Assembly (NCBI GenBank): GCA_029552985.1 | Contig: JAKPDB010000121.1 | Location: 1 to 59,090 of the forward strand | Reading direction: 5' to 3' | Source of the DNA: a bacterium | Lineage (GTDB): Bacteria > Ratteibacteria > UBA8468 > B48-G9 > DTJG01 | Length of the DNA: 59,090 bases | Shown here: positions 1-59,090 of the stretch, piece by piece | Numbering within the stretch: position 1 is the first letter of the stretch | How the letters are laid out: every line of letters starts with the position of its first letter | Made by a program: the position numbers and the translations under genes | The notes under the pieces: model-generated | The model's database searches: none | Told to the model about the DNA's origin: nothing | The model's input: the letters and a program-made list of their open reading frames with translations, nothing else

Positions 1-461
1 CCTGTGAAAAATTCACCTACTACTGGTGTCTCTGACCAGCAACTGTCTCCATTGACGACCTCTACATCAAATACTGTCAGATATTGTTCTGCATAATAGG
101 TGGTACCTGGTTGATTGTCTGGAGTGAATCCTACCTGAACTACTATATCCCATGGTGTATCACTGACTTCTAACGGCTCTATCCATACATATTCATTATA
201 TTGCGATGTGATGTGTGCCTTATCTGCACCCTGTATGATTGACCACTGGTAACTGCCCTGTTGCTCTGGAAATACCCATGCTTCCAATCCTGAGCCAATA
301 CCTACCAGGGGCATACTTGTGGGACCCATGATTATTACCAATGGCTCATCCTGCAAAATATTAGCTCCTTTATCTCTACCACCATCATAATATCCCAAAC
401 CTACCATCACAAAACAAAATATCAATAGAAAAATACTTGAGTGAAATTTATTGATTTTCAT
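1..461 (-). CDS. Hypothetical secreted protein, N-terminal part; runs off the left edge of the window
   Basis: Not in the ORF track. Manual translation from ATG at 461 (SD AGGAGA upstream) stays open to position 1: MKINKFHSSIFLLIFCFVMVGLGYYDGG...WVFPEQQGSYQWSIIQG...; basic N-terminus plus hydrophobic stretch looks like a signal peptide. Confidence 0.7.
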   Translation of the reverse strand, partial: MKINKFHSSIFLLIFCFVMVGLGYYDGGRDKGANILQDEPLVIIMGPTSMPLVGIGSGLEAWVFPEQQGSYQWSIIQGADKAHITSQYNEYVWIEPLEVSDTPWDIVVQVGFTPDNQPGTTYYAEQYLTVFDVEVVNGDSCWSETPVVGEFFT

Positions 462-485
462 ATCTTCTCCTTGTTTCCCACTTTG

Positions 486-514
486 ATATTACCCGGCCCC
501 GAGGATTTTGTCAA
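486..514 (-). promoter_or_regulatory. Sigma70-type promoter for the edge ORF
   Basis: Minus strand TTGACA-17 nt-TAATAT, about 25 nt upstream of the ATG at 461. Confidence 0.55.
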
Positions 515-574
515 GAGAGTGTTTTTATTGGTTATGTATGATAAAATTCTATTTAATCATACTGAAAGGTAGTC

Positions 575-1669
575 ATGAAAAATGGAATGTTTTGCGGAAA
601 AATCAGTTCTGATGATGCAAAGTGGATTTCAGAAAAAGGGTTTGATTTTGCTGTTGGTTCTGGTGATGAAGATTTTATTACATTGTGCCATAGGTATCAT
701 TTGAAACCATGGGCGTGCCTGGGAACATTTCATCCACCATCAAAAGATGAGAAATATCTTTGCGTAAGCATCACTGGTGAAAGGAAAGAATGGTTTTATT
801 CAGGATGCCCTAACAACCCTGATGTTATTGATTATGCTATTGAAAGGTACGGAAAACAAGCAGAAAAGGATGTCTATGGGATTTTTTGCGATGGTATCAG
901 GTTTGCATCTCCTGCATCAGGTCTTGAAGCATTTTTTACGTGTTTCTGCAATCACTGCGAAAAAAGGGCGATTGAATTAGGTCTTGATTTTCAAAGGATG
1001 AAAAACCATGTCTCAACTCTTTATCAGCATTGTAAAAATGGATTGCCATTTGTTGATAGATGTATTTCAAAAAGTCCTTCCCTGACCTTATTGTATTTTC
1101 TTTCTCTTCCGGGTGTTTGTGACTGGCTCTGGTTTAGAAAAAAAATTATTTCTGATTTTATTGAAAAATTGTCACATATCGTCAGGTCGAAAAATAAAAA
1201 ATTCGGTGGATACTTTTTCTCTCCATGCCTTTCAACACTTGTAGGTCAGGACTATTCTATGGTTGGAAATTTTATTGATGTTTGCTCACCAATGCTCTAC
1301 AGAAATACACCAGACAAAGGCTCAATCGCGCCTTTGAACACTGAACTTGAGGTGATGACTGAATGGGCAAAAAAAGAGAAAAGTCCTGACTGGGCTGTTC
1401 AATTTACAGGACTTTCAAGTGAAATAAAAAAGAAAAGCGATTTTCTCAAGAAAGGCATTTGCATTGAAGATATTGCAGAAGAGACATTTTTTGCACGAAA
1501 ACTTGTGGACAAGAAAGTCAAGCTCATCCCTATTTTGTGGTGGAAGGATAAAAGTATCAGAAAAACGATAAAAAAGGTGATGGATGCTGGTGCCTGTGGA
1601 ATTCAGATTTTCTGGTATACAGAAGAAACAAAAAAGTTCATTCACACATCACTGACGGAGTTTCTATGA
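575..1669 (+). CDS. Putative TIM-barrel glycoside hydrolase-like protein (GHL10-like), Cys-rich
   Basis: GIFCDGIRF followed by FFTCFCNHC and a later SPMLY motif resemble GHL10-type proteins; first gene of an overlapping 4-gene operon. Confidence 0.5.
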   Translation: MKNGMFCGKISSDDAKWISEKGFDFAVGSGDEDFITLCHRYHLKPWACLGTFHPPSKDEKYLCVSITGERKEWFYSGCPNNPDVIDYAIERYGKQAEKDVYGIFCDGIRFASPASGLEAFFTCFCNHCEKRAIELGLDFQRMKNHVSTLYQHCKNGLPFVDRCISKSPSLTLLYFLSLPGVCDWLWFRKKIISDFIEKLSHIVRSKNKKFGGYFFSPCLSTLVGQDYSMVGNFIDVCSPMLYRNTPDKGSIAPLNTELEVMTEWAKKEKSPDWAVQFTGLSSEIKKKSDFLKKGICIEDIAEETFFARKLVDKKVKLIPILWWKDKSIRKTIKKVMDAGACGIQIFWYTEETKKFIHTSLTEFL

Positions 1670-3807
1670 AAATTGAAAAAGAAAGTTCTGGCGGAAACAA
1701 TCTATATAAGATTACCAATGGCATTATCTCCATTGAGATTCTTGAACTGGATGGACGACTTCTCCAAATCTCACACTTAAGAAAAAAATATAAATTTCTG
1801 TCTGAAAGAATTTTTACTCTCGCAGCAAGAAGTAAATTCCCTTATGGCATCACAACCTGGGTCAAAACAGGCAGAATCAGGGATGGCGCTGCTGGGGTAC
1901 TATCAGAAAATGCTATCGGTTATGATGTACCAGTATCTGAACCAGTGAAAATTGAAGAAAAATCGAACAAATTTAAAGTACTATGTGTAATTGAAAAAAA
2001 TGCGCTGAAACTTGAAAAAATTTATGAAATTGAAAAGAATGTGCCATGGTTTACCTATACTACACGCTTGATAAATCAGGGCGAAAGAAGAAATTTGCAG
2101 CTTGAACACTTTTTCGTATGGAATTCAGATCACCATAGAGAAAGTACTTGTTTTGTTGTACCCCGTGAAAATGGTCTCGACCAGATTTTCTTTCCAGCAT
2201 TTGAGGAACTTGATTGCCACGCCATAAAACCATCAGAGCAATGGGCTGCATTTCTTGATTGTGATCAAAAGTCATCTGTGATATTTACCTTTTCTGGCAT
2301 CCATTGCATCGCAAGGTATATTGCTGGTGACAATGGCCAGTGTGCTGGATACTCACCTGAAATCATACTTGAAAAAAATGCAGAGATTGTAAATACCTAT
2401 CATTTTTACATTTTTCCCAATGTGAAAAAGCAAATTGAGAAATGTAGAGAAGTAGAGCCTATCAGAAAAAATCTCATGTTCTTGTGTGCGAAAAAAGATT
2501 ATATCAGCATAACACAATCTGTAGAAGATACAATCGAAAATATGCTGTGTGTACCAGAAAAATTTGTAAGAAATCCAGGACAATTTAATTTTAAATCCGA
2601 TGTTTCAATTGAAGCAACCGGACTTGAAAAAGAAGCAGAACTTTTTATCAGACAGATTGAGTTTGAATATGGAATAAAACTGAATAAGAAATCAGAGAAA
2701 AAGAAAATCAAGTTGATTGCCCAGGAACAAAAGGATTCTCAAGCATACCGATTGCGAGTCAATCCAGAAAATATCTGTATCACAGGTACACCTGAGTCCA
2801 TTCAATATGGACTTGAAACCCTTCTTGCCCTCTGCACAAAAACTGGAAACGATGTAATTACCCCATGCTGTGAAATAGAGGACAAACCTGAAGTAAAAAT
2901 TCGCGGAATGCTTATGTTTCCGTCCGGAAAAAGATGGGATGTTCTTTTAAAAAAATTTGCAATTGGAGTATTAACACAATTGCGATTCAATGCTTTCATG
3001 ATATATTTGAGCCCGGATAGTTTTGTTCCAAGCCAGCCAATAAAAAACATTAAACCAGTCCCCACAGCGATTGAAGAAAAAGATTTGAGAAATCTTGTGA
3101 CAGAAATGCAGTCGATGCATATCAAAGTACTTGTATGCTGCAGTACAAAACATGTTCTCTGTCCACAATGTCAAAAAGAAGATGCTGAAATCATGTGCGA
3201 ATTTTTAAAAAGAATTCATGACATTGTAAAACCTGATTTCATCAACATAGGTTATGATGAAATGGGAAGATTCAATGCGGGATGTCAGTGCAGTCCAGAT
3301 ATAAAAAATCACCACGCCTTTGTTAAATCAGTATCCTACTTCCACAATTTTTTAAAAATGCTTGGTACAAGAGCAAGTATATGGTGTGACATGCTTGTCA
3401 GAAAACCCGGCGACCCATTGGGATGGCTTGATGACCCTGAATGGGCAATAGAATCATTACCGAAGGATATCATACTCAATGATTATGAGTATATGCCTGA
3501 TGTTGTTGAATATCCAAGAATTGAAAGATGGAAAAATAAGGGATTTGATGTTGTTTGTACTCCATGGGCAATGGAAGAAAATATTCTTCACTGGGTGGAA
3601 TCAGCAAAAAAATACCATGCTGACGGCATCATAGGTTCATCATGGGCAGAAGGACCTTCAGAAAAAAAACTTGGATATATTGAAGGACTGATCTGGACAG
3701 GTTTATTAAGCTGGAGAAGCACAAATGTTGACATTTACAAAAAGAGCCCGATCGTAAAAAGATTTGCAAAAAAAATTGCAGAAAGAAAATGGGAGAAATA
3801 TGAATAA
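1666..3807 (+). CDS. GH20 beta-N-acetylhexosaminidase-like protein with an N-terminal beta-sandwich extension
   Basis: GH20 domain-2 signature (AYRLRVNPENICITG...YGLETLLAL, IEDKPEVKIRGML) and catalytic-like NIGYDEMG (acidic DE pair); about 280 extra N-terminal residues. Confidence 0.75.
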   Translation: MKIEKESSGGNNLYKITNGIISIEILELDGRLLQISHLRKKYKFLSERIFTLAARSKFPYGITTWVKTGRIRDGAAGVLSENAIGYDVPVSEPVKIEEKSNKFKVLCVIEKNALKLEKIYEIEKNVPWFTYTTRLINQGERRNLQLEHFFVWNSDHHRESTCFVVPRENGLDQIFFPAFEELDCHAIKPSEQWAAFLDCDQKSSVIFTFSGIHCIARYIAGDNGQCAGYSPEIILEKNAEIVNTYHFYIFPNVKKQIEKCREVEPIRKNLMFLCAKKDYISITQSVEDTIENMLCVPEKFVRNPGQFNFKSDVSIEATGLEKEAELFIRQIEFEYGIKLNKKSEKKKIKLIAQEQKDSQAYRLRVNPENICITGTPESIQYGLETLLALCTKTGNDVITPCCEIEDKPEVKIRGMLMFPSGKRWDVLLKKFAIGVLTQLRFNAFMIYLSPDSFVPSQPIKNIKPVPTAIEEKDLRNLVTEMQSMHIKVLVCCSTKHVLCPQCQKEDAEIMCEFLKRIHDIVKPDFINIGYDEMGRFNAGCQCSPDIKNHHAFVKSVSYFHNFLKMLGTRASIWCDMLVRKPGDPLGWLDDPEWAIESLPKDIILNDYEYMPDVVEYPRIERWKNKGFDVVCTPWAMEENILHWVESAKKYHADGIIGSSWAEGPSEKKLGYIEGLIWTGLLSWRSTNVDIYKKSPIVKRFAKKIAERKWEKYE

Positions 3808-4867
3808 AATTTGTGAAATCAAACCATGTGATACCCAACGGTATGAAGTAATAAGAAAATTTCTTCCTGAAAAAATCATTGATGTTCATACTCACCTCTG
3901 GAGAAAAAGGGACTATCCTGTTCAAAAAAAACATGATCCGAGGTTTGTAACCTGGCCATCAAGAGTTGCAGAAGAAAATCCCATTGAAGACCTTATTGAA
4001 ACTTATAAAGTTCTACTTCCAGGCAAACAGGTAGTTCCTGTCATGTTTCCAAACTTACCATCAGGAAATAACCTGGACGCTATCAATAGTTATGTCAGCG
4101 ATTGTTCAAAAAAAACCGGATACCCTGCTTTGATTTTCAGCGACCCTGAGTGGGCTTCTGAAGAACTTGAAGAAAGAATTATACAAGGGAATTTTATTGG
4201 GGCTAAAAGTTATATGAGTATGCTTCCTGAAACAATACCTCCTAATAACATCAATATTTTTGATTATTTTCCAAAACATCAACTTGAAATTCATGATAAA
4301 AATGGGTGGATTGTGATGCTCCATATTCCAAAAGAAGGGAGATTGAAGGACCCGGAAAATTTAAAGAATCTCTGTGAAATTGACAGAATTTATGAAAATA
4401 TTCAGGTCATTGTTGCGCATGTTGGAAGAGCTTACTGTAATCATGATGCGGGAAATGCCTTTGAAATATTGAAGAAAACAAAAAGAATTATGTTTGATAT
4501 CAGCGCCAATACCAATGAGAATATCTTTTCCATGCTGATTGAATGTGTTGGACCTGACAGAATTCTTTTTGGTTCAGACATGCCCATTACAAGAATGAGG
4601 ATGAGAAGAATTGAAAAAGATGGAATTTATGTAAATCTTGTGCCAAAAGGACTTTATGGAGACGTGTCCCGGGATAAACATATGGCTGAAATTGATGGAA
4701 TTGAAGCAGAAAATCTTACATTTTTTCTGTATGAAGAAATCGATGCTTTCAGAAAAGCATGCGAAAGGCAAAAGCTCAAAGATGATGACATTGAAAAAAT
4801 TTTTTATAAAAATGCTCTGAACATGATTGAAAAAGCAAAAAAGTGGAGGAAGTATGTTGATCATTAA
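3800..4867 (+). CDS. Amidohydrolase family protein (Amidohydro_2-like)
   Basis: IIDVHTH metal motif, IVAHVGR, RILFGSDMP; start moved to ATG 3800, overlapping the upstream stop. Confidence 0.85.
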   Translation: MNKICEIKPCDTQRYEVIRKFLPEKIIDVHTHLWRKRDYPVQKKHDPRFVTWPSRVAEENPIEDLIETYKVLLPGKQVVPVMFPNLPSGNNLDAINSYVSDCSKKTGYPALIFSDPEWASEELEERIIQGNFIGAKSYMSMLPETIPPNNINIFDYFPKHQLEIHDKNGWIVMLHIPKEGRLKDPENLKNLCEIDRIYENIQVIVAHVGRAYCNHDAGNAFEILKKTKRIMFDISANTNENIFSMLIECVGPDRILFGSDMPITRMRMRRIEKDGIYVNLVPKGLYGDVSRDKHMAEIDGIEAENLTFFLYEEIDAFRKACERQKLKDDDIEKIFYKNALNMIEKAKKWRKYVDH

Positions 4868-6185
4868 TAATCCCTATGAAATAAAAAATGGTCTGTGGCT
4901 GAAAGGTAATTTCCATATTCATACAACAAGAAGTGATGGCACATTAGGTCCTCAGGATACAATCAACCAATATGCTGAACTTGGACATGATTTTCTTTCA
5001 TTTTCAGACCATGACAATATAATGACAGACAATGAGTATAAGTTGCTCGACAGTAGAAATATGATTTTGATTTCTGGTATTGAAATTTCAGCCGGTGGCC
5101 CACATTTACTCTACATTGACTCCGAACAGAACATTACCTGTTATCCTGAAAGACAGAAGGTATTGAATGAAATTGAGAAAATCTACAGGGAAACTGGTCG
5201 TGGTTTTGCGGTTGTTAACCATCCTGACTGGGAACAACAATTTAACCACTGTACAATTGAGCAACTTATGGAATGGACAGGATATCTTGGCATGGAAATT
5301 TATAACGGAGTAATTGGACGGCTTGATGGAAGTCAATATGCCACCAACAAATGGGATATTCTTCTTTCTAAAGGTAAAAAGGTATGGGGCTTTGCCAATG
5401 ACGATGCACATAGAAAAGGCGACCATGGTCTTGGATGGAATGTTGTTTTTGCAAGAAAAAAAACAAAGGATGCTATTATTGAAGCAATTTTCAAAGGGAA
5501 TTTTTACTGTTCGACAGGCGTTCTGATAAGACATATTGAATGTGATGGCGATACAATTTACATAGAAACAGAAAATGCAAAGAAAATTGCTGCAATTCAA
5601 AATGTTGGGAAAAGATTTAAGGTTGTTTACGGAAATTGTATAAAGGTTGAGATACCTCAGGATGCAAAATATGTCAGGTTTGAGTGCTGGGGACAAGCAG
5701 AACAAATGGCATGGACACAGCCCTTTTTCGTTTCACTCAATGAAGTTGCTGTGGAACTTGAATATGTAAAGGACTGGTTGATTTCAAATCTTCTTGATAT
5801 CAGCGGCCTTGATGAAACAAATCCTGATGCAGCATTGAAATTTGCAAAGATTAAGACAGCCTGCGAGCCAGCAGGCACCGCACTTTCTGGATTTGTTGAC
5901 ACAAGAAAACAATCAAATGGTCAAGATGGAATTCTTTATCTTGTTTCAGAAGTACAATTTGAAAATGATACAAAGGCACTTTTATCTCTTGGGTATGATG
6001 GCCCGATAAGAGTATGGCTAAACGGAGAAGAGATATTTTATGGGCCAGGCACAAATCCCGCAATCAGGGACCAGCTAAAAATCTATACCCGGGTAAAAAA
6101 GGGAACCAATAAACTTGTCATCGCATTTGACACAAATGGTGGAAAGGCATGGGGAATCTTCTGTAAAATCAGGCCTGCATGTTGA
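4854..6185 (+). CDS. PHP-domain (CehA/McbA-like) metallohydrolase with C-terminal beta-sandwich domain
   Basis: [27 protein letters not shown] motifs; C-terminal [13 protein letters not shown]...GTNKLVI module; start ATG 4854 after GGAGG. Confidence 0.8.
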
Positions 6186-7866
6186 GGAACTTTCTAATTT
6201 TTTCCCACTCATCCTTCAAGGAAACAGTCCGGTTGAAAACAATCTTTTCTGGAGTTGAATCAGGGTCGCACGCAAAATAGCCAATCCTTTCAAACTGAAA
6301 CCTGTCTCCAACCTTTGCCTCCTTCAAAGATGGTTCTGCCTTTGCCATTGCAATCTTTAAAGAATCTGGATTAATGTTGCAAGTAAAATCAGCACCTTCA
6401 GGAAATTCCAGCGGGTTTTTTTTCAAAAATAGCCGGTCATAGAGTCGTACCTCAATGTCAATACAATGTAGTGCAGAAACCCAGTGCAATGTTGCTTTGA
6501 CCCTTTTTTTATCAGGGCAATTACCGCCTCTGGTCGCAGGGTCATATGTACACTTTATGAGAGTAATTTTGCCTTCTGAATCCTTCTCAATATCTGTGCA
6601 TCTGATAAAGTACGCGTAACGAAGTCTGACTTCTCTTCCTGGAGCAAGTCGGTAAAACCCTGGTACTGGGTTTTCCATGAAATCCTGTTGATCAATATAA
6701 AGTTCCCGGCAAAATGGAACTATTCTTATGCCATCGTCAGAATTTTCAGGATTATTGATGGCTTCCAGATATTCAACTTTGCCTTTTGGATAATTTTCAA
6801 TGACCAGTTTTATTGGATTCAAAACCACCATTTTTCTCAGGCACACTTTGTTCAAATGTTCTCTAACAAAATGTTCAAGAAGTTCTATATCAATGACACT
6901 GTCTGTTTTTGCCACTCCAATGGCATTGCAGAACTTTCTGATTGCTTCTGGAGGATAACCTGCTCTTCTCATTCCTGCAAGAGTTGGCATACGCGGATCA
7001 TCCCATCCCCTTACAAAACTTTTTTTTACCAGTTCATTGAGGTATCTTTTGCTCAAAACAGTGTAGGTCATATTGAGCCGCGCAAATTCAATCTGCCTTG
7101 GATGGTGAACACCCAGCTGGTCGAGAAACCAGTCATACAGAGGCCTATGGTTTTCATACTCAAGAGAACAGAGGGAATGAGTAATTCCTTCAATTGAATC
7201 TTCAAGCCCATGTGCCCAATCATAAGACGGATAAATGTACCATTTATCACCTGTTCGATAATGAGGAATCTTTTTAATAATTCTGTACATCACAGGGTCT
7301 CTTAAATTGAGATTCGGGGATGCCATATCAATTTTTGCCCTGAGGGTTTTTGAACCTTCTGGAAATTCACCTTCCCTCATTCTCCGGAAAAGGTCAAGAT
7401 TTTCTTCAATACTTCTATTTCTATAAGGACTTTCTTTACCTGGTTCAGTGAGAGTTCCTCTGTACTGCCTTATTTCTTCCTGACTTAAATCGCATACATA
7501 TGCTTTGCCCTTTTTTATCAGTTCCACAGCATACTGATACATTTGCTCAAAATAGTCAGAGGCAAAAAATAATCTGTCTTCCCAATCATAGCCGAGCCAC
7601 CTGATATCCTGTTTTATTGCTTCAACATATTCGATGTCTTCTTTTGCAGGGTTCGTATCATCAAATCGCAAATTGCACTTGCCGCCGAATTCTTTTGCAA
7701 TCTCAAAATTCAGACATACTGCCTTTGCGTGCCCGATATGAAGATAACCGTTTGGCTCTGGAGGAAACCTGGTATGAACCTTGCCGCCAAATCGTCCCTC
7801 TTCAATATCCTTCCTGATAATTTCCCTGATAAAATCAACAGGTCTTTCAGAATTTTTGTTTTCCAT
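6169..7866 (-). CDS. glnS: Glutamine--tRNA ligase
   Basis: [17 protein letters not shown] (HIGH), VLSKR (KMSKS-like), [19 protein letters not shown]. Confidence 0.97.
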
Positions 7867-7906
7867 ATTGATAAGAGAGTGTTATTGAAAAAGCTGGACA
7901 GGATTT

Positions 7907-7934
7907 ATTATAAGATTTCAGAGAAAAAAGTCAA
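7907..7934 (-). promoter_or_regulatory. Sigma70-type promoter of glnS
   Basis: TTGACT-16 nt-TATAAT on the minus strand, about 40 nt upstream of glnS. Confidence 0.6.
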
Positions 7935-7938
7935 AGAA

Positions 7939-8664
7939 TCAGTCATTCAGATAGAACCAGTCATAGTAGTCATGACCCCAGCGATATTTGCCTTTACCAT
8001 GGTCAAGAATCTGTTTTTCAACATGGCCATCAAGAAACAGAACATTTTGGAATGCAGCAGTTCCATCACTCAGGGGATGATTGCTAACTGGTGTTTTGTA
8101 CCAGTAATGACTTGCAACATCAGCGGCATCATAGGAAATATCCCACATCACTGGGGTCCTGTCAGCCCATTTTGCATTGATCCTTGTTTTTGGTGTCGGT
8201 CTGCGAGGACTGCTGATAGTGAAATAGGTATTGTGCCAGCCATACCAGTAAGAAACCTCGGTAGGTCGTACTCCACCATCACCACCAACATAGTGATAAC
8301 TCATCATGGCATCACCTTTTGATGGCCATGTCCAGCTAGGATTTCCATAATATCGTCTGTACATATCGCCTGAGGCGCATGTCACAAGTTGCTTTTTAAC
8401 TTTATACCTGTCCTGCAATACCCTGCTAACACCAAGACGAATTCTGAATGCCTCTCCCCATGCTCCAGGAGGAAGCCAGTCATCATTATCCTCTGCATAA
8501 AGAAGAAAAATGATTCCAATCTGTTTAAGGTTGTTCATGCAGGAAACTTCTCTTGCCTTTTCTTTTGCCCTTATGATTACAGGCAGTAGCATCCCCGCAA
8601 GAATCGCGATAATCGCTACCACTATCAAAATCTCAATGAGGGTAAATCCTTTTTTCATCCACAC
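7939..8664 (-). CDS. Prepilin-type N-terminal cleavage/methylation protein, DUF1559-like (H-X9-DG C-terminal motif)
   Basis: [25 protein letters not shown] class III signal; [10 protein letters not shown]; C-terminal NHP...[10 protein letters not shown]. Confidence 0.85.
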
Positions 8665-8682
8665 CTCCCTTTTCCTAGAAAT

Positions 8683-8711
8683 ATTATACTTCTTGGTTAT
8701 GAATATGTCAA
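8683..8711 (-). promoter_or_regulatory. Perfect-consensus sigma70 promoter for the DUF1559-like gene
   Basis: TTGACA-17 nt-TATAAT on the minus strand; GGAGGT SD just upstream of the GTG start. Confidence 0.75.
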
Positions 8712-8724
8712 GACGTCAGCCATA

Positions 8725-8752
8725 TTGATTTTTGTTCTCTCACGACTATAAT
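8725..8752 (+). promoter_or_regulatory. Sigma70-type promoter of the aldo/keto reductase gene
   Basis: TTGATT-16 nt-TATAAT. Confidence 0.5.
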
Positions 8753-8762
8753 ATCTCATGTT

Positions 8763-8821
8763 TGGCTAACCCATTGTTCTCTTCTGCAGGGAAAAGAAGA
8801 AGAGAAACATGGAAAAAGCCA
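8763..8821 (+). other. Long imperfect hairpin in the 5' leader of the aldo/keto reductase gene
   Basis: CCATTGTTCTCTTCT (8771-8785) matches the reverse complement of AGAAGAGAAACATGG (8798-8812) at 13 of 15 positions, closed by TGGCT/AGCCA. Confidence 0.45.
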
Positions 8822-8857
8822 CAAGTGAGGGTGAAATCTAAAGAAAAGGAGGCCAAT

Positions 8858-9859
8858 ATGAAATACAGATTGCTTGGAAAAACAGGAGTGAAAATTTCAG
8901 AAGTAGGACTTGGAACATGGCAGTTTGGCGGAACTGACTGGGGCAATATTTCAGAAAAAGATGCTCTTGAGATATTACACAAATCAGTCGAACTTGGAGT
9001 TAACTTCATTGATACTGCCGATGTGTATGGTATGGGCAGAAGTGAAAAAATTATTGGAAAATTCTTGAAGGAAACAAAAGAAACTGTTTATGTGGCAACA
9101 AAACTTGGAAGAAGAGAATGGGTTGAACAGAAAGGATGGCCAGCAAAATATACGACTGAAATGGTAAAAAAAGATATTGAAGATTCCTTGAGAAATCTTG
9201 GAGTTGATTCTATTTTTCTCCAGCAGTGGCATTGTATCCCAACAGAAATGTTGAAAAGCGGTGAGGCATTTGAACTGCTTGAAACTTTCAAAAAAAGGGG
9301 TCTGATACAGCACTGGGGATGTAGTATTGAATCTATCGAAGAAGGATTGATCTGCATGGAGCATCCTGGATGTGAAACATTGCAGGTAATTTATAACATT
9401 TTCAGGCAGAAAGTTACAGAACAACTTCTTCCTGTTGCAAAACAAAAAAATGTTGGTATTCTTGCAAGGGTTCCGCTTGCAAGCGGACTTCTGACAGGCA
9501 AATTTAAAAAGGGGCATAAATTTCCTGAAACAGACCACAGAAATTATAACGCAGATGGAACGGCATTTAATGTGGGAGAAACTTTTGCTGGCATTCCATT
9601 TGATAAAGGAGTGGAACTGGCTGAAAAAATTAAGTCAATGTTTAATCCGACTGATGACATCACAATGGCTCAACTTGCTTTACGATGGATTCTTGACCAT
9701 GATGCTGTTTCGACAGTAATTCCTGGAGCAACAAAAATTGAGCAGGCAATAAGCAATGCCAGGACGTCATCTATTCCACCTCTTGACGAAAGTGTGCATC
9801 AGAAACTATACCAGTTTTACAAAACTGAAATTGAACCTTATATCAGAGGAAGGTACTGA
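8858..9859 (+). CDS. Aldo/keto reductase
   Basis: YRLLGKTGVKISEVGLGTW, NFIDTADVYG, VATK, SGLLTGK, QLALRWIL, VIPGA; start ATG 8858 after AAGGAGG. Confidence 0.93.
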   Translation: MKYRLLGKTGVKISEVGLGTWQFGGTDWGNISEKDALEILHKSVELGVNFIDTADVYGMGRSEKIIGKFLKETKETVYVATKLGRREWVEQKGWPAKYTTEMVKKDIEDSLRNLGVDSIFLQQWHCIPTEMLKSGEAFELLETFKKRGLIQHWGCSIESIEEGLICMEHPGCETLQVIYNIFRQKVTEQLLPVAKQKNVGILARVPLASGLLTGKFKKGHKFPETDHRNYNADGTAFNVGETFAGIPFDKGVELAEKIKSMFNPTDDITMAQLALRWILDHDAVSTVIPGATKIEQAISNARTSSIPPLDESVHQKLYQFYKTEIEPYIRGRY

Positions 9860-9861
9860 AG

Positions 9862-11145
9862 TTACACAAATTGATGGACAACTTCTGAAGCAATTTTTGC
9901 CCATTCAGTCAATCTTGATGGCTGGTGCCTGATGGTGCTGATATCCTTCATTATTACCTCAACGATACAACCATTTTCTTTCATAACTGTTAGATTTTTC
10001 TGCAATTCATTTCTTACAAACTCGTTATCCCACTGTTCACACGCAAGAATTGCTGGATTTGGTTTGTAGGAAATCACATATCTATTTTTTATTTTTTCTG
10101 CTGCAATTTTCACATCCGCACGAGGACTGATCGAAATTTTTCGCAAATTTCCAATTTCCTCAAGGATATGGATTTTGTTATGAAGTGGTTCACAACATCC
10201 GTAATAAGAAAGCCCAAATTTTTCAAGCCATTTTTTCTCATAATTCAATGCAAACTCCTTATGCATGGCAGGTGAAACTTCAGAGAAAATCTGGCTTGTC
10301 GCGAAACCCCACTGCTCTGTTGATGAAATCCCAAGAGCGGAAAACGGCAATTTTGGAAGATCAGATGTATAACCAAATCCGCCGGAACCAATCCTGAAAT
10401 TTCCATTATTTGGCGAAAGAAGTTTCAGTTTTTCAAACTGCTCCAACCTGTAAAGGCTTGCTTCAAGAAATCTTTCAGTAAGAGCATGCGCAAAGGAAGG
10501 TCTTGTCGCCAAAGACAGCAGTGTTTCCTCAACACCAACCAGCATCACCAGCCAATCCCATGGAGCAAACCATATCGCTCCTATGCCATATAATTCAACT
10601 GTTAAATATTTGCTAAAAATTTCTTCGAGTATCTTCTTCCTTTTTTTTGTTTCATCCCAATCAACAGAAATTTCAGGCAATTTTATTTTCTTAATATCAT
10701 TTTCATCTTTTATCTGTGGAACAAAGTGCCTTGAAACAATTCCTGATGATTGAGAACCAGCATATTCTGCTTCAGGTGATATTCCGAAACCTGTATCATA
10801 AATTACCACTGGAAGCCTGTAAACAGGTTCAACAATCATATCTACCCTGGCATTGTGCCACATGTAAAGAAGTGTCTTCAGTTCAAACTCAATTCTTCTG
10901 GCAACCTCATTTTCGCATTGAATGTTAAGTAAACCACAGGACTGAATTTCATGCCATGGAACTTCATTAATCCAGACCACGGGTCTACCTGGTTTCAAGT
11001 CATTGGTTCTTTCCCATTGTGAAATAATTGTAGAATGAACAGGCAGATGCGCGATTTCTGAAATTTCTGCGGCAAGATTTCTAAGAATTACTATATCCTG
11101 GCTTTTTATGTCCTCAAACTTTGAATTGTTTTTTTGCAAACTCAT
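9862..11145 (-). CDS. Uroporphyrinogen decarboxylase (URO-D)/MtaA-like TIM-barrel protein of unknown function
   Basis: SEVSPAMHKEFAL...YYGCCEPLH, ISISPRAD, ISYKPNP motifs typical of URO-D-like families; start uncertain (ATG 11145 overlaps the ackA 3' end). Confidence 0.65.
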   Translation of the reverse strand: MSLQKNNSKFEDIKSQDIVILRNLAAEISEIAHLPVHSTIISQWERTNDLKPGRPVVWINEVPWHEIQSCGLLNIQCENEVARRIEFELKTLLYMWHNARVDMIVEPVYRLPVVIYDTGFGISPEAEYAGSQSSGIVSRHFVPQIKDENDIKKIKLPEISVDWDETKKRKKILEEIFSKYLTVELYGIGAIWFAPWDWLVMLVGVEETLLSLATRPSFAHALTERFLEASLYRLEQFEKLKLLSPNNGNFRIGSGGFGYTSDLPKLPFSALGISSTEQWGFATSQIFSEVSPAMHKEFALNYEKKWLEKFGLSYYGCCEPLHNKIHILEEIGNLRKISISPRADVKIAAEKIKNRYVISYKPNPAILACEQWDNEFVRNELQKNLTVMKENGCIVEVIMKDISTIRHQPSRLTEWAKIASEVVHQFV

Positions 11146-12321
11146 ATGTATCAATGGCTATCGCAAGTTCTTCATTTGTGGGTATTACAAAAACTTTTAT
11201 TTTTGAATCAGGGGTACTAATCTCAGATTCTTTTCCCCTGATATTGTGATTTTTTTGTTTATCGACGACTATACCATATTGCTCAAGACCTTCAAGAGAT
11301 TTTTCCCTGACAATCGGCTGGTTTTCTCCAATCCCTGCAGTAAAAACTATTCCATCAACATTACCAAGAACCGCAAGATAAGCGCCAATGTATTTTTTCC
11401 CCTGTATGAGAAAATTTCTATGGCAAGTTGTGCCATTTTATTACCTTTTGAAGCGCTTTCAACAATACTTCTGAAATCGTTTGAAACACCTGAAATACCG
11501 ATAAGTCCACTTTCTTTGTTTAAAATTTTGTTAACCTCTGATGGGTTCATTTTGAGATTTTCAATAAAGTACAGAATTACACCCGGATCAATATCTCCGC
11601 TTCTTGTTCCCATCACAAGTCCTTCAAGTGGAGTAAATCCCATGCTTGTATCAATAGACCTTCCATTCTTTACAGCAGTGATACTGCATCCATTACCAAG
11701 ATGACAGGTAATAAGGTTCACATCGTATTTATGTTTACCCAGAATCTGAGCAAATCTTCTCGCAACATACCTGTGAGATGTGCCATGAAAACCATATCTT
11801 CTAATCCGGTATTTTTCATAAAAATCGTAAGGCAATGCATAAAGATAAGCAACAGGAGGCAGTGTCGTATGAAAAGCAGTATCAAAACAGGCAACCTGAA
11901 CGCTTTCAGGGAAATACTTTTCTGCAGCAACAATGCCCTGAAAATTTGGGGGATTGTGAAGTGGAGCAAGAGGAATAAATTCTTTAATCTTGTTGGTAAC
12001 CTTTTCATCTATGAGCATGCTGCCAGTAAATTCCTCGCCCCCATGCACTACCCTGTGACCAACTCCTTTGATTTCATTGAGATTTTTTACTGCACCGCAG
12101 GAAGGGTCTACAAGAAGTTTCGCAATAATTTCCAGGCCATGATTGTGGTCAGGAATTTCTTGAGTGTTGTTAATTGAAAAACCGTCTTTTGAATATTTCA
12201 CAATGGCATCAGGAGCGCCAATTTTTTCAATCAGTCCTAAGGCGACCAGCGTATTTTCAGGCATGCTGAACAGTTTGAACTTAATTGAGGAACTGCCACA
12301 ATTAATCACAAGGATTTTCAT
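11114..12321 (-). pseudogene. ackA: Acetate kinase with a single-base frameshift near 11393-11402 (pseudogene, sequencing error or recoded gene)
   Basis: ILVINCGSSSIK, GHRVVHGG, APLHNP, FDTAFH, YGFHGTSH, HLGNGCS, GTRSGD in the 12321 frame; the conserved C-terminus (KKYIGAY...FTAGIGEN...IPTNEELAIA, stop at 11114) continues in the -1 frame. Confidence 0.9.
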
Positions 12322-12560
12322 TTCAGGTATTTGTTGATAAAATCGACTGCCTTACCGACTGTTTTGACCTGAAGCGCTGCATCTTCTTCCATCTCTATTC
12401 CAAATTCTTCCTCAAATGCTGCAACAAGTTCTAAACTTTGAACACTTTCAGCACCCAGGTCTTCCACAAATCTGCTTTCAGGTGTAATAATGCTTTCGTC
12501 CACGCCAAGAATTCTGCTTACAACTTCTTTTACCCTTTTTTCAATTTCCTGTCTTTCCAT
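12318..12560 (-). CDS. acpP: Acyl carrier protein
   Basis: Acidic 80-aa protein with DLGAESVQSLELVAAFEEEFGIEM; the phosphopantetheine Ser lies in a GAES rather than GADS context. Confidence 0.85.
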   Translation of the reverse strand: MERQEIEKRVKEVVSRILGVDESIITPESRFVEDLGAESVQSLELVAAFEEEFGIEMEEDAALQVKTVGKAVDFINKYLK

Positions 12561-12571
12561 TGTTGCCCCTT

Positions 12572-13822
12572 TTATGTTTTTGCCTTTGAACTTTTCGAAA
12601 TATATGCCTTTCTCATTTCTGCTGTGATTTCATAAACTTTTCTGATGACATGTTCTTCTTCTGGTGTTAGAATTCTTTTTCTTCTTTCCATTGCGGCACG
12701 AGCTGTTTTCAACATCATTTCAAGTCCAAAACCCTTCATGAATTTATTGTTTACGTACCAGACAAAAGAAGGAAAAAACTTTGGAAGTATTCCACCAGCA
12801 GTGATATTACACATTACCCCAGCAGATGTTCCTGTATTGAACAGTGTACCAATGCTTGTTTTCGTATGGTCTCCAATAAACGAACCTACCTTTAAGTCTC
12901 CTGTATCAATTGGTTTACCGTTGACATATACTGTCACTGTGGAATAATCGTTTTTCAAATCACTGTTTGTGGTCAGTGCTCCGAGATTAACAAATTCTCC
13001 GATATATGCATGGCCCACAAAACCATCATGATACTTATTTGAATATCCCTGGATGATGCTTTCTTCAAGTTCACCGCCAATTCTGCACACAGGACCGATA
13101 CTGTTACCTTCCCTGATACTGGCACCAGGCATGATATGGGTATCCTCTCCTATATAGCAGGGTCCCTCAATCCTTGAAAATGGAAAAATCTTTGCCTTTT
13201 TATCAATAAATACAGGTCCAGAACTTGTATCCAGCACGACAAATGGATGAATTTCAGCGCCTTCTGCAATAAAGATATCATCAGGACCCTTGACCAATGC
13301 CTGCGGAGAAAAAGTACCTTCAATACCCCTTTTACCACTGGAGAGAAAATCTTTCCTTAACATTTCAGGATTCTCATGAATAAAATTCCATGGAAAACGC
13401 ATCAGTTTCGCTTTAACATTTGCTGAAGGTAATGTTTTCACAAAATCAAGAATTTCAGAAAGATTTTTACCCGCAATCTTTGAAGCATTCTCCTTTTTTA
13501 TAAAAGCATAGACAACTTCATTATCGCATACATAAACTGCCTGTTTGTCTGTATAGAATTCTGACTCAGCAAGGACTCTTCCATCAACAATTAACAGGTC
13601 ATCATTCAATTCGCCGCTCTGATTAACTGGATATTGGTATTTTTTTCTTACCAGATCTACAAGATAATCTCTCACAAAAAATACAACATCCTCAGTTTTT
13701 GCTTTCATCAAAATTCTTTCCAGAAGTGAATACATACCACATCTCAATTCAAAAACAGGCCTGATGTAACTTAATGGCGTAAGATTTATCCAGTCATCAT
13801 TTTCATAAATCAACAATTTCAT
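12572..13822 (-). CDS. GlmU-like protein: atypical nucleotidyltransferase-like N-domain plus left-handed beta-helix acetyltransferase domain
   Basis: LTPLSYIRPVFELRCG N-terminus without GxGxR; hexapeptide repeats; NKYHDGFVGHAYIGEFVNLGALTTNSDLKND; GSFIGDHTK. Confidence 0.75.
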   Translation of the reverse strand: MKLLIYENDDWINLTPLSYIRPVFELRCGMYSLLERILMKAKTEDVVFFVRDYLVDLVRKKYQYPVNQSGELNDDLLIVDGRVLAESEFYTDKQAVYVCDNEVVYAFIKKENASKIAGKNLSEILDFVKTLPSANVKAKLMRFPWNFIHENPEMLRKDFLSSGKRGIEGTFSPQALVKGPDDIFIAEGAEIHPFVVLDTSSGPVFIDKKAKIFPFSRIEGPCYIGEDTHIMPGASIREGNSIGPVCRIGGELEESIIQGYSNKYHDGFVGHAYIGEFVNLGALTTNSDLKNDYSTVTVYVNGKPIDTGDLKVGSFIGDHTKTSIGTLFNTGTSAGVMCNITAGGILPKFFPSFVWYVNNKFMKGFGLEMMLKTARAAMERRKRILTPEEEHVIRKVYEITAEMRKAYISKSSKAKT

Positions 13823-13834
13823 TGAAACTCCCTG

Positions 13835-14806
13835 TTAAGAAAGCAGGCAAGTAATGGCTGCTACAGCAACAATATCTTCTGGTTTTGCTCCTCTGGAAAG
13901 GTCGCTCACTGGCTTTGCAAAGCCCTGAAGTACAGGTCCATACGCCTTTGCGCCAGCAAGATATTGAGTGATTTTATAACCAATATTTCCTGCGTCAAGG
14001 TCAGGAAATATTAATACATTTGCCCTTCCTGCAACCTCGCCAATTTCTTTTAATTTTTTCCTTGCGACAGTTTCTGAAACAGCTGTATCAACCTGAAATT
14101 CGCCATCATATGCAGTTTCAGGGTCTTTGTCTTTTGCAATCTCTACTGCTTTTACAACCTTTTCAACATCAGGGTGAGATGCACTGCCCTTTGAAGAAAA
14201 TGATAGAAAAGCAACAAGTGGCTTTTCGTTCATCAATTTTTTGAAACTGCTGGCCGTAGCAATTCCTATATCAGCAAGGGTTTCGCTATCCGGAGAAATA
14301 TTGACTGCGCAGTCAGCGAAAAAGTAGATTTTACTGTCAGGCATTTCCATGATGAAAAAACTCGATGCCTTTGAAATATTTTTCTGATAACCAGCTGTTA
14401 ATGCTGCTGCCTGAATCACATCGGCAGTCGTGCTTGCTGCTCCAGCAACCATTGCATCTACCCTTCCTGACGCCACCATCATACCTCCAAAAATCAATGG
14501 CTTTTTTACAAGACGCAATGCAACCTTTTCAGAAACATTTGGTCTTTGTTTCTGATAAAGGAAGGCAAATTCATTTATAAGTTCAGTATCATTGATGTCC
14601 ACAATGTTAATCCCAGAACAGGATTTCCCACATTTTTCAAAAGCAGCCATAATTTCTTCTGGGATCCCACATAGCACTGGTTTTGCAACTGACTTTTCCA
14701 CCAAAAGGACAGCGGCTTCAATAATACGAGGATCATTGCTCTCTGGCAAAATCACACTTTTATCAAGAGAACTTGTCCGTTGAATTAATGTGTTCAGAAT
14801 ACCCAT
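13835..14806 (-). CDS. pta: Phosphate acetyltransferase
   Basis: ILPESNDPR, FLSFSSKGSA, DGEFQVDTAV, LIFPDLDAGNIGYK, GPVLQGFAKPVSDLSRG. Confidence 0.93.
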   Translation of the reverse strand: MGILNTLIQRTSSLDKSVILPESNDPRIIEAAVLLVEKSVAKPVLCGIPEEIMAAFEKCGKSCSGINIVDINDTELINEFAFLYQKQRPNVSEKVALRLVKKPLIFGGMMVASGRVDAMVAGAASTTADVIQAAALTAGYQKNISKASSFFIMEMPDSKIYFFADCAVNISPDSETLADIGIATASSFKKLMNEKPLVAFLSFSSKGSASHPDVEKVVKAVEIAKDKDPETAYDGEFQVDTAVSETVARKKLKEIGEVAGRANVLIFPDLDAGNIGYKITQYLAGAKAYGPVLQGFAKPVSDLSRGAKPEDIVAVAAITCLLS

Positions 14807-14809
14807 CGT

Positions 14810-15598
14810 TTAGAAAATTTCTTTACCGAGTTTTTTCTCTGCCTCTTCGACAAATTTATAATAATTAATCCTTTTGAGTTCAGAAGCAGCTTCTTCATCA
14901 AGAAAATAACTAACCTTTGGATGCATCTGGAGCGCTGATGCAGAAATCATGCTTGTTAAAGGTCCCTCTATTGCTTGGGCAATGGCTTTTGCCTTATTCT
15001 TCCCATTTGCGATAAGGATAATCTCCTTTGCTTCAAGAATAGTCCCAACACCCATACTCAAAGCAAATCGTGGAACTTGGTTTTTATCTTCAAAAAATCT
15101 TGAATTATCTTCAATCGTCTGAGCATCAAGAGCCACAAGACGTGTTCTCGACGCCAGAGATGAACCTGGCTCATTAAAGGCGATATGGCCATCACTGCCT
15201 ATTCCAAGCACCTGTAAGTCAATCCCGCCTGCCTCCTTTATCTTCTGCTCGTAATGTCGACAGAATTCTTCCCAATCCTGAGCCGTACCATCAGGAACCA
15301 TGGTGTTTGCTTTGTCAATGTCTATGTGGTCAAAAAGATTGGTATTCATAAAATACCTGTAGCTTTGGGGGTGGTCTCCTTTCAATCCATAGTATTCATC
15401 AAGATTAAAGGTCTTCACTTTTTTGAAACTGACTACACCTTTCTTATTCAAATTGATTAATTCTCTATACAACCCGAGCGGACTTGAACCTGTAGCAAGA
15501 CCGAGCACAAATTCTGGCTTTTTTTCAATTCTTGATGTGACGAGTTTTGCTGCTTCAACACTGATTTCTTCATATGTTTTCCTGATTATCACCCTCAT
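14810..15598 (-). CDS. nagB: Glucosamine-6-phosphate deaminase
   Basis: LGLATGSSP, FNLDEY, GGIDLQVLGIGSDGHIAFNEP, SMGVGTI; start ATG 15598 after AGGAGG. Confidence 0.95.
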   Translation of the reverse strand: MRVIIRKTYEEISVEAAKLVTSRIEKKPEFVLGLATGSSPLGLYRELINLNKKGVVSFKKVKTFNLDEYYGLKGDHPQSYRYFMNTNLFDHIDIDKANTMVPDGTAQDWEEFCRHYEQKIKEAGGIDLQVLGIGSDGHIAFNEPGSSLASRTRLVALDAQTIEDNSRFFEDKNQVPRFALSMGVGTILEAKEIILIANGKNKAKAIAQAIEGPLTSMISASALQMHPKVSYFLDEEAASELKRINYYKFVEEAEKKLGKEIF

Positions 15599-16925
15599 TT
15601 TCGTCCTCCTCAGAAATATGAGATTCACCCAAATGTTTCAAGCCCAGTGAAATTTTTTTGGCCTCAGGGTCTATTTCAAGTATGAGAACATCAATTTTCT
15701 GCCCCTTTCTCAAAACTTCAGATGGATGTTTAATCTGGATATCAGAAATGTTTGAGATGTGAAGAAGGCCATCAATACCCTTTTCTATTTCCACAAATGC
15801 GCCAAAATCAGTGATGTGGTAAACCTTGCCCTTTACCACGCTTCCAACTGGATACTTCTTTACTATTTCTGGCCAAGGATTCTGTTCCATTTGTCTAAGG
15901 CTGAAAGATATTTTTTGCTCATCTTTTTTAATGTCAATCACCTTCAGTTTCACAACATCACCCATAGCGACTACATCAGAGGGATGTCTTACCCTGCCTG
16001 TCCATGAAAATTCAGAAATATGAAGCAAGCCCTCTATTCCATCCTCAAGTTTTATAAATGCACCATAATCCGTGATATTCACAACCTTGCCATCAACAAT
16101 AGAACCCACAGGATACTTTGTTTCCACATCGTCCCATGGATTTTTTGTCTTTTGTTTCAATCCAAAAGAAACAACCTGTTTTTCCATATTTACATCAAGA
16201 ACAACTACTTCAATTTCTTCTCCAACTGAAATCATCTGGGATGGATGTGTGATTCTTCCCCATGCCATATCATTCAGATGCAAAAGACCCACAACTCCGT
16301 TGTCAGTTTCAATAAATGCACCATAATCAACGAGATTTTTTACCTTGCCCTTTATAATTGTTCCTTTTTCAAGTGTTTGCAGGAACTGTCGTTTTTTTTC
16401 CTCTTTTTCTTCTTCAAGATATTTTCTTCTTGAGACAACAACATTTTTCCTCTGTTTGTCAATCTTGATAATTTTGAATAAACTCTGCATATTGATGAAT
16501 TGAGACGGATTTGTCACTGGCTTGATGTCTGTTTGCGAACCAGGGAGAAACGCAAGAATTCCTATGTCAACCTTAAAACCACCCTTCACCCTTTGAAGAA
16601 TTGTTCCTGTAATTGGCTTATCCTCTTCATAATGCTTTTCAATTTTATCCCAGTTCAGCATAATATCTGCTTTTTCCTTTGAAAGCAGTATCAGGCCATT
16701 AGGGTCTGGATCCAGGGATTCAACAATCAGGTCAACCTGAGTTCCTGGTTTTATTTTATCCTGCTCACTTTTGAACTCTTCTCGAAGAACATAGCCCTCG
16801 GTTTTATAACCAAAGTCAACTATTACCTCTTTATCAACCCTGACCACAGTACCTTTAATGAGAGAACCCGGCTTAAAAGACAGTAATTTCTCTTCCAGAA
16901 TTTTTCCAACATCCATGCCCTCCAT
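15570..16925 (-). CDS. rpsA: 30S ribosomal protein S1 (five S1 repeats)
   Basis: Repeated DYGAF...GLLHISE motifs; five S1 domains counted; located downstream of ispH. Confidence 0.93.
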   Translation of the reverse strand: MEGMDVGKILEEKLLSFKPGSLIKGTVVRVDKEVIVDFGYKTEGYVLREEFKSEQDKIKPGTQVDLIVESLDPDPNGLILLSKEKADIMLNWDKIEKHYEEDKPITGTILQRVKGGFKVDIGILAFLPGSQTDIKPVTNPSQFINMQSLFKIIKIDKQRKNVVVSRRKYLEEEKEEKKRQFLQTLEKGTIIKGKVKNLVDYGAFIETDNGVVGLLHLNDMAWGRITHPSQMISVGEEIEVVVLDVNMEKQVVSFGLKQKTKNPWDDVETKYPVGSIVDGKVVNITDYGAFIKLEDGIEGLLHISEFSWTGRVRHPSDVVAMGDVVKLKVIDIKKDEQKISFSLRQMEQNPWPEIVKKYPVGSVVKGKVYHITDFGAFVEIEKGIDGLLHISNISDIQIKHPSEVLRKGQKIDVLILEIDPEAKKISLGLKHLGESHISEEDENEGDNQENI

Positions 16926-16931
16926 TTTATG

Positions 16932-17801
16932 TTACCTCCTGTATTTTTTTTGCGCTGGATGGTCACTCAAAACATCAATCATCTCCCTGATACACCTGAC
17001 ATCCGTAGACGCACCAGAGATTATACCAATTTTTTCGAAATTTGCAAGATTCAAATTTTTTACCTCTGATGAAGATTCAATCAAAAATGTATTTTTATTA
17101 ACTTTTCTACCGATATGAACAAGTTTTCTCGTATTTGAACTTTTTCTACCTCCCACAACAATCAGGGCATCCACCTTCTGCGCTAGTTCAAGCGCTTCTG
17201 ACTGTCTCTTTATACTCACAGGACAGATTGTATTAAAAATTGTAAGTTTTTCAGCAGGAAGTGTGTTGATAATTTTTTTGATGGCAGTCCTGTAAAGGTC
17301 AAGAGAAATAGTCGTCTGCGCAATAATTGCCCATTTTTTCAGGTGTATTGAACTGGTGTCAAATTTCTGATATGGCCTTATGACCATGGAGTTGTCTCCT
17401 GCGATTTTTTTCATCGCCTTTATTTCAGGATGTTCTGGGTCTCCGATTAGAAAAATAAAATATCGCCGCGAAGATAAATCTTTGACAAGATTCTGAACCT
17501 TCTTTACAAATGGACATGTGGCATCATAAATTTTTGTCGCGTATTGCTTCAGTTTCTGAAGAACATCTGGTGGAAGCCCATGAGACCTTATTATAAACGG
17601 ATAGTTTCTGGCTTCAGATATATTCTCTATCACCCTCAATCCCTTCTCCTTTAATTCTGACATCACAATGGGATTATGAACAAGGTCTCCAAACGTAGCA
17701 AGGCATCCATATTCATTCAAAACTTTTTTTGCAGTTGTGACTGCTTTTGTGACGCCAAAACAAAAACCAATCGATCTGCCGACTATGATTTTTCTTGCCA
17801 T
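16932..17801 (-). CDS. ispH: 4-hydroxy-3-methylbut-2-enyl diphosphate reductase
   Basis: GFCFGV, LVHN, RSHG, DATCPFV, HPE, QTT, NTIC, SSNT. Confidence 0.93.
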   Translation of the reverse strand: MARKIIVGRSIGFCFGVTKAVTTAKKVLNEYGCLATFGDLVHNPIVMSELKEKGLRVIENISEARNYPFIIRSHGLPPDVLQKLKQYATKIYDATCPFVKKVQNLVKDLSSRRYFIFLIGDPEHPEIKAMKKIAGDNSMVIRPYQKFDTSSIHLKKWAIIAQTTISLDLYRTAIKKIINTLPAEKLTIFNTICPVSIKRQSEALELAQKVDALIVVGGRKSSNTRKLVHIGRKVNKNTFLIESSSEVKNLNLANFEKIGIISGASTDVRCIREMIDVLSDHPAQKKYRR

Positions 17802-18424
17802 TTTGAAAGCTCCACGATTTTTTTCATAACATCCTGCGCCACTTCTTCATATGTCTGCTGCCGGTTATAAACCACCTGTTCTCCCACCCTGATAACAATT
17901 TTTCCTGGCCTGATAAAATTCCTTCCAGGTGGCATGGCTCTGAAAGAACCTTTTATATAAACAGGTACCACAGGCACTTCTGCACGAAGTACAATAAAAC
18001 CAATTCCTGGTCTGGCAGGTAGAAACTGACCTGTTCGTGAACGAGTCCCTTCAGGAAAAATCAGCAGTCCCTTTCCCTTTTTTATCACATTCAATGCCAT
18101 TCTGACGTCGGATTTCCCCATGCTGGACTTTGAAAGTGGAATCGCTCCAAGTCGGGTAATCAACATGCCAAAAAGACCAACCAGTTGCTCCTGCTTGGTG
18201 AAATATGCAATAGGCTTCGGACAAATATATCCCAGAAGTGGGGGGTCAAGAAAACTTGTATGGTTGGCGGCAATTACAAACTTTCCTGAACGCGGAATAT
18301 TTTCTTTTCCATAAACCTCTAAATGAAAAAAAAGCTTGAAAATGAAAAATCCAAGAATTTTTGCAGCCATCCACAATAACCTATTTGATTCTCCTGCTGG
18401 ATATTCTGCTGATAAGCTCCTCAT
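17783..18424 (-). CDS. plsC: 1-acyl-sn-glycerol-3-phosphate acyltransferase
   Basis: ANHTSFLDP (NHxxxxD), IFPEGTRS, GIGFI; start ATG 18424 after GAGGGG. Confidence 0.88.
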   Translation of the reverse strand: MRSLSAEYPAGESNRLLWMAAKILGFFIFKLFFHLEVYGKENIPRSGKFVIAANHTSFLDPPLLGYICPKPIAYFTKQEQLVGLFGMLITRLGAIPLSKSSMGKSDVRMALNVIKKGKGLLIFPEGTRSRTGQFLPARPGIGFIVLRAEVPVVPVYIKGSFRAMPPGRNFIRPGKIVIRVGEQVVYNRQQTYEEVAQDVMKKIVELSKWQEKS

Positions 18425-18794
18425 ATCTTTTGTCCCCTCTAAGACCAGCAAGGTCAGGGTCTTCTTTCAAATGTCTGAAGTCGCTATATCCAAGTATTAT
18501 GGCAATATTCAAGTACATTAGTGCCTCTTCCTTTTTCCCCATCAAAGCACAATCACAGGCAATATTATAATAATGAATAGGTTCAAGCGGTTGCAAAAAA
18601 GCAAGCCGCTTGTCAATGGCAAGACCTGCTTCAAAATCTCCTGATTTTGTACATAAATCGCCCAAAACCTCAAGTGCCTCAATATAATCAGGATTTTCTT
18701 CAACAATCTCCTTGAGAAAGAGATATCGTTTACTTTTTAATGTTTTTCTGTGCAAAATTTTTTTCCGTGCTGATTGCAATTTTTTATTTTTCAA
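18381..18794 (-). CDS. TPR-repeat protein
   Basis: NPDYIEALEVLGDL...GLAIDKRL...YYNIACDCALMGKKEEAL...DPDLAGLR helical-repeat pattern. Confidence 0.75.
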   Translation of the reverse strand: MKNKKLQSARKKILHRKTLKSKRYLFLKEIVEENPDYIEALEVLGDLCTKSGDFEAGLAIDKRLAFLQPLEPIHYYNIACDCALMGKKEEALMYLNIAIILGYSDFRHLKEDPDLAGLRGDKRYEELISRISSRRIK

Positions 18795-19047
18795 TGATAT
18801 CCTCCAGTAATGTGATTGCTATTACTTTTTCTTTTGCCACAATTGTTTTCTTACGATTGACAACAAGGCCATCCTTTTTGATCCTCACAAGGTATTCATG
18901 TTTTGTCATATTGACTTCGGAAACGTCAAAAGCATCAGCCTCTGAAAGATAATAATAATGACTGTCTTCGCCTTCCAGTACTCCGATGTAAATCCAGTTT
19001 GTTGAAGTATCCAGAACCACCCTTTTTGAAATAAAAGTATCCTTCAT
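18784..19047 (-). CDS. Small conserved hypothetical protein, possible Sm/LSm-like fold
   Basis: 87 aa; VVLDT..WIYIGVL...YYLSEADAFD beta-strand pattern; overlaps both neighbours. Confidence 0.55.
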   Translation of the reverse strand: MKDTFISKRVVLDTSTNWIYIGVLEGEDSHYYYLSEADAFDVSEVNMTKHEYLVRIKKDGLVVNRKKTIVAKEKVIAITLLEDIIEK

Positions 19048-19490
19048 TTTTCCCGACCAATGATTATTGTCACAGGTCCATCGTTGTGTATTTCCACAAG
19101 CATCTGCCGACCAAATTCACCTGACACAATGTTGCCAGAATAAAGATTTATACATGTTTCCACAAATTTATTGAAAAAGGTTTCTGCCTCTTGTGGATTC
19201 ATTGCCTGGAGAAAATCAGGTCTATTACCTCCCTCGGTGTTCGCATAAAGAGTAAATTGCGAAATCACCATCAAACCACCGGAAATATCAAGCAAACTCA
19301 GATTCATTCTATCCTGTGCATCTGCAAAAATTCTTAATTTTAATATCTTTCGCACCATGGGTTCTATCAATGTCTCATGATCATTCTTTCCAAAACCAAC
19401 AAAAACGACAAGACCCTTATCAATGCTACCTTTCAAAACACCATCAATTCTCAGACACGCGCGAACAACTCTCTGAACAACAAGTTTCAT
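19044..19490 (-). CDS. dtd: D-aminoacyl-tRNA deacylase
   Basis: MKLVVQRV, ISQFTL, GNRPDF, EIHNDGPVT. Confidence 0.95.
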   Translation of the reverse strand: MKLVVQRVVRACLRIDGVLKGSIDKGLVVFVGFGKNDHETLIEPMVRKILKLRIFADAQDRMNLSLLDISGGLMVISQFTLYANTEGGNRPDFLQAMNPQEAETFFNKFVETCINLYSGNIVSGEFGRQMLVEIHNDGPVTIIIGREK

Positions 19491-19543
19491 ATGTTTCCTT
19501 TTATTTTTTGGGTGATGAAATAGTTTATTCTAGACAAAGAAAT

Positions 19544-19572
19544 TTGACAAACCGTTGCAACAAAATTAAATT
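19544..19572 (+). promoter_or_regulatory. Promoter implying a leaderless dapF transcript
   Basis: TTGACA-17 nt-TAAATT ends 6 nt before the dapF ATG; no SD. Confidence 0.55.
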
Positions 19573-19578
19573 ATTTCC

Positions 19579-20376
19579 ATGCTCAAATTTATGAAAATTA
19601 CTGGTTCAGGCAATGATTTTGTCCTGTTCAATAATTTGGATGGAAAAATAACAAACCGCAGAAAACTTGCTATTGAGGTCTGCAGATTTAAATATGGAGT
19701 GGGTGCAGACGGTGCGATATTTCTTGAAAAAAGTAAAAAGGCAGACTTCAAAATGCGAATTTTTAATTCAGACGGTTCTGAAGCAGAAATGTGTGGAAAT
19801 GGTTTAAGATGCCTGATTCGCTTTATCCACGAACAGAAAGTTTCAAAGAAAAAACAGCTCTCCATCGAGACCATTGCAGGCATTTACAGTACGCGGTTTA
19901 ATAATCCAGATGTTTCAATAAGAATGTTTCTGGTGGAAAAACCCAAACTTAATCAGTTGATAGAACTCAATGGGGAAAACATTGTTGTTCACTGGCTCAA
20001 TACTGGCGTGCCTCATGCGGTCATACCTGTTAGAAATGTAGAAAGTGTAGATGTACCAACATTGGGTCGGCTTATCAGAAACCATAAGATGTTTCAGCCA
20101 GCAGGGACCAATGTTGACTGGCTCGAAGTCATAGACAGTCATCACGGAAAGGTCCGCACATACGAACGCGGGGTTGAGGATGAAACACTTGCCTGCGGAA
20201 CCGGAATTGTTGCAAGCGTTCTCTGTGGCGCAATGCTTGAAAAATTCATCAGCCCTGTTGAGATTGAAGCCCGCTCAGGAGAAAAACTGAAAGTCACATT
20301 CTCCAGGGATTTCAGCGAAATATTTTTTGAAGGTGCGACAAAATTGATTTTTGAGGGACGATGGATTAACAGGTGA
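19579..20376 (+). CDS. dapF: Diaminopimelate epimerase
   Basis: GSGNDF, GVGADG, NSDGSEAEMCGNG, NTGVPHAV, TYERG, TLACGTG. Confidence 0.96.
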   Translation: MLKFMKITGSGNDFVLFNNLDGKITNRRKLAIEVCRFKYGVGADGAIFLEKSKKADFKMRIFNSDGSEAEMCGNGLRCLIRFIHEQKVSKKKQLSIETIAGIYSTRFNNPDVSIRMFLVEKPKLNQLIELNGENIVVHWLNTGVPHAVIPVRNVESVDVPTLGRLIRNHKMFQPAGTNVDWLEVIDSHHGKVRTYERGVEDETLACGTGIVASVLCGAMLEKFISPVEIEARSGEKLKVTFSRDFSEIFFEGATKLIFEGRWINR

Positions 20377-22529
20377 TACCCGTTAATATTCCAAGGTCTT
20401 GCATCTTTCTATTTCCTTTCGCATTAGGTATCCTGATACAAAAACTGTTTCCAATTCCATTTGAGTATCTATCAATTCTTTTTATTTTTTCAGGCATCAT
20501 TTCCCTGTGTCTTGCGATTATATTCAAAAGAATTGCCTGGATTTTCTTTATCATTTTCACCATTATCACAGGAATATTTCTTGCTGGAAATTCTGACATA
20601 GGTTATGAAAAAACCCTACCGGTGCCTCCAGAAAGAATTGACGCTGTAACAGGTATTGTAAAGGATGTGAGAGAAAAGGGTGTCTTTCTTCTGATTACTC
20701 TCGAAAAAACTATGGTATGGGATAAACATAAGTGGCTTGATGCAAAAGTCAACATCCGCACAATATTGCCCGGGAACCAACAAATCTACAACTATGACAG
20801 GCTTATCCTTTATCAAATAAAAAAAATTAATCAGGAAAATGGCGAGATTACCATTACATCAAAATCCCGCTCCATAGTAAAAAATAGTGAATCCATTTCT
20901 AAATACCAGCAATTTAATCAAAAAATTAGTGCAGTGACAGAAAGCATAATTAAAAAATGGTTCAAATATCATGGACAACAGGCCGCAATCTTCAGAATGA
21001 TGGTGTTAGGAAACAAACGACAATCCCTGGAAATTAAAAACATTTTTATTAAAACAGGAACATATCATCTTCTGATAGTTTCAGGACTTCATTTAGGATA
21101 TGTTTTGCTTTTCTTAAGAATTCTTTTTTTTCTGTTCAGACACATCGAGCAGGCACACTATAAATTTTTCGATTTCCTGTATCTTTTTGCAATTGGAATC
21201 TATGCCGTAATTACTGGTTTTAACACACCTGTGGTGAGAGCAACACTGATGCTGGCTGTGTACCTCATTGCAGAAATTCTTGAAAGACCCATCAATGGCA
21301 TTGAATCCATTGGCTGGGCTGGATTTATCATCCTTTTCATTAAACCTGAGGAACTTTTTAATATGGGCTTTCAACTTTCATTTGCAGCAACAACAGGAAT
21401 TATTCTGACCATGCGTAATACCCCGCAAATAAAAAGAATACCTGAGTGGCTTGATACGTATATCAGAGCCATTGCTGGCGCCCAGATATTTACAATACCA
21501 GTTCTTGCTGCAAACATTGGAAGTTTTTATCCTGCTGGTTTTGTCACAAACTTTTTTCTCGTGCCTGTGGGCGGACTTGTGGTTTGTTTAGGTCTTGGTT
21601 TTCTTATCTTCGGATTTTTAAGAAGTATAATAATTTTCCCCCTGATTAAAGGACTGGATTTATTCTGGATTAGCAACAAACTTTTCTCAAATGTGTCGCC
21701 AGAAATACCATGGTCACCAGACATTATTTCTGTACTCCTGGTGTATTCCATCATCCTGATGATTCTTTTCAGAAACAAATGGAAATTTTTCGCCAGTATA
21801 TCGCTACTATTGATTGTAGTTTCGATAATAAATTTAAAAACAGAAAAATCGGCACAACAATTACCGATAGAATCCCATCAACATTCAGGCGAAAGCATTA
21901 CAATTTTTCCATGCAGGAAGCTTCTCTGTTCTATAGAAAAAGAAAATCGCTTGATTCTCATTGTCTCGGAAAAAGAGAATGAAACAACATTGAATTCTGC
22001 TCTGGAAAATCTATCAAAAACAAATAAAAACATTGTTTTTTTCTTTACCGCGCCAACCCATGACATTATCGGCGATTTAGAATTTCTTCTATCTCGCGTA
22101 AAACCTGTGCTTATTATTGACAATCCTGAAATTCGGAAACATCCTGCTTTTGGATATAGAAAGTCCTTCATCCTGGGAAACATGCATATAAAACAGGATT
22201 GCTGGAAATTTCTTGTTCCAGGCGAAGGGATTAGAATTGTTTATGATGACGGCAAAAATATGGTGATAGAATATCATTCAAAAAAAGGTACCATCCTCAT
22301 TGCAACATATCTGAATTCAAAAATTTTTGAGGTGCTACCATTTTCACCGCGATATCATGCGGTATATGCAACTAAACTGGCACTTTCAAAAAAACTCGCA
22401 GAATATTTTCAGGAATACCAGGTATCACAGGTCATATACCAGAAATTGACGTACAATACTCTTGAAAAGATGGAAGCATTACCAGATCTTAGAATTGTTG
22501 AATTAAAGAAAACATTCACAATTGATTAA
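20373..22529 (+). CDS. comEC: ComEC/Rec2 family competence protein with a degenerate C-terminal domain
   Basis: GTYHLLIVSGLH, PVVRA, GFQLSF competence-domain motifs; multiple TM helices. Confidence 0.85.
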   Translation: MIPVNIPRSCIFLFPFALGILIQKLFPIPFEYLSILFIFSGIISLCLAIIFKRIAWIFFIIFTIITGIFLAGNSDIGYEKTLPVPPERIDAVTGIVKDVREKGVFLLITLEKTMVWDKHKWLDAKVNIRTILPGNQQIYNYDRLILYQIKKINQENGEITITSKSRSIVKNSESISKYQQFNQKISAVTESIIKKWFKYHGQQAAIFRMMVLGNKRQSLEIKNIFIKTGTYHLLIVSGLHLGYVLLFLRILFFLFRHIEQAHYKFFDFLYLFAIGIYAVITGFNTPVVRATLMLAVYLIAEILERPINGIESIGWAGFIILFIKPEELFNMGFQLSFAATTGIILTMRNTPQIKRIPEWLDTYIRAIAGAQIFTIPVLAANIGSFYPAGFVTNFFLVPVGGLVVCLGLGFLIFGFLRSIIIFPLIKGLDLFWISNKLFSNVSPEIPWSPDIISVLLVYSIILMILFRNKWKFFASISLLLIVVSIINLKTEKSAQQLPIESHQHSGESITIFPCRKLLCSIEKENRLILIVSEKENETTLNSALENLSKTNKNIVFFFTAPTHDIIGDLEFLLSRVKPVLIIDNPEIRKHPAFGYRKSFILGNMHIKQDCWKFLVPGEGIRIVYDDGKNMVIEYHSKKGTILIATYLNSKIFEVLPFSPRYHAVYATKLALSKKLAEYFQEYQVSQVIYQKLTYNTLEKMEALPDLRIVELKKTFTID

Positions 22530-23724
22530 CAGTCATAACAACCCTGTTTCTGCCAAGTTTTTTTGCTTGGTACAGAGCATCATCTGCTTTTTTAATTAGT
22601 TCTTCAGGACCTTGTGCATCTTCAGGAAAACAGGCAATACCAAAACTTATTGTCAGGTCTTTCTCTGGCTGGTTTTCTTCACCGGGAAATTTGATTTCTG
22701 AGATTTTTTTTCTTATGTTTTCACATATTCTGTAAGCGGTATTTTTGTCAGTTTCTGGAAAAACAATCACAAATTCTTCTCCGCCATATCTTGCCACAAT
22801 ATCTGCACCCTTGACACTCTGATGAAGAATTCCGGCCATGTCCCTCAAAACCCTGTCACCCGCAAGGTGTCCATTTGTATCATTATAATGTTTGAAATAA
22901 TCTATATCGCATATAGCAAGAGAAACACTGAAATTTTTCTCTTTTGCCTGCTTGATAATTTTGTTCAAATAGTCAATAAAATGCCGCCTATTGTAAAGAT
23001 GAGTCAGTGGGTCTGTAATTGATAAAACCTTTGTTTGTGCCATCAATTCTGCATTTTCAAGTATAAGCGAAATTGGAATTGATATCATTCTGAGCAAAGA
23101 AAGGTCTCTCTGCGTAAAATTTCTTTTATCTTTCGAAAAGATTCCTATTACACCTGCCAGTTGATTTCTCTTACCCACCAATGGAGCAAGGATAAAAGAA
23201 GAAATACCTTTTTCTTCGAGAAATCTGTATTTTGGAAAAGAACCAGGATTGTTTATCAAAATTGGGTATTGATTTGTTGCAATTTCTTCAAATGTCTCCT
23301 CTGGAAGATTTAGATTTTCTCCTTTTATTTCCTGAAAAAAATGCTCGCCAAATAATTGCACAATGATCGTTTCATTTTTAAAAAAATTACTGATACTCTG
23401 AGTAACCCGTTGAAGAGTTTCTTCAATAGAAATATCCTTGCCAAAAATTTCCATCATTTCAACAATTGCGACAAAAAGCGCTGATTCCATCGCATAATCG
23501 TTAATCATCAATCTCTGCCGTTCAATTTCTTTTGTCAGCAAATTGATTTTTGTGTTAAACAGGATGTGCCCAATTATACTTACGATAAGTACGAAACTGA
23601 TGATCAGGTCAAGAACCACAAGATAGTATATGTTTTCGTGCTGGTAGCCTTTGAGGTAGGATACATTTAACCAGACAAGATAACCTGCGATAATAAGAAA
23701 AATAATGTTTCTAACTTTTAGCAG
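22516..23724 (-). CDS. Membrane-anchored GAF-GGDEF diguanylate cyclase
   Basis: TDPLTHLYNRR, DIDYFKHYND..GH, ARYGGEEF; frame is open 35 codons upstream of the tracked GTG 23619 to a CTG at 23724, adding another hydrophobic segment. Confidence 0.88.
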   Translation of the reverse strand: MLKVRNIIFLIIAGYLVWLNVSYLKGYQHENIYYLVVLDLIISFVLIVSIIGHILFNTKINLLTKEIERQRLMINDYAMESALFVAIVEMMEIFGKDISIEETLQRVTQSISNFFKNETIIVQLFGEHFFQEIKGENLNLPEETFEEIATNQYPILINNPGSFPKYRFLEEKGISSFILAPLVGKRNQLAGVIGIFSKDKRNFTQRDLSLLRMISIPISLILENAELMAQTKVLSITDPLTHLYNRRHFIDYLNKIIKQAKEKNFSVSLAICDIDYFKHYNDTNGHLAGDRVLRDMAGILHQSVKGADIVARYGGEEFVIVFPETDKNTAYRICENIRKKISEIKFPGEENQPEKDLTISFGIACFPEDAQGPEELIKKADDALYQAKKLGRNRVVMTVNQL

Positions 23725-24082
23725 AGGCCTGTGTCACCTCCCTGACCTGCTGAATTATTTGATTGAACTGTTCTGGACTATTATAAGCCATTTCTGCAAG
23801 CATCTTTCTGTTTATGGTAATTCCAAGACAGTTTAATCCATGAATAAATGTACTGTAAGACATACCATTTGCTTTGCAAGCAGCAGATATCCTTGTAATC
23901 CAGAGACTTCGAAAATCTCTCTTTTTCTGTCTTCTGTCCCGATATGCATAGGTAAGCCCTCTTTCTGCAAATTCCTTTGCTCTTTTATACTGCTTTGAAC
24001 GACCCTGTCTATATCCCTTTGCGAGTTTGAGAATTTTTTTCTTTCTGTGTCTTCCTGCTGGTTTATTTGTAGCTCTTGGCAT
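23711..24082 (-). CDS. rplT: 50S ribosomal protein L20
   Basis: KILKLAKGY, YAYRDRRQKKRDFRSLWITRI, INRKMLAEMA. Confidence 0.97.
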   Translation of the reverse strand: MPRATNKPAGRHRKKKILKLAKGYRQGRSKQYKRAKEFAERGLTYAYRDRRQKKRDFRSLWITRISAACKANGMSYSTFIHGLNCLGITINRKMLAEMAYNSPEQFNQIIQQVREVTQASAKS

Positions 24083-24095
24083 TTTTTCTCCCGTT

Positions 24096-24293
24096 TTATG
24101 AATACGGTAGCATCTTCTTTATCATCTTTGCCTGGGTTCCTCTAAGAACTTTTGGTTTCGCAAGTCTTCTTTTTCTCTTTGCGCTCTTTTTTGTAAGAAT
24201 ATGGCTTTTGCCACTTCTATAGTGTAATACTTTTCCTGTCCCTGTAATTTTAAATCTTTTTGCCACTGATTTTCTCGTCTTCAATTTAGGCAT
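24096..24293 (-). CDS. rpmI: 50S ribosomal protein L35
   Basis: [21 protein letters not shown]...[14 protein letters not shown]; start ATG 24293. Confidence 0.96.
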
Positions 24294-24311
24294 AAAAACT
24301 CCCTTTTTCAA

Positions 24312-24821
24312 TCAATAAGGAATCAGAATTACATTCAGAAATCTTCCTTCTTCCCGTGGACTCCTTTCCACCTTCGCAATGGGTCCAAGGTCATTAATAA
24401 GTTTTTGCAATATACTATAGCCCCGTTCTTTATGAAGTATCTCCCTGCCCCTGAATGCTACAGAAACTTTAACTCTGTGACCTTGTTTCAAAAAATCTTC
24501 TATATGTTGTTTCTTGAAATTATAGTCATGTTCGCTGATCTCAGGCCTCAGACGGATTTCTTTCATCTGAACTGCTTTTTGTTTCTTTTTTGCTTCCTTT
24601 TCTTTTTTCTTCTGTTCGTACAGAAAACGTTTGAAATCCAGTATTCTGCACACAGGAGGATTTGCGTTTGGCACAAGTTCCACAAGATCCATCAGACGTT
24701 CCTTTGCCATCGCTATGGCTTGGTCTCTCGGTACTATTCCTATCTGTTGACCGTCTTCTCCTATCAGTCGAACCTGAGATGCCCTTATTCTATAATTAAC
24801 ATTATACCTGCGTGGATCGAT
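24312..24821 (-). CDS. infC: Translation initiation factor IF-3, non-canonical ATC start
   Basis: The tracked ORF (24710) extends in frame through VNYRIRASQVRLIGEDGQQIGIV to an ATC at 24821 with AGGAG 5 nt upstream; PPVCRILD, KEIRLRPEI. Confidence 0.93.
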   Translation of the reverse strand: MDPRRYNVNYRIRASQVRLIGEDGQQIGIVPRDQAIAMAKERLMDLVELVPNANPPVCRILDFKRFLYEQKKKEKEAKKKQKAVQMKEIRLRPEISEHDYNFKKQHIEDFLKQGHRVKVSVAFRGREILHKERGYSILQKLINDLGPIAKVERSPREEGRFLNVILIPY

Positions 24822-24856
24822 ATTTTCTCCTTTTCCTCACTTATTTATCATATACT

Positions 24857-24884
24857 ATTATACAAAAAATTTTGATACTGACAA
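24857..24884 (-). promoter_or_regulatory. Internal promoter for infC-rpmI-rplT
   Basis: TTGTCA-16 nt-TATAAT between thrS and infC. Confidence 0.55.
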
Positions 24885-24885
24885 A

Positions 24886-26631
24886 TCAAAGGTCTATCTC
24901 TGTGGACTTATTTCTATCAATTTCCTTCAAATTTCTCACAAAATCTTCTAATGGCAAAACGGTTTTCCTCCCCTTTTTATGCAATCTGACAGCAACTGTT
25001 CCTGTCGATTGTTCTTTTTCGCCAACGATCACAATGACCGGAATTTTTTCATTCTCTGCCATGTGAATTTTCTTATTCAGAGATTCCTGAGACACATCCA
25101 CACCTGCCCTTATTTTGTTTTCCCTGCACAATTGTGCAACCTGTTGTCCATAGGGTATAAACCTGTCTGCAATCGTCAGAATTTTCACCTGCACAGGTGC
25201 CAGCCACAGAGGAAAATTTCCACTGTAATGCTCAATCAAGATGCCAAAAAATCTTTCAAGAGAGCCCATCACCGCCCTGTGTATCATGATAGGTCTTTCA
25301 AATTTATTCTCCTGATTCACATATTTCAAACCAAATCTTTCCGGGATATTGAAATCAACCTGAATCGTTGAACACTGCCAGGTTCTCTTGAGACAATCCC
25401 GTATCTTCAAATCAATCTTCGGGCCATAAAAAACCCCCTCGCCAGGATCGACTTGATAATCAAGATTTTTTTTCTTAAGTGCATTTTCCAGTGCCTGTGT
25501 CGCTTTTTCCCAGTTTTCAACAGAACCAACAAATTTATCAGGCCTTGTGGAAAGATAAATTTCGTATTCTGTGAAACCGAATTTTGAAAGAAAAAACATC
25601 ACAAGGTCAAGTACTTCCATAACCTCACTTTCTATCTGGTCTGGCCTGCAAAAAATGTGTGCGTCATCCTGGGTAAATCCCCTAACCCTGAGTACTCCGT
25701 GCAAAACTCCATCTTTTTCATACCTGTACACTGTGCCAAGTTCTGCCCATCGTATCGGGAATTCTTTGTAACTATGTAGTGTTGTCTGATAAATGAGAAT
25801 ATGAAAAGGACAATTCATAGGTTTTAATTGATAAGAAATGCCCTGCTCCATATTCATTGGCGGATACATATTTTCTCTGTAAAAAGAAAGATGCCCTGAC
25901 TTTTCCCACAATGAAATACTTGCAATGTGAGGCGTATATAACAATTGATATCCTCTTTCAAGATGGATCTCTCTCCAGAAATCTTCTATAATTTTTCTTA
26001 CAGTAGCACCAGCAGGATGCCAGTAAACCAGTCCTGGTCCAAAATCAGGCTGAAGAGAAAATAAACCCAGTGAAGGGCCCAGAATTCTATGGTCTCGTTT
26101 TTTTGCCTCTTCTACGGTCAGTAAATACTGGTCAAGTTGCTCTTTCTCAGGAAAACAGACACCATAAATTCTTTGAAGACTTTCCCGTTTTTCGTCGCCT
26201 CTCCAGTAAGCAGAAGAAACACCAGTCAATTTAAAATGTTTCACTTTGCCTGTTGACGAAACATGAGGACCAGCACACAGGTCAATAAATTCACCTTGTT
26301 TATAAAAACTCACCTTCTCGTCTTGAATTTCTGAAAGAATCTCGAGTTTGAAAGGTTCGTTTTTAAGAATTTCTTCTGCCTTTTTTCTGTCATATTCAAC
26401 TCTCTCAACAGGCAGATTTTCCTTCACAATGTTTTTCATTTCAGATGTAATGTTTTCTAAATCCTGAGGGGTAAACGGTTCGTTCCTAAAAAAATCATAA
26501 TAAAAACCGTTTTCAATCGCAGGACCTATACAGAGTTTTGTGTCCGGGTATAACCTTTTTACTGCCTGGGCAAGAATATGAGATGCCGTATGCCTTAATG
26601 CTTCAAGATTATTGTCAGAATTTTCGTTCAT
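24886..26631 (-). CDS. thrS: Threonine--tRNA ligase (no N-terminal TGS domain)
   Basis: RHTASHILAQA, DLCAGPHV, KRDHRILG, LKPMNCPFH, RVRGFTQDDAHIFC, FYGPK, MIHRAVMGSLERF. Confidence 0.97.
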   Translation of the reverse strand: MNENSDNNLEALRHTASHILAQAVKRLYPDTKLCIGPAIENGFYYDFFRNEPFTPQDLENITSEMKNIVKENLPVERVEYDRKKAEEILKNEPFKLEILSEIQDEKVSFYKQGEFIDLCAGPHVSSTGKVKHFKLTGVSSAYWRGDEKRESLQRIYGVCFPEKEQLDQYLLTVEEAKKRDHRILGPSLGLFSLQPDFGPGLVYWHPAGATVRKIIEDFWREIHLERGYQLLYTPHIASISLWEKSGHLSFYRENMYPPMNMEQGISYQLKPMNCPFHILIYQTTLHSYKEFPIRWAELGTVYRYEKDGVLHGVLRVRGFTQDDAHIFCRPDQIESEVMEVLDLVMFFLSKFGFTEYEIYLSTRPDKFVGSVENWEKATQALENALKKKNLDYQVDPGEGVFYGPKIDLKIRDCLKRTWQCSTIQVDFNIPERFGLKYVNQENKFERPIMIHRAVMGSLERFFGILIEHYSGNFPLWLAPVQVKILTIADRFIPYGQQVAQLCRENKIRAGVDVSQESLNKKIHMAENEKIPVIVIVGEKEQSTGTVAVRLHKKGRKTVLPLEDFVRNLKEIDRNKSTEIDL

Positions 26632-26667
26632 AAGTTGGATATCAAAATTAGTGATTTTGGTGTCTCT

Positions 26668-26739
26668 GCTCGCAATTTCTTACTTCGCTCAATTCTCACC
26701 CCTGTTGGTTGAAAATTTAAGCGGGGCCGACGGGGTTCG
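26668..26739. repeat. 72-bp direct repeat, copy 1 (3' 18 nt of tRNA-Asp plus 54 nt of trailer)
   Basis: GCTCGCAATTTCTTACTTCGCTCAATTCTCACCCCTGTTGGTTGAAAATTTAAGCGGGGCCGACGGGGTTCG is identical to 26796-26867. Confidence 0.95.
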
Positions 26740-26795
26740 GCGCCCTTCGCTCCCACTACGCTCAGGGTCGGCCACTCGCTGGAATTGCTGCGCTC

Positions 26796-26867
26796 GCTCG
26801 CAATTTCTTACTTCGCTCAATTCTCACCCCTGTTGGTTGAAAATTTAAGCGGGGCCGACGGGGTTCG
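26796..26867. repeat. 72-bp direct repeat, copy 2 (overlaps the tRNA-Asp 3' end)
   Basis: Exact copy 128 bp from copy 1; a 56-bp CGCTC-rich spacer lies between the copies. Confidence 0.95.
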
Positions 26868-26923
26868 AACCCGCGACCTCCGGATCGACAGTCCGGCATT
26901 CTAATCCGCTGAACTACGGCCCC
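26850..26923 (-). tRNA. tRNA-Asp (GTC), CCA not encoded
   Basis: GGGGCCG/CGGCCCC acceptor stem, CCGGA-CTGTCGA-TCCGG anticodon arm, GGTTCGAAC T-loop, discriminator G. Confidence 0.96.
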
Positions 26924-26934
26924 TGTCTCTTAAT

Positions 26935-26964
26935 ATTATAATCTTTTCCCTGTTCAGGTGTCAA
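26935..26964 (-). promoter_or_regulatory. Promoter of tRNA-Asp (possibly tRNA-Asp-thrS)
   Basis: TTGACA-18 nt-TATAAT ending 11 nt upstream of the tRNA. Confidence 0.65.
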
Positions 26965-27022
26965 AATTAATGATTTTCAGCGCCAGTACTTTGGGTTATA
27001 ATAAACATCATGAGGATAAACA

Positions 27023-28108
27023 ATGACATCAGAGGATAAACTGCTGTCAATTTTTAAAAAAAGGGCGTCTGGTTCTCTTTCCTGGACAGCACTGGTTGAC
27101 GACAATACTCTGAATCTTTTACCAGACCATCTTCGAGCCAATTACGGGATTGATTTTTATAAACATATTGGTTGCGATATTATTCTTCTTAATGGATGGA
27201 ATACACCATTTGCATTCAAATCCCCCCAGCTAAAATGGTCTGAGGATGTCAGACAGGAAAGTCATCAGGAGAATCAGAAAACAGTAATACAATGGTTTAC
27301 GCGCTATGGAAATCTAACAGGCATCTATGGCAAGGGAGGCCATCCTGTTAAATATCCTGTTGATTCCATTGAAGCAGTAAAGATTTATACGAAGATGTGG
27401 GAACAGGCGTACTTCATTCCCCATGATGATTCTCAAACATACAGGACATTAAAAAAACTGGTTGGCAGTTCTGGCGTAATAACAAGATTCTGGGGTCCAT
27501 CGACCATTCCAAGGTTACTTGAAATGGATATGGGTACAACCAATTTCTATTACCTTCTTCACGATTATCCAGATGAAATGAAAAACCTCATCCGCACAAT
27601 GCACAATGTTGAAAAACAAGCATTCAAAATTCTTGCTCAACATCTCTGCCCTTGCATAATGCTTGTTGAAAATACAAGCACCTATTATATCAGTCCGAAA
27701 ATCTACGAAGAATTTAACATGCCTCACCAGTATGAATTTGTCCAAGAGGTAAAAAAAGCAGGAAAAACAGCAATCCTGCATATGTGTGGTCATATAAGAA
27801 ATCTTCTTCCACTTATCAAAAAAACTGAATGTGATGGTATTCATGCTCTCACGCCTCCACCAACAGGAGATACTCCATGGGAACTTGCTCTTGATATTCT
27901 CGGCGAAGATACCATTATTATCAGCGCCCTCGATCCTTCTATTTTTATCCTGAGTAATATTGAAGAAATCCCTGCTACCCTTGACAGAATGATTACCCCA
28001 CGGCTAAGGAAGGCAAACTTTGTTCTTGGTGTTTTCGCTGATGGTATCAGCGTAGAGCCTGAAAGATTTTATGCAGTCGCAAAATGGTTTGAAAAAAATA
28101 ACCAGTAG
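27023..28108 (+). CDS. Uroporphyrinogen decarboxylase (URO-D)/MtaA-like family protein
   Basis: ISPKIYEEFNMP, ILHMCGHI, DGIHALTPPPTGD motifs. Confidence 0.75.
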   Translation: MTSEDKLLSIFKKRASGSLSWTALVDDNTLNLLPDHLRANYGIDFYKHIGCDIILLNGWNTPFAFKSPQLKWSEDVRQESHQENQKTVIQWFTRYGNLTGIYGKGGHPVKYPVDSIEAVKIYTKMWEQAYFIPHDDSQTYRTLKKLVGSSGVITRFWGPSTIPRLLEMDMGTTNFYYLLHDYPDEMKNLIRTMHNVEKQAFKILAQHLCPCIMLVENTSTYYISPKIYEEFNMPHQYEFVQEVKKAGKTAILHMCGHIRNLLPLIKKTECDGIHALTPPPTGDTPWELALDILGEDTIIISALDPSIFILSNIEEIPATLDRMITPRLRKANFVLGVFADGISVEPERFYAVAKWFEKNNQ

Positions 28109-28963
28109 TCAGAATAACATGCTTTCAAGCCTTTTTATTCTTTCTTCAATTGGCGGATGTGTCGAGAATAAATTGAGAAAAGATTTTGCAGAAAATGGAT
28201 TTACAACAAAAAGATGGCTTATTGATGGATTCACAGTATTCATGGGTGCAACAGACACACCTCTTGCAAGTTTTCTTAATGCACTTGCAAGCGCAAAAGG
28301 ATTGTGGATAAGCTTTGCTCCTGTTTCATCTGCAAGGTATTCTCTGCTTCTCGAAATTGCAAGGTTAATCAAGGTTGCCACAATGGGCACAAGAATCGCG
28401 AATGCAATCATAGCAAAAACAGAAAAGGCATTACCGGACCGTTCAGAATCTCTGCTATCTCCACCAAAAACCGCAGCAAGCTGAATCATTCTTGCAATCA
28501 TCATTATGGCGCTTGCAATTGTGGCTGCAATTGTCGCAACAAGTATATCCCTGTTTTTAATGTGTGACATCTCATGCGCAATAACCCCTTTCAATTCATT
28601 TTCATCAAGAAGTTCAAGTATTCCCTGAGTAAAAGCAACCGAAGAATGAGCCGGGTCTCTTCCTGTGGCAAAAGCATTAGGACTTCCAGAAGGTATTATG
28701 TAAATTGCTGGTTTTGGTATGCCCGCAGATATTGCGACTTCTTCAACAATCTTGTGAAGACGTGGCATCTGGTCTTCAGGCACCCTGACAGCTCTTGTCA
28801 TTGAAAGGACAATTTTATCGCCCAGAAAATAAGAAACAAAATTCATGATCAAAGCCGTAACAAACGCAAAAACCATCCAGTCAGTTCCGAACAAACTTCC
28901 AATATAAACAAGCAACCCGCTGAGAATTCCAAGCAGAAAATAACTTTTTATTCTCGCTGCCAT
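28109..28963 (-). CDS. htpX: Zinc metalloprotease HtpX
   Basis: PNAFATGRDP, GVIAHEMSHIKNRD, SRSREYLADETGA, LFSTHPPIEERI; start ATG 28963 after GGAGGT. Confidence 0.95.
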   Translation of the reverse strand: MAARIKSYFLLGILSGLLVYIGSLFGTDWMVFAFVTALIMNFVSYFLGDKIVLSMTRAVRVPEDQMPRLHKIVEEVAISAGIPKPAIYIIPSGSPNAFATGRDPAHSSVAFTQGILELLDENELKGVIAHEMSHIKNRDILVATIAATIASAIMMIARMIQLAAVFGGDSRDSERSGNAFSVFAMIAFAILVPIVATLINLAISRSREYLADETGAKLIHNPFALASALRKLARGVSVAPMNTVNPSISHLFVVNPFSAKSFLNLFSTHPPIEERIKRLESMLF

Positions 28964-29046
28964 TCGTGACCTCCGTTGTTTAATTAGATGTTCAAAGTGG
29001 TAAAAAAGTTGCGGTATAATAAATATAGTATAACATAGCAAATGCC

Positions 29047-30417
29047 ATGGAAAAAGACACTATTTGTGCACTTTCGACGCCATATGGAATCAGCGGGATT
29101 GGTATTATCAGGCTCAGTGGACCTGAAACATTTCAAATAATAAAAAAAATTTTCAAACCTGGTCGACGAAGAAAACTACCGCCTGTGTGGAAAACGCACA
29201 CAGTCAGATACGGATATATCGTTGACGGAGAAAAAATCGTGGACGAAGTACTGGTCACAGTGATGAAATCTCCTTCAAGCTATACCAGAGAAGACATGGC
29301 AGAAATTGGGTGTCATGGAGGACTGGCTGCCATTAAGTCTGTCATTACGCTGTGTGTGCGAAATGGAGCGCGTCTTGCACAACCAGGCGAATTCACAAAA
29401 AGAGCATTTCTCAATGGAAGAATTGACTTGTCTCAGGCAGAAAGTATTCTTGAAATCGTTAATGCAAAAACAGAAAAATCTCTTGAAATAGCAGTGAATC
29501 AACTTACTGGTTCCCTTTCTGCAAAAATTTCTGAATTTCGAAAAAAATTGATGGATATTTTCGCCTTTTTAAATTATGAAATCGATTTTTCAGAGGACTA
29601 TGGAGAAGTTTCAAATAACAATTTATACCAGCAGTTGAATGATATGATTCTGGAAATGAAACAGGTTTTACAGACAGGCCAGGCAGGAAGAATCTTTACC
29701 CAGGGAATAAAAATTGCAATTACAGGAAAACCAAATGTTGGAAAATCCAGTTTGCTCAACCTCCTTGTTGAAGAAGATAGGGCTATTGTATCTGAAATAC
29801 CCGGGACTACAAGAGATTCAATAGAAGCCATTATCAACATTCAGGGTATTCCATTCACAGTTGTTGATACTGCGGGAATCAGGTATCACAGTTCAGGCAT
29901 TGAAAAAATCGGTGTGGAACGCGCAAAAGAATGGATGAAAAGAGCTGACATGATACTGGTGGTTCTTGATTCATCCAGCCCTATGGAAGAGATTGACCGG
30001 CAAATTTTGAAAGAGGCAAAAAACAAACCGCATGTGATTGTTCTTAATAAATGCGACCTTCCTGCGTGTCTAAAAGAAAACATACTGCGTGAAAATGCTA
30101 CTGATTCACCTATTGTAAAAATATCCTGTCTCACAGGACAAGGCCTGAGGCAACTTCATTCAGCAATTATGGAAACGGTTTATTCGGGAATGTGCAGTAT
30201 AAATGATGTACAGTTTATTCTCAATGTCAGGCAGCAAAACTCGCTTGAAAAAGCCATAAAGACACTCGAGGAATTAAAAGAAATCCGTAGCAACAGTACA
30301 GACATTGTTGCTGAAATGATAAGGTATAGCATCATGTGTCTTGACGAAATAAGTGGAAAAAATATCTCTGATCAGGTCATCGATGAAATTTTCAATAAAT
30401 TCTGTATCGGTAAATAA
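29047..30417 (+). CDS. mnmE: tRNA modification GTPase MnmE
   Basis: GEFTKRAFLNGRIDL, GKPNVGKSSL, PGTTRD, DTAG, NKCD, C-terminal FCIGK. Confidence 0.97.
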   Translation: MEKDTICALSTPYGISGIGIIRLSGPETFQIIKKIFKPGRRRKLPPVWKTHTVRYGYIVDGEKIVDEVLVTVMKSPSSYTREDMAEIGCHGGLAAIKSVITLCVRNGARLAQPGEFTKRAFLNGRIDLSQAESILEIVNAKTEKSLEIAVNQLTGSLSAKISEFRKKLMDIFAFLNYEIDFSEDYGEVSNNNLYQQLNDMILEMKQVLQTGQAGRIFTQGIKIAITGKPNVGKSSLLNLLVEEDRAIVSEIPGTTRDSIEAIINIQGIPFTVVDTAGIRYHSSGIEKIGVERAKEWMKRADMILVVLDSSSPMEEIDRQILKEAKNKPHVIVLNKCDLPACLKENILRENATDSPIVKISCLTGQGLRQLHSAIMETVYSGMCSINDVQFILNVRQQNSLEKAIKTLEELKEIRSNSTDIVAEMIRYSIMCLDEISGKNISDQVIDEIFNKFCIGK

Positions 30418-30428
30418 CAGGAGGCCAT

Positions 30429-31184
30429 ATGAAAAAAATTGTCATTTTTCTTGGATTGGTTTCTGCAATTTTATTTTCTGGATGTGCCACTTATTATAAT
30501 CCTGTAACAGGAAAACAGGAAACCACTGTGTACACAGAAAAAGATGAAATAGATATGGGCATTGCTGTGGATAAAAAAATTTGTTCTGAATTTAAGATTG
30601 TTGAAAATCCAGAAAAGGTATTTCCGGGATTTACCAGCATTTGTGCTCGTGTTGCCAGAAGCAATGATAGAAGTCACCTCAACTATACATTTAGGGTGAT
30701 AGAAAACAACCAAGTCAATGCATTTTCCATCCCCGGAGGATTTGTTTATGTGTATACCGGGTTGTTAAAACAAATAAGTTCTCCTGATGAACTTGCCTGT
30801 ATTATTGGTCATGAAATTGGTCATATTTGCAATAGAGATGGAGTTCACCGGCTTGAAAAACAAATTCTCTACTCAATTCCTGCAAGCATCCTGTTTGGTT
30901 CAGGAAGACAGAAAGCAATTCAACAAGCAGCAGATACTGTGTTCACGCTTTCCATGCTGAAATACAGTCGTTCCCAGGAAATAGAAGCAGATACTCTTGG
31001 AATGACGTACGCATATCGCGCAGGATTTAACCCTGAAGGAATGATTTCATTTTTCAAAAAAATGGAAGAACTTGAAAAAAATCATCCCTCAATTCCATTG
31101 ACTTTTCTTCGCGACCATCCTGAAATAAAAGAAAGAATAAGAAATGCACAATCGGTTGTCAATAAGTTAAAACAGGAAAAATAA
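30429..31184 (+). CDS. M48 family zinc metalloprotease lipoprotein
   Basis: Lipobox FSGC, NAFSIPGG, GHEIGH, YSRSQEIEAD, DHP. Confidence 0.9.
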   Translation: MKKIVIFLGLVSAILFSGCATYYNPVTGKQETTVYTEKDEIDMGIAVDKKICSEFKIVENPEKVFPGFTSICARVARSNDRSHLNYTFRVIENNQVNAFSIPGGFVYVYTGLLKQISSPDELACIIGHEIGHICNRDGVHRLEKQILYSIPASILFGSGRQKAIQQAADTVFTLSMLKYSRSQEIEADTLGMTYAYRAGFNPEGMISFFKKMEELEKNHPSIPLTFLRDHPEIKERIRNAQSVVNKLKQEK

Positions 31185-31218
31185 GAAACTGTTCATCAAG
31201 CACAATTTTTTAATCACT

Positions 31219-31602
31219 TTACTTTCTAATTTTGCGACATTTCCGACAAAGACCTTCTATGATGAGTGTGTGTTCGGTCATTAAAATTCCAAGTTTGTTT
31301 GTAGTTTCCCTGATTGAATTTTCTATTTTGTCAGAAAAAAATTCCATCGTTTTTTTGCACTTTTTACATCTGAAATGATAATGAATTTTCTCACCGATAA
31401 ATTCAAAATACTGTTCTTTCCTGTTCGATACCGGAACAATTTTCCCTGCTTTACAAAGTTTGTTTATTACTCGATACACTGTTGCGCGTGAAACATTCAT
31501 ACCTGAATTTTTTGCCAGGGCAATCAGGTCTTTTATTTTGAAAGACCCTGCATTCTTTGCGAGATTTTCGATATCAATAATCCACTTATCCGTTCGCATC
31601 AA
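31219..31602 (-). CDS. Fur family transcriptional regulator (short)
   Basis: VSRATVYR, HYHFRCKKC, GLCRKC. Confidence 0.85.
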   Translation of the reverse strand: MMRTDKWIIDIENLAKNAGSFKIKDLIALAKNSGMNVSRATVYRVINKLCKAGKIVPVSNRKEQYFEFIGEKIHYHFRCKKCKKTMEFFSDKIENSIRETTNKLGILMTEHTLIIEGLCRKCRKIRK

Positions 31603-31768
31603 TTATCCTTTTTGAAATGTGATATTATTCAGTTTGACAGAAAAACATTACAAAGTCAACACGCTTGCCAGCAAAATGGCAAATGTATAAAATTAACAAT
31701 GATGGAAAATAAACCTCTGGTATTAAAAATCGTCTTATGATAAAATAAAATCACTAAAGATTCCGAAC

Positions 31769-32890
31769 ATGAAATACAAAACGATATCGATAATTCTATT
31801 GGTTGTATTATTTATCAGCGGTTGTTCTGAGAAAAGAGATGTTGTTATCAAGAAAATAGAAAACATACCCGCAGAAAATATTTCTGAGGAAACCATTCCT
31901 ATGGTGGTAATGACTCCTGCTGAAAAACTCGAACCAATTTGTGAAACAAAGATATCGATCGAAAAACCTGCCATAAAACCTGTCAAGGATCATGAAAAGT
32001 CATCATCTGATACAGATCTAAGTGAATGTGTTTGGAGTCAAACTGAAACTGTTGAAACAAAAACCTTAGAAGAAAAAAACACAGTAATTACGAAGGCCCC
32101 GCAGAAGAAGAAAATTCCAGAAATTACTGTATCAAAAAGTCCGCTTCTGGTTGTCCCGGGAGAGTGTCTTGTCTTCAGGATAAAATGGAATTTTGCAAAT
32201 GTCGGGAAATTGATTCTTGCATGCAAAAAGGAAAAAATTGATAATCAGGAGGTTTATCATTTTGTTGGTCTTACTGTCCCAGAAGGAATTTGGACAAAAC
32301 TTGGTAGTGGATATAACAGGTTTGATTCATACATAGACAGTAAGACCAATCTTCCATTTTATTATTATCAGTACTCAGCATCATCAACAACAAGTCAGAT
32401 CACAAAAAGTATTATTGATCATCGAACAAAAACTCTTTCATATGAAGTGAAAAAATACAAAGATGGTAAGCAATACGGTGCAAAATCAGGAAAGGTGAAT
32501 TTTTCAGGTATCCTGTTTGATGGGCTATCAGCACTTTATGCCATCAGAGGCATGGCTGGAGACCGGATGCCATCTGCAAAAATGCCGGTTGGGATCACGA
32601 AAATTACTGGTATTTATTTATTCTTTGTAGAAAAAAATATTGATACCTTTATTGTTGGCAAAAGGGAATACTGGCTGATTCAATCAGAAGCAACAGAAGA
32701 TGAAGCAATCTTCAGAAAGGGCAGACTTTTTGTTTCAATTTCTGCAGACAGAGAAAAACTTCCATTGCTTATGAAAGGAAAAGTTCCACTTGGTACAGGA
32801 ACAGTAGAACTCATCTCACAAAAAACACTTAATGCAAATTTCCTAACAGATAGCAAAAGCCTAACTGAAATTTTGAACTCCACTCTTTAA
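31769..32890 (+). CDS. DUF3108-like lipoprotein
   Basis: Lipobox ISGC, low-complexity linker, then a beta-rich domain (GECLVFRIKW...DGLSALYAIR...ISADREKLPL). Confidence 0.65.
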   Translation: MKYKTISIILLVVLFISGCSEKRDVVIKKIENIPAENISEETIPMVVMTPAEKLEPICETKISIEKPAIKPVKDHEKSSSDTDLSECVWSQTETVETKTLEEKNTVITKAPQKKKIPEITVSKSPLLVVPGECLVFRIKWNFANVGKLILACKKEKIDNQEVYHFVGLTVPEGIWTKLGSGYNRFDSYIDSKTNLPFYYYQYSASSTTSQITKSIIDHRTKTLSYEVKKYKDGKQYGAKSGKVNFSGILFDGLSALYAIRGMAGDRMPSAKMPVGITKITGIYLFFVEKNIDTFIVGKREYWLIQSEATEDEAIFRKGRLFVSISADREKLPLLMKGKVPLGTGTVELISQKTLNANFLTDSKSLTEILNSTL

Positions 32891-32893
32891 ACC

Positions 32894-33508
32894 ATGTATC
32901 TGTTTTCTATTGAATGTTCAACTCAGCGCGCGGGCATCGCTGTGCTGGAGAATCAAAAGGTTCTTGCAAAAAACATCTGGGTTAGCAAGGATACAAGCGC
33001 TGAGGTTCTTCCAGAAATTGATAAAATGCTTAAGAAAACTGGATTAGAAGTGTCCCAATTTGATTATTTTGTTGTTTCCACTGGACCTGGTTCCTGGACA
33101 GGGGTACGGCTTGGCCTTGCTCTTGCATATGGGCTTGCCATAGCTGATAAAAATAAGGTTTTTGGGTTGAGTAGCCTTGAAGCAATGGCCTATCAGATGA
33201 AAGATGAAAACAATGTTGGTGTTTTTCTTCCTTCAGTAAGAAATTCCGTTCACTTTGGCTTTTTTAGAAAACCATCTTCTCTGGGGAAAAAACACGGAAG
33301 GTTTTCTTCATGCACAATTGAACAATTATCAGAAAAATTCAGAAATGCGAAAATTATCGCAGGACCTGACAGAAGTATTTGTTCTTTGTTTGATTTAAAA
33401 AAGAAATGCGTGGAAACATTTCCAGACCCTGTTCTGAATGCGATGCTGGCGTTTGAAAGAATTCAGAATGGTGTAAAACCACGAAATCAACCATACTATG
33501 AAAAATAA
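32894..33508 (+). CDS. tsaB: tRNA threonylcarbamoyladenosine biosynthesis protein TsaB
   Basis: SIECST, VSTGPGSWTGVRLG, GLSSLEAMA, C-terminal PYY. Confidence 0.88.
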   Translation: MYLFSIECSTQRAGIAVLENQKVLAKNIWVSKDTSAEVLPEIDKMLKKTGLEVSQFDYFVVSTGPGSWTGVRLGLALAYGLAIADKNKVFGLSSLEAMAYQMKDENNVGVFLPSVRNSVHFGFFRKPSSLGKKHGRFSSCTIEQLSEKFRNAKIIAGPDRSICSLFDLKKKCVETFPDPVLNAMLAFERIQNGVKPRNQPYYEK

Positions 33509-34613
33509 AATCCTTTATATTTTACCGAGCAAAGAAATTGGTGGAACTGAAAAAATGGTAGTGATGCTGGCAACAAAAATATCTGGTTTTGGTTATCAAC
33601 CCATTGTATTAACATTACAGGAAGAAGGTCCATTCCATACTTTGCTCAAGACACGACACATAAAATATTATATTCTTAATATAAAAAAAAGACCGCTTTG
33701 CGCGATTTTCAAAACTTTTTTCGTTGTTTTTAAGGAGAAACCCTGTCTGATGCATAGTTTTCTTTTTGCAGGAAATGTGTTTGCTGGACTATTAAGATTT
33801 TTTTTCTGGATACCTCTTGTTTGTTCTCAAAGAAGTACTGATGCATGGAAAAAACGCATGCACTGGAGAATCGAAAAGTTTGCAACGATTTTTTGTTCAG
33901 TGTTTATTTCTAATTCAAACGCAGGGAAAGCAATTCTTGTTGAAAAGGCAAATATTCCAGAGAAAAAAATCATCGTAATTTCAAATGGAATTGACTTAGC
34001 CGATGTAAAAGAAAAATTGAAAAATGTCACCATTGTCCCGCACACAGGGATTTATGTTGGTGCTGTTGGTAATTTAAGAAAGGCCAAAGGGTATGAAGTT
34101 CTTATTGATGCTGCAGCCCTTGTGTGCAGGAAAAGAAATGATGTCAGGTTTATCATTCTGGGGAAAGGACCGCTTGAACACCAACTCAAGAAAAAAATTC
34201 AACATCTCAATCTGGTGCAAAATTTTGAATTTCATGGTTTTGTGGAAGATGTGTATAATTATATACAAACATTTGACATTGTTGTGATCCCGTCTCTGTG
34301 GGAAGGTTTCCCGGTTGTGGCGCTGGAAGCAATGGCCTGTGGAAAGCCTGTTGTTGCGACAGAAGTTGGAGATTTACCCGAAATTATACAACACAGAGTT
34401 TCCGGGATATTGGTTGAACCAGGCAACCCGAAAGATCTGGCAGATTCCATTCTGATGCTTGCTGCGGACCAGAACATGCGTATTCAGATGGGAAACAATG
34501 CAAAAAAACAGGTGGAAAAATTCTCATTAACGGATATGGTGAAAAAATACAATGAAATCTATAATCGGCTCATTGTGAGATATGAAACAAAAACAGCAGC
34601 AAAAACATCTTAA
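33498..34613 (+). CDS. Glycosyltransferase family 4
   Basis: IGGTEK, VGNLRKAKGY, PSLWEGFPVVALEAMACGKPVV. Confidence 0.92.
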   Translation: MKNKILYILPSKEIGGTEKMVVMLATKISGFGYQPIVLTLQEEGPFHTLLKTRHIKYYILNIKKRPLCAIFKTFFVVFKEKPCLMHSFLFAGNVFAGLLRFFFWIPLVCSQRSTDAWKKRMHWRIEKFATIFCSVFISNSNAGKAILVEKANIPEKKIIVISNGIDLADVKEKLKNVTIVPHTGIYVGAVGNLRKAKGYEVLIDAAALVCRKRNDVRFIILGKGPLEHQLKKKIQHLNLVQNFEFHGFVEDVYNYIQTFDIVVIPSLWEGFPVVALEAMACGKPVVATEVGDLPEIIQHRVSGILVEPGNPKDLADSILMLAADQNMRIQMGNNAKKQVEKFSLTDMVKKYNEIYNRLIVRYETKTAAKTS

Positions 34614-34619
34614 AATAAT

Positions 34620-35198
34620 ATGAAAGCGAACAAAAATAAAGAAAAAATTCAGTCGTATTCAAGGATGCAGAAAAGGAAGAAAGAAATACTTTCCTGGGTG
34701 TGGGCTATTGTCTTTGTCCTTATTCTCAGGCAATTTTTTGTTCAGGCATTCGTGATTCCAAGTGAATCAATGAAACCCACTCTAAAAATTCATGACAGAC
34801 TTCTTGCCAACAAAATCATCTACAAAATCAGACAACCTCATCGTTGGGAGGTCATTATTTTCAAGTACCCTGAGGACCCTTCAAAGTATTTTGTTAAACG
34901 ACTGGTTGGTCTTCCAGGGGAATCTCTTATTATAAAAAATGGCAGCGTGTATATCAATGGCAAAAGCATGCAACAGCCGGAGTATGTCTCAACTCCTCTC
35001 TATTACTACAGTGATATTGATGCTTTGTATGGTGTACATGAAGAAATTAAAATCCCTGACTCTGCTTATTACGTATTGGGAGATAACAGTATTAACAGCC
35101 GTGATAGCAGATACTGGGGTTTTGTTCCTTCTAAAAATCTTGTTGGTGAAGCATTGTTCATTTACTGGCCCCCGTGGCGAATGGGGTTAATCAAGTGA
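34620..35198 (+). CDS. lepB: Signal peptidase I
   Basis: IPSESMKPTL, FVKRLVGLPG, YVLGDNSINSRDSRYWGFVP. Confidence 0.95.
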   Translation: MKANKNKEKIQSYSRMQKRKKEILSWVWAIVFVLILRQFFVQAFVIPSESMKPTLKIHDRLLANKIIYKIRQPHRWEVIIFKYPEDPSKYFVKRLVGLPGESLIIKNGSVYINGKSMQQPEYVSTPLYYYSDIDALYGVHEEIKIPDSAYYVLGDNSINSRDSRYWGFVPSKNLVGEALFIYWPPWRMGLIK

Positions 35199-35203
35199 GG
35201 TCT

Positions 35204-35800
35204 ATGGAAGACAACAACAAAGAAAAGATTATCCATATCAGGGAAAAGGATTTCAGGAAAATAGCCGCCTTCAGAAGCAAAGCAAGGCAGCTGGAAAACC
35301 AGTGTAAATTGCTCGATGAAAAAATCTCAAATATGGAAAAAGAAGTTTCAGAATGGAAAGAAAGAGCAGCCCGGCTGGCGGCTGAAATGGAGAATCTCAG
35401 GAAAAGAGTAGAAAAAGAAAAACAGGAATTCAGTGCATTTCTTCAGGCATCTTTTGCAGAAAAACTCCTTTTCTTCGACGAAATTTTTGAAAAAATTGTA
35501 AACGATGTTTGTTCAAGCAAGGATATAAACAAAAATGTATCAGATGGTCTTGTCATGCTTAAAAAACAATTCACATCACTATTGGAATCTCTTGGAGTGA
35601 AAAAGATTGAAACACAGGGAAAACTATTTGACCCGATGATTCACGAGGCAGTTGAAATTGTTGAAACAGACGAAAAACCAGAAGGTACAATCATTGAAGA
35701 AGTACGTTCCGGTTACACCATCAATGGCAAACTTCTCAAACCCGCTCAAGTAAAGGTGGTTCGTGGAAAAAATAAAGATACTGGCTCCAGCAAAGATTAA
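35204..35800 (+). CDS. grpE: Nucleotide exchange factor GrpE
   Basis: AEMENLRKR, FDPMIHEAV, GYTINGKLLKPAQVKV; start uncertain (35174 or 35204). Confidence 0.9.
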   Translation: MEDNNKEKIIHIREKDFRKIAAFRSKARQLENQCKLLDEKISNMEKEVSEWKERAARLAAEMENLRKRVEKEKQEFSAFLQASFAEKLLFFDEIFEKIVNDVCSSKDINKNVSDGLVMLKKQFTSLLESLGVKKIETQGKLFDPMIHEAVEIVETDEKPEGTIIEEVRSGYTINGKLLKPAQVKVVRGKNKDTGSSKD

Positions 35801-36668
35801 TCTTATCCTTGAGGTGACAGGAAAAAGATCTGATGGCTACCATGATATCTGTTCCCTTGTGGAAAAGGTAAATCTTACTGATGAGATCGAGATTCTCAAA
35901 CACGAAAAACATTCCATACAGTTTGCAGGACCATGGGTAATACCAGAAGAAAACACAGTAAAAAAAACCATAGACAAACTTTCTCAATTATTTCCCGACA
36001 GGGCTGAAAGGTATCCATTAAAAATTGTTATTACAAAGCATATCCCGCCAGGAAGTGGTCTAGGTGGCGCAAGCAGTGACGCTGCGGCAATATTGACAGC
36101 GTGTAATAAACTCTGGCAACTCGGGCTAGGACAGAATGATTTAATAAACATTGGCAGCACAATTGGTTCTGATGTACCCCTGTTTCTAACAGAGGGTCCC
36201 TGTATCATCGAAGGCAGAGGTGAAATCGTTCATCCTGCAGGAACTTTTCCATCTCTAACCTTTCATCTTTTTGTTCCAGAATTTCAGGTTTCAACGAAAT
36301 TAATTTACGACAATCTTCCTTCTCGGCTTTTAAGTGATTTGACATCAGCTCATTTACGAATTAAAATTTTTGTGTCATTATGGAAAGAAAATAACATAAA
36401 ACAGATGGAAAAATTTTTATTCAACAAACTGGAGGAGGTGACGCGGAGAATTTACCCAGAGGTAGATAGAGCCATTGAATGTCTTGGGGACTGGTGCGGA
36501 AAACGTTTCATTTTGAGCGGGTCAGGAGGGGGTATTTATGCTTTAGGCACAATGGACCGGGTTCTTCTTGATAGAAAACCGGAAATAATCCGGCACTGGC
36601 GTCACTATAAACTTGAAAGTTATTACACCTGCCTGCAAAAGGAGGAGGAACAACATGGAAATTACTGA
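35763..36668 (+). CDS. ispE: 4-diphosphocytidyl-2-C-methyl-D-erythritol kinase
   Basis: APAKINLIL, KHIPPGSGLGGASSDAAA, GSDVPLF, LSGSG. Confidence 0.93.
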   Translation: MEKIKILAPAKINLILEVTGKRSDGYHDICSLVEKVNLTDEIEILKHEKHSIQFAGPWVIPEENTVKKTIDKLSQLFPDRAERYPLKIVITKHIPPGSGLGGASSDAAAILTACNKLWQLGLGQNDLINIGSTIGSDVPLFLTEGPCIIEGRGEIVHPAGTFPSLTFHLFVPEFQVSTKLIYDNLPSRLLSDLTSAHLRIKIFVSLWKENNIKQMEKFLFNKLEEVTRRIYPEVDRAIECLGDWCGKRFILSGSGGGIYALGTMDRVLLDRKPEIIRHWRHYKLESYYTCLQKEEEQHGNY

Positions 36669-37047
36669 AACCAGAATTTCGCCAATCAATAAACCAAATA
36701 GCAGATTACGCGCATATGCGTCGGTGACCTTTGACAATTCATTCGTAATCCGTGAAATTCGGATTATCGAGGGGAAAAATGGTCTCTTCATCGCCATGCC
36801 CAGCAGAAAGATGCAGAAGCCATGTCCCAGGTGTAACTTCAAAAATCCGGTGACAAATAAATTCTGCGGACAATGCGGAGCAGAAATTAAGAATGTGGAA
36901 CAAAAAAATCAGAAAACCGGTCCCCAACAGCATAAGGATCTTGCTCATCCGATAAATACTCAGTTCCGGGATTATCTGCAAAAAAAGGTTCTTGAGGCAT
37001 ACAACCAGCAAAAAGAAAGCGCCACCGGAAAAGAAAATAATAAATAA
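36655..37047 (+). CDS. spoVG: SpoVG family nucleic-acid-binding protein with inserted zinc ribbon
   Basis: MEITETRI...LRAYASVTFD...GLFIAMPSRK, insert CPRC-x10-CGQC, then DLAHPIN; start ATG 36655 after GGAGGAGG. Confidence 0.9.
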   Translation: MEITETRISPINKPNSRLRAYASVTFDNSFVIREIRIIEGKNGLFIAMPSRKMQKPCPRCNFKNPVTNKFCGQCGAEIKNVEQKNQKTGPQQHKDLAHPINTQFRDYLQKKVLEAYNQQKESATGKENNK

Positions 37048-37058
37048 CTGATTGATTT

Positions 37059-37129
37059 TGCCCGGTGGTGTAACGGTAACACACCGGCCTTTGGAGCCGT
37101 GGTTCGAGGTTCAAATCCTCGCCGGGCAG
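37059..37129 (+). tRNA. tRNA-Gln (TTG), CCA not encoded
   Basis: TGCCCGG/CCGGGCA acceptor (U1:A72), anticodon loop CTTTGGA, GGTTCAAATCC T-arm; usual position between ispE and glmU-prs. Confidence 0.93.
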
Positions 37130-37145
37130 GTACCGTGAAAAAATC

Positions 37146-37895
37146 ATGAATAATCACATATCAGCAATAATCCTTGCAGCTGGCTACGGCAAACGACTCG
37201 GCGGAGAAAATCAAAAAACATTGACTCAGATACTCGGTAAACCCATTCTTGTTTACTTAATGTCTACAGTTAAACAGTGCAACCCGAAAAAAATTGTCGT
37301 AGTTGTTGGATTTCAAAAAGAAAAGGTAATGGAACAATTGAAAGGAGAACCTGTAATATTTGTTGAGCAAAAACAATTACTCGGTACAGGTCATGCAGTA
37401 ATGACAGCCGAAAATGTCCTTTCAGATTTCTGTGGAAATGTGATTGTTTTGTGTGGAGATGTACCTTTTCTTTCTTTTGAAACGATCAATAAACTAAAAG
37501 AGACGCATGAAAATACTCATGCTGATTGTACAATTCTTACTGCCATTGTTGACTCGCCATATGGATATGGCAGGATCGTAAGGGATGTGTCAAACAATAT
37601 AACAAAGATTGTTGAAGACATCAATGCTTCAGATGAAGAAAAGCAAATTAAAGAAATTAATGCCGGAGTTTATATCTTTAAAAATAAAATCCTCTTTGAA
37701 TCCCTGAAGAAAATAAAACCAAACCCTGTAAAAAATGAGTACTATCTTACTGATGTGATTGAAATTTTTATATCAGAAGGAAGAAAAGTTTCTACATGGA
37801 CAACACCATCTCCTGAAGAAACTATAGGAATTAACACTCCTGAAGATCTGGAGAAAGCCCTGCAATACATTTCAAGTTTAAGGAGAAAACAATGA
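37146..37895 (+). CDS. GlmU N-terminal (uridyltransferase) domain only
   Basis: ILAAGYGKRL, QLLGTGHAV, CGDVP, GYGRIVRD, EINAGVY, EYYLTD; ends at GINTPEDL with no beta-helix acetyltransferase domain. Confidence 0.85.
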   Translation: MNNHISAIILAAGYGKRLGGENQKTLTQILGKPILVYLMSTVKQCNPKKIVVVVGFQKEKVMEQLKGEPVIFVEQKQLLGTGHAVMTAENVLSDFCGNVIVLCGDVPFLSFETINKLKETHENTHADCTILTAIVDSPYGYGRIVRDVSNNITKIVEDINASDEEKQIKEINAGVYIFKNKILFESLKKIKPNPVKNEYYLTDVIEIFISEGRKVSTWTTPSPEETIGINTPEDLEKALQYISSLRRKQ

Positions 37896-38821
37896 ATAAC
37901 TGTCTGATTTTCACGGGAAATGCTAATAGACCTCTTGCAGAAAAAATATGTGAGTTTCTTGGAAAACCATTGGGACAAATGGAGGTTTCAAGATTTAATG
38001 ACGGTGAAATCTCAGTAAAAATAGAAGAAAACGCAAGGGGAAAGGATGTGTTTATCATCCAGCCAACCTGCGCTCCTGTCAACGAGAATCTCATGGAACT
38101 CTTGATTATTCTCGATGCCTTCCGCAGAGCATCTCCCCGTAGAATTACAGCAGTTGTACCATATTATGGCTATGCGCGACAGGACAGAAAAGACAGACCA
38201 AGGGTCCCAATAACAGCAAAACTGGTAGCAAATCTCCTTGTTGCCGCAGGTGCCCAGAGGATATTAACGATGGACCTTCATGCACCCCAAATTCAGGGCT
38301 TTTTCGATATTCCGGTTGACCATCTTTTTGCTGCTCCTGTGATTATTACCTACATCAGGAGCAAGAACCTAACCAATCCTATTGTCGTTGCGCCTGATGT
38401 TGGAAGTGTAAAAATGGCAAGGGCATTTGCAAAAAGAATCAATGCGCGACTGGCAATAGTGGATAAAAGAAGGGATAACCCTGATTCAGTTGAAGCAACC
38501 CATCTGATTGGTGATGTCTCCAACTGCGAAGCAATTATTGTTGACGACTTAATCTCAACGGGAAACACTGTTGTTGAAGCCACCAAAGTACTTCTTGAAA
38601 ACGGAGCGTCAAAGGTTTTTGTCAGTTGCACGCATCCAGTTCTTTCAGGAAATGCCATTACAAAACTCGCAAGCGCCGGAATCACAGAAATTATTGTAAC
38701 TGATACAATTCCTCATCAATCATTACCTGAGCCGTTTACTGTCCTTTCTGTGGCTGAATTACTTGGCGAAGCCATAAAGAGGATACATCAGGAAACATCA
38801 GTAAGTTCGCTTTTTATTTAA
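37892..38821 (+). CDS. prs: Ribose-phosphate pyrophosphokinase
   Basis: RFNDGE, PYYGYARQDRKD, DLHAPQIQGFFD, VAPDVG, IVDDLISTGNT. Confidence 0.97.
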   Translation: MNNCLIFTGNANRPLAEKICEFLGKPLGQMEVSRFNDGEISVKIEENARGKDVFIIQPTCAPVNENLMELLIILDAFRRASPRRITAVVPYYGYARQDRKDRPRVPITAKLVANLLVAAGAQRILTMDLHAPQIQGFFDIPVDHLFAAPVIITYIRSKNLTNPIVVAPDVGSVKMARAFAKRINARLAIVDKRRDNPDSVEATHLIGDVSNCEAIIVDDLISTGNTVVEATKVLLENGASKVFVSCTHPVLSGNAITKLASAGITEIIVTDTIPHQSLPEPFTVLSVAELLGEAIKRIHQETSVSSLFI

Positions 38822-38823
38822 CA

Positions 38824-38898
38824 TCATCCCATTGAGGGTTTTTTTCTGTGGTTGGCCCTTTTTGATCGCCACCTGAGTTTTCGTTTTTTTCTTCTCAT
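38824..38898 (-). CDS. 24-aa highly basic small protein, bL37-like candidate
   Basis: ATG AGA AGA AAA AAA CGA AAA CTC AGG TGG CGA TCA AAA AGG GCC AAC CAC AGA AAA AAA CCC TCA ATG GGA TGA = MRRKKRKLRWRSKRANHRKKPSMG; SD AGAGGA and a dedicated promoter. Confidence 0.7.
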   Translation of the reverse strand: MRRKKRKLRWRSKRANHRKKPSMG

Positions 38899-38937
38899 CT
38901 TTTCCTCTTGTTAACGAAGTTAGATACTGTGGCATAT

Positions 38938-38966
38938 AGTATACAGTCAGTGCTACCATCAGTCAA
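38938..38966 (-). promoter_or_regulatory. Near-consensus sigma70 promoter of the 24-aa ORF
   Basis: TTGACT-17 nt-TATACT on the minus strand, about 40 nt upstream of ATG 38898; no other minus-strand gene lies downstream to explain it. Confidence 0.7.
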
Positions 38967-39040
38967 TTTCAAAAATTCTCAATTTCAGGTTATAATGCTT
39001 GTAAAATAAGAGATCTTGTAAATCATAAAAGGAGGAAAGA

Positions 39041-40009
39041 TTGAAATATCTAATCACAGGAGGTGCTGGATTTATTGGTTCCCATCTTGTTGACGCACTT
39101 CTTTCTGATCCAACCTCTGATGTTACTGTTATTGACGACCTTTCCACTGGTTCCATTGAAAACATCAGGCACCATTTGAAAAACCAAAACTTTCATCTGT
39201 TTATTGATAGTATTCTGAATCGTTATATCGTTGAACAACTGTGTATGCAGGTAGACTTTATTTTTCACCTTGCGGCTTCAGTGGGAGTGAAAACGGTTCT
39301 TGAAAAACCACTTGAATCAATTGAAATAAACATTGAAGGAACAAGAAATGTCTTCAATGCAGCAGCAAAATATAAAAAACCAGTTCTTTTCACATCAACC
39401 TCTGAGATATACGGCAAGAATGAAAAAGTCCCGTTTACTGAAGAGGATGATATCATTATTGGCAGCCCCTCAAAAAAAAGATGGGGATATGCCTGCAGTA
39501 AAGCACTGGACGAATTCCTGGCACTTGCATATGCAGAAGAGAAAAATCTGATGGTTATAATAGTAAGGTTATTTAATACAGTGGGGCCCAGACAGACAGA
39601 AAAATACGGGATGGTACTTCCAAGGTTTATAAAACAGGCGCTTTCGAACCAGCCAATCACGATATTCGGTGATGGTACCCAAACAAGATGTTTCACGCAT
39701 GTAAAAGATTCTGTTACAGCACTTATTAAGCTTTCAACTCTTGCTCAGGCACACCGACAGATTGTTAATGTGGGCAGTACTGAAGAAATTTCAATTCTTC
39801 AACTTGCACAACTGGTAAAAAGAGCCACAAAAAGTAATTCTGAAATTGTTTTTATAAAACCTGAAACGATATATCGAAGTGGTTTTGAAGATATGACAAG
39901 AAGAGTACCTGACATTTCAAAATTAAAAAGTTTAACAGGCTTTTCGCCTTCCATGCCAATTGAACAAATCGTAAAAGACACTGTTGATTTTTATTCAACC
40001 TGCAAATGA
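39041..40009 (+). CDS. NAD-dependent epimerase/dehydratase (nucleotide-sugar)
   Basis: LITGGAGFIGSHL, FHLAA, STSEIYG, YACSK, RLFNTVGPRQ. Confidence 0.92.
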   Translation: MKYLITGGAGFIGSHLVDALLSDPTSDVTVIDDLSTGSIENIRHHLKNQNFHLFIDSILNRYIVEQLCMQVDFIFHLAASVGVKTVLEKPLESIEINIEGTRNVFNAAAKYKKPVLFTSTSEIYGKNEKVPFTEEDDIIIGSPSKKRWGYACSKALDEFLALAYAEEKNLMVIIVRLFNTVGPRQTEKYGMVLPRFIKQALSNQPITIFGDGTQTRCFTHVKDSVTALIKLSTLAQAHRQIVNVGSTEEISILQLAQLVKRATKSNSEIVFIKPETIYRSGFEDMTRRVPDISKLKSLTGFSPSMPIEQIVKDTVDFYSTCK

Positions 40010-41538
40010 AATATAGAAAAATTATTCTATCAATAATACTTATCGCTGGCTTTGCTATACGTCTTTGCGCCCTGATTCAGTTGTCTTCAACATCTTTTTT
40101 CAATCCTGCGTTGATGGATAAACACGACCAAAAAACATTTCATCTATGGGCACAATCCATTTTGAAGCATCCTGTTTATGTTAATGGCGATGCATTCTAT
40201 ATGGCACCACTCTATGCGTATTTCCTTGCACTTTTGTACGCTGTGTCAGGTGGAAGCATTTTCTTTGCCGGTCTTATTCAGGCAATTGTTGATACTGTGG
40301 CAATTTATCTCTTGTATAGAATAGGAAGAACAATCAAGGACGAATATACTGGCATTATTGCCGCAGGACTCTATGCGTTTTACCAAACAGTTGTTCTTTA
40401 CTCTGTCACCATTTTGAGCGATGGGCTCATTACATTTTTAAACATCCTCTTCATCTTTTCACTTTACAAAGCACTTGAAAATAAAAATCGCCTGTCATGG
40501 ATTCTATGTGGTATTGTTTTTGGGCTTGCTGCTCTTGCAAAACCAACAATTCTTGCTTTTGTTCCTTTCATCATTGCAGGACTATTGCTCTGGCCTGATA
40601 ACACTATGGTTTACCCGTTAAAAACAAATAAAAAATCTTTTCAGATTGCTATGGTACTGCTTCTTGCGGGACTGGCATGCGCCTTAACAATACTTCCTGT
40701 ATCTTTGAGAAATCTCACAGTCAGCAACAGATTTGTCCTGATTTGCACCAATGGACCTATTAACTGGCAGATAGGAAACAGTTCAGATTCCACTGGACTT
40801 TTCTGTTATCCTGCCGGGCATCTTTTGTCTCCTGTAAGTATTGATTTCTGGAAATTGCTTCTCAAAAAAATGTTTCTTTTCTTTGACAGTTATGAATGGC
40901 CGCAGAATTTGAGTATATACATCGCAAAACAGCTGATACCGGCACTAAAATTTGCATTTGTAAGATTTGGATTGATTGTCCCACTCGGTGTCGTGGGCCT
41001 TTTTCTTGCAGCAAGAAAGAGAAAAAACTTTCTTTTTGTTTCATTTACAATCGTTCAGATTATGTGGGTGATTATGTTTTTCATTACGGAACGATACAGA
41101 TTTCCTGCTGTTGCCTGCCTGACTGTTTGCGCAGGTTTTCTGGTCACCCAGACAATCGATGAAATAAAAACAAAAAAAATTGTATTGCCTTTTGTCAGGA
41201 TTGCCATCGCAGGACTGTGGGGATACATATTCGCCTGGACACCCGGGCAGGTGTTTAATGATATGTACTGGAAAATATTCGCAAAACTCAGCAAAACAAA
41301 CATCGTTTATAACCTGCAGACAGGAAATAATCAACTGGCTGAAAAGATAGCTACAGATTACAAAAAACTTTTGCCTCAGGACCCTGACAGTCACTTTTTC
41401 CTCGCCTGTGTGTATGCTCAGAAGGGAAAGATGGATGAGGCAGAACGAGAATTGATAAGTACTCTGGAACTTGAGCCAGAACATAGACTTGCAAAAAGAT
41501 TTCTTGAGGAAATCAGAAAAAATGCCCATCCTCATTGA
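40006..41538 (+). CDS. GT39/ArnT-like membrane glycosyltransferase with C-terminal TPR
   Basis: Polytopic; N-terminal D..TFHLWA, APLYAYFLA, ERYRFP; C-terminal TPR-like helices. Confidence 0.75.
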   Translation: MKYRKIILSIILIAGFAIRLCALIQLSSTSFFNPALMDKHDQKTFHLWAQSILKHPVYVNGDAFYMAPLYAYFLALLYAVSGGSIFFAGLIQAIVDTVAIYLLYRIGRTIKDEYTGIIAAGLYAFYQTVVLYSVTILSDGLITFLNILFIFSLYKALENKNRLSWILCGIVFGLAALAKPTILAFVPFIIAGLLLWPDNTMVYPLKTNKKSFQIAMVLLLAGLACALTILPVSLRNLTVSNRFVLICTNGPINWQIGNSSDSTGLFCYPAGHLLSPVSIDFWKLLLKKMFLFFDSYEWPQNLSIYIAKQLIPALKFAFVRFGLIVPLGVVGLFLAARKRKNFLFVSFTIVQIMWVIMFFITERYRFPAVACLTVCAGFLVTQTIDEIKTKKIVLPFVRIAIAGLWGYIFAWTPGQVFNDMYWKIFAKLSKTNIVYNLQTGNNQLAEKIATDYKKLLPQDPDSHFFLACVYAQKGKMDEAERELISTLELEPEHRLAKRFLEEIRKNAHPH

Positions 41539-41602
41539 TGTCATAAAATGATGGGGTATAATATTTTATTTGAAAAAATTTATAACTGAAAGGGAGAAAA
41601 CA

Positions 41603-42751
41603 ATGGAGTGGACAAATTCTTTTATTTTTACATCAAGGGAACCACCAGCAGATGCAGAAACAATAAGTCAAAAATTGATGCATCAGGCAGGAATGATTGA
41701 TAAACTGGTATCTGGCGTCTATTCATATCTTCCCCTTGGATTAAGAGTATTACAGAAGGTTTCAAACATTATAAGAGAGGAAATGAATAACGCAGGCGCT
41801 GTTGAAATACTGATGCCTGCATTGCAACCATCATCATTGTGGAAAGAATCAAAAAGATTCGGGAAAATGGGCAAGGATATGATTGTTTTCAAAGATAGAC
41901 ATAACAGAGAAATGTTACTGGGACCAACCCATGAAGAGGTTGTTTCTGATATTGTAAGAAAATATGTAAGAAGTTGGAAGAACCTTCCTGTGATGCTTTA
42001 TCAGATACAAACGAAATACCGCGATGAAATCAGGCCAAGATTTGGAATCATACGGTCCAGAGAATTCCTGATGAAAGATTGCTACAGTTTCGACAGAACA
42101 GAACAGGAATCTGAACAATCATACCTAAAAATGAGACAGGCATACCTGAGAATTTTTAGCAGATGTTCATTGTCTGTCACGGTGCAAGCAGCAGATTCTG
42201 GGGTCATCGGCGGGAAATTCTCTGAAGAATTTGTCGCTGCTGGAGATTGTGCAGAACTTGAAATAGGCCATATTTTTAAACTTGGCACTGATTACAGTGA
42301 AAAACTCCATGTGGTTTATATGGATAAAGATGGCATTGAAAAACCAGTGGTCATGGGATGCTATGGCATCGGAGTCAGCAGAATCGTCGCTGCCATCATT
42401 GAGGGCAGTTACGATGACAGAGGTATTATCTGGCCTGTTTCAGTGGCGCCATTCCATGCAATTATCGTTCCTGTAAACATGTCAGATAGTCGCGCTGTTG
42501 AAACTGCAGATAAAATTCATAAGGAACTGGAATCTTCAAATATCGAGGTACTTTTTGACAACAGGGAAGAATCCGCAGGTGTTAAATTTGCAGACGCAGA
42601 CCTTATTGGCATACCTTACAGAATTACGCTCGGCAGAAAACTTGTTGATGGAAAAATAGAGATTATGGAAAGAAAAACCAAAAAAATATACGATGTTGAA
42701 GTTGAAAAGGCTAAAGAATTTATGCTATCTGCTATAAAAGAATCAACATGA
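41603..42751 (+). CDS. proS: Proline--tRNA ligase, bacterial type without the INS editing domain
   Basis: YLPLGLRV, LGPTHEE, QTKYRDEIRPRFG..RSREFLMKD, EIGHIFKLG, MGCYGIGVSR, GVKFADADLIG; start ATG 41603 after AGGGAG. Confidence 0.95.
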   Translation: MEWTNSFIFTSREPPADAETISQKLMHQAGMIDKLVSGVYSYLPLGLRVLQKVSNIIREEMNNAGAVEILMPALQPSSLWKESKRFGKMGKDMIVFKDRHNREMLLGPTHEEVVSDIVRKYVRSWKNLPVMLYQIQTKYRDEIRPRFGIIRSREFLMKDCYSFDRTEQESEQSYLKMRQAYLRIFSRCSLSVTVQAADSGVIGGKFSEEFVAAGDCAELEIGHIFKLGTDYSEKLHVVYMDKDGIEKPVVMGCYGIGVSRIVAAIIEGSYDDRGIIWPVSVAPFHAIIVPVNMSDSRAVETADKIHKELESSNIEVLFDNREESAGVKFADADLIGIPYRITLGRKLVDGKIEIMERKTKKIYDVEVEKAKEFMLSAIKEST

Positions 42752-43461
42752 ATATTCTTACAAGTATTCTCAAAAATGGTTTCTCATTCAACAGAGACAG
42801 GATGAAACTTTTTCTTGTTGTATTTTGTTCAACTATTGTCCTGATGCAAGTCATCGAATATATATTTAAAGAGCAACAAAACCAGTTGCTCTGGCTTATG
42901 GTTGTTCTTTTTATAGAAAATTTTCTGACTTGCGGAGTTTATGGTTCTCTTAAAAATATTTTGCTCGAGAAGACCCTGACAGCAAAAATGTTTTTGATAA
43001 ACGGCTTGAAATTTTTTACCCGCTTTCTTTTGATAAAACTGCTGTTTGTGGTTTTTATTGGTTTCATTACAGGATTGCTGATGCTTGTTGCTCAAGCCAC
43101 AGGCAAATTTTCAATACCTATGACTGCAGGAATTGTCCTGCTATGGATTGTCTGGCTTGCTTTTCCATCATATTATTTTGTTCTATCTCTTTTTGCTCCA
43201 ATAATAATGTTCAGTCAGGACAGTTCTGTTCTGGAATCAATCAAAGCAAGCATCTTTTTCAGCAAAAAGGCTCTTGAGCAGATTATTGTTATTGCTTTTC
43301 TTTATTTCTGCTCTGTGTTAGTTTTTGTTTATTTACCAGAAAAAATGTATAATTTATCATCTGTTGCATGGCTTGTTTTAAAGGGAATTTTTGTCAGTAT
43401 TTTTGAAATTGGCTTTATAAACAGTTTTCTTTTGTTATACGAAAAAGGAGATGCCACATGA
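42748..43461 (+). CDS. Hypothetical multi-pass membrane protein
   Basis: About 6 hydrophobic segments; 4-nt overlaps with both proS and the next gene. Confidence 0.65.
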   Translation: MNILTSILKNGFSFNRDRMKLFLVVFCSTIVLMQVIEYIFKEQQNQLLWLMVVLFIENFLTCGVYGSLKNILLEKTLTAKMFLINGLKFFTRFLLIKLLFVVFIGFITGLLMLVAQATGKFSIPMTAGIVLLWIVWLAFPSYYFVLSLFAPIIMFSQDSSVLESIKASIFFSKKALEQIIVIAFLYFCSVLVFVYLPEKMYNLSSVAWLVLKGIFVSIFEIGFINSFLLLYEKGDAT

Positions 43462-44039
43462 AAGAGATGTTTGAAATTCGCTGGCATGGTCGTGGCGGAC
43501 AGGGCGCAAAAACCGCAGCGCTTCTTTTCGGAGACGCTGCCTGTTCCACAGGTAAATACATTCAAGCATTTCCTGAATATGGACCCGAAAGAATGGGTGC
43601 ACCTGTCGTGTCCTTCAATAGAATCAGTTCAAAACCCATCAGAACCCATGGACCCATTTTGAACCCTGATGTAGTTGTTGTACTTGATGTATCACTCGTT
43701 GAACAGGTGGATGTAACAGCGGGCCTGGATAATGAAAAGGGCATTATCCTTCTGAATTCTTCAAAGGAACCAGCAGAATTTGCTGAAAAACTAAAATTCA
43801 CAGGTCGCATCTGCACAGTGGATGCATCAAGAATATCCATTGAAACCATTGGAAGGGAAATCCCGAATACACCAATGATGGGTGCTCTCATCAGGGTCAC
43901 TGGAATGCTTGACATCAAAGAAGTAATTCAAGATATTAAACATAAACTTGAAGCCAAGTTCAGAAACAGGCCAGAGATCATTGAAGGAAATATCAAAGCA
44001 ATTGAAATGGCATATAACCAGGTAAAAATGTCAAACTGA
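43458..44039 (+). CDS. porC: Pyruvate/2-oxoacid:ferredoxin oxidoreductase gamma subunit
   Basis: EIRWHGRGGQGAKTAA, QAFPEYGPERMGAP, PNTPMMGA. Confidence 0.92.
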   Translation: MKEMFEIRWHGRGGQGAKTAALLFGDAACSTGKYIQAFPEYGPERMGAPVVSFNRISSKPIRTHGPILNPDVVVVLDVSLVEQVDVTAGLDNEKGIILLNSSKEPAEFAEKLKFTGRICTVDASRISIETIGREIPNTPMMGALIRVTGMLDIKEVIQDIKHKLEAKFRNRPEIIEGNIKAIEMAYNQVKMSN

Positions 44040-44048
44040 CGGAGGTGA

Positions 44049-44336
44049 TTGGTGGAAGAAAAAAAATTATCCTGGAAACAATTACCAGAAGGCGACGTTC
44101 TGGAAGCAGGCACATCAAGAAATTTTAAAACTGGCAACTGGAGAAGTGTAAGACCGATTCATATTCCAGAAAGGTGCATTCACTGTCTTATTTGCTGGGT
44201 TTATTGTCCGGATTCTGCTATCAAAACACAGGATGGGAAATTTTTAGAATTTGACTACGATTATTGCAAGGGTTGTGGAATCTGCGCACACGAATGTCCA
44301 AAAGATGCCATATCAATGGAGCCAGAGAAAAAATGA
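44049..44336 (+). CDS. porD: Pyruvate/2-oxoacid:ferredoxin oxidoreductase delta subunit (2x4Fe-4S)
   Basis: KTGNWR..RP, CIHCLICWVYC, DYDYCKGCGICAHECP. Confidence 0.92.
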   Translation: MVEEKKLSWKQLPEGDVLEAGTSRNFKTGNWRSVRPIHIPERCIHCLICWVYCPDSAIKTQDGKFLEFDYDYCKGCGICAHECPKDAISMEPEKK

Positions 44337-44611
44337 AGAAAACAAAATTATTGTTTTGGGCTATTGGGATTTTAGTTCTATCGGGCTGGGTAGCATTTAT
44401 TGGTGAATATGCCTATTCCAAAAAGAAAATAGCAGAACTTCAAACTCGTATTGAACAGTTGGATTCTCAGATTAAATCAATTGGTGGCATTTCAAAAAAT
44501 ATAGACCAGACCATTGCTGAAGTTGACAGGATGATTGATGAATTTGAAAAGCTTAAGACAAGCCTTCAGCAGACCCGTAACAAAATTGAAAAGGTCAGTA
44601 AAACGGACTGA
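44333..44611 (+). CDS. Hypothetical membrane-anchored coiled-coil protein
   Basis: Starts at the ATGA overlap with porD; one N-terminal TM helix followed by heptad repeats. Confidence 0.65.
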   Translation: MKKTKLLFWAIGILVLSGWVAFIGEYAYSKKKIAELQTRIEQLDSQIKSIGGISKNIDQTIAEVDRMIDEFEKLKTSLQQTRNKIEKVSKTD

Positions 44612-44612
44612 T

Positions 44613-45473
44613 TCATAAGTTTTTCCTGATTTCATTGATAGCCACCGCACCATCCCTGACAGCAGATACAATTTGTTTCAAGGAACCAGACCTGATATCT
44701 CCACAAGCATAAATTCCATCAACTGAACTTTTAAGATTGCTGTCTGTTTTTATGTAACCCGATTGGTCCAGTGCCACTTCTGGTGGAAGAAATTCAAAAG
44801 AGGGCTTGAACCCAGCAAATATAAAAATTCCATCGATTTCAATGGTCGTTATTCCTTTTTCTGTCTGAACTATAATACCTTTCACAATACGTTCACCAGT
44901 AATCTCAACTGGTACCCCATTAACAATATTTACACCTTCTAAATCCTGTGATTGACTTTGAGGTTTCTTGATCCATGTTACAGATGCGAGTCCTTTCAGG
45001 TAGTTGATTTCAGAAATCACATGTTTTCCTTCGCCAACAACAGCAACTCTCTTATTTTTAAAAAATGCACCATCGCAGATTGCACAATATGACACACCTT
45101 TACCCAGAAAAGTTTCTTCCCCCTTGATCCCGAGTTTCTTAGGAACAGAACCAGAAGCGACAATAATGTGTTTGGCTTCATAAAAGTTGCTGGAAGAAAA
45201 CACCCTGAAACCTTCTTGAACTTTTTCTATCCTGTCAACATTTTGAAAAACAAAATTTACATTAAGCGCCGTCGCCTGTCTGTAAAATCTCTCAGCAAGA
45301 TCAGAACCCGCTATACCATCTGGAAACCCTGGATAATTTTCGATTTTTTCAATCCATGCCAATTTTCCACCAGGATACATTTTTTCAATCACCACAAAAG
45401 ACATATTTGCCCTCGCAGCATATATACCTGCAGCAATACCAGATGGTCCACCTCCAACAATAATCACATCCAT
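44613..45473 (-). CDS. trxB: Thioredoxin-disulfide reductase
   Basis: IIVGGGPSG, ENYPGF, GVSYCAICDG (CxxC), GIYACGD, QIVSAV. Confidence 0.9.
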   Translation of the reverse strand: MDVIIVGGGPSGIAAGIYAARANMSFVVIEKMYPGGKLAWIEKIENYPGFPDGIAGSDLAERFYRQATALNVNFVFQNVDRIEKVQEGFRVFSSSNFYEAKHIIVASGSVPKKLGIKGEETFLGKGVSYCAICDGAFFKNKRVAVVGEGKHVISEINYLKGLASVTWIKKPQSQSQDLEGVNIVNGVPVEITGERIVKGIIVQTEKGITTIEIDGIFIFAGFKPSFEFLPPEVALDQSGYIKTDSNLKSSVDGIYACGDIRSGSLKQIVSAVRDGAVAINEIRKNL

Positions 45474-46165
45474 GTCTTCCCCCTGGAAAGGAGATAAAAT
45501 GCAAAAAGAAGCAAAATACTACCAGCGAAAATTTTTATCTTCCGTGAATGAACAATCATAAATCTCTGAAATTTTTTCATCGCTGAAAAAAATACAGCAA
45601 AAATAATCATAGGCACAGATAAACCAAGGGAGTATAACAATAAAAGCAGTATGCCCTTTGCAACTGTTTCCTGTGTGGCAGCCATTGTGAGTATCGCTCC
45701 AAGTATTGGTCCCACACAGGGAGTCCACGAAACTCCAAGTACAGCGCCAAAAATGATCGCACTTAAACCTGTAGGTTTTCTCTTGAACTCAGGAGAAAAA
45801 AAACCCTTGTGAAATGAAAAAATGTGTGTCAACTCAAGCGTTTCAAGAGCAAAAACAAGCATGATAATTCCTGCCAATAATCTAAAAAAACTCATGTGAG
45901 AGGAAAAAAATTTTCCTATGCCTGTCGCAGTCGCTCCCAGAGTGATAAAAACGATGGTAAATCCGCAGCACATCAGTATCACAGAACGAACAAGATGTCC
46001 TTTGCCTTTTTCAAGTTCGTGCACTGATGAACCAAGAATAAAAGAAAAATAAGCAGGTATCAGTGGCACCACACAGGGAGAAAAAAAAGAAACAATCCCA
46101 GCAAGAAAACTCACTCCGCTCCAGGCATACCAGGAAAGACTTATGTTTCCAATGACATCAGTCAT
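45464..46165 (-). CDS. ccdA: CcdA/DsbD-beta family disulfide transporter
   Basis: SFFSPCVVPLIP and WTPCVGPILG cysteine motifs. Confidence 0.9.
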   Translation of the reverse strand: MTDVIGNISLSWYAWSGVSFLAGIVSFFSPCVVPLIPAYFSFILGSSVHELEKGKGHLVRSVILMCCGFTIVFITLGATATGIGKFFSSHMSFFRLLAGIIMLVFALETLELTHIFSFHKGFFSPEFKRKPTGLSAIIFGAVLGVSWTPCVGPILGAILTMAATQETVAKGILLLLLYSLGLSVPMIIFAVFFSAMKKFQRFMIVHSRKIKIFAGSILLLFAFYLLSRGKTWM

Positions 46166-46874
46166 AAAATCTCACAAAACATTGCTGAAAAAAATGTGAA
46201 ATATCCCTGCACAGATTGTCAAGTTCTTCTTTTGAAAATAGTTTTCCGCCATCAAAATTCTTTTTTACCCCTATATTTCTATACTGTTGAAGAACAAATT
46301 TTTTCGCCCCATTTAAATGTTCTGCAATTTTTTTTATGTCTTCTGATGAATGCAAATTGCGAACAACAGTGGTCCTGAATTCATAATCAATATCTGAATT
46401 CATTAAAATTTCTATTGAACGAACTATTTTTTCAAGTATTTCATCAGTGATTCTTATTCCGCTTGCTTTTGAATATGCCTCTGTGTTCAATGCATTTTTT
46501 ACATCCATTGCAACGCTATCAACCATTTTCGTATCTATCAAAAACTTCAGTTTCTCTGGAAAGGTTCCATTGGTATCAATCTTTATCCCCAGCCCCATTG
46601 TTTTCACTTCTTTAACCAGTTCAAAAAGAAAATCTGAAACAAAGGGTTCTCCGCCTGTAATCACAATACCATCAAGGAAATCCTTGTTTTCATCAAGATA
46701 ACTCTTGATAGATTGCCAATCAATATCTTCAAGCCCATCATAATTTTGTACCAATTCCCAGTTCTGACAGAAAGGGCATCTCATATTGCATCGCGGCAGA
46801 AAAATTACAGAAGAAACCTTTGAATCCCAGTCACAAAAGGAGTTTTTCACCCAGCCCTTAATTGAATATTTCAT
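46158..46874 (-). CDS. Radical SAM activase (anaerobic ribonucleoside-triphosphate reductase activating protein-like)
   Basis: CNMRCPFCQN, VITGGEP, KIDTNG, VAMDVK, YEFRTT. Confidence 0.85.
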   Translation of the reverse strand: MKYSIKGWVKNSFCDWDSKVSSVIFLPRCNMRCPFCQNWELVQNYDGLEDIDWQSIKSYLDENKDFLDGIVITGGEPFVSDFLFELVKEVKTMGLGIKIDTNGTFPEKLKFLIDTKMVDSVAMDVKNALNTEAYSKASGIRITDEILEKIVRSIEILMNSDIDYEFRTTVVRNLHSSEDIKKIAEHLNGAKKFVLQQYRNIGVKKNFDGGKLFSKEELDNLCRDISHFFQQCFVRFYD

Positions 46875-46886
46875 TTGAGAAGAGAG

Positions 46887-47135
46887 TTAAAATTTTTCTT
46901 TTTTGTATATAATCCGAAGATGGTAAAATATCTGTGAGGAAACATTTCTGGGAACTTTACAGTGCCTCTGTTTATAGTATGTGCGGGACAGGGAAACCGT
47001 CTTTTCCATTGTATGAAAAAGAGCCAGACATCTGGCACATAATGAAAGATGTTCTTCCAGATCATCGATAAGCATCTGGTCCAGCTCTTTGTCAAGATAT
47101 AATGAAATCAATTCAAGATATTTCTCACACTTCAT
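46887..47135 (-). CDS. Soluble zinc-finger (zf-HC2/ZAS) anti-sigma factor
   Basis: C3...H29xxxC33xxC36; YLDKEL; no TM segment. Confidence 0.85.
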   Translation of the reverse strand: MKCEKYLELISLYLDKELDQMLIDDLEEHLSLCARCLALFHTMEKTVSLSRTYYKQRHCKVPRNVSSQIFYHLRIIYKKEKF

Positions 47136-47752
47136 AATTTTGCTCCATGTCCAGCATGCGATTGAAAATATTGAGACAGTTTATCCCGTAAAAACATCCT
47201 GCTTCTATGAATTCTTGACTTCACTGCAGGCACTGATAGATCAAGCATTTTGCTGATTTCCTCTGTAGAAAAACCTTCAATATCGTGGAGCACAAAAATT
47301 GTTTTGTATTTGCCGGGAAGCGCATCTACTGACTTTTCGAGTAATATTTTAAGTTCTTCATTTTTCAGATGAGCTCTGGGATCATTTGACCAGTCAGGTA
47401 CATCAGTAAAATTCTTTTGTTCAGAGGCATCTCTGTCTGATTCAAATCTGACAAGAGGAATTTTTTTCTTTCTCATTTTCATGAAAGCATTGTTTGTGGC
47501 AATCCTATATAACCACGTTGAAAATGCAGATTTACCTTCAAACTTTGGAAGTGCATAGTATGCATTGATGAAAGTCTCCTGTAGAAGGTCAGCAGCGTCT
47601 TCTTTGTTTCCAAGAAGTTTCAGACCAAGATTGTAAATACGTGCCTGATTTCTTTTGACCAATTCCTCAAATGCAGCATGGTCTTTATTCTTTGCCCTTT
47701 CAATTAATTCATTTTCTTTTAATACCGCAAGTGCTTTTGATTTTTGTTCCAT
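47132..47752 (-). CDS. ECF RNA polymerase sigma factor
   Basis: DAADLLQETF, FSTWLYRIATN, EEISKMLDLSVPAVKSRIHRSR. Confidence 0.93.
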   Translation of the reverse strand: MEQKSKALAVLKENELIERAKNKDHAAFEELVKRNQARIYNLGLKLLGNKEDAADLLQETFINAYYALPKFEGKSAFSTWLYRIATNNAFMKMRKKKIPLVRFESDRDASEQKNFTDVPDWSNDPRAHLKNEELKILLEKSVDALPGKYKTIFVLHDIEGFSTEEISKMLDLSVPAVKSRIHRSRMFLRDKLSQYFQSHAGHGAKL

Positions 47753-47758
47753 ATTTTT

Positions 47759-47767
47759 ATTATACCA
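47759..47767 (-). promoter_or_regulatory. Extended -10 element implying a leaderless ECF sigma transcript
   Basis: TGGTATAAT ends 6 nt before the ATG at 47752; no SD. Confidence 0.55.
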
Positions 47768-47790
47768 GATTATCCTGACTCACAACAATT

Positions 47791-48546
47791 TTATCTCCCG
47801 AAAACAACAGCAAGTCCTGCCATCAGAAGAATCACCGAAAATATTTTTCTCAATTTTCGAGTGGATGTTTTCACGCTGACTTTTGCGCCTGCAACGGCAG
47901 TAAAAATAGCCACAAGGCCTATTATTGCCCCTGTTTGAACATCAACAAGTCCATGATAAAAATATCCTGCCACGCCTGAAAGAGAATTAAACACCACCAC
48001 CGATAACGTTGTACCAATACAAATGTTCATTGGCACACCCACACACAAATGTAAAAGTGGCACCAAAACAATTGCGCCTCCGACTCCGCCCATACCTGAT
48101 ATCACTCCACCTGTAAATCCGATCAATATCAATTTTACCGGTGAAAGGTCAATATGCGCACGGCAACTTTCAACGTGATTCTTTCTGTCCCTCCACATAT
48201 TGAAAGAAAGAACAATGGTCAAGCATATAAAGAAAATTTTCACCGCAATATCTGGCAATTTTGCAGTAATCGCGCTTCCAACCTGCGCACCGATAATACC
48301 AGAAACGATTAACAACACTGCCATCTTAAAATTTATCTGTCTAGCCTTCATATGGGCAAGAAAAGCAGAAACAGATGAAATAAATATCACCAGCAAACTT
48401 GTTCCGATTGCCTTTTTTATAGAGAAACCAAACAAAAAATAAAATACCGGCACATAAATAGTACCTCCACCCATACCTGTTAAACCGCAGATAAAACCTG
48501 CGATCAAACCGGTGAACAAAGATTCAATGATATGAATTGGTGTCAT
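47791..48546 (-). CDS. Sulfite exporter TauE/SafE family protein
   Basis: Duplicated GLTGMGGG / GMGGVGG..VPLL halves, AIGTSL. Confidence 0.9.
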   Translation of the reverse strand: MTPIHIIESLFTGLIAGFICGLTGMGGGTIYVPVFYFLFGFSIKKAIGTSLLVIFISSVSAFLAHMKARQINFKMAVLLIVSGIIGAQVGSAITAKLPDIAVKIFFICLTIVLSFNMWRDRKNHVESCRAHIDLSPVKLILIGFTGGVISGMGGVGGAIVLVPLLHLCVGVPMNICIGTTLSVVVFNSLSGVAGYFYHGLVDVQTGAIIGLVAIFTAVAGAKVSVKTSTRKLRKIFSVILLMAGLAVVFGR

Positions 48547-48551
48547 CAGGA

Positions 48552-49418
48552 TTAATATTTAATCGGTTCGCGCCATAAAAACAATTCAAGGGTATTATTG
48601 TCAACAGGACATGGTCCTGTTGGGGTAACCCAGGTATGATTTGGCCATGTGCCACAGTCAAATTTGGCGCCCTGGCGGGCAAGTTCAACAGGACAGGCAT
48701 GATAAAGATTGTGGTATCCCTCATATGTCTGGCAGCCATCTGAGGTACGACCACACTTTTCACATACAAGTTTAGGAACAATTCCAGCTCCGTATTTTGT
48801 AAAATATCCTGCAAACTTCACCTTTCCGCCACAACTAATACAAGTATAACCTTCAAATTTTGTAAAGTTCATTTTCACAAATTTTGCAGCTCTCACATTG
48901 TTTCCAAATTCATCTTTATAAGCAACAGGAAGAATAATCATCTTTGGCAGTGTAAAATTATGCCGTTCAATCTGTTCATAAAATTTCAGTAACCCATCTC
49001 TTACACGGGGCGCAAACTTTGTCTGATCTATTTCCTGTCCCATGTGAACAGATGAACTCATAATGACCAGGATACTTGCAGCCGCAACAAATCCATTAAT
49101 ACTGCCAAATAAACCGCCAAAAATCCTATCAATGGCTGGCTTGATTTCAACCTTTTTTCTCATTGCTTCAAGTAACAGGATAAATGTTAGAGCAAACACA
49201 ATGCTGCTGAGGACAAAAAAGATTAGGTCAACAGGAGTTCCTGTGATACCGAACTTTGCAAATAGTTTAACTGGAGCTGGATAAACAAATGAACCGACAA
49301 AAATACCAAAAGCAATACCGCAGATATCAATCAGGGTACCAAGGAATCCTCTGCCTGCTCCTCCCAGGATTCCACCGAGAAAAAACATTATTACTATTAA
49401 ATCAAGTCCGCCAAACAT
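48552..49418 (-). CDS. CvpA family membrane protein fused to a Cys-rich C-terminal domain
   Basis: N-terminal CvpA pattern (LDL...G..RGF...DRIFGGLFG) followed by CISC...CEKC...GCQ...CP...DCG...CP. Confidence 0.75.
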   Translation of the reverse strand: MFGGLDLIVIMFFLGGILGGAGRGFLGTLIDICGIAFGIFVGSFVYPAPVKLFAKFGITGTPVDLIFFVLSSIVFALTFILLLEAMRKKVEIKPAIDRIFGGLFGSINGFVAAASILVIMSSSVHMGQEIDQTKFAPRVRDGLLKFYEQIERHNFTLPKMIILPVAYKDEFGNNVRAAKFVKMNFTKFEGYTCISCGGKVKFAGYFTKYGAGIVPKLVCEKCGRTSDGCQTYEGYHNLYHACPVELARQGAKFDCGTWPNHTWVTPTGPCPVDNNTLELFLWREPIKY

Positions 49419-49424
49419 AAAATT

Positions 49425-49433
49425 ATGATAACA
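49425..49433 (-). promoter_or_regulatory. Extended -10 element implying a leaderless CvpA transcript
   Basis: TGTTATCAT ends 6 nt before the ATG at 49418; no SD. Confidence 0.45.
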
Positions 49434-49469
49434 TTTTTACAGGAAGGAGGAAACCGAACGAAAATTTCA

Positions 49470-49853
49470 TCAAGGTTGTGCTTGTTTAAAATTGTTTATT
49501 TTTTTGAAACCAACTTTCCGGTATTCCAGTCGAATCTGGTCACGACGCTGTTTCAATGCCTGATAATCCTGATTGTCTTTCAATTTTTCTTCTATCCTAT
49601 TTCTTAATTGTGCCTGCAGGGACCTTATCTGTTCAGCAAGTTGTTTGAGTTCCTGATCTTGCTGAATCACAGTTCTTTCAATGTCAAACATTTTCTTCTG
49701 TATTTCAAGCAATTCTTTTACTTTGCCTGCAAGTGCAGGGTTATCTCCAGGCGCCTGACCGGGTTCGTTCATCCGGATAACAGGCATGTCTCCACTATAA
49801 AGCAGTGTTCCCGAAAATATTGCCACAAAGAGAATGATCACGATTTTTTTCAT
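49470..49853 (-). CDS. Hypothetical secreted coiled-coil protein
   Basis: Signal peptide MKKIVIILFVAIFSG; Q/E/K-rich heptads; GGAGG SD upstream. Confidence 0.7.
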   Translation of the reverse strand: MKKIVIILFVAIFSGTLLYSGDMPVIRMNEPGQAPGDNPALAGKVKELLEIQKKMFDIERTVIQQDQELKQLAEQIRSLQAQLRNRIEEKLKDNQDYQALKQRRDQIRLEYRKVGFKKINNFKQAQP

Positions 49854-49979
49854 TGTTCCTCCGATATTAATTTATAACCTCACTGTGATGTTGTCAATTT
49901 TTAGACGGATTAATAATGAGAAATGGTTTATTCGCGTGGGCTTGATTTTCTTAAAAATTCCAGTATAATTCAATCCATT

Positions 49980-50630
49980 ATGAAGAAAAAACTTTTTATT
50001 TTTGACCTTGATGGCACACTGATGGACGCTTATCAGGCAATATGGGAAACATTATTGTATACTCTGGCATCGCTCGGGTATGGCCCTGTGGATTTTGAAA
50101 CAGCAAAAAGAGCTGTCGGACATGGAGACAAGTATTACATACCGGTGTTTTTCAAGCCAGAAGACGTAGAAAGAGCAAGAAAAATTTACAGAGAATATCA
50201 CCTAAAATCTCTGAATGGGAAGGTACATCTGTTGCCTGGTGCAAAACAACTTCTTGAAAAATTGAAAAATACCAATAGATTTATTGCAGTGGCTTCCAAT
50301 AGACCCTCTGAATCAGGTCTTCTAATTATCAAGAAACTCGGAATAGAACATTTTTTCAATTACACAATATTTGGAGATCAGGTCACCAATCAAAAACCAG
50401 ACCCAGAGATGATTATCAAAGTGCTACAATTTTTCAAGGTTGAGAAAGAAAATGCGGTATTCATCGGTGACATGGATATTGACGTTATTACAGGTAAAAA
50501 GGCAGGTATTGATACAATTATTGTAACCACAGGCTCTTCAACGTTGGACCAGATTATAGAAAGTAATCCATCTAAAATTTGCAATAATCTTTTTGAAATT
50601 GTTGATATGTTAGATAAACAACTGCTTTAA
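49980..50630 (+). CDS. HAD-superfamily hydrolase (phosphoglycolate phosphatase-like)
   Basis: FDLDGTLMD, VASN, KPDP, FIGDMDID; start ATG 49980. Confidence 0.9.
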   Translation: MKKKLFIFDLDGTLMDAYQAIWETLLYTLASLGYGPVDFETAKRAVGHGDKYYIPVFFKPEDVERARKIYREYHLKSLNGKVHLLPGAKQLLEKLKNTNRFIAVASNRPSESGLLIIKKLGIEHFFNYTIFGDQVTNQKPDPEMIIKVLQFFKVEKENAVFIGDMDIDVITGKKAGIDTIIVTTGSSTLDQIIESNPSKICNNLFEIVDMLDKQLL

Positions 50631-50632
50631 AG

Positions 50633-50704
50633 AGGCCAGGACCGGATTTGAACCGGTGAATAACGGTTTTGCAGACCGTTGCCTTGCCGCTTGGCTACCT
50701 GGCC
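50633..50704 (-). tRNA. tRNA-Cys (GCA), CCA not encoded
   Basis: GGCCAGG/CCTGGCC acceptor, ACGGT-CTGCAAA-ACCGT anticodon arm, GGTTCAAATCC, discriminator U. Confidence 0.96.
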
Positions 50705-50712
50705 ATAAAAAA

Positions 50713-50741
50713 ATTATACCCATTTTTCATTATCTGGTCAA
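50713..50741 (-). promoter_or_regulatory. Promoter of tRNA-Cys
   Basis: TTGACC-17 nt-TATAAT ending 8 nt upstream of the tRNA. Confidence 0.7.
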
Positions 50742-50749
50742 TTGAAAAA

Positions 50750-50778
50750 TTGACATTCATCGCAGGCGTATATACAAT
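50750..50778 (+). promoter_or_regulatory. Promoter of the PPIase transcript
   Basis: TTGACA-17 nt-TACAAT. Confidence 0.6.
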
Positions 50779-50824
50779 TGATATTATAAACGAAATCAGG
50801 GAAAGCATCTCTCACCTCATTTCT

Positions 50825-50929
50825 ATGTTGATGGAAATGGACAAAGTAAAGGGTGAAAAAAGGTACGTAATGGAAAAAATAGAACAATTAATAAAACTGC
50901 TTAGCAAAAGCAACTGGAGGGACAAATGA
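50825..50929 (+). CDS. Possible small amphipathic protein translationally coupled to the PPIase (start uncertain)
   Basis: MLMEMDKVKGEKRYVMEKIEQLIKLLSKSNWRDK; its TGA overlaps the PPIase ATG (ATGA); the frame is open further upstream. Confidence 0.3.
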   Translation: MLMEMDKVKGEKRYVMEKIEQLIKLLSKSNWRDK

Positions 50930-51741
50930 AAAAATTTATCATGTTGTTGTTGGTATGTCTGGTAAGTATTTCTGCTGGTGAACAAAAAAAGAGCCAGGTT
51001 GTTGCAAAAATCAGCAACAAAAGCTTTACTTTAGAGGAATTCCAAGAAAATCTTAACCAGATGCAAAGTAGATTTGCTAATTTGAATTACGATATGAAAA
51101 AGAGAATTCTTGACCAGTTTGTTAGAGAAAAACTTTTTACAACTGCAGCGAAAGATGCAGGAGTCAATCTTACTTCTGAGCAGGAAAAGTATCTTGAAAG
51201 ATCAAAAACCATGTTTCTCATTCGCAATTATATTTCAAAAATACTTTCAGAAAATCCAGTTACAGACACAGATATAAAGCAGGCGTATGAAAAAAATCCA
51301 CAGGCATATCTAACACCTGAAAGAAGGAAATTGAGGCATATCATTGTTCCAGACGAGGAAAAAGCAAAACAACTTTTAAACAAACTGAAGGAAGGCGCTG
51401 ATTTTGCGGAACTCGCCAGAGAGAACAACACAGATGCAACAAAACAGAAAGGTGGAGACCTTGGCTGGGCACAAAAAGGAATATTTGTAAAAGAGTTTGA
51501 AGATGTAGCTTTTTCTCTGAAAAAAGGGGAAACCAGTGGCATTGTAAAAACCCAGTTTGGGTATCATATTATAAGGGTTGATGATATTGAACAACCAAAA
51601 CAAAGGTCATTCAATGAGGTTCAACAGGAAATAAAAAGAAAACTTGAAGAACAAAAAATCCAACAGATTGAACAACAGTTGAAAAAGAAATACAAAGTTC
51701 AGGTGGATTACTCTGTACTGGAAGATGCTGAAAAAAAATAA
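50926..51741 (+). CDS. PpiC/parvulin-type peptidyl-prolyl isomerase (PrsA/SurA-like)
   Basis: Signal peptide; RHIIV, FAELARE, GGDLGW, FEDVAFSL, VKTQFGYHII. Confidence 0.93.
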   Translation: MKKFIMLLLVCLVSISAGEQKKSQVVAKISNKSFTLEEFQENLNQMQSRFANLNYDMKKRILDQFVREKLFTTAAKDAGVNLTSEQEKYLERSKTMFLIRNYISKILSENPVTDTDIKQAYEKNPQAYLTPERRKLRHIIVPDEEKAKQLLNKLKEGADFAELARENNTDATKQKGGDLGWAQKGIFVKEFEDVAFSLKKGETSGIVKTQFGYHIIRVDDIEQPKQRSFNEVQQEIKRKLEEQKIQQIEQQLKKKYKVQVDYSVLEDAEKK

Positions 51742-51781
51742 ATTATTATCCTAATTTTTCTGAAATCAGCATCGCATCCTA

Positions 51782-54001
51782 ATGATTTTCCTGGTATTTT
51801 TTTTCAAAGGTTTTGCAGCTTTATGTGCTCAGTCATTACTCCTGAGGGAATTTTACATTGTACTGCATGGAAATGAGTTATCATTCGGAATTGTTCTGTC
51901 AATATGGGTAATTTCTGGAGCAACAGGCAGTTTTCTGGTAGCAAAAAATGTTATAAAAAAAAATCCTTCAACATTCTATTTTCTCACCATTTTTGAAGGA
52001 TTCTGGTTATTTATAAGTTTGGCTCTAATCAGATTATGTAGAACTATTTTCCACATTTTTCCGGGGCAGATGCTCAATATTCCACAACTCATTGAGTTAA
52101 CATTGATTACAGCCGGCATATTTAATTTTTCTCAGGGCATAAGGTTTGTTATTGGTGGAAGTGTATTTCGCAGGAATATTAAAAGAGAAGAAATTGCCGG
52201 GTTACTTTATGGGTTTGAAGCAGCTGGTGCCTTAATTGGTGGCCTTGTTTTTGCGTTTTTGCTTCAAAAACATACGAATCCATTTCAAACATCTGCCATT
52301 ATTGTACTTGCAAATATGATATCAAATGTACCCCTCCTTTCATTTTTTGATAAAAAAATCATTAAAATTTCAATGGCTATTTTTTACTTTATCGTACTTT
52401 TTCTTTTTGTATATCCTGTTGGATTTTATTCAAAATTGAATATTCTCACACTAATGAAACAATGGAACATCAAAAGTCCACCTGTATTTTATAAAAATAC
52501 GCACTACGGAAACATCACTGTGATTGAAAGCGATAAAGAACTGTCTTTTATGCTGGATGGTAGTTTATTGTTCACAGCACCCTACCCTGATGTCGAATGG
52601 ATTGAAAATACTTCTCACTTTCCTCTTCTCTATGCAAAAAAAACCGAGCATATTCTTGTGATTGGAGCTGGAATAAAAGGAATCATTCCTGAAATTGTTA
52701 AATATCGGCCTAAAACTATTGACTGTGTGGAAATTAATCCTGAACTCATAAGCGTTATCAAGCAATTTTCTTCATCGTATTTTCCTGAATACCAAAGTGG
52801 GAAAATTAATGTGATAGAAGACGATGCCATTGATGTTTTTAGAAAAACAAGAAAACAATGGGATGTCATTATTCTTGACGCCGGGTTTCCCTTCTCACTG
52901 AAAATCGCAAATTTTTATACGAAGGAATTTTACAACCTTGTAAAAGCCCATCTTTCACAAGATGGCATTTTTTATACACAACTACCGGGTTCTCCTGAAT
53001 ATATGTCTGAATCGCTTGCAGACATCCACAGAATCATGTACCTGACCCTGAAAAATGTCTTTCCGTCAGTTTATGTTATCCCAGGGTATTTTACGGGTTA
53101 TTGTGCAGCAGTAAGCCCTGATATGCCTGAATTTTCGTATTCTTTTATTTCATCTCAATTAAGAAAAAAACAAATTCACACAACTGTCATCACTAATTTT
53201 TACCTTTCTAATAGGTTAGATGAAGAAAAAATTCATCATTTTCTTGAGATGATAGGCGAAAACAGGACATCTGTTAACACTCAATTAAAACCAATCATTG
53301 TGATACCTGCGATCAGGTACTGGATTTCAATGTCAGCAACTGACAAAAAATCTTTTGATAAAAATCATGATGCAAGCAGCATTATACTATCAGTTATTTT
53401 TCTTGTGAGCGCAGTGATATATATCTTGAAAAAACCAGTAAAAACCAGGGTACTCGAGCTAACAATGTTTTCAACGGGTTTTCTATCCATTGCGTGGGAA
53501 CTGATTTACCTTTTCCTGTTTCAGGTAAATTATGGTTCAGTATATTTCTATTTGAGTATACTGACAGGAATTTTCATGGGCGGAATGGCAGCAGGAAGCG
53601 TGATTTTTTCAATTCATGTCAAAAAATTGAAAAATGCTTCAAGAAATCTTTTTCTATGGCAGATGATACAGATAATTTTTTCTATCGCAGGTATTGGTCT
53701 GGCTATTTTGCTTACCAGAACATTTCTGTCTGCATTTATTTTTTTCATCGTGATGGCTGTTGCTGGATTTCTTGCTGGATGGGAATTCCCCTTGATCAAC
53801 AGTATTTATCTCACACGCGAAAAAACTATTACAGATTCCATGGGTAGATTTTATGCTGCAGATCTTATCGGTGCAACCACAGGTAGTTTACTGACAGCAA
53901 CAGTTCTTGTTCCCAATTTTGGTATTCTAACAACCTGCATGATATTTGTGGTAATCAAGATCATTATGGCTGTTTTTGTTAGGACAGTGTTTCTTAAATA
54001 A
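51782..54001 (+). CDS. Membrane protein fused to a spermidine-synthase-like class I SAM/dcSAM-binding domain
   Basis: TM block, then ILVIGAG, CVEINP, EDDAI, DVIILD, FYTKEFY, then a second TM block ending in YAADLIGA. Confidence 0.8.
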   Translation: MIFLVFFFKGFAALCAQSLLLREFYIVLHGNELSFGIVLSIWVISGATGSFLVAKNVIKKNPSTFYFLTIFEGFWLFISLALIRLCRTIFHIFPGQMLNIPQLIELTLITAGIFNFSQGIRFVIGGSVFRRNIKREEIAGLLYGFEAAGALIGGLVFAFLLQKHTNPFQTSAIIVLANMISNVPLLSFFDKKIIKISMAIFYFIVLFLFVYPVGFYSKLNILTLMKQWNIKSPPVFYKNTHYGNITVIESDKELSFMLDGSLLFTAPYPDVEWIENTSHFPLLYAKKTEHILVIGAGIKGIIPEIVKYRPKTIDCVEINPELISVIKQFSSSYFPEYQSGKINVIEDDAIDVFRKTRKQWDVIILDAGFPFSLKIANFYTKEFYNLVKAHLSQDGIFYTQLPGSPEYMSESLADIHRIMYLTLKNVFPSVYVIPGYFTGYCAAVSPDMPEFSYSFISSQLRKKQIHTTVITNFYLSNRLDEEKIHHFLEMIGENRTSVNTQLKPIIVIPAIRYWISMSATDKKSFDKNHDASSIILSVIFLVSAVIYILKKPVKTRVLELTMFSTGFLSIAWELIYLFLFQVNYGSVYFYLSILTGIFMGGMAAGSVIFSIHVKKLKNASRNLFLWQMIQIIFSIAGIGLAILLTRTFLSAFIFFIVMAVAGFLAGWEFPLINSIYLTREKTITDSMGRFYAADLIGATTGSLLTATVLVPNFGILTTCMIFVVIKIIMAVFVRTVFLK

Positions 54002-54074
54002 TATGTAGTTAAAAGAATTTGACCGCTCTATTTAGTTTTCTCAAAATTATTGGGAAGTTAAGGTTTAAAGTTCT

Positions 54075-55895
54075 CTAAAAATATGGATTTGTATCAACAG
54101 AGTAATTGCTAATCCTATATTTTTCAAGCACATTTTCAAGAAGAGCAAACGAATGCTTTCTTTCTGTGATTTTCCATAAAAATACTGTTTTTTGTATATC
54201 TTCAGAGACCTCATAAATTTCACCGTTTTTTTTCAATTCTTCAAACACCTGGTCTCTGTTTTTTTTCCAGTGTTTTCCAGAAACACTGATTTCAATCAAG
54301 TCCCCATAAGGCGGAAACATAAGATTTCCTCTTATCGCCAGTTCACGGCTGTAGAAACTTTCATGGCTATTGTTAACAACATCTGTGTAAAGTTCAAGTC
54401 CTGGATTCCTGGTTTGAATAATTATGGTGTGTTGCGGTTTCATCATTCGCTTGATTTTCTCAATAAGGAGAAAAAATTTTTCTTCACTTCTGAAAACACT
54501 TCTTGCAGCAATCATGTCAGCATCAGTAAAAATCAAAAGAAATGGAGAAATTTCAGCAAGATGGGAAACAAGATGTTGCGTACCTATGATAATTTGCAGG
54601 TTTAAATCAATGTTTTCGCTGTCATTCTGAACACCCACACGAAAATCCGGATACATTGTTTTCAAAATTCCTGCAATTTTCTGAATTCCCAACTGTCTCA
54701 TACTGAGCTTTGCTTTTTTACATGTGGGGCATTTTCCTGAAATATCAAAAAATTTTTTACACTTTGTGCAGAAAGCGAATCTTTCAGATACAGGCATCAC
54801 AGGGCTTTTACATTCCTTGCACAAAACAGCTGCACCACAATTTTTGCATATTACCAATCTTGCATATCCTTTGAGATTATGAATGATAACAACCTTTTCT
54901 TTTTCAAGTACGCATTGTTCAAGAAAATGTCTTGATGTGTCTGTAAGAATATCATATTGTTTTTTACTCTGAATCCTGCTTATCACAAGTTTGGGAAAAT
55001 TTTTTTGTTGTGTTTCTACCAAAACCGCCTTTTTTGTCCTTACCATAAAAATATCAGTAATATCTGGTTGCAACGTCGTGAAAATTACACACACACCCAG
55101 CAATTCAGAAATTTTTATTGCAACTTCTCTTGATGTATAACGAGGCGATTGATTTTCCTTATGACCATATTCAGAAGGTTCATCCACAATAAGAATTTTC
55201 AGGTCAGAAACAGGGGTAAAAAGCGCAAGACGGGTTCCGACAATAATAAGATTTTTTCCATTCAGTATCCTGTGCCAGCAAAGTGTTTTTTCTGTCTTGC
55301 TTGATTGCCCTGTATAAAGTATCACCCTATTTCCAAAAATATTTTTCAATGCTGCTGCGTATTTTTTTGCGTCAAGATAATTGCTAACAATAAATACACA
55401 TGAACCATTAGTTCGTGATGGAACTGATAGGAAAAATTCTATTTTTTCTTCTATCCTGTTAAGATGTAGAATAAAAATCTTCTCACCAGAGTTTTTAATA
55501 TTCTCAAAAATCCTGTCTGCTGTCTCACTTTTAAAATCAACAGTACTTATATTGCATGATGACCCAATTTTTGTACCTAATTTTCTTAAACTGAGATTCT
55601 TGCTCATCATCGCAAGAACTGAACCTACTGAAGAAAAATATATTTGTGCTATTTCAAATGCAAGATTCAGAAGATGTTGCGGAATCAATGGATGTTCGTC
55701 GTACACTTTCAAAATTTTTTTGTATTGATATGGACCTTCTACTCCTGGCCCAATGACCCAGCCAAGCATTTTTCTTTTTCCAAAAGGAACAAGAACCCTT
55801 TGCCCTGGCTCCAGAGGAATGTCTGTTTTATAAGTAAAATTTGTTCTGGCAGGAATGTCAACCGCAATGGAAACAAGCATCTGCTGATTGGTCAT
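54075..55895 (-). CDS. priA: Primosomal protein N' with degenerate helicase motifs
   Basis: N-terminal FTY...GQRVLVPFG, VGTRLALF, four CxxC pairs, GTQ, R..LMFPPY; Walker A and motif VI not recognisable. Confidence 0.85.
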   Translation of the reverse strand: MTNQQMLVSIAVDIPARTNFTYKTDIPLEPGQRVLVPFGKRKMLGWVIGPGVEGPYQYKKILKVYDEHPLIPQHLLNLAFEIAQIYFSSVGSVLAMMSKNLSLRKLGTKIGSSCNISTVDFKSETADRIFENIKNSGEKIFILHLNRIEEKIEFFLSVPSRTNGSCVFIVSNYLDAKKYAAALKNIFGNRVILYTGQSSKTEKTLCWHRILNGKNLIIVGTRLALFTPVSDLKILIVDEPSEYGHKENQSPRYTSREVAIKISELLGVCVIFTTLQPDITDIFMVRTKKAVLVETQQKNFPKLVISRIQSKKQYDILTDTSRHFLEQCVLEKEKVVIIHNLKGYARLVICKNCGAAVLCKECKSPVMPVSERFAFCTKCKKFFDISGKCPTCKKAKLSMRQLGIQKIAGILKTMYPDFRVGVQNDSENIDLNLQIIIGTQHLVSHLAEISPFLLIFTDADMIAARSVFRSEEKFFLLIEKIKRMMKPQHTIIIQTRNPGLELYTDVVNNSHESFYSRELAIRGNLMFPPYGDLIEISVSGKHWKKNRDQVFEELKKNGEIYEVSEDIQKTVFLWKITERKHSFALLENVLEKYRISNYSVDTNPYF

Positions 55896-55898
55896 GAT

Positions 55899-57674
55899 TC
55901 AGAACAATAGTGCTTCTGTAAAAATTTCTTGAAAAGACGGAAAAAGGGATAATTCAATAGTTTTTGTTATTCCTGAAATGTATTCAATGTCCTTTCTTAA
56001 ATCAGCATTACACAAAAATAGTAATGTGGACGCAAGAGAAGTATTGCCTGAAGGAATAATTTTTTCTGAAGGAAATTCAGGAAGCATCTTCAATGTTTTT
56101 AAATTTTCAATGTTAACAAAATTGCCAAGAGCACCCGCAAGATACACGTTTTCTATATCATTAATCTCTACATTTCTTATCTTCATCAAAATCTCAATTC
56201 CACTTCTAATCGCTGCCTTTGCTGCCTGAAATTCTCTAACATCTTTCTGCGTGAGATAAACAGATTCAGGTTCAAGGATAAACAATTGGTTTCCATCCTG
56301 CGATTTTAGCATTTTCGCCAGTTGCGACGTGGACTGGTCATCAAATCTACCTGTTTCATTAATAATCCCCTGCTGTCTCAAAACTGTAACAAGATCCACA
56401 AGTCCCGAACCGCATATTCCCTTTAAACTATTTCCACCAATAATCTGCCAGTGGAGTTTCCCGTCAGAAAACCAGCATCGTTCAAGAGCGCCAGTTTGAG
56501 CACGCATCCCAAAAGTGATTCTACCGCCTTCAAAAGCAGGTCCAGCAGCAGTTGATGCTGCGATAATTCCATCTTTATTCCCAATAACTATTTCTCCATT
56601 TGTACCAATATCAATTCCCATTTGAATGTTTTCTGATCTGTGAATACCTGTAGCAAGAATTAACCCAGTTGTGTCTCCTCCAACAAATCCGCCAAGTACA
56701 GGAAAAATGAATAATCTACCTTCAGAATTGATATGCAAACCAGCTTTATATGCTGGAAATTCAACTGGTCCTTTCATGACAGGATTGAAAGGAATTTTAC
56801 TCAATGTTAATAGTGGCAGGTTCAAAAAAATGTGTTCCATCACAGTATTGCCCGATAATACAAACTGATATATGTGATGATTCTTAATACCTGCTGTTTT
56901 TACCGCCTCATCAATCATCTTATTAATTTCATCAATCACAACCCTGCATAGAGTGTTCAATCCGGATTCTTTTAAGCTGAAATCTATCCTGCTTATCACA
57001 TCATCCCCGAATTTAATCTGGGGATTTGGTCTAACGACAGTCACAACCTCCCTGCAATTAACAAGGTCAAACAAAGTCAAAACCATTGTGGTGGTACCCA
57101 GGTCAAAGCCAATGCCATAGGTTTGTTGTGTTGTGTCTCCTTTTTCAATCGCTATAATGCTTCCATTGTGAAAAACCACTGTAAAATCATTTCCCCGGGA
57201 TAAAGACGGTTCTCTGAGCAAAAGTGGATTCACCTGTTCAACACCCACTCCAAGAAACATGGCAATCTGTTGTTGCAATGAAACTGGATGATCAAGGGTA
57301 ATGGGCGGAAGCACCAGGTGTTTTTTTGTAATTTGTGGATTTCTCGGCATATCACACAAGACCTTAGTTGTAAGAATTTTGTGATATGAGGAACTTTTTC
57401 CTTCAATTAAAATTCTGCAATGATGATAAACTCTTGACTGACATGCAAGCCGCCACCCGGATTTTACCTTGCCGCCAAGAAGTTTTTTTTCTGTTTCTGT
57501 GGGCGCTGATGCGCCTTCAACAACAACTACTCCGCACTTTCCGCATACACCCTTCCCACCACATGGAAGTTCAAACGGAATCCCTGAACGTTCTATTGCA
57601 GAGATAATCTTACTTCCCTCAGGAACATCAACCTCAATCATCCCTGGTTCAAAAATCACCTTGATGTTTTTCAT
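55899..57674 (-). CDS. ASKHA-domain reductive activator of corrinoid proteins (RACo/DUF4445) with N-terminal 2Fe-2S ferredoxin
   Basis: CGGKGVCGKC...RLACQ, FDLGTTT, GDDVISRI, GFVGGD, DIGTNGE, AGPAFEG, GICGSG, LAGALG. Confidence 0.9.
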   Translation of the reverse strand: MKNIKVIFEPGMIEVDVPEGSKIISAIERSGIPFELPCGGKGVCGKCGVVVVEGASAPTETEKKLLGGKVKSGWRLACQSRVYHHCRILIEGKSSSYHKILTTKVLCDMPRNPQITKKHLVLPPITLDHPVSLQQQIAMFLGVGVEQVNPLLLREPSLSRGNDFTVVFHNGSIIAIEKGDTTQQTYGIGFDLGTTTMVLTLFDLVNCREVVTVVRPNPQIKFGDDVISRIDFSLKESGLNTLCRVVIDEINKMIDEAVKTAGIKNHHIYQFVLSGNTVMEHIFLNLPLLTLSKIPFNPVMKGPVEFPAYKAGLHINSEGRLFIFPVLGGFVGGDTTGLILATGIHRSENIQMGIDIGTNGEIVIGNKDGIIAASTAAGPAFEGGRITFGMRAQTGALERCWFSDGKLHWQIIGGNSLKGICGSGLVDLVTVLRQQGIINETGRFDDQSTSQLAKMLKSQDGNQLFILEPESVYLTQKDVREFQAAKAAIRSGIEILMKIRNVEINDIENVYLAGALGNFVNIENLKTLKMLPEFPSEKIIPSGNTSLASTLLFLCNADLRKDIEYISGITKTIELSLFPSFQEIFTEALLF

Positions 57675-57733
57675 TATGATACCTTTTTGTAAATGTGAGT
57701 AAGATTATATCCTGTTTTGAAAAATTAAAAAAG

Positions 57734-58606
57734 TTATCCGTTGCGATTTTTTGTCTTTTCCCAGCCAGAAAGAAAGCAGAAAAAACTATTGCCAATAGAA
57801 GCAATATCATAACCACCCTCAAGAACAATAAAAACAGGACATGAAACTCCTGAAGCAATCATTTTCGCCATATGGTAATAGTCAGAATCCACAAATCGCA
57901 GTTGAAGGAGCGGGTCATCTAAATGAGTGTCAAACCCGAGTGATATTCCAAGAATATCAGGTGCAAATCTTCTGATCAAACCTATTGCCTCAACCAGAAA
58001 AATCTTATAGTCAGAAAAAGCGGTGTTCGGCTTCACGGGAAAATTATAACAATTCGAAAAACTCACCAGCCCTGTTCCAGGATATGCGGGATGCTGATGA
58101 ATAGAAACAAAAATGACACGATCAACATCCTTAAATATTGATTCAGTGCCGTTTCCATGATGTCCGTCCAGGTCCAGAATCGCAACTTTTTTTACAGTCT
58201 TTAAACAGTGTGTTGCAGCAATTGCCATATTGTTAAAATAACAAAACCCACCAAGAAAATCTTTCCCCGCGTGATGACCTGGCGGACGAATCAGAGCACA
58301 AGCGTCCCTTCTATCAAGCGCGCTCTGTGCCGCAGCGACAGCTCCGCCAGCAGACAAACATGCATAGAAGTAAATATCTGGAATGTTCGGGGTATCAGGG
58401 TCAAAAAAATTGTTATTTTTAACCATATTTACAAGTCGTTGTGAATGAACTTCCAGAAGTAAAGTTTCTGACACCTGCTCGAAGGAATGAAGTTGCTTCT
58501 TTCCTTTTTTTTCAAGAAAATTCACAATTGCTGAAAGTCGTTGTGGACATTCTGGATGCTCTGGTTCCCTGTATTCAAGAAGTTCTTTTCTAAAGAATAT
58601 TTCCAT
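57734..58606 (-). CDS. Histone deacetylase family (Zn-dependent) protein
   Basis: HPECPQRL, RPPGHHA, GFCYFNN, LDLDGHHGNGT, SLGFDTH..DPL, LEGGY; start ATG 58606. Confidence 0.92.
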   Translation of the reverse strand: MEIFFRKELLEYREPEHPECPQRLSAIVNFLEKKGKKQLHSFEQVSETLLLEVHSQRLVNMVKNNNFFDPDTPNIPDIYFYACLSAGGAVAAAQSALDRRDACALIRPPGHHAGKDFLGGFCYFNNMAIAATHCLKTVKKVAILDLDGHHGNGTESIFKDVDRVIFVSIHQHPAYPGTGLVSFSNCYNFPVKPNTAFSDYKIFLVEAIGLIRRFAPDILGISLGFDTHLDDPLLQLRFVDSDYYHMAKMIASGVSCPVFIVLEGGYDIASIGNSFFCFLSGWEKTKNRNG

Positions 58607-58636
58607 AATGATATTTTTTACCACATAAAAGTTGAG

Positions 58637-58664
58637 TTGACAATTTACCTTTTAATGGTAAACT
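58637..58664 (+). promoter_or_regulatory. Promoter of rplY
   Basis: TTGACA-16 nt-TAAACT. Confidence 0.6.
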
Positions 58665-58701
58665 AAATAGTCGCGATACAAAGCATCAGGAGGTAATAAA
58701 A

Positions 58702-59090
58702 ATGGTAGAAAAAGAAAAGAAACAGGTGAAATTTATTGCAAAAGTGAGAAATTCTGCAGGAAAAAGTACCAGCCGTGCTCTCAGAAGATCAGGATTTATT
58801 CCAGGGGTTCTTTATGGAGCAGGTGAGGACAATAAACTTCTTGCAGTGGACAAAAAATCCGCAGAAATTACTCTTAGACATGTTACAAGCCACAGTGTAA
58901 TGGCTGACCTTGAAATCCAGCACGATGGTGGAAAGGATGTTCTAAAAACAATTGTAAAAGAAGTCCAGACCAATCCCATTACAGGAGAAATTCTGCACAT
59001 AGATTTTTATCATATAGGTAAGAATCAACCAGTCCATTTAAGTGTTCCTATCAGATTGATCGGTGAATGCCCTGGAGTAAAAGAAGGTGG
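58702..59090 (+). CDS. rplY: 50S ribosomal protein L25/Ctc, partial (runs off the right edge)
   Basis: Not in the ORF track; manual translation MVEKEKKQVKFIAKVR..GKSTSRALRRSGFIPGVLYG...VKEVQTNPITGEILHIDF...VPIRLIGECPGVKEGG; SD AGGAGGT. Confidence 0.93.
   Translation, partial: MVEKEKKQVKFIAKVRNSAGKSTSRALRRSGFIPGVLYGAGEDNKLLAVDKKSAEITLRHVTSHSVMADLEIQHDGGKDVLKTIVKEVQTNPITGEILHIDFYHIGKNQPVHLSVPIRLIGECPGVKEG

Follow-up and report, generated by a model that had tools for sequence, protein, structure and literature searches.

An acyl carrier protein (ACP2), which is a second ACP distinct from the fatty-acid carrier AcpP of the same genome, is encoded between the phosphate acetyltransferase (pta) and acetate kinase (ackA) genes in the window (i.e. 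the whole 59,090-nt stretch of bacterial DNA that was analysed). There is about an even chance that ACP2 is a dedicated acetyl carrier in a route from acetate, via acetyl-phosphate and acetyl-ACP2, to the acetylation of glucosamine-1-phosphate (GlcN-1-P). We infer every chemical step of this route, which way the flux runs and which sugar accepts the acetyl group from computed gene content, linkage, co-loss, a residue pattern and a predicted interface. As ACP2 appears dedicated and is encoded beside acetate-activating enzymes and a GlmU-like acetyltransferase, cell-wall sugar precursors may take a protein-bound acetyl group and, if the route is correct, would be acetylated in this way and not from acetyl-CoA. 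The genes of the minus-strand run are as follows:

19044–19490, minus strand: dtd (open reading frame and family match)
18784–19047, minus strand: 87-aa open reading frame
18381–18794, minus strand: TPR protein (open reading frame and family match)
17783–18451, minus strand: plsC-like (open reading frame and family match)
16932–17801, minus strand: ispH (open reading frame and family match)
15570–16925, minus strand: rpsA (open reading frame and family match)
14810–15628, minus strand: nagB, glucosamine-6-phosphate deaminase (TIGR00502, 339 bits, cut-off 237)
13835–14806, minus strand: pta, phosphate acetyltransferase (TIGR00651, 319 bits, cut-off 311; PF01515, 336 bits)
12572–13822, minus strand: GlmU-like (TIGR03991, 368 bits, cut-off 225)
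12318–12560, minus strand: acp2, 80-aa ACP (TIGR00517, 81.5 bits, cut-off 70.45; PF00550, 54.5 bits)
11114–12321, minus strand: ackA, acetate kinase (TIGR00016, 422 bits, residues 1–324)

Intergenic gaps or overlaps across the run from dtd to ackA were 12 nt or less, and the acp2 stop codon overlaps the ackA start codon (ATGA), indicating that ackA is translationally coupled to acp2. Both the run, with acp between pta and ackA, and the overlap had been reported in a preliminary description of this DNA and are confirmed by the open reading frames, family matches and sequence, whilst the 'Sm-like' label given there to the 87-aa open reading frame found no support in Pfam or NCBIfam. The ackA gene is in place as described but does not form one open frame. 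Mapping against relatives located a 1-nt deletion near position 11399 (i.e. loss of the T that relatives have in AGGGTGAAAAAA). This lost base ends the open reading frame at 324 aa, and the remaining 96 C-terminal residues are encoded in another frame, to position 11114. A single-frame ackA was found in 20/20 relatives checked and the deletion occurs only in this assembly. A literature search found no published description of the pta-GlmU-like-acp-ackA layout.

The attachment motif of ACP2, described previously as GAES, was read here as LGAES (Ser39), and helix II carries the signature ESVQSLELVAAFEEEF. A canonical coaD...plsX-fabH-fabD-fabG-acpP-fabF cluster is located on contig C137 of the same genome, and ACP2 is 45% identical to the AcpP encoded there. 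The plsX and fabH genes and a second acpP, whose presence had been left to be checked, are thus all found in this cluster; ACP2 is not the sole ACP of the genome, and its linkage is widely conserved. Orthologues of ACP2 exhibited identities of 63–94% within the host's phylum and 56–96% in other phyla, with the attachment serine invariant in all orthologues aligned. A holo-ACP synthase gene adjoins the ACP2 block in several lineages.

The pta-glmU-like-acp2-ackA order was kept throughout the host's order (three families), and in two more distant families the genes were still linked in rearranged orders (i.e. pta-glmU-like-acp2-GlmM-like and acp2-pta-ackA-glmU-like). A survey of 80 loci, chosen on ACP2 similarity alone, covered at least eight phyla by record label (Planctomycetota, Omnitrophota, Ratteibacteria, TA06, Gemmatimonadota, Latescibacterota, Ignavibacteria and Bacteroidota). 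An ADP-forming acetyl-CoA synthetase was encoded within 500 bp of ACP2 in 52/80 loci and Pta or AckA within the same distance in 15/80, counts that overstate independence as many of the loci are kin and Planctomycetota are dominant. Two non-homologous acetate/thioester systems therefore fill the same place beside ACP2. In the well-flanked loci (n = 36, with at least 4 kb either side of ACP2), one of these activating enzymes lay <3 kb from ACP2 in 33, and 25 encoded a beta-helix protein of the GlmU-like or DUF4954 type, DUF4954 standing in for the GlmU-like protein in Ignavibacteria, Bacteroidota and others. About one-third of the well-flanked loci, mostly Pirellulales, contained the synthetase-ACP2 pair only and lacked a beta-helix gene closer than 6 kb, and here the consumer of acetyl-ACP2 may be something else. 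The nagB gene was within 6 kb of ACP2 in 41/80 loci and accompanied the GlmU-like gene more constantly than any other gene in all phyla, and a LeuA/NifV-like gene adjoined an ACP2 paralogue in 19/80. Synteny shows linkage that is kept through the order and recurs in other phyla, far above what chance would give.

In the proposed route, AckA would convert acetate and ATP to acetyl-phosphate, which a second, ordinary Pta would make from acetyl-CoA in some lineages. The operon Pta, belonging to a subfamily without the arginine that holds the nucleotide end of CoA, would move the acetyl group off phosphate and onto the phosphopantetheine thiol of holo-ACP2; in most other phyla, the ADP-forming acetyl-CoA-synthetase-like enzyme would cover the AckA and Pta steps in one. 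Acetyl-ACP2 would then be the donor with which the beta-helix domain of the GlmU-like protein N-acetylates GlcN-1-P, and UMP would be added by a stand-alone canonical GlmU N-domain to give UDP-GlcNAc. Such a domain is encoded in the window:

37146–37895, plus strand: canonical GlmU, N-terminal uridylyltransferase domain only (TIGR01173, 239 bits, model positions 2–236)

This truncated GlmU (249 aa, with LAAGYGKRL) is in the usual ispE-spoVG-glmU-prs position. The same truncation was shared by 59/65 genomes from the host's phylum, and no full-length canonical GlmU was present among the 65. The operon's GlmU-like protein consists of a divergent NTP_transf_4 N-domain and a left-handed beta-helix acetyltransferase domain. 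The GxGTR nucleotidyltransferase signature was absent from its N-domain and from 43 family members, so that the two proteins appear complementary and the N-only GlmU is likely the partner that finishes UDP-GlcNAc synthesis; glmS is also present in the genome. The closest solved relative of the beta-helix (residues 201–346, E 2e-17) was ST0452 of Sulfurisphaera (Sulfolobus) tokodaii (2GGO/5Z09), a bifunctional GlmU-type enzyme with the same two-domain layout. ST0452, however, uses acetyl-CoA and has an active nucleotidyltransferase domain, with which the N-domain found here did not align. To our knowledge, archaea have no ACP.

A partial precedent exists in E. coli, where GlmU has a Km of 20 µM for acetyl-ACP as compared to 400 µM for acetyl-CoA and acetyl-ACP is supplied by the malonyl-ACP decarboxylases MadA/MadB (Whaley et al. 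2021, PMC8666670). In both cases a beta-helix GlcN-1-P acetyltransferase would be fed by an ACP, tying envelope precursors to the acetyl-ACP pool. E. coli utilizes the general AcpP, acetylated through malonyl-ACP decarboxylation, whereas here a private ACP paralogue would be supplied from acetate via acetyl-phosphate (Pta) or an ADP-forming ligase, and the acetyltransferase is a TIGR03991 protein, nearest to the archaeal type and separate from the uridylyltransferase.

Genome G057 (91% complete) has kept WecB-glmU-like-GlmM and lacks the pta and acp2 genes that flank glmU-like in its congeners, whilst retaining a separate pta-ackA pair elsewhere; G013 (93% complete) has kept nagB-glmU-like with no pta, ackA or ACP2 anywhere in the genome. 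These patterns indicate that pta and acp2 were lost jointly in two lineages. In G027, nagB-pta-ackA is kept and both glmU-like and acp2 are missing. The presence of the GlmU-like protein in four genomes without ACP2 (i.e. G013, G057, G061 and G023) indicates that it does not strictly depend on ACP2. It is unlikely, though the best-surviving of the alternatives, that ACP2 is acetyl-loaded by Pta or the synthetase but that the GlmU-like protein is not a GlcN-1-P acetyltransferase and serves another acylated amino sugar or metabolite. As a family, TIGR03991 ranks only as a hypothetical equivalog, the N-domain has no nucleotidyltransferase signature, DUF4954 replaces the protein in several groups, the LeuA/NifV-like partner has no role in UDP-GlcNAc synthesis, and G027 and G015 have no GlmU-like gene yet must make UDP-GlcNAc. 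Set against these points, no other recognisable GlmU acetyltransferase domain was found in the phylum, the GlmU-like gene of family f4 lies between WecB and a GlmM-like mutase, and the beta-helix aligns best with an archaeal GlmU-type enzyme (i.e. ST0452).

The operon Pta and AckA are the only ones in the host genome (G000), and the catalytic SDLSRG is conserved in this Pta. Its Gln132 aligns with Arg133 of M. thermophila Pta, which together with Arg87 forms CoA site 2, a secondary, lower-affinity site in the Ptas studied, where mutation of these residues raises Km and mutation of Arg133 does not abolish activity (PMC6461089). Every ACP2-linked Pta examined was non-basic at this column, with Gln in ~30 genomes of the host's phylum and one Sedimentisphaerales locus, Ser in Gemmatimonadaceae- and Latescibacterota-labelled loci and Thr in one metagenomic locus. 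Six Ptas of the same phylum paired with ackA only had Lys/Arg-Pro, the Pta of G027 (no ACP2 in the genome) had Lys, five solved Ptas had Arg and 104 of the 150 nearest cluster representatives had Arg or Lys. A blind test of this residue rule was small and mixed in outcome: among the non-basic representatives, three had a linked carrier or GlmU-like gene, whilst the remainder gave one ambiguous, one negative (contig of 2.6 kb) and one uninformative result, and only one Arg-type control was informative. The operon pair resembles canonical Pta-AckA (i.e. the M. thermophila, P. gingivalis and B. subtilis enzymes; PDB 1QZT/2AF3, 6IOW, 1TD9) in its families, catalytic Ser-Arg motif, gene pairing and acetyl-phosphate intermediate, but differs in the Gln/Ser/Thr substitution and in the interleaving with ACP and GlmU-like genes. 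In family f4, an ACP2-linked Pta coexists with an ordinary Lys/Arg-type Pta-AckA pair. Contrary to the ACP2 route, the sole Gln-type Pta and sole AckA of the host may be a housekeeping acetate-forming pair that still works on CoA.

Complex prediction for Pta and ACP2, as had been proposed in the preliminary description, gave scores of 0.69, 0.67 and 0.69, which are a model's confidence and no measurement, as compared to 0.02 for the best of three controls. The mark for this score was reached by 58/80 solved complexes and 2/110 mismatched pairs, counts that are rough as own alignments were used. The runs agreed in at least 100% of contacts, with a partner pLDDT of 89. The predicted interface, between Pta residues 88–99 and 131–136 and ACP2 residues 16–19, 38–40 (including Ser39) and 42–51 (helix II), places Ser39 and helix II on CoA site 2 of Pta. 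We know of no solved Pta-ACP complex, and it therefore seems unlikely that the prediction reproduces a known structure.

Flux could run in reverse: acetyl-ACP2 would be made by another enzyme (e.g. the LeuA/NifV-like neighbour of ACP2 in other phyla, or a beta-helix enzyme that handles amino sugars), Pta would turn it into acetyl-phosphate, and the energy would be conserved as ATP by AckA or the ADP-forming synthetase. Fermenters usually form acetate and gain ATP through Pta/AckA and ADP-forming synthetases, the operon holds the genome's sole Pta-AckA pair, NagB is normally catabolic with glmS present besides, and the LeuA/NifV-like neighbour recurs. This direction is nevertheless improbable: forming a thioester from an N-acetyl amide is strongly uphill, the module has no NagA-like deacetylase, and the f4 operon (WecB-pta-glmU-like-acp2-GlmM), whose Pta has no adjoining AckA, is plainly biosynthetic. 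Slightly less probable still is that ACP2 is no substrate but acts on Pta and the ADP-forming synthetase as a regulator or structural component, reporting for example acetyl-phosphate or CoA state. In E. coli, ACP has many non-lipid binding partners, ACP2 is linked most tightly and most generally to the activating enzyme and not to any consumer, and the predicted interface covers a secondary CoA site; yet the invariant attachment serine sits in that interface, a holo-ACP synthase gene adjoins the block in several lineages, and the absence of glmU-like together with acp2 from G027 suggests that a consumer is linked too.

It is very improbable that ACP2 is simply one more ACP serving lipid, lipid A or polyketide chemistry, in an inherited position that has no functional meaning: plsC shares its transcription unit in this clade and other bacteria are known to have additional ACPs for acylating lipid A, but the plsC linkage is confined to a Ratteibacteria/Omnitrophota-labelled clade, none of the fab, lpx or PKS genes is a recurrent neighbour of ACP2, and its partners are kept through rearrangements, across phyla and with non-homologous activating enzymes. 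Outside the clade these partners are NagB, GlmU-like/DUF4954 and the LeuA/NifV-like enzyme, with no lipid genes. Amongst the roles first suggested for this ACP, an acetyl-phosphate/acetyl-ACP shuttle feeding the beta-helix acetyltransferase is supported by linkage, co-loss, loss of the arginine, the predicted interface and the preference of E. coli GlmU; a role with plsC, fatty-acid priming and coupling of GlcN catabolism to lipid synthesis were not upheld, as separate FabH, PlsX and AcpP proteins are encoded in the genome and the plsC link is clade-only.

The proposed loading of ACP2 has two further parallels. CitC (acetate:SH-ACP ligase) acetylates the thiol of a dedicated carrier, CitD, from acetate in an ATP-dependent manner; the likeness is of function only, CitD being unrelated to ACP2 with a dephospho-CoA-derived prosthetic group, and no citrate-lyase genes are present. 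PlsX (acyl-ACP:phosphate acyltransferase) with the fatty-acid kinase FakA/FakB likewise exchanges an acyl group between phosphate and the pantetheine thiol of an ACP after an acyl-phosphate kinase, as is proposed here. PlsX (PF02504), however, handles long chains on AcpP, whereas the operon enzyme is a true Pta (PF01515), presumably acting on acetyl groups, and the genome's own PlsX sits in the fab cluster.

The tightly packed minus-strand run from dtd to ackA reported in the preliminary description, with an acp gene between the GlmU-like gene and ackA, was borne out by open reading frames and family matches. From 19490 down to 11114 the order is dtd, an 87-aa ORF, a TPR gene, a PlsC-type acyltransferase gene, ispH, rpsA, nagB, pta, the GlmU-like gene (i.e. 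the TIGR03991 protein), acp2 and ackA; the ATGA overlap of the acp2 stop with the ackA start is also present. The features considered here are as follows.

9862-11154, minus strand: 430-aa ORF directly after ackA
11114-12321, minus strand: ackA
12318-12560, minus strand: acp2, encoding the carrier protein ACP2
12572-13822, minus strand: GlmU-like gene
18784-19047, minus strand: 87-aa ORF
37146-37895, plus strand: canonical glmU

The ackA gene, previously taken as a single frame, is not intact in this assembly. The TIGR00016 match (422 bits against a cut-off of 293) holds for residues 1-324 of an expected frame of ~400 aa, as a 1-nt deletion occurs near 11399. The missing base (window 11390-11405) is the T of AGGGTGAAAAAA in close relatives, where the window reads AGGGGAAAAAA, and consequently the frame ends after 324 codons with the last 96 codons in another frame. 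Either the assembly is wrong at this point or the genome's only acetate kinase carries a lesion specific to this strain; a conserved recoding site was rejected, as ackA is in one frame in 20 of 20 relatives checked and a single T is absent in the window. The 87-aa ORF, previously labelled 'Sm-like', had no match in Pfam or NCBIfam and is conserved in two relatives (45-56% identity in genomes G013 and G023). No Pfam or NCBIfam family was found for the 430-aa ORF, whose position is kept in the window's genus with 53-66% identity over the compared part.

ACP2 (80 aa) is a second carrier protein. Matches to TIGR00517 (81.5 bits; cut-off 70.45) and PF00550 (54.5 bits; cut-off 20.8) were obtained, and Ser39, which lies where helix II begins, in the DSL-like motif LGAES, is unchanged across 35 orthologues. 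An AcpS-like gene lies on contig C12 of the window's genome and adjoins the ACP2 block in relatives. Exactly two ACP genes were found in this genome (2.2-Mb assembly, 178 contigs, estimated 86% complete). The other, on contig C137, lies between fabG and fabF in a coaD...plsX-fabH-fabD-fabG-acpP-fabF cluster (NF002151, 124 bits) and scores far above ACP2 on AcpP models; the two proteins are 45% identical and separated by a long branch in the tree. The plsX, fabH and additional acpP genes sought after the preliminary description are thus all present in one cluster, and its refuting scenario, in which the operon's ACP would be the only one in the genome and fab genes would lie elsewhere, does not apply since C137 encodes a separate AcpP. 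The operon Pta belongs to PF01515 and not to the PlsX-type families PF02504 or TIGR00182; its likeness to PlsX is one of proposed chemistry only, the genome's own PlsX being encoded on C137.

Orthologues of ACP2 (63-94% identity) were present in 49 of the phylum's 65 genomes, covering all five families. The order pta-glmU-like-acp2-ackA is constant across the three families of the window's order. For the two more distant families, the block is WecB-pta-glmU-like-acp2-GlmM-like without ackA (f4) or acp2-pta-ackA-glmU-like (f5), such that the genes are reshuffled among families yet remain together. Beyond the phylum, a protein search named ACP2-type proteins of ~70% identity from Thermoguttaceae, other Planctomycetes and Sedimentisphaerales, and a scan of species-representative genomes detected at least 482 relatives. 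As the query patterns came from ACP2 alone, neighbouring genes had no influence on the choice of loci. The best 80 of these loci were labelled as Planctomycetota (several orders), Omnitrophota, Ratteibacteria, TA06, Gemmatimonadota, Latescibacterota, Ignavibacteria and Bacteroidota, and their neighbours were surveyed by tblastn with a protein panel.

Genes near ACP2 in the best 80 of at least 482 loci
ADP-forming acetyl-CoA-synthetase-like gene (~725 aa; CoA_binding, Succ_CoA_lig, ATP-grasp_5), at most 500 bp away: 52/80
Pta or AckA, within 500 bp: 15/80
GlmU-like or DUF4954 beta-helix gene, within 6 kb: 48/80
nagB, within 6 kb: 41/80
LeuA/NifV-like (HMGL-like) gene, within 6 kb: 19/80

Of the 36 loci flanked by at least 4 kb on either side, an activating enzyme was present in 33 and a beta-helix gene in 25, with both in 23. 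Typical orders were acp2-synthetase-nagB-DUF4954 in Ignavibacteria and Bacteroidota and synthetase-acp2-nagB-glmU-like-LeuA-like in Planctomycetes, while one Gemmatimonadaceae-labelled and one Latescibacterota-labelled locus had nagB-acp2-pta-ackA. The pta/glmU-like/acp/ackA linkage, for which the preliminary description had proposed a synteny survey, is kept through the window's order, and the association recurs in other phyla. Pta plus AckA and the ADP-forming ligase, which are non-homologous interconverters of acetate, ATP and acetyl-thioester, are interchangeable beside the same carrier. Some loci (L080, L104, L123 and L102) encode two ACP2 paralogues, one by the synthetase and one between the GlmU-like and LeuA-like genes; these cluster roughly by neighbour, far from AcpP, in a short ACP tree.

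The LeuA/NifV-like (HMGL-like) protein of L104 (465 aa; 4430-5824) adjoins an ACP2 paralogue and has the same position in L080, L123, L102, L051, L060 and L077; several two-paralogue loci have the order nagB-glmU-like-ACP-HMGL-synthetase-ACP. A ~300-aa family-less ORF cluster in 12 loci (e.g. L124:7647-8543) probably reflects shadow ORFs of GC-rich nagB genes rather than a true gene, as tblastn matches elsewhere fall on the nagB antisense strand. An apparent Pta-GlmU-like fusion in L092 (773-aa frame) was rejected as an artefact of an N run in the record.

Natural deletions separate the components of the operon. In genus g14 of f4, three genomes have the WecB-pta-glmU-like-acp2-GlmM-like block, whereas genome G057 (91% complete) has WecB-glmU-like-GlmM-like and hence lacks both genes flanking glmU-like: pta and acp2 were lost together although they are not contiguous. 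Genome G056 encodes two Ptas, one within the f4 operon and another in a separate, ordinary pta-ackA pair; only the ordinary pair is kept in G057, where ACP2 is absent. The ...rpsA-nagB-glmU-like portion is kept in G013 (93% complete), with no pta, ackA or ACP2 in the genome, and ...nagB-pta-ackA is kept in G027 (96% complete), with glmU-like and acp2 cleanly missing between. A deletion in G023 took acp2 and the first 213 codons of ackA. Pta-AckA can therefore exist without ACP2, and so can the GlmU-like gene. Within the phylum, no ACP2 was seen without an adjoining Pta and GlmU-like gene, save for ~2-kb contig fragments (L040 and L023).

The operon Pta matches TIGR00651 (319 bits; cut-off 311) and keeps the catalytic Ser-Arg (i.e. 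Ser309/Arg310 of the M. thermophila Pta) within an SDLSRG motif that is invariant in 22 sequences. Alignment with solved Ptas indicated that an arginine of CoA site 2 is absent, with Gln132 at the column of M. thermophila Arg133 and Lys86 at that of Arg87. These two arginines form CoA-binding site 2, where mutation mainly raises Km and where acetyl-CoA is bound in crystals of the P. gingivalis Pta (Yoshida et al. 2019, PMC6461089). The residue in the Arg133 column varied with gene context.

Residue at the Arg133 column of Pta
Five solved Ptas: Arg
All phylum Ptas in the nagB/glmU-like/acp2 context (~30 genomes): Gln
Sedimentisphaerales cluster Pta: Gln
Loci labelled Gemmatimonadaceae and Latescibacterota: Ser
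Metagenomic pta-ackA-glmU-like-acp2 locus: Thr
Six f4 Ptas whose only partner gene is ackA: Lys/Arg then Pro, as in canonical enzymes
G027 Pta (ACP2 lost): Lys

Arg or Lys occupied this column in 104 of the nearest 150 representatives of 50%-identity clusters, and the 46 non-basic types were concentrated at the top of the list. The rule that a non-basic residue marks carrier linkage was put to a small blind test on cluster representatives, most of them on 2-5 kb contigs. Three non-basic types (Thr, Met and Ala) were linked to a carrier or GlmU-like gene, a Glu type was negative on a 2.6-kb contig, one was uninformative and a Leu type was ambiguous, a holo-ACP synthase gene lying immediately upstream of it and a PP-binding gene at a distance of 2.3 kb; the sole informative Arg type was negative. 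This outcome is consistent with the rule but thin. The L138 locus (134-7179) presents another carrier-protein context for a non-basic Pta, encoding an AMP-binding enzyme, isochorismatase, PP-binding protein, peptidase S15, holo-ACP synthase, pta (with Leu in the Arg133 column) and ackA, in that order. The Lys of the operon-type Pta of G027 (L133, contig C2, pta 3126-4088), from which glmU-like and acp2 are gone, occupies a position where all relatives have Gln and may represent a reversion towards CoA use.

The complex of Pta with ACP2, a modelling check suggested in the preliminary description, was predicted with each protein given as its own alignment, alongside three controls. A confident interface was predicted at Ser39 and helix II, with scores of 0.69, 0.67 and 0.69 against 0.02 for the best control. 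Of the solved complexes used for benchmarking, 58 of 80 attained the mark, as did 2 of 110 mismatched pairs; this benchmark is only rough here because own alignments were used. Runs shared 100% of contacts with a partner pLDDT of 89. Predicted contacts on Pta (88, 90-92, 94-95, 98-99, 105, 131-132 and 135-136) correspond to the CoA site-2 region, including Gln132, and those on ACP2 are residues 16-19, 38-40 (with the attachment Ser39), 42-44, 47-48 and 50-51. At several of the latter, ACP2 differs characteristically from AcpP (Glu38 for Asp, Ser42-Leu43 for Thr-Val and Ala47-Ala48 for Met-Asp). We know of no solved Pta-ACP complex, and it therefore seems unlikely that the predicted pass derives from model memory. 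The interface score is the model's confidence and not a measurement.

The GlmU-like protein is a full-length match to TIGR03991 (368 bits against 225), a hypothetical equivalog only, named 'alternative bacterial GlmU', and scored 32 bits against a cut-off of 367 on the canonical TIGR01173, so that it does not qualify as a bifunctional GlmU. The nucleotidyltransferase signature GxGTR, expected of the diphosphorylase half of the name, is missing from the N-terminus (IYENDDWINLTPL in the window) and was absent in 43 TIGR03991 members from several phyla; only the beta-helix aligns with ST0452, the nearest solved enzyme. In f4, the GlmU-like gene is found between those for WecB and a GlmM-like mutase. 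A role as the acetyltransferase of UDP-GlcNAc synthesis would fit these features. The separate canonical glmU encodes a uridylyltransferase domain only (249 aa; LAAGYGKRL) at the usual ispE-spoVG-glmU-prs position, coupled to prs by a 4-nt overlap. This N-domain-only form was found in 59 of the 65 phylum genomes and a full-length copy in none, and the two proteins look complementary. A test of complementarity did not discriminate, as genomes without the GlmU-like gene also had no full-length canonical GlmU, all 59 phylum matches being N-domain only; DUF4954 was not present in five genomes tried. Two of these apparent absences (G026 and G039) reflect contigs that end just past pta or the GlmU-like gene. 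Acetyl-ACP use by a beta-helix GlcN-1-P acetyltransferase has precedent, since E. coli GlmU prefers acetyl-ACP, with a Km of 20 uM versus 400 uM for acetyl-CoA (Whaley et al. 2021, PMC8666670).

The most economical explanation, which we hold with about even confidence, is that ACP2 is a private acetyl carrier. Activated acetyl would come from AckA, a second Pta or, in one step, an ADP-forming ligase; the Gln-type Pta would hand acetyl to holo-ACP2; and acetyl-ACP2 would feed the beta-helix acetyltransferase. Strict dependence of the GlmU-like gene on ACP2 is argued against by the several genomes that have this gene without ACP2 and by the synthetase-ACP2 pair, which stands alone in many Pirellulales. 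Transfer to a different acyl acceptor is unlikely, reverse flux through the module for ATP gain is decidedly unlikely, and a regulatory, non-substrate role for ACP2 is very unlikely. The role of housekeeping fatty-acid AcpP is filled by the C137 gene and not by ACP2. That ACP2 is an ordinary lipid ACP is highly improbable: linkage to plsC stops at the Ratteibacteria/Omnitrophota-labelled clade, ACP2 stays with its partners despite rearrangements and in other phyla, beside non-homologous activating enzymes, and fab, lpx or PKS genes do not recur next to it. The lipid-centred readings (plsC, priming of fatty-acid synthesis), the least supported part of the preliminary description, were set aside on the same grounds.

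On this reading the module would amount to a variant, dependent on a carrier protein, of chemistry already known (Pta-AckA, PlsX-like acyl-phosphate/ACP exchange and GlmU with acetyl-ACP), and not to a wholly new system. Literature searches turned up no account of an ACP gene lying within pta/ackA, nor of one that accompanies an ADP-forming synthetase and a GlmU-like gene. More tentatively, and as a possible rather than a probable generalization, many non-proteobacterial phyla (Planctomycetota, Omnitrophota/Ratteibacteria, Gemmatimonadota, Ignavibacteria, Bacteroidota and others) may run a parallel acetyl-ACP economy. ACP-specific Pta and ADP-forming synthetase subfamilies would charge a private carrier directly from acetate. 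Physiologically, the N-acetylation of cell-envelope amino sugars would draw on the acetyl of this carrier rather than on acetyl-CoA, and a LeuA-like condensing enzyme might do the same. GlmU function would in that case be split over two proteins, and a Pta would rank as the first acetyl-phosphate:ACP acetyltransferase known. If a dedicated carrier and loading enzymes of its own are conserved across many poorly studied phyla, carrier-bound acetyl would be a general, independently evolved solution; a substrate class would be added to two classic enzyme families, Pta and ADP-forming acyl-CoA synthetases, and the annotation of thousands of genes now labelled 'acyl carrier protein', 'pta' and 'GlmU-like' would be put right. 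The Arg133 column would then be a simple residue marker separating two kinds of Pta in metabolic reconstructions of uncultivated fermenters.

Two further observations concern relatives of these enzymes. A more distant GlmU-like paralogue (39% identity; L130:4723-6000, contig C20 of genome G061) lies among Wood-Ljungdahl genes (RACo, CooC-like ATPase and formate-tetrahydrofolate ligase) with no ACP beside it. Three contigs of the window's genome (C146 and C120, ~1.2-1.3 kb each, and C162) carry ADP-forming synthetase-like fragments that are 37-46% identical to the ACP2-linked Thermoguttaceae gene, and this genome may therefore have a second acetate/acetyl-thioester route, its gene context being lost on such short contigs.

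What the first reader, a model, noticed from the sequence alone, without database searches (positions are those of the whole stretch)
38824..38966. Unannotated 24-aa Arg/Lys-rich gene resembling ribosomal protein bL37, outside Actinobacteria
Seen: a self-contained transcription unit in the prs-epimerase gap: TTGACT-17-TATACT promoter, AGAGGA SD, and ORF MRRKKRKLRWRSKRANHRKKPSMG (13 of 24 residues R/K), converging on prs. It is below the ORF-track cutoff. Established, recalled from memory and needing verification: mycobacterial bL37, found in M. smegmatis ribosome cryo-EM structures, is about 24 aa with a sequence like MAKRGRKKRDRKHSKANHGKRPNA and is regarded as actinobacterial. The RKKR...SK-ANH-K-P pattern and the length match. 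Inference: a lineage-specific small ribosomal protein or rRNA-binding peptide in a PVC-like bacterium, which would widen the bL37 family or define a new one. This is the strongest candidate in the window for something undescribed.
Basis: partly seen in the sequence, partly recalled or inferred. Interest (0 to 1): 0.8.

Follow-up and report, generated by a model that had tools for sequence, protein, structure and literature searches.

The report
Unannotated bL37-like ribosomal peptide gene
The 24-codon Arg/Lys-rich reading frame is a real, strongly conserved gene that gene finders miss; it belongs to a widespread, unannotated branch of the tiny large-subunit ribosomal protein bL37, which papers still describe as specific to Actinobacteria.

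Summary
The ORF (38824-38898, minus strand; MRRKKRKLRWRSKRANHRKKPSMG), its TTGACT-17-TATACT promoter and its AGAGGA ribosome-binding site are all present as described.

**Real gene.**
- A 24-codon ortholog is found in 45 of 52 genomes of the same order of Candidatus Ratteibacteria, including all 28 that are at least 90% complete.
- Synonymous sites are saturated (pS 0.76) and pN is 0.08.
- Only this frame is open in all 30 orthologs examined.

**Wider family.** It belongs to a multi-phylum family with the core KL-x-WRSK-(K/R)-ANH-G-(K/R)-K-P, found in Ratteibacteria, Omnitrophota, Scalindua and other Planctomycetota, Chloroflexota and Nitrospinota.

**Link to bL37.**
- The family aligns to mycobacterial plus planctomycete bL37 at hhalign probability 95% (score 34; none of 200 column shuffles exceeded 21).
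- Its members hit only the two bL37 models among 18,950 NCBIfam families, all below cut-off. Shuffled peptides hit nothing.
- Each genome examined carries one bL37-type gene, of one subtype.

**Limits.** Ribosome binding is inferred, not shown. The window peptide itself reaches bL37 only through intermediate sequences. bL37 outside Actinobacteria is already covered by the NCBIfam planctomycete model. This is therefore a new branch of a known family, of moderate interest.

The parts
38824..38898 (-). 24-codon CDS plus TGA stop, encoding MRRKKRKLRWRSKRANHRKKPSMG, a bL37-like peptide of the 'WRSK' subtype
   Evidence: ORF listing. Orthologs are found in 45 of 52 genomes of the order. pN is 0.078 against pS 0.76, and only this frame is open in 30 of 30 orthologs. 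The family profile aligns to bL37 at hhalign probability 95.4%.
38903..38908 (-). Shine-Dalgarno-like AGAGGA, 4 nt upstream of the ATG
   Evidence: Sequence read. Same-genus orthologs carry AGAGGA, AGAGGG, GAAGGA or AAGGAG at the same place.
38938..38966 (-). Sigma-70-like promoter TTGACT-17-TATACT
   Evidence: Consensus scan, 10 of 12 matches. A TGTATAAT or TGTATACT -10 box recurs upstream of the gene in several same-genus orthologs: L002, L003, L006, L010, L017.
37892..38821 (+). prs (ribose-phosphate pyrophosphokinase), the convergent neighbour; its stop codon lies 2 nt from the peptide's stop
   Evidence: Pfam PF13793 4.5e-54. The convergent prs arrangement is kept in 13 of 13 Ratteibacteria-type loci but in none of the 67 loci from other phyla.
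39041..40009 (+). NAD-dependent epimerase/dehydratase gene, transcribed divergently from the peptide gene; context only
   Evidence: Pfam PF01370 8.7e-54. A plus-strand promoter-like site at 38968..38996 lies back to back with the peptide's promoter.

Best explanation
The ORF is a genuine protein-coding gene for a 24-residue polycationic peptide. It is the Ratteibacteria member of a divergent, so far unannotated branch of the bL37 family, with the core KL-x-WRSK-(K/R)-ANH-(G/R)-(K/R)-K-P.

By homology (inferred, not shown), the peptide is made from its own promoter and ribosome-binding site. [quoted passage not shown] There, bL37 of mycobacteria and Cutibacterium bridges 23S helices H39, H40, H72 and H89 and the 5S rRNA as an electrostatic brace.

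The ANH-x-(K/R)-(K/R)-P segment is the shared rRNA-docking core. The Leu-x-Trp-Arg-Ser segment is specific to this branch, and its Trp may stack on an rRNA base; that last point is speculative.
For: **Shown: a real gene.**
- 36 of 41 relatives, and 28 of 28 genomes at least 90% complete, carry an ORF 83-100% identical to it. Each of the 30 extracted has the same 24 codons, an ATG start and the stop at the same place.
- With the family profile, 45 of 52 genomes of the order match at E <= 6e-11. The seven without a match are all under 90% complete.
- pS is 0.76 and pN 0.078. Variable columns number 21, 12 and 6 of 24 at codon positions 3, 1 and 2. Only the coding frame is open in all 30 orthologs.

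**Shown: a wider family.** A scan of one genome per GTDB species found 150 confirmed loci. The 80 kept come from MAGs labelled Ratteibacteria, Omnitrophota, Scalindua/Brocadiaceae, Planctomycetota, Chloroflexota/Limnocylindria, Nitrospinota and Hinthialibacteria. Most have SD-like sequences upstream.

**Shown: the link to bL37.**
- 9 of 10 family members hit only NF047428 and/or NF047429 among 18,950 NCBIfam models (E 7e-4 to 8, with ANH in register). Nine shuffled versions hit nothing.
- hhalign of the family (A2) against Myco plus Plancto bL37 (A3) gives probability 95.4%, E 2e-8, score 34.3. Two hundred column shuffles gave mean 9.0, sd 2.6, maximum 20.6.
- Five of the seven PDB hits of the family profile are bL37 chains, with weak E-values of 0.26-3.1.

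**Shown: one gene per genome.**
- Among 151 Planctomycetota genomes, 32 match the Plancto-type model and 44 match the WRSK-type profile. The 5 genomes that match both do so at the same locus.
- None of the 15 WRSK-carrying genomes tested has an above-cut-off Myco-type bL37. The best sub-threshold hit in four of the five genomes with any hit falls on that genome's WRSK locus. The C. glutamicum control is positive.

**Shown: not bS22.** This genome encodes a separate bS22 homolog.

**From the literature.** The site and role of bL37 are described in PMC10085706 and PMC10618245.
Against: - The window peptide itself gives no hit to either bL37 model, to PDB, or to my Myco plus Plancto profile. Homology is therefore transitive, through Scalindua, Omnitrophota and Chloroflexota intermediates.
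- All hmmscan hits of family members lie below the curated cut-offs (7-20 bits against 30 and 40).
- The shared core is only about 9 residues in a low-complexity peptide.
- The Ratteibacteria form replaces two residues that are invariant in Myco and Plancto bL37: Gly after ANH becomes Arg, and Arg before Pro becomes Lys.
- No neighbouring ribosomal genes were found in any phylum.
- The two other family-level lineages of the same class lack any detectable copy, in 0 of 13 genomes. The peptide is therefore not indispensable for this kind of ribosome.
Confidence: 0.75

Rival explanations
1. It is a real conserved peptide, but the bL37-like core is convergent. The WRSK family would then be an independent polycationic RNA- or DNA-binding peptide, acting at another ribosomal site, on the nucleoid, or as an RNA chaperone.
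For: - The window peptide has no direct hit to bL37 models.
- All family hits are sub-threshold.
- The shared motif is short.
- In one family of relatives (f2) the gene is translationally coupled (ATGA) to a Lys/Ala-rich histone-tail-like micro-ORF.
Against: - hhalign gives 95% probability, and no column shuffle of 200 came close.
- Only bL37 models are hit among 18,950 families, and shuffled peptides hit none.
- The subtype distribution is strictly one per genome and mutually exclusive with Plancto-type and Myco-type bL37.
- The MAK/MGK start, total length and position of the core are also alike.
Confidence: 0.15
2. The peptide is a secreted or released cationic antimicrobial or toxic peptide, and not a structural ribosomal protein.
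For: C. acnes bL37 and bS22 inhibit growth of some bacteria in disk assays (PMC10085706). The peptide is extremely cationic.
Against: - It has no signal peptide, no hydrophobic or amphipathic segment, and no immunity or export genes nearby.
- It is a single-copy, vertically conserved gene with saturated synonymous sites across an order and several phyla. That pattern is typical of housekeeping genes, not of bacteriocins.
Confidence: 0.04
3. The region is not protein-coding in function. It would be an antisense or convergent transcript regulating prs, or a leader or regulatory micro-ORF.
For: The gene converges on prs with a 2-nt gap and no terminator, so the transcripts probably overlap. This arrangement is conserved within Ratteibacteria.
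Against: - The codon-position pattern and pN/pS of about 0.1 show selection on the amino-acid sequence.
- The same peptide is conserved in other phyla without prs nearby.
- No gene lies downstream on its strand for it to lead.
Confidence: 0.02
4. It is a member of another tiny ribosomal protein family (bS22/mS38/eL41, Thx or bL38).
For: Its composition and length are similar. RKKRK...HRKK strings resemble bS22.
Against: - The genome encodes its own clear bS22 homolog elsewhere: MPCGRKRKRRKIKTHKRKKRLRALRHKKRKR, E 8e-7 to PDB 7jil_5 and 5e-6 to Borrelia 8fmw_V.
- The family profile finds bL37 chains in PDB, and no bS22, Thx or bL38 chain among its hits.
Confidence: 0.02

Closest known systems
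bL37 of Actinomycetota (M. smegmatis MAKRGRKKRDRKHSKANHGKRPNA, PDB 5O60 chain 3; M. tuberculosis 7KGB; C. acnes 8CRX; NCBIfam NF047428 ribo_Myco_bL37)
   Same: - 24 residues, Lys/Arg-rich, and a stand-alone gene.
- The core SK(x)ANH-x-(K/R)(K/R)P sits at the same distance from the C-terminus.
- One copy per genome.
   Different: - The window peptide has L-x-W-R-S before the core.
- It has Arg instead of the invariant Gly after ANH, and Lys instead of Arg before Pro.
- It gives no hit to the model.
- The host phylum lacks uL30, which mycobacteria have.
Planctomycete bL37 (NCBIfam NF047429 ribo_Plancto_bL37; e.g. MAKTQRKLKKANHGRRPASAKARKQKRKHIKF)
   Same: It shares RKLK...KANHG(K/R)(K/R)P. It occurs in a phylum that also lacks uL30. 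Within Planctomycetota it is mutually exclusive with the WRSK type.
   Different: The Plancto type lacks the WRS(K) insertion and has a basic C-terminal extension of about 14 residues. The Ratteibacteria form ends 3 residues after the Pro.
WRSK-type peptides of Omnitrophota, Scalindua, Chloroflexota and Nitrospinota (unannotated; e.g. MGKRKRRGKLNWRSKKANHGRKPNLG, MAQTRKRRKLKWRSKKANHGKKPNMGKQKGQI)
   Same: These belong to the same family as the window peptide. They are 58-83% identical to it, and L, W, S, K, A, H and the C-terminal G are invariant.
   Different: The Ratteibacteria form has the shortest N- and C-termini and usually ANHR instead of ANHG. These peptides are not described in the papers I could search. 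Earlier agents of this scan noted the Omnitrophota form.
N-terminal helical extension of Borrelia burgdorferi uL30 (PMC10618245)
   Same: It occupies the bL37 pocket (H39-H42, H89, 5S) and so does the same job with a different gene architecture.
   Different: It is fused to uL30. Ratteibacteria have no uL30 at all.
bS22 (AURKAIP1/COX24-like; PDB 7JIL chain 5, 8FMW chain V)
   Same: It is another tiny polycationic ribosomal protein that annotation misses.
   Different: It is a small-subunit protein of a different sequence family. This genome encodes it separately.

Membership tests
bL37 (broad family: Myco-type plus Plancto-type) | Very short (24-33 aa), Lys/Arg-rich, stand-alone ORF | tested here: met
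   24 aa, 13 of them K or R, with its own promoter and SD.
bL37 (broad family: Myco-type plus Plancto-type) | Conserved core K-A-N-H-G-(K/R)-R-P near the C-terminus of the Myco form | tested here: inconclusive
   - The window peptide has R-A-N-H-R-K-K-P. A, N, H and P are kept, but Gly becomes Arg and Arg becomes Lys.
- One Ratteibacteria ortholog and most other WRSK-type members keep ANHG.
bL37 (broad family: Myco-type plus Plancto-type) | Statistically supported sequence homology to known bL37 | tested here: met
   - At family level, hhalign gives 95.4% probability and score 34.3, against a shuffle maximum of 20.6.
- Only bL37 models are hit, and shuffled peptides hit none.
- For the window peptide alone, no direct hit.
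bL37 (broad family: Myco-type plus Plancto-type) | One gene per genome, replacing rather than accompanying other bL37 subtypes | tested here: met
bL37 (broad family: Myco-type plus Plancto-type) | Physically bound in the 50S pocket under the 5S rRNA tip (H39, H40, H72, H89) | not testable with these tools
   This needs cryo-EM or mass spectrometry of ribosomes. The AF2 model of a 32-aa family member was uninformative (pLDDT 63).
NCBIfam NF047428 ribo_Myco_bL37 (equivalog) | Score at or above the 30-bit curated cut-off | tested here: not met
   The window peptide gives no hit. Family members score 7-19.7 bits. It is not a member of this equivalog.
NCBIfam NF047429 ribo_Plancto_bL37 (equivalog) | Score at or above the 40-bit curated cut-off | tested here: not met
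   There is no hit in the window peptide or anywhere in its genome. Family members score 7-15.7 bits. It is not a member of this equivalog.
bS22 / AURKAIP1-COX24 | Sequence similarity to solved bS22 chains | tested here: not met
   Neither the peptide nor the family profile hits any bS22 chain. A different ORF of the genome does.

The most novel reading that the evidence does not exclude
bL37 is not an actinobacterial speciality. It would be an old, widely distributed large-subunit protein with at least three sequence subtypes (Myco, Plancto, WRSK). It would cover Actinomycetota, Planctomycetota, Omnitrophota, Ratteibacteria, Chloroflexota and Nitrospinota, and would reach into mitochondria. 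Residues 62-89 of the Tetrahymena mitoribosomal protein deposited as 'mL102' (PDB 6Z1P chain AQ) match the bL37 profile at E 1.7e-5, and that protein sits between the central protuberance and the L7/L12 stalk. The family would have been lost repeatedly, for instance in two of the five Ratteibacteria family-level lineages sampled, and it occurs both with and without uL30.
Probability: 0.4. Interest if true: 0.65.

Novelty: new member of a known kind. Interest (0 to 1): 0.5.

Why it matters
Papers describe bL37 as Actinobacterium-specific and discuss it as a possible handle for narrow-spectrum antibiotics near the peptidyl-transferase centre. If the WRSK-type peptides are true bL37 orthologs, three things follow.
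- The protein is a common, systematically unannotated component of ribosomes in several large, mostly uncultivated phyla. Only one of the six Ratteibacteria variants looked up is in the 15-billion-protein collection, and it carries no name.
- Ribosomal-protein inventories and completeness marker sets for these phyla are missing a gene.
- The current NCBIfam models need a third sibling.

The finding also gives a clean natural comparison: sister lineages with and without the peptide, all lacking uL30. That comparison could show what the bL37 pocket contributes.

Tried and rejected
- **Direct searches with the window peptide found nothing useful.** NCBIfam gave only a spurious IscB hit at E 1.6, Pfam gave nothing and PDB gave nothing. 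Searches of the window's genome with NF047429, NF047428 and my Myco plus Plancto profile also gave nothing.
- **The exact-sequence look-up was almost empty.** Five of six Ratteibacteria variants are absent from the collection, and the sixth is unnamed.
- **Structure prediction was uninformative.** AlphaFold2 on the 32-aa Scalindua member with the family alignment gave pLDDT 63, pTM 0.17 and essentially no secondary structure. I ran no fold search.
- **Synteny gave no support.** The convergent prs arrangement is kept only within Ratteibacteria, and no ribosomal neighbours appear in other phyla.
- **The idea that the peptide compensates for loss of uL30 is rejected.**
  - uL30 is absent from all 65 genomes of the phylum, including the lineages without the peptide.
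  - Chloroflexota, Nitrospinota and Actinobacteria carriers do have uL30.
- **The idea that the other Ratteibacteria orders hide a diverged copy found no support.** They have no small basic ORF downstream of prs and no hit with either profile.
- **The overlapping 53-aa ORF (38798..38959, minus strand) is rejected.** Its frame is closed in most orthologs.

Full report
**1. Observation**

The feature is present exactly as described.
- The minus-strand ORF 38824..38898 starts with ATG and encodes MRRKKRKLRWRSKRANHRKKPSMG.
- AGAGGA lies at 38908..38903, 4 nt before the ATG.
- The consensus scan finds TTGACT-17-TATACT at 38966..38938 on the minus strand, matching 10 of 12 positions. It found 5 promoter-like sites in the 600-nt region, against 1.4 +/- 1.1 in shuffles.
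- The flanking genes are prs (37892..38821) and an NAD-dependent epimerase/dehydratase (39041..40009).
- The peptide gene converges on prs with 2 nt between the stop codons, and no intrinsic terminator is detected.

**2. It is a real gene**

A six-frame search of 40 relatives found an ORF 83-100% identical to it.
- It was found in 36 of 41 genomes and in 28 of 28 genomes at least 90% complete. These cover 9 genera and 3 families of one order.
- With a profile of the variants (A1), 45 of the 52 genomes of that order match at E <= 6e-11. The seven without a match are all under 90% complete.
- All 30 extracted orthologs have 24 codons, an ATG start and a stop at the same place.
- Nucleotide divergence is high but almost all synonymous. 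pS is 0.76 (saturated) and pN is 0.078.
- Variable columns number 21, 12 and 6 of 24 at codon positions 3, 1 and 2. Only the coding frame is open in all 30 orthologs.

Record titles of the closest loci name the organisms 'Candidatus Ratteibacteria bacterium' or 'Candidatus Omnitrophota bacterium'. GTDB holds only 65 species for this phylum.

The gene is essentially unannotated. Five of six peptide variants are absent from a collection of 15 billion proteins, and the sixth has no name.

**3. It belongs to a multi-phylum family**

I scanned one genome per GTDB species with patterns derived from A1. The scan gave 150 tblastn-confirmed loci, of which 80 were kept. Extracting the ORFs shows a family with the core KL-x-WRSK-(K/R)-ANH-G-(K/R)-K-P. 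It is 24-36 aa long and mostly preceded by GGAG-type ribosome-binding sites.

Members come from MAGs with these labels:
- Omnitrophota, for example MGKRKRRGKLNWRSKKANHGRKPNLG.
- Scalindua/Brocadiaceae, for example MAQTRKRRKLKWRSKKANHGKKPNMGKQKGQI.
- Other Planctomycetota.
- Chloroflexota and Limnocylindria, for example MSKGQKKQKTTGKLGWRSKKANHGRKPGMGRGKRN.
- Nitrospinota and Hinthialibacteria.
- One MAG labelled Thermoleophilaceae.

In the alignment (A2), M, L, W, S, K, A, H and a C-terminal G are invariant.

**4. Relation to bL37**

NCBIfam holds two bL37 models: NF047428 (Myco, 24 positions) and NF047429 (Plancto, 32 positions). bL37 is therefore already recognised outside Actinobacteria by NCBI's curators. 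[quoted passage not shown]

The window peptide itself hits neither model, and no NF047429 match exists anywhere in its genome. Several results nevertheless link the family to bL37.
- Nine of ten WRSK-type members hit these two models and nothing else among 18,950 families. The E-values run from 7e-4 to 8, all below cut-off, with the ANH motif in register.
- Nine composition-matched shuffles hit no family at all.
- I recovered true Plancto-type sequences, such as MAKTQRKLKKANHGRRPASAKARKQKRKHIKF, from Planctomycetota genomes. I aligned them with the three actinobacterial PDB sequences to make A3.
- Profile-profile comparison of A2 against A3 gives probability 95.4%, E 2e-8 and score 34.3 over 19 columns. 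Two hundred column shuffles of A2 gave mean 9.0, sd 2.6 and maximum 20.6. The resemblance is therefore not compositional.
- The A2 profile searched against all PDB sequences returns bL37 chains as 5 of its 7 hits, with weak E-values of 0.26-3.1.

**5. One gene per genome, with mutually exclusive subtypes**

- In 151 Planctomycetota genomes, 32 match NF047429 and 44 match A2. The five genomes on both lists match at the same locus. Only one listed genome (G065) has more than one match, and neither of its two weak NF047429 matches is at its WRSK locus.
- Seven Scalindua or Planctomycetota carriers of the WRSK type have no above-cut-off Plancto-type gene.
- Fifteen WRSK carriers from several phyla have no above-cut-off Myco-type gene. 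The best sub-threshold hit in four of the five genomes with any hit falls on that genome's WRSK locus. The Corynebacterium control is positive.
- In the window's genome the motif [KR]ANH.[KR][KR]P occurs once in 4.4 million six-frame residues.

This is the pattern expected of orthologous subtypes of one protein, not of separate families.

**6. What it is not**

- It is not bS22. The same genome encodes MPCGRKRKRRKIKTHKRKKRLRALRHKKRKR elsewhere, a clear bS22 homolog (E 8e-7 to 7JIL chain 5 and 5e-6 to Borrelia 8FMW chain V).
- It is not a leader peptide or a purely antisense element. Selection acts on the amino-acid sequence, and the peptide is conserved in phyla where prs is not nearby.
- Nothing suggests a secreted toxin. 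There is no hydrophobic segment and no export or immunity genes nearby.

**7. Mechanism (inferred)**

[quoted passage not shown] It contacts H39, H40, H72 and H89 of 23S rRNA, close to the peptidyl-transferase centre (PMC10085706). In Borrelia, an N-terminal extension of uL30 fills that pocket (PMC10618245).

By homology I propose that the Ratteibacteria peptide docks in the same place through its ANH-x-KKP core. The L-x-W-R-S segment would be a subtype-specific addition. This step is not shown, and three facts weigh against it.
- The core is short.
- The Ratteibacteria form changes two residues that are invariant in the Myco and Plancto types (Gly to Arg and Arg to Lys).
- The two other family-level lineages of the class (13 genomes) have no detectable copy of any subtype, either genome-wide or downstream of prs.

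uL30 is absent from all 65 genomes of the phylum, while 13 of 14 controls were positive. In this genome uS5 and uL15 are separated by about 10 nt. uL30 is also absent from the 13 Planctomycetota genomes tested, but it is present in Chloroflexota and Nitrospinota carriers. The peptide is therefore not simply a substitute for uL30.

**8. Things that led nowhere**

- AlphaFold2 on a 32-aa family member gave pLDDT 63 and no secondary structure.
- The large protein-homology tools refuse queries this short.
- Gene neighbourhoods in other phyla contain no translation genes.

**9. Verdict**

The peptide is a new, unannotated member, and a distinct sequence subtype, of the known bL37 family. It is found in Ratteibacteria and several other phyla.

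It is neither lineage-specific nor categorically new. NCBIfam already extends bL37 to Planctomycetes, and earlier agents of this scan reached the same reading for the Omnitrophota form. Those are unchecked AI notes; I re-derived the relation independently here.

My confidence is about 0.97 that it is a real gene, about 0.85 that it is a bL37 homolog, and about 0.7 that it occupies the bL37 site. Interest is moderate.

Noticed in passing
Own genome contig C18:65430-65525 (+), outside the window: An unannotated-looking 31-aa ORF, MPCGRKRKRRKIKTHKRKKRLRALRHKKRKR, with an AAGGAG ribosome-binding site. It is a clear homolog of ribosomal protein bS22 (PDB 7JIL chain 5, E 8e-7; Borrelia 8FMW chain V, E 5e-6). 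It hits no NCBIfam or Pfam model.
   Followed up: partly
Relatives L004, L005, L007, L008, L012, L013, L021-L024, L028-L030, immediately upstream of the peptide gene; own genome C45:20682-20750 (+): - In one family of relatives, a Lys/Ala-rich micro-ORF of 26-73 aa (e.g. MRKLAKAKKTVKKAAKKTAKKKCASKKK) ends in a TGA that overlaps the peptide's ATG (ATGA). This suggests translational coupling.
- The window's genome has a similar 22-aa gene elsewhere, MACAKKAAKKKTAKKTAKKKKK, with a GGAGG ribosome-binding site and a hairpin-plus-T-run terminator.
- Its function is unknown. It may be another ribosome- or nucleic-acid-associated micro-protein.
   Followed up: partly
Own genome C70:4410-5292, and all 65 genomes of the phylum: uL30 (rpmD, PF00327) is absent from the whole phylum (0 of 65 genomes; 13 of 14 control genomes positive). 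In this genome uS5 ends at C70:4850 and uL15 starts at 4861. The 13 Planctomycetota genomes tested also lack it, while Chloroflexota and Nitrospinota carriers of the peptide have it.
   Followed up: yes
PDB 6Z1P chain AQ (Tetrahymena thermophila mitoribosome, deposited as 'mL102'), residues 62-89: RNARPPKKANHGARPCSSVMRRLKKKYF matches my Myco plus Plancto bL37 profile at E 1.7e-5 (28 bits), including the Plancto-type C-terminal extension. The paper places this protein between the central protuberance and the L7/L12 stalk and reaching the A-site tRNA (PMC7326499), and does not mention bL37. It may be a mitochondrial bL37 relative. Plant 'mL102' is an unrelated PPR protein.
   Followed up: partly
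window 38819-38826: The prs stop codon and the peptide's stop codon lie on opposite strands, 2 nt apart, with no terminator-like hairpin on either strand. The convergent transcripts must overlap or end inside each other's coding region. The arrangement is kept in all 13 Ratteibacteria-type loci.
   Followed up: partly
window 38938-38996: Two promoter-like sites lie back to back: on the minus strand for the peptide (38966..38938) and on the plus strand, TTCAAA-17-TATAAT (38968..38996), for the epimerase gene.
   Followed up: no
Genomes G052-G064 (other orders of the same class), loci L132-L144: These 13 genomes have prs but no small basic ORF downstream of it. They give no genome-wide hit to the WRSK or the Myco plus Plancto bL37 profiles. 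Within one small phylum, sister lineages therefore differ in having or lacking the peptide.
   Followed up: yes
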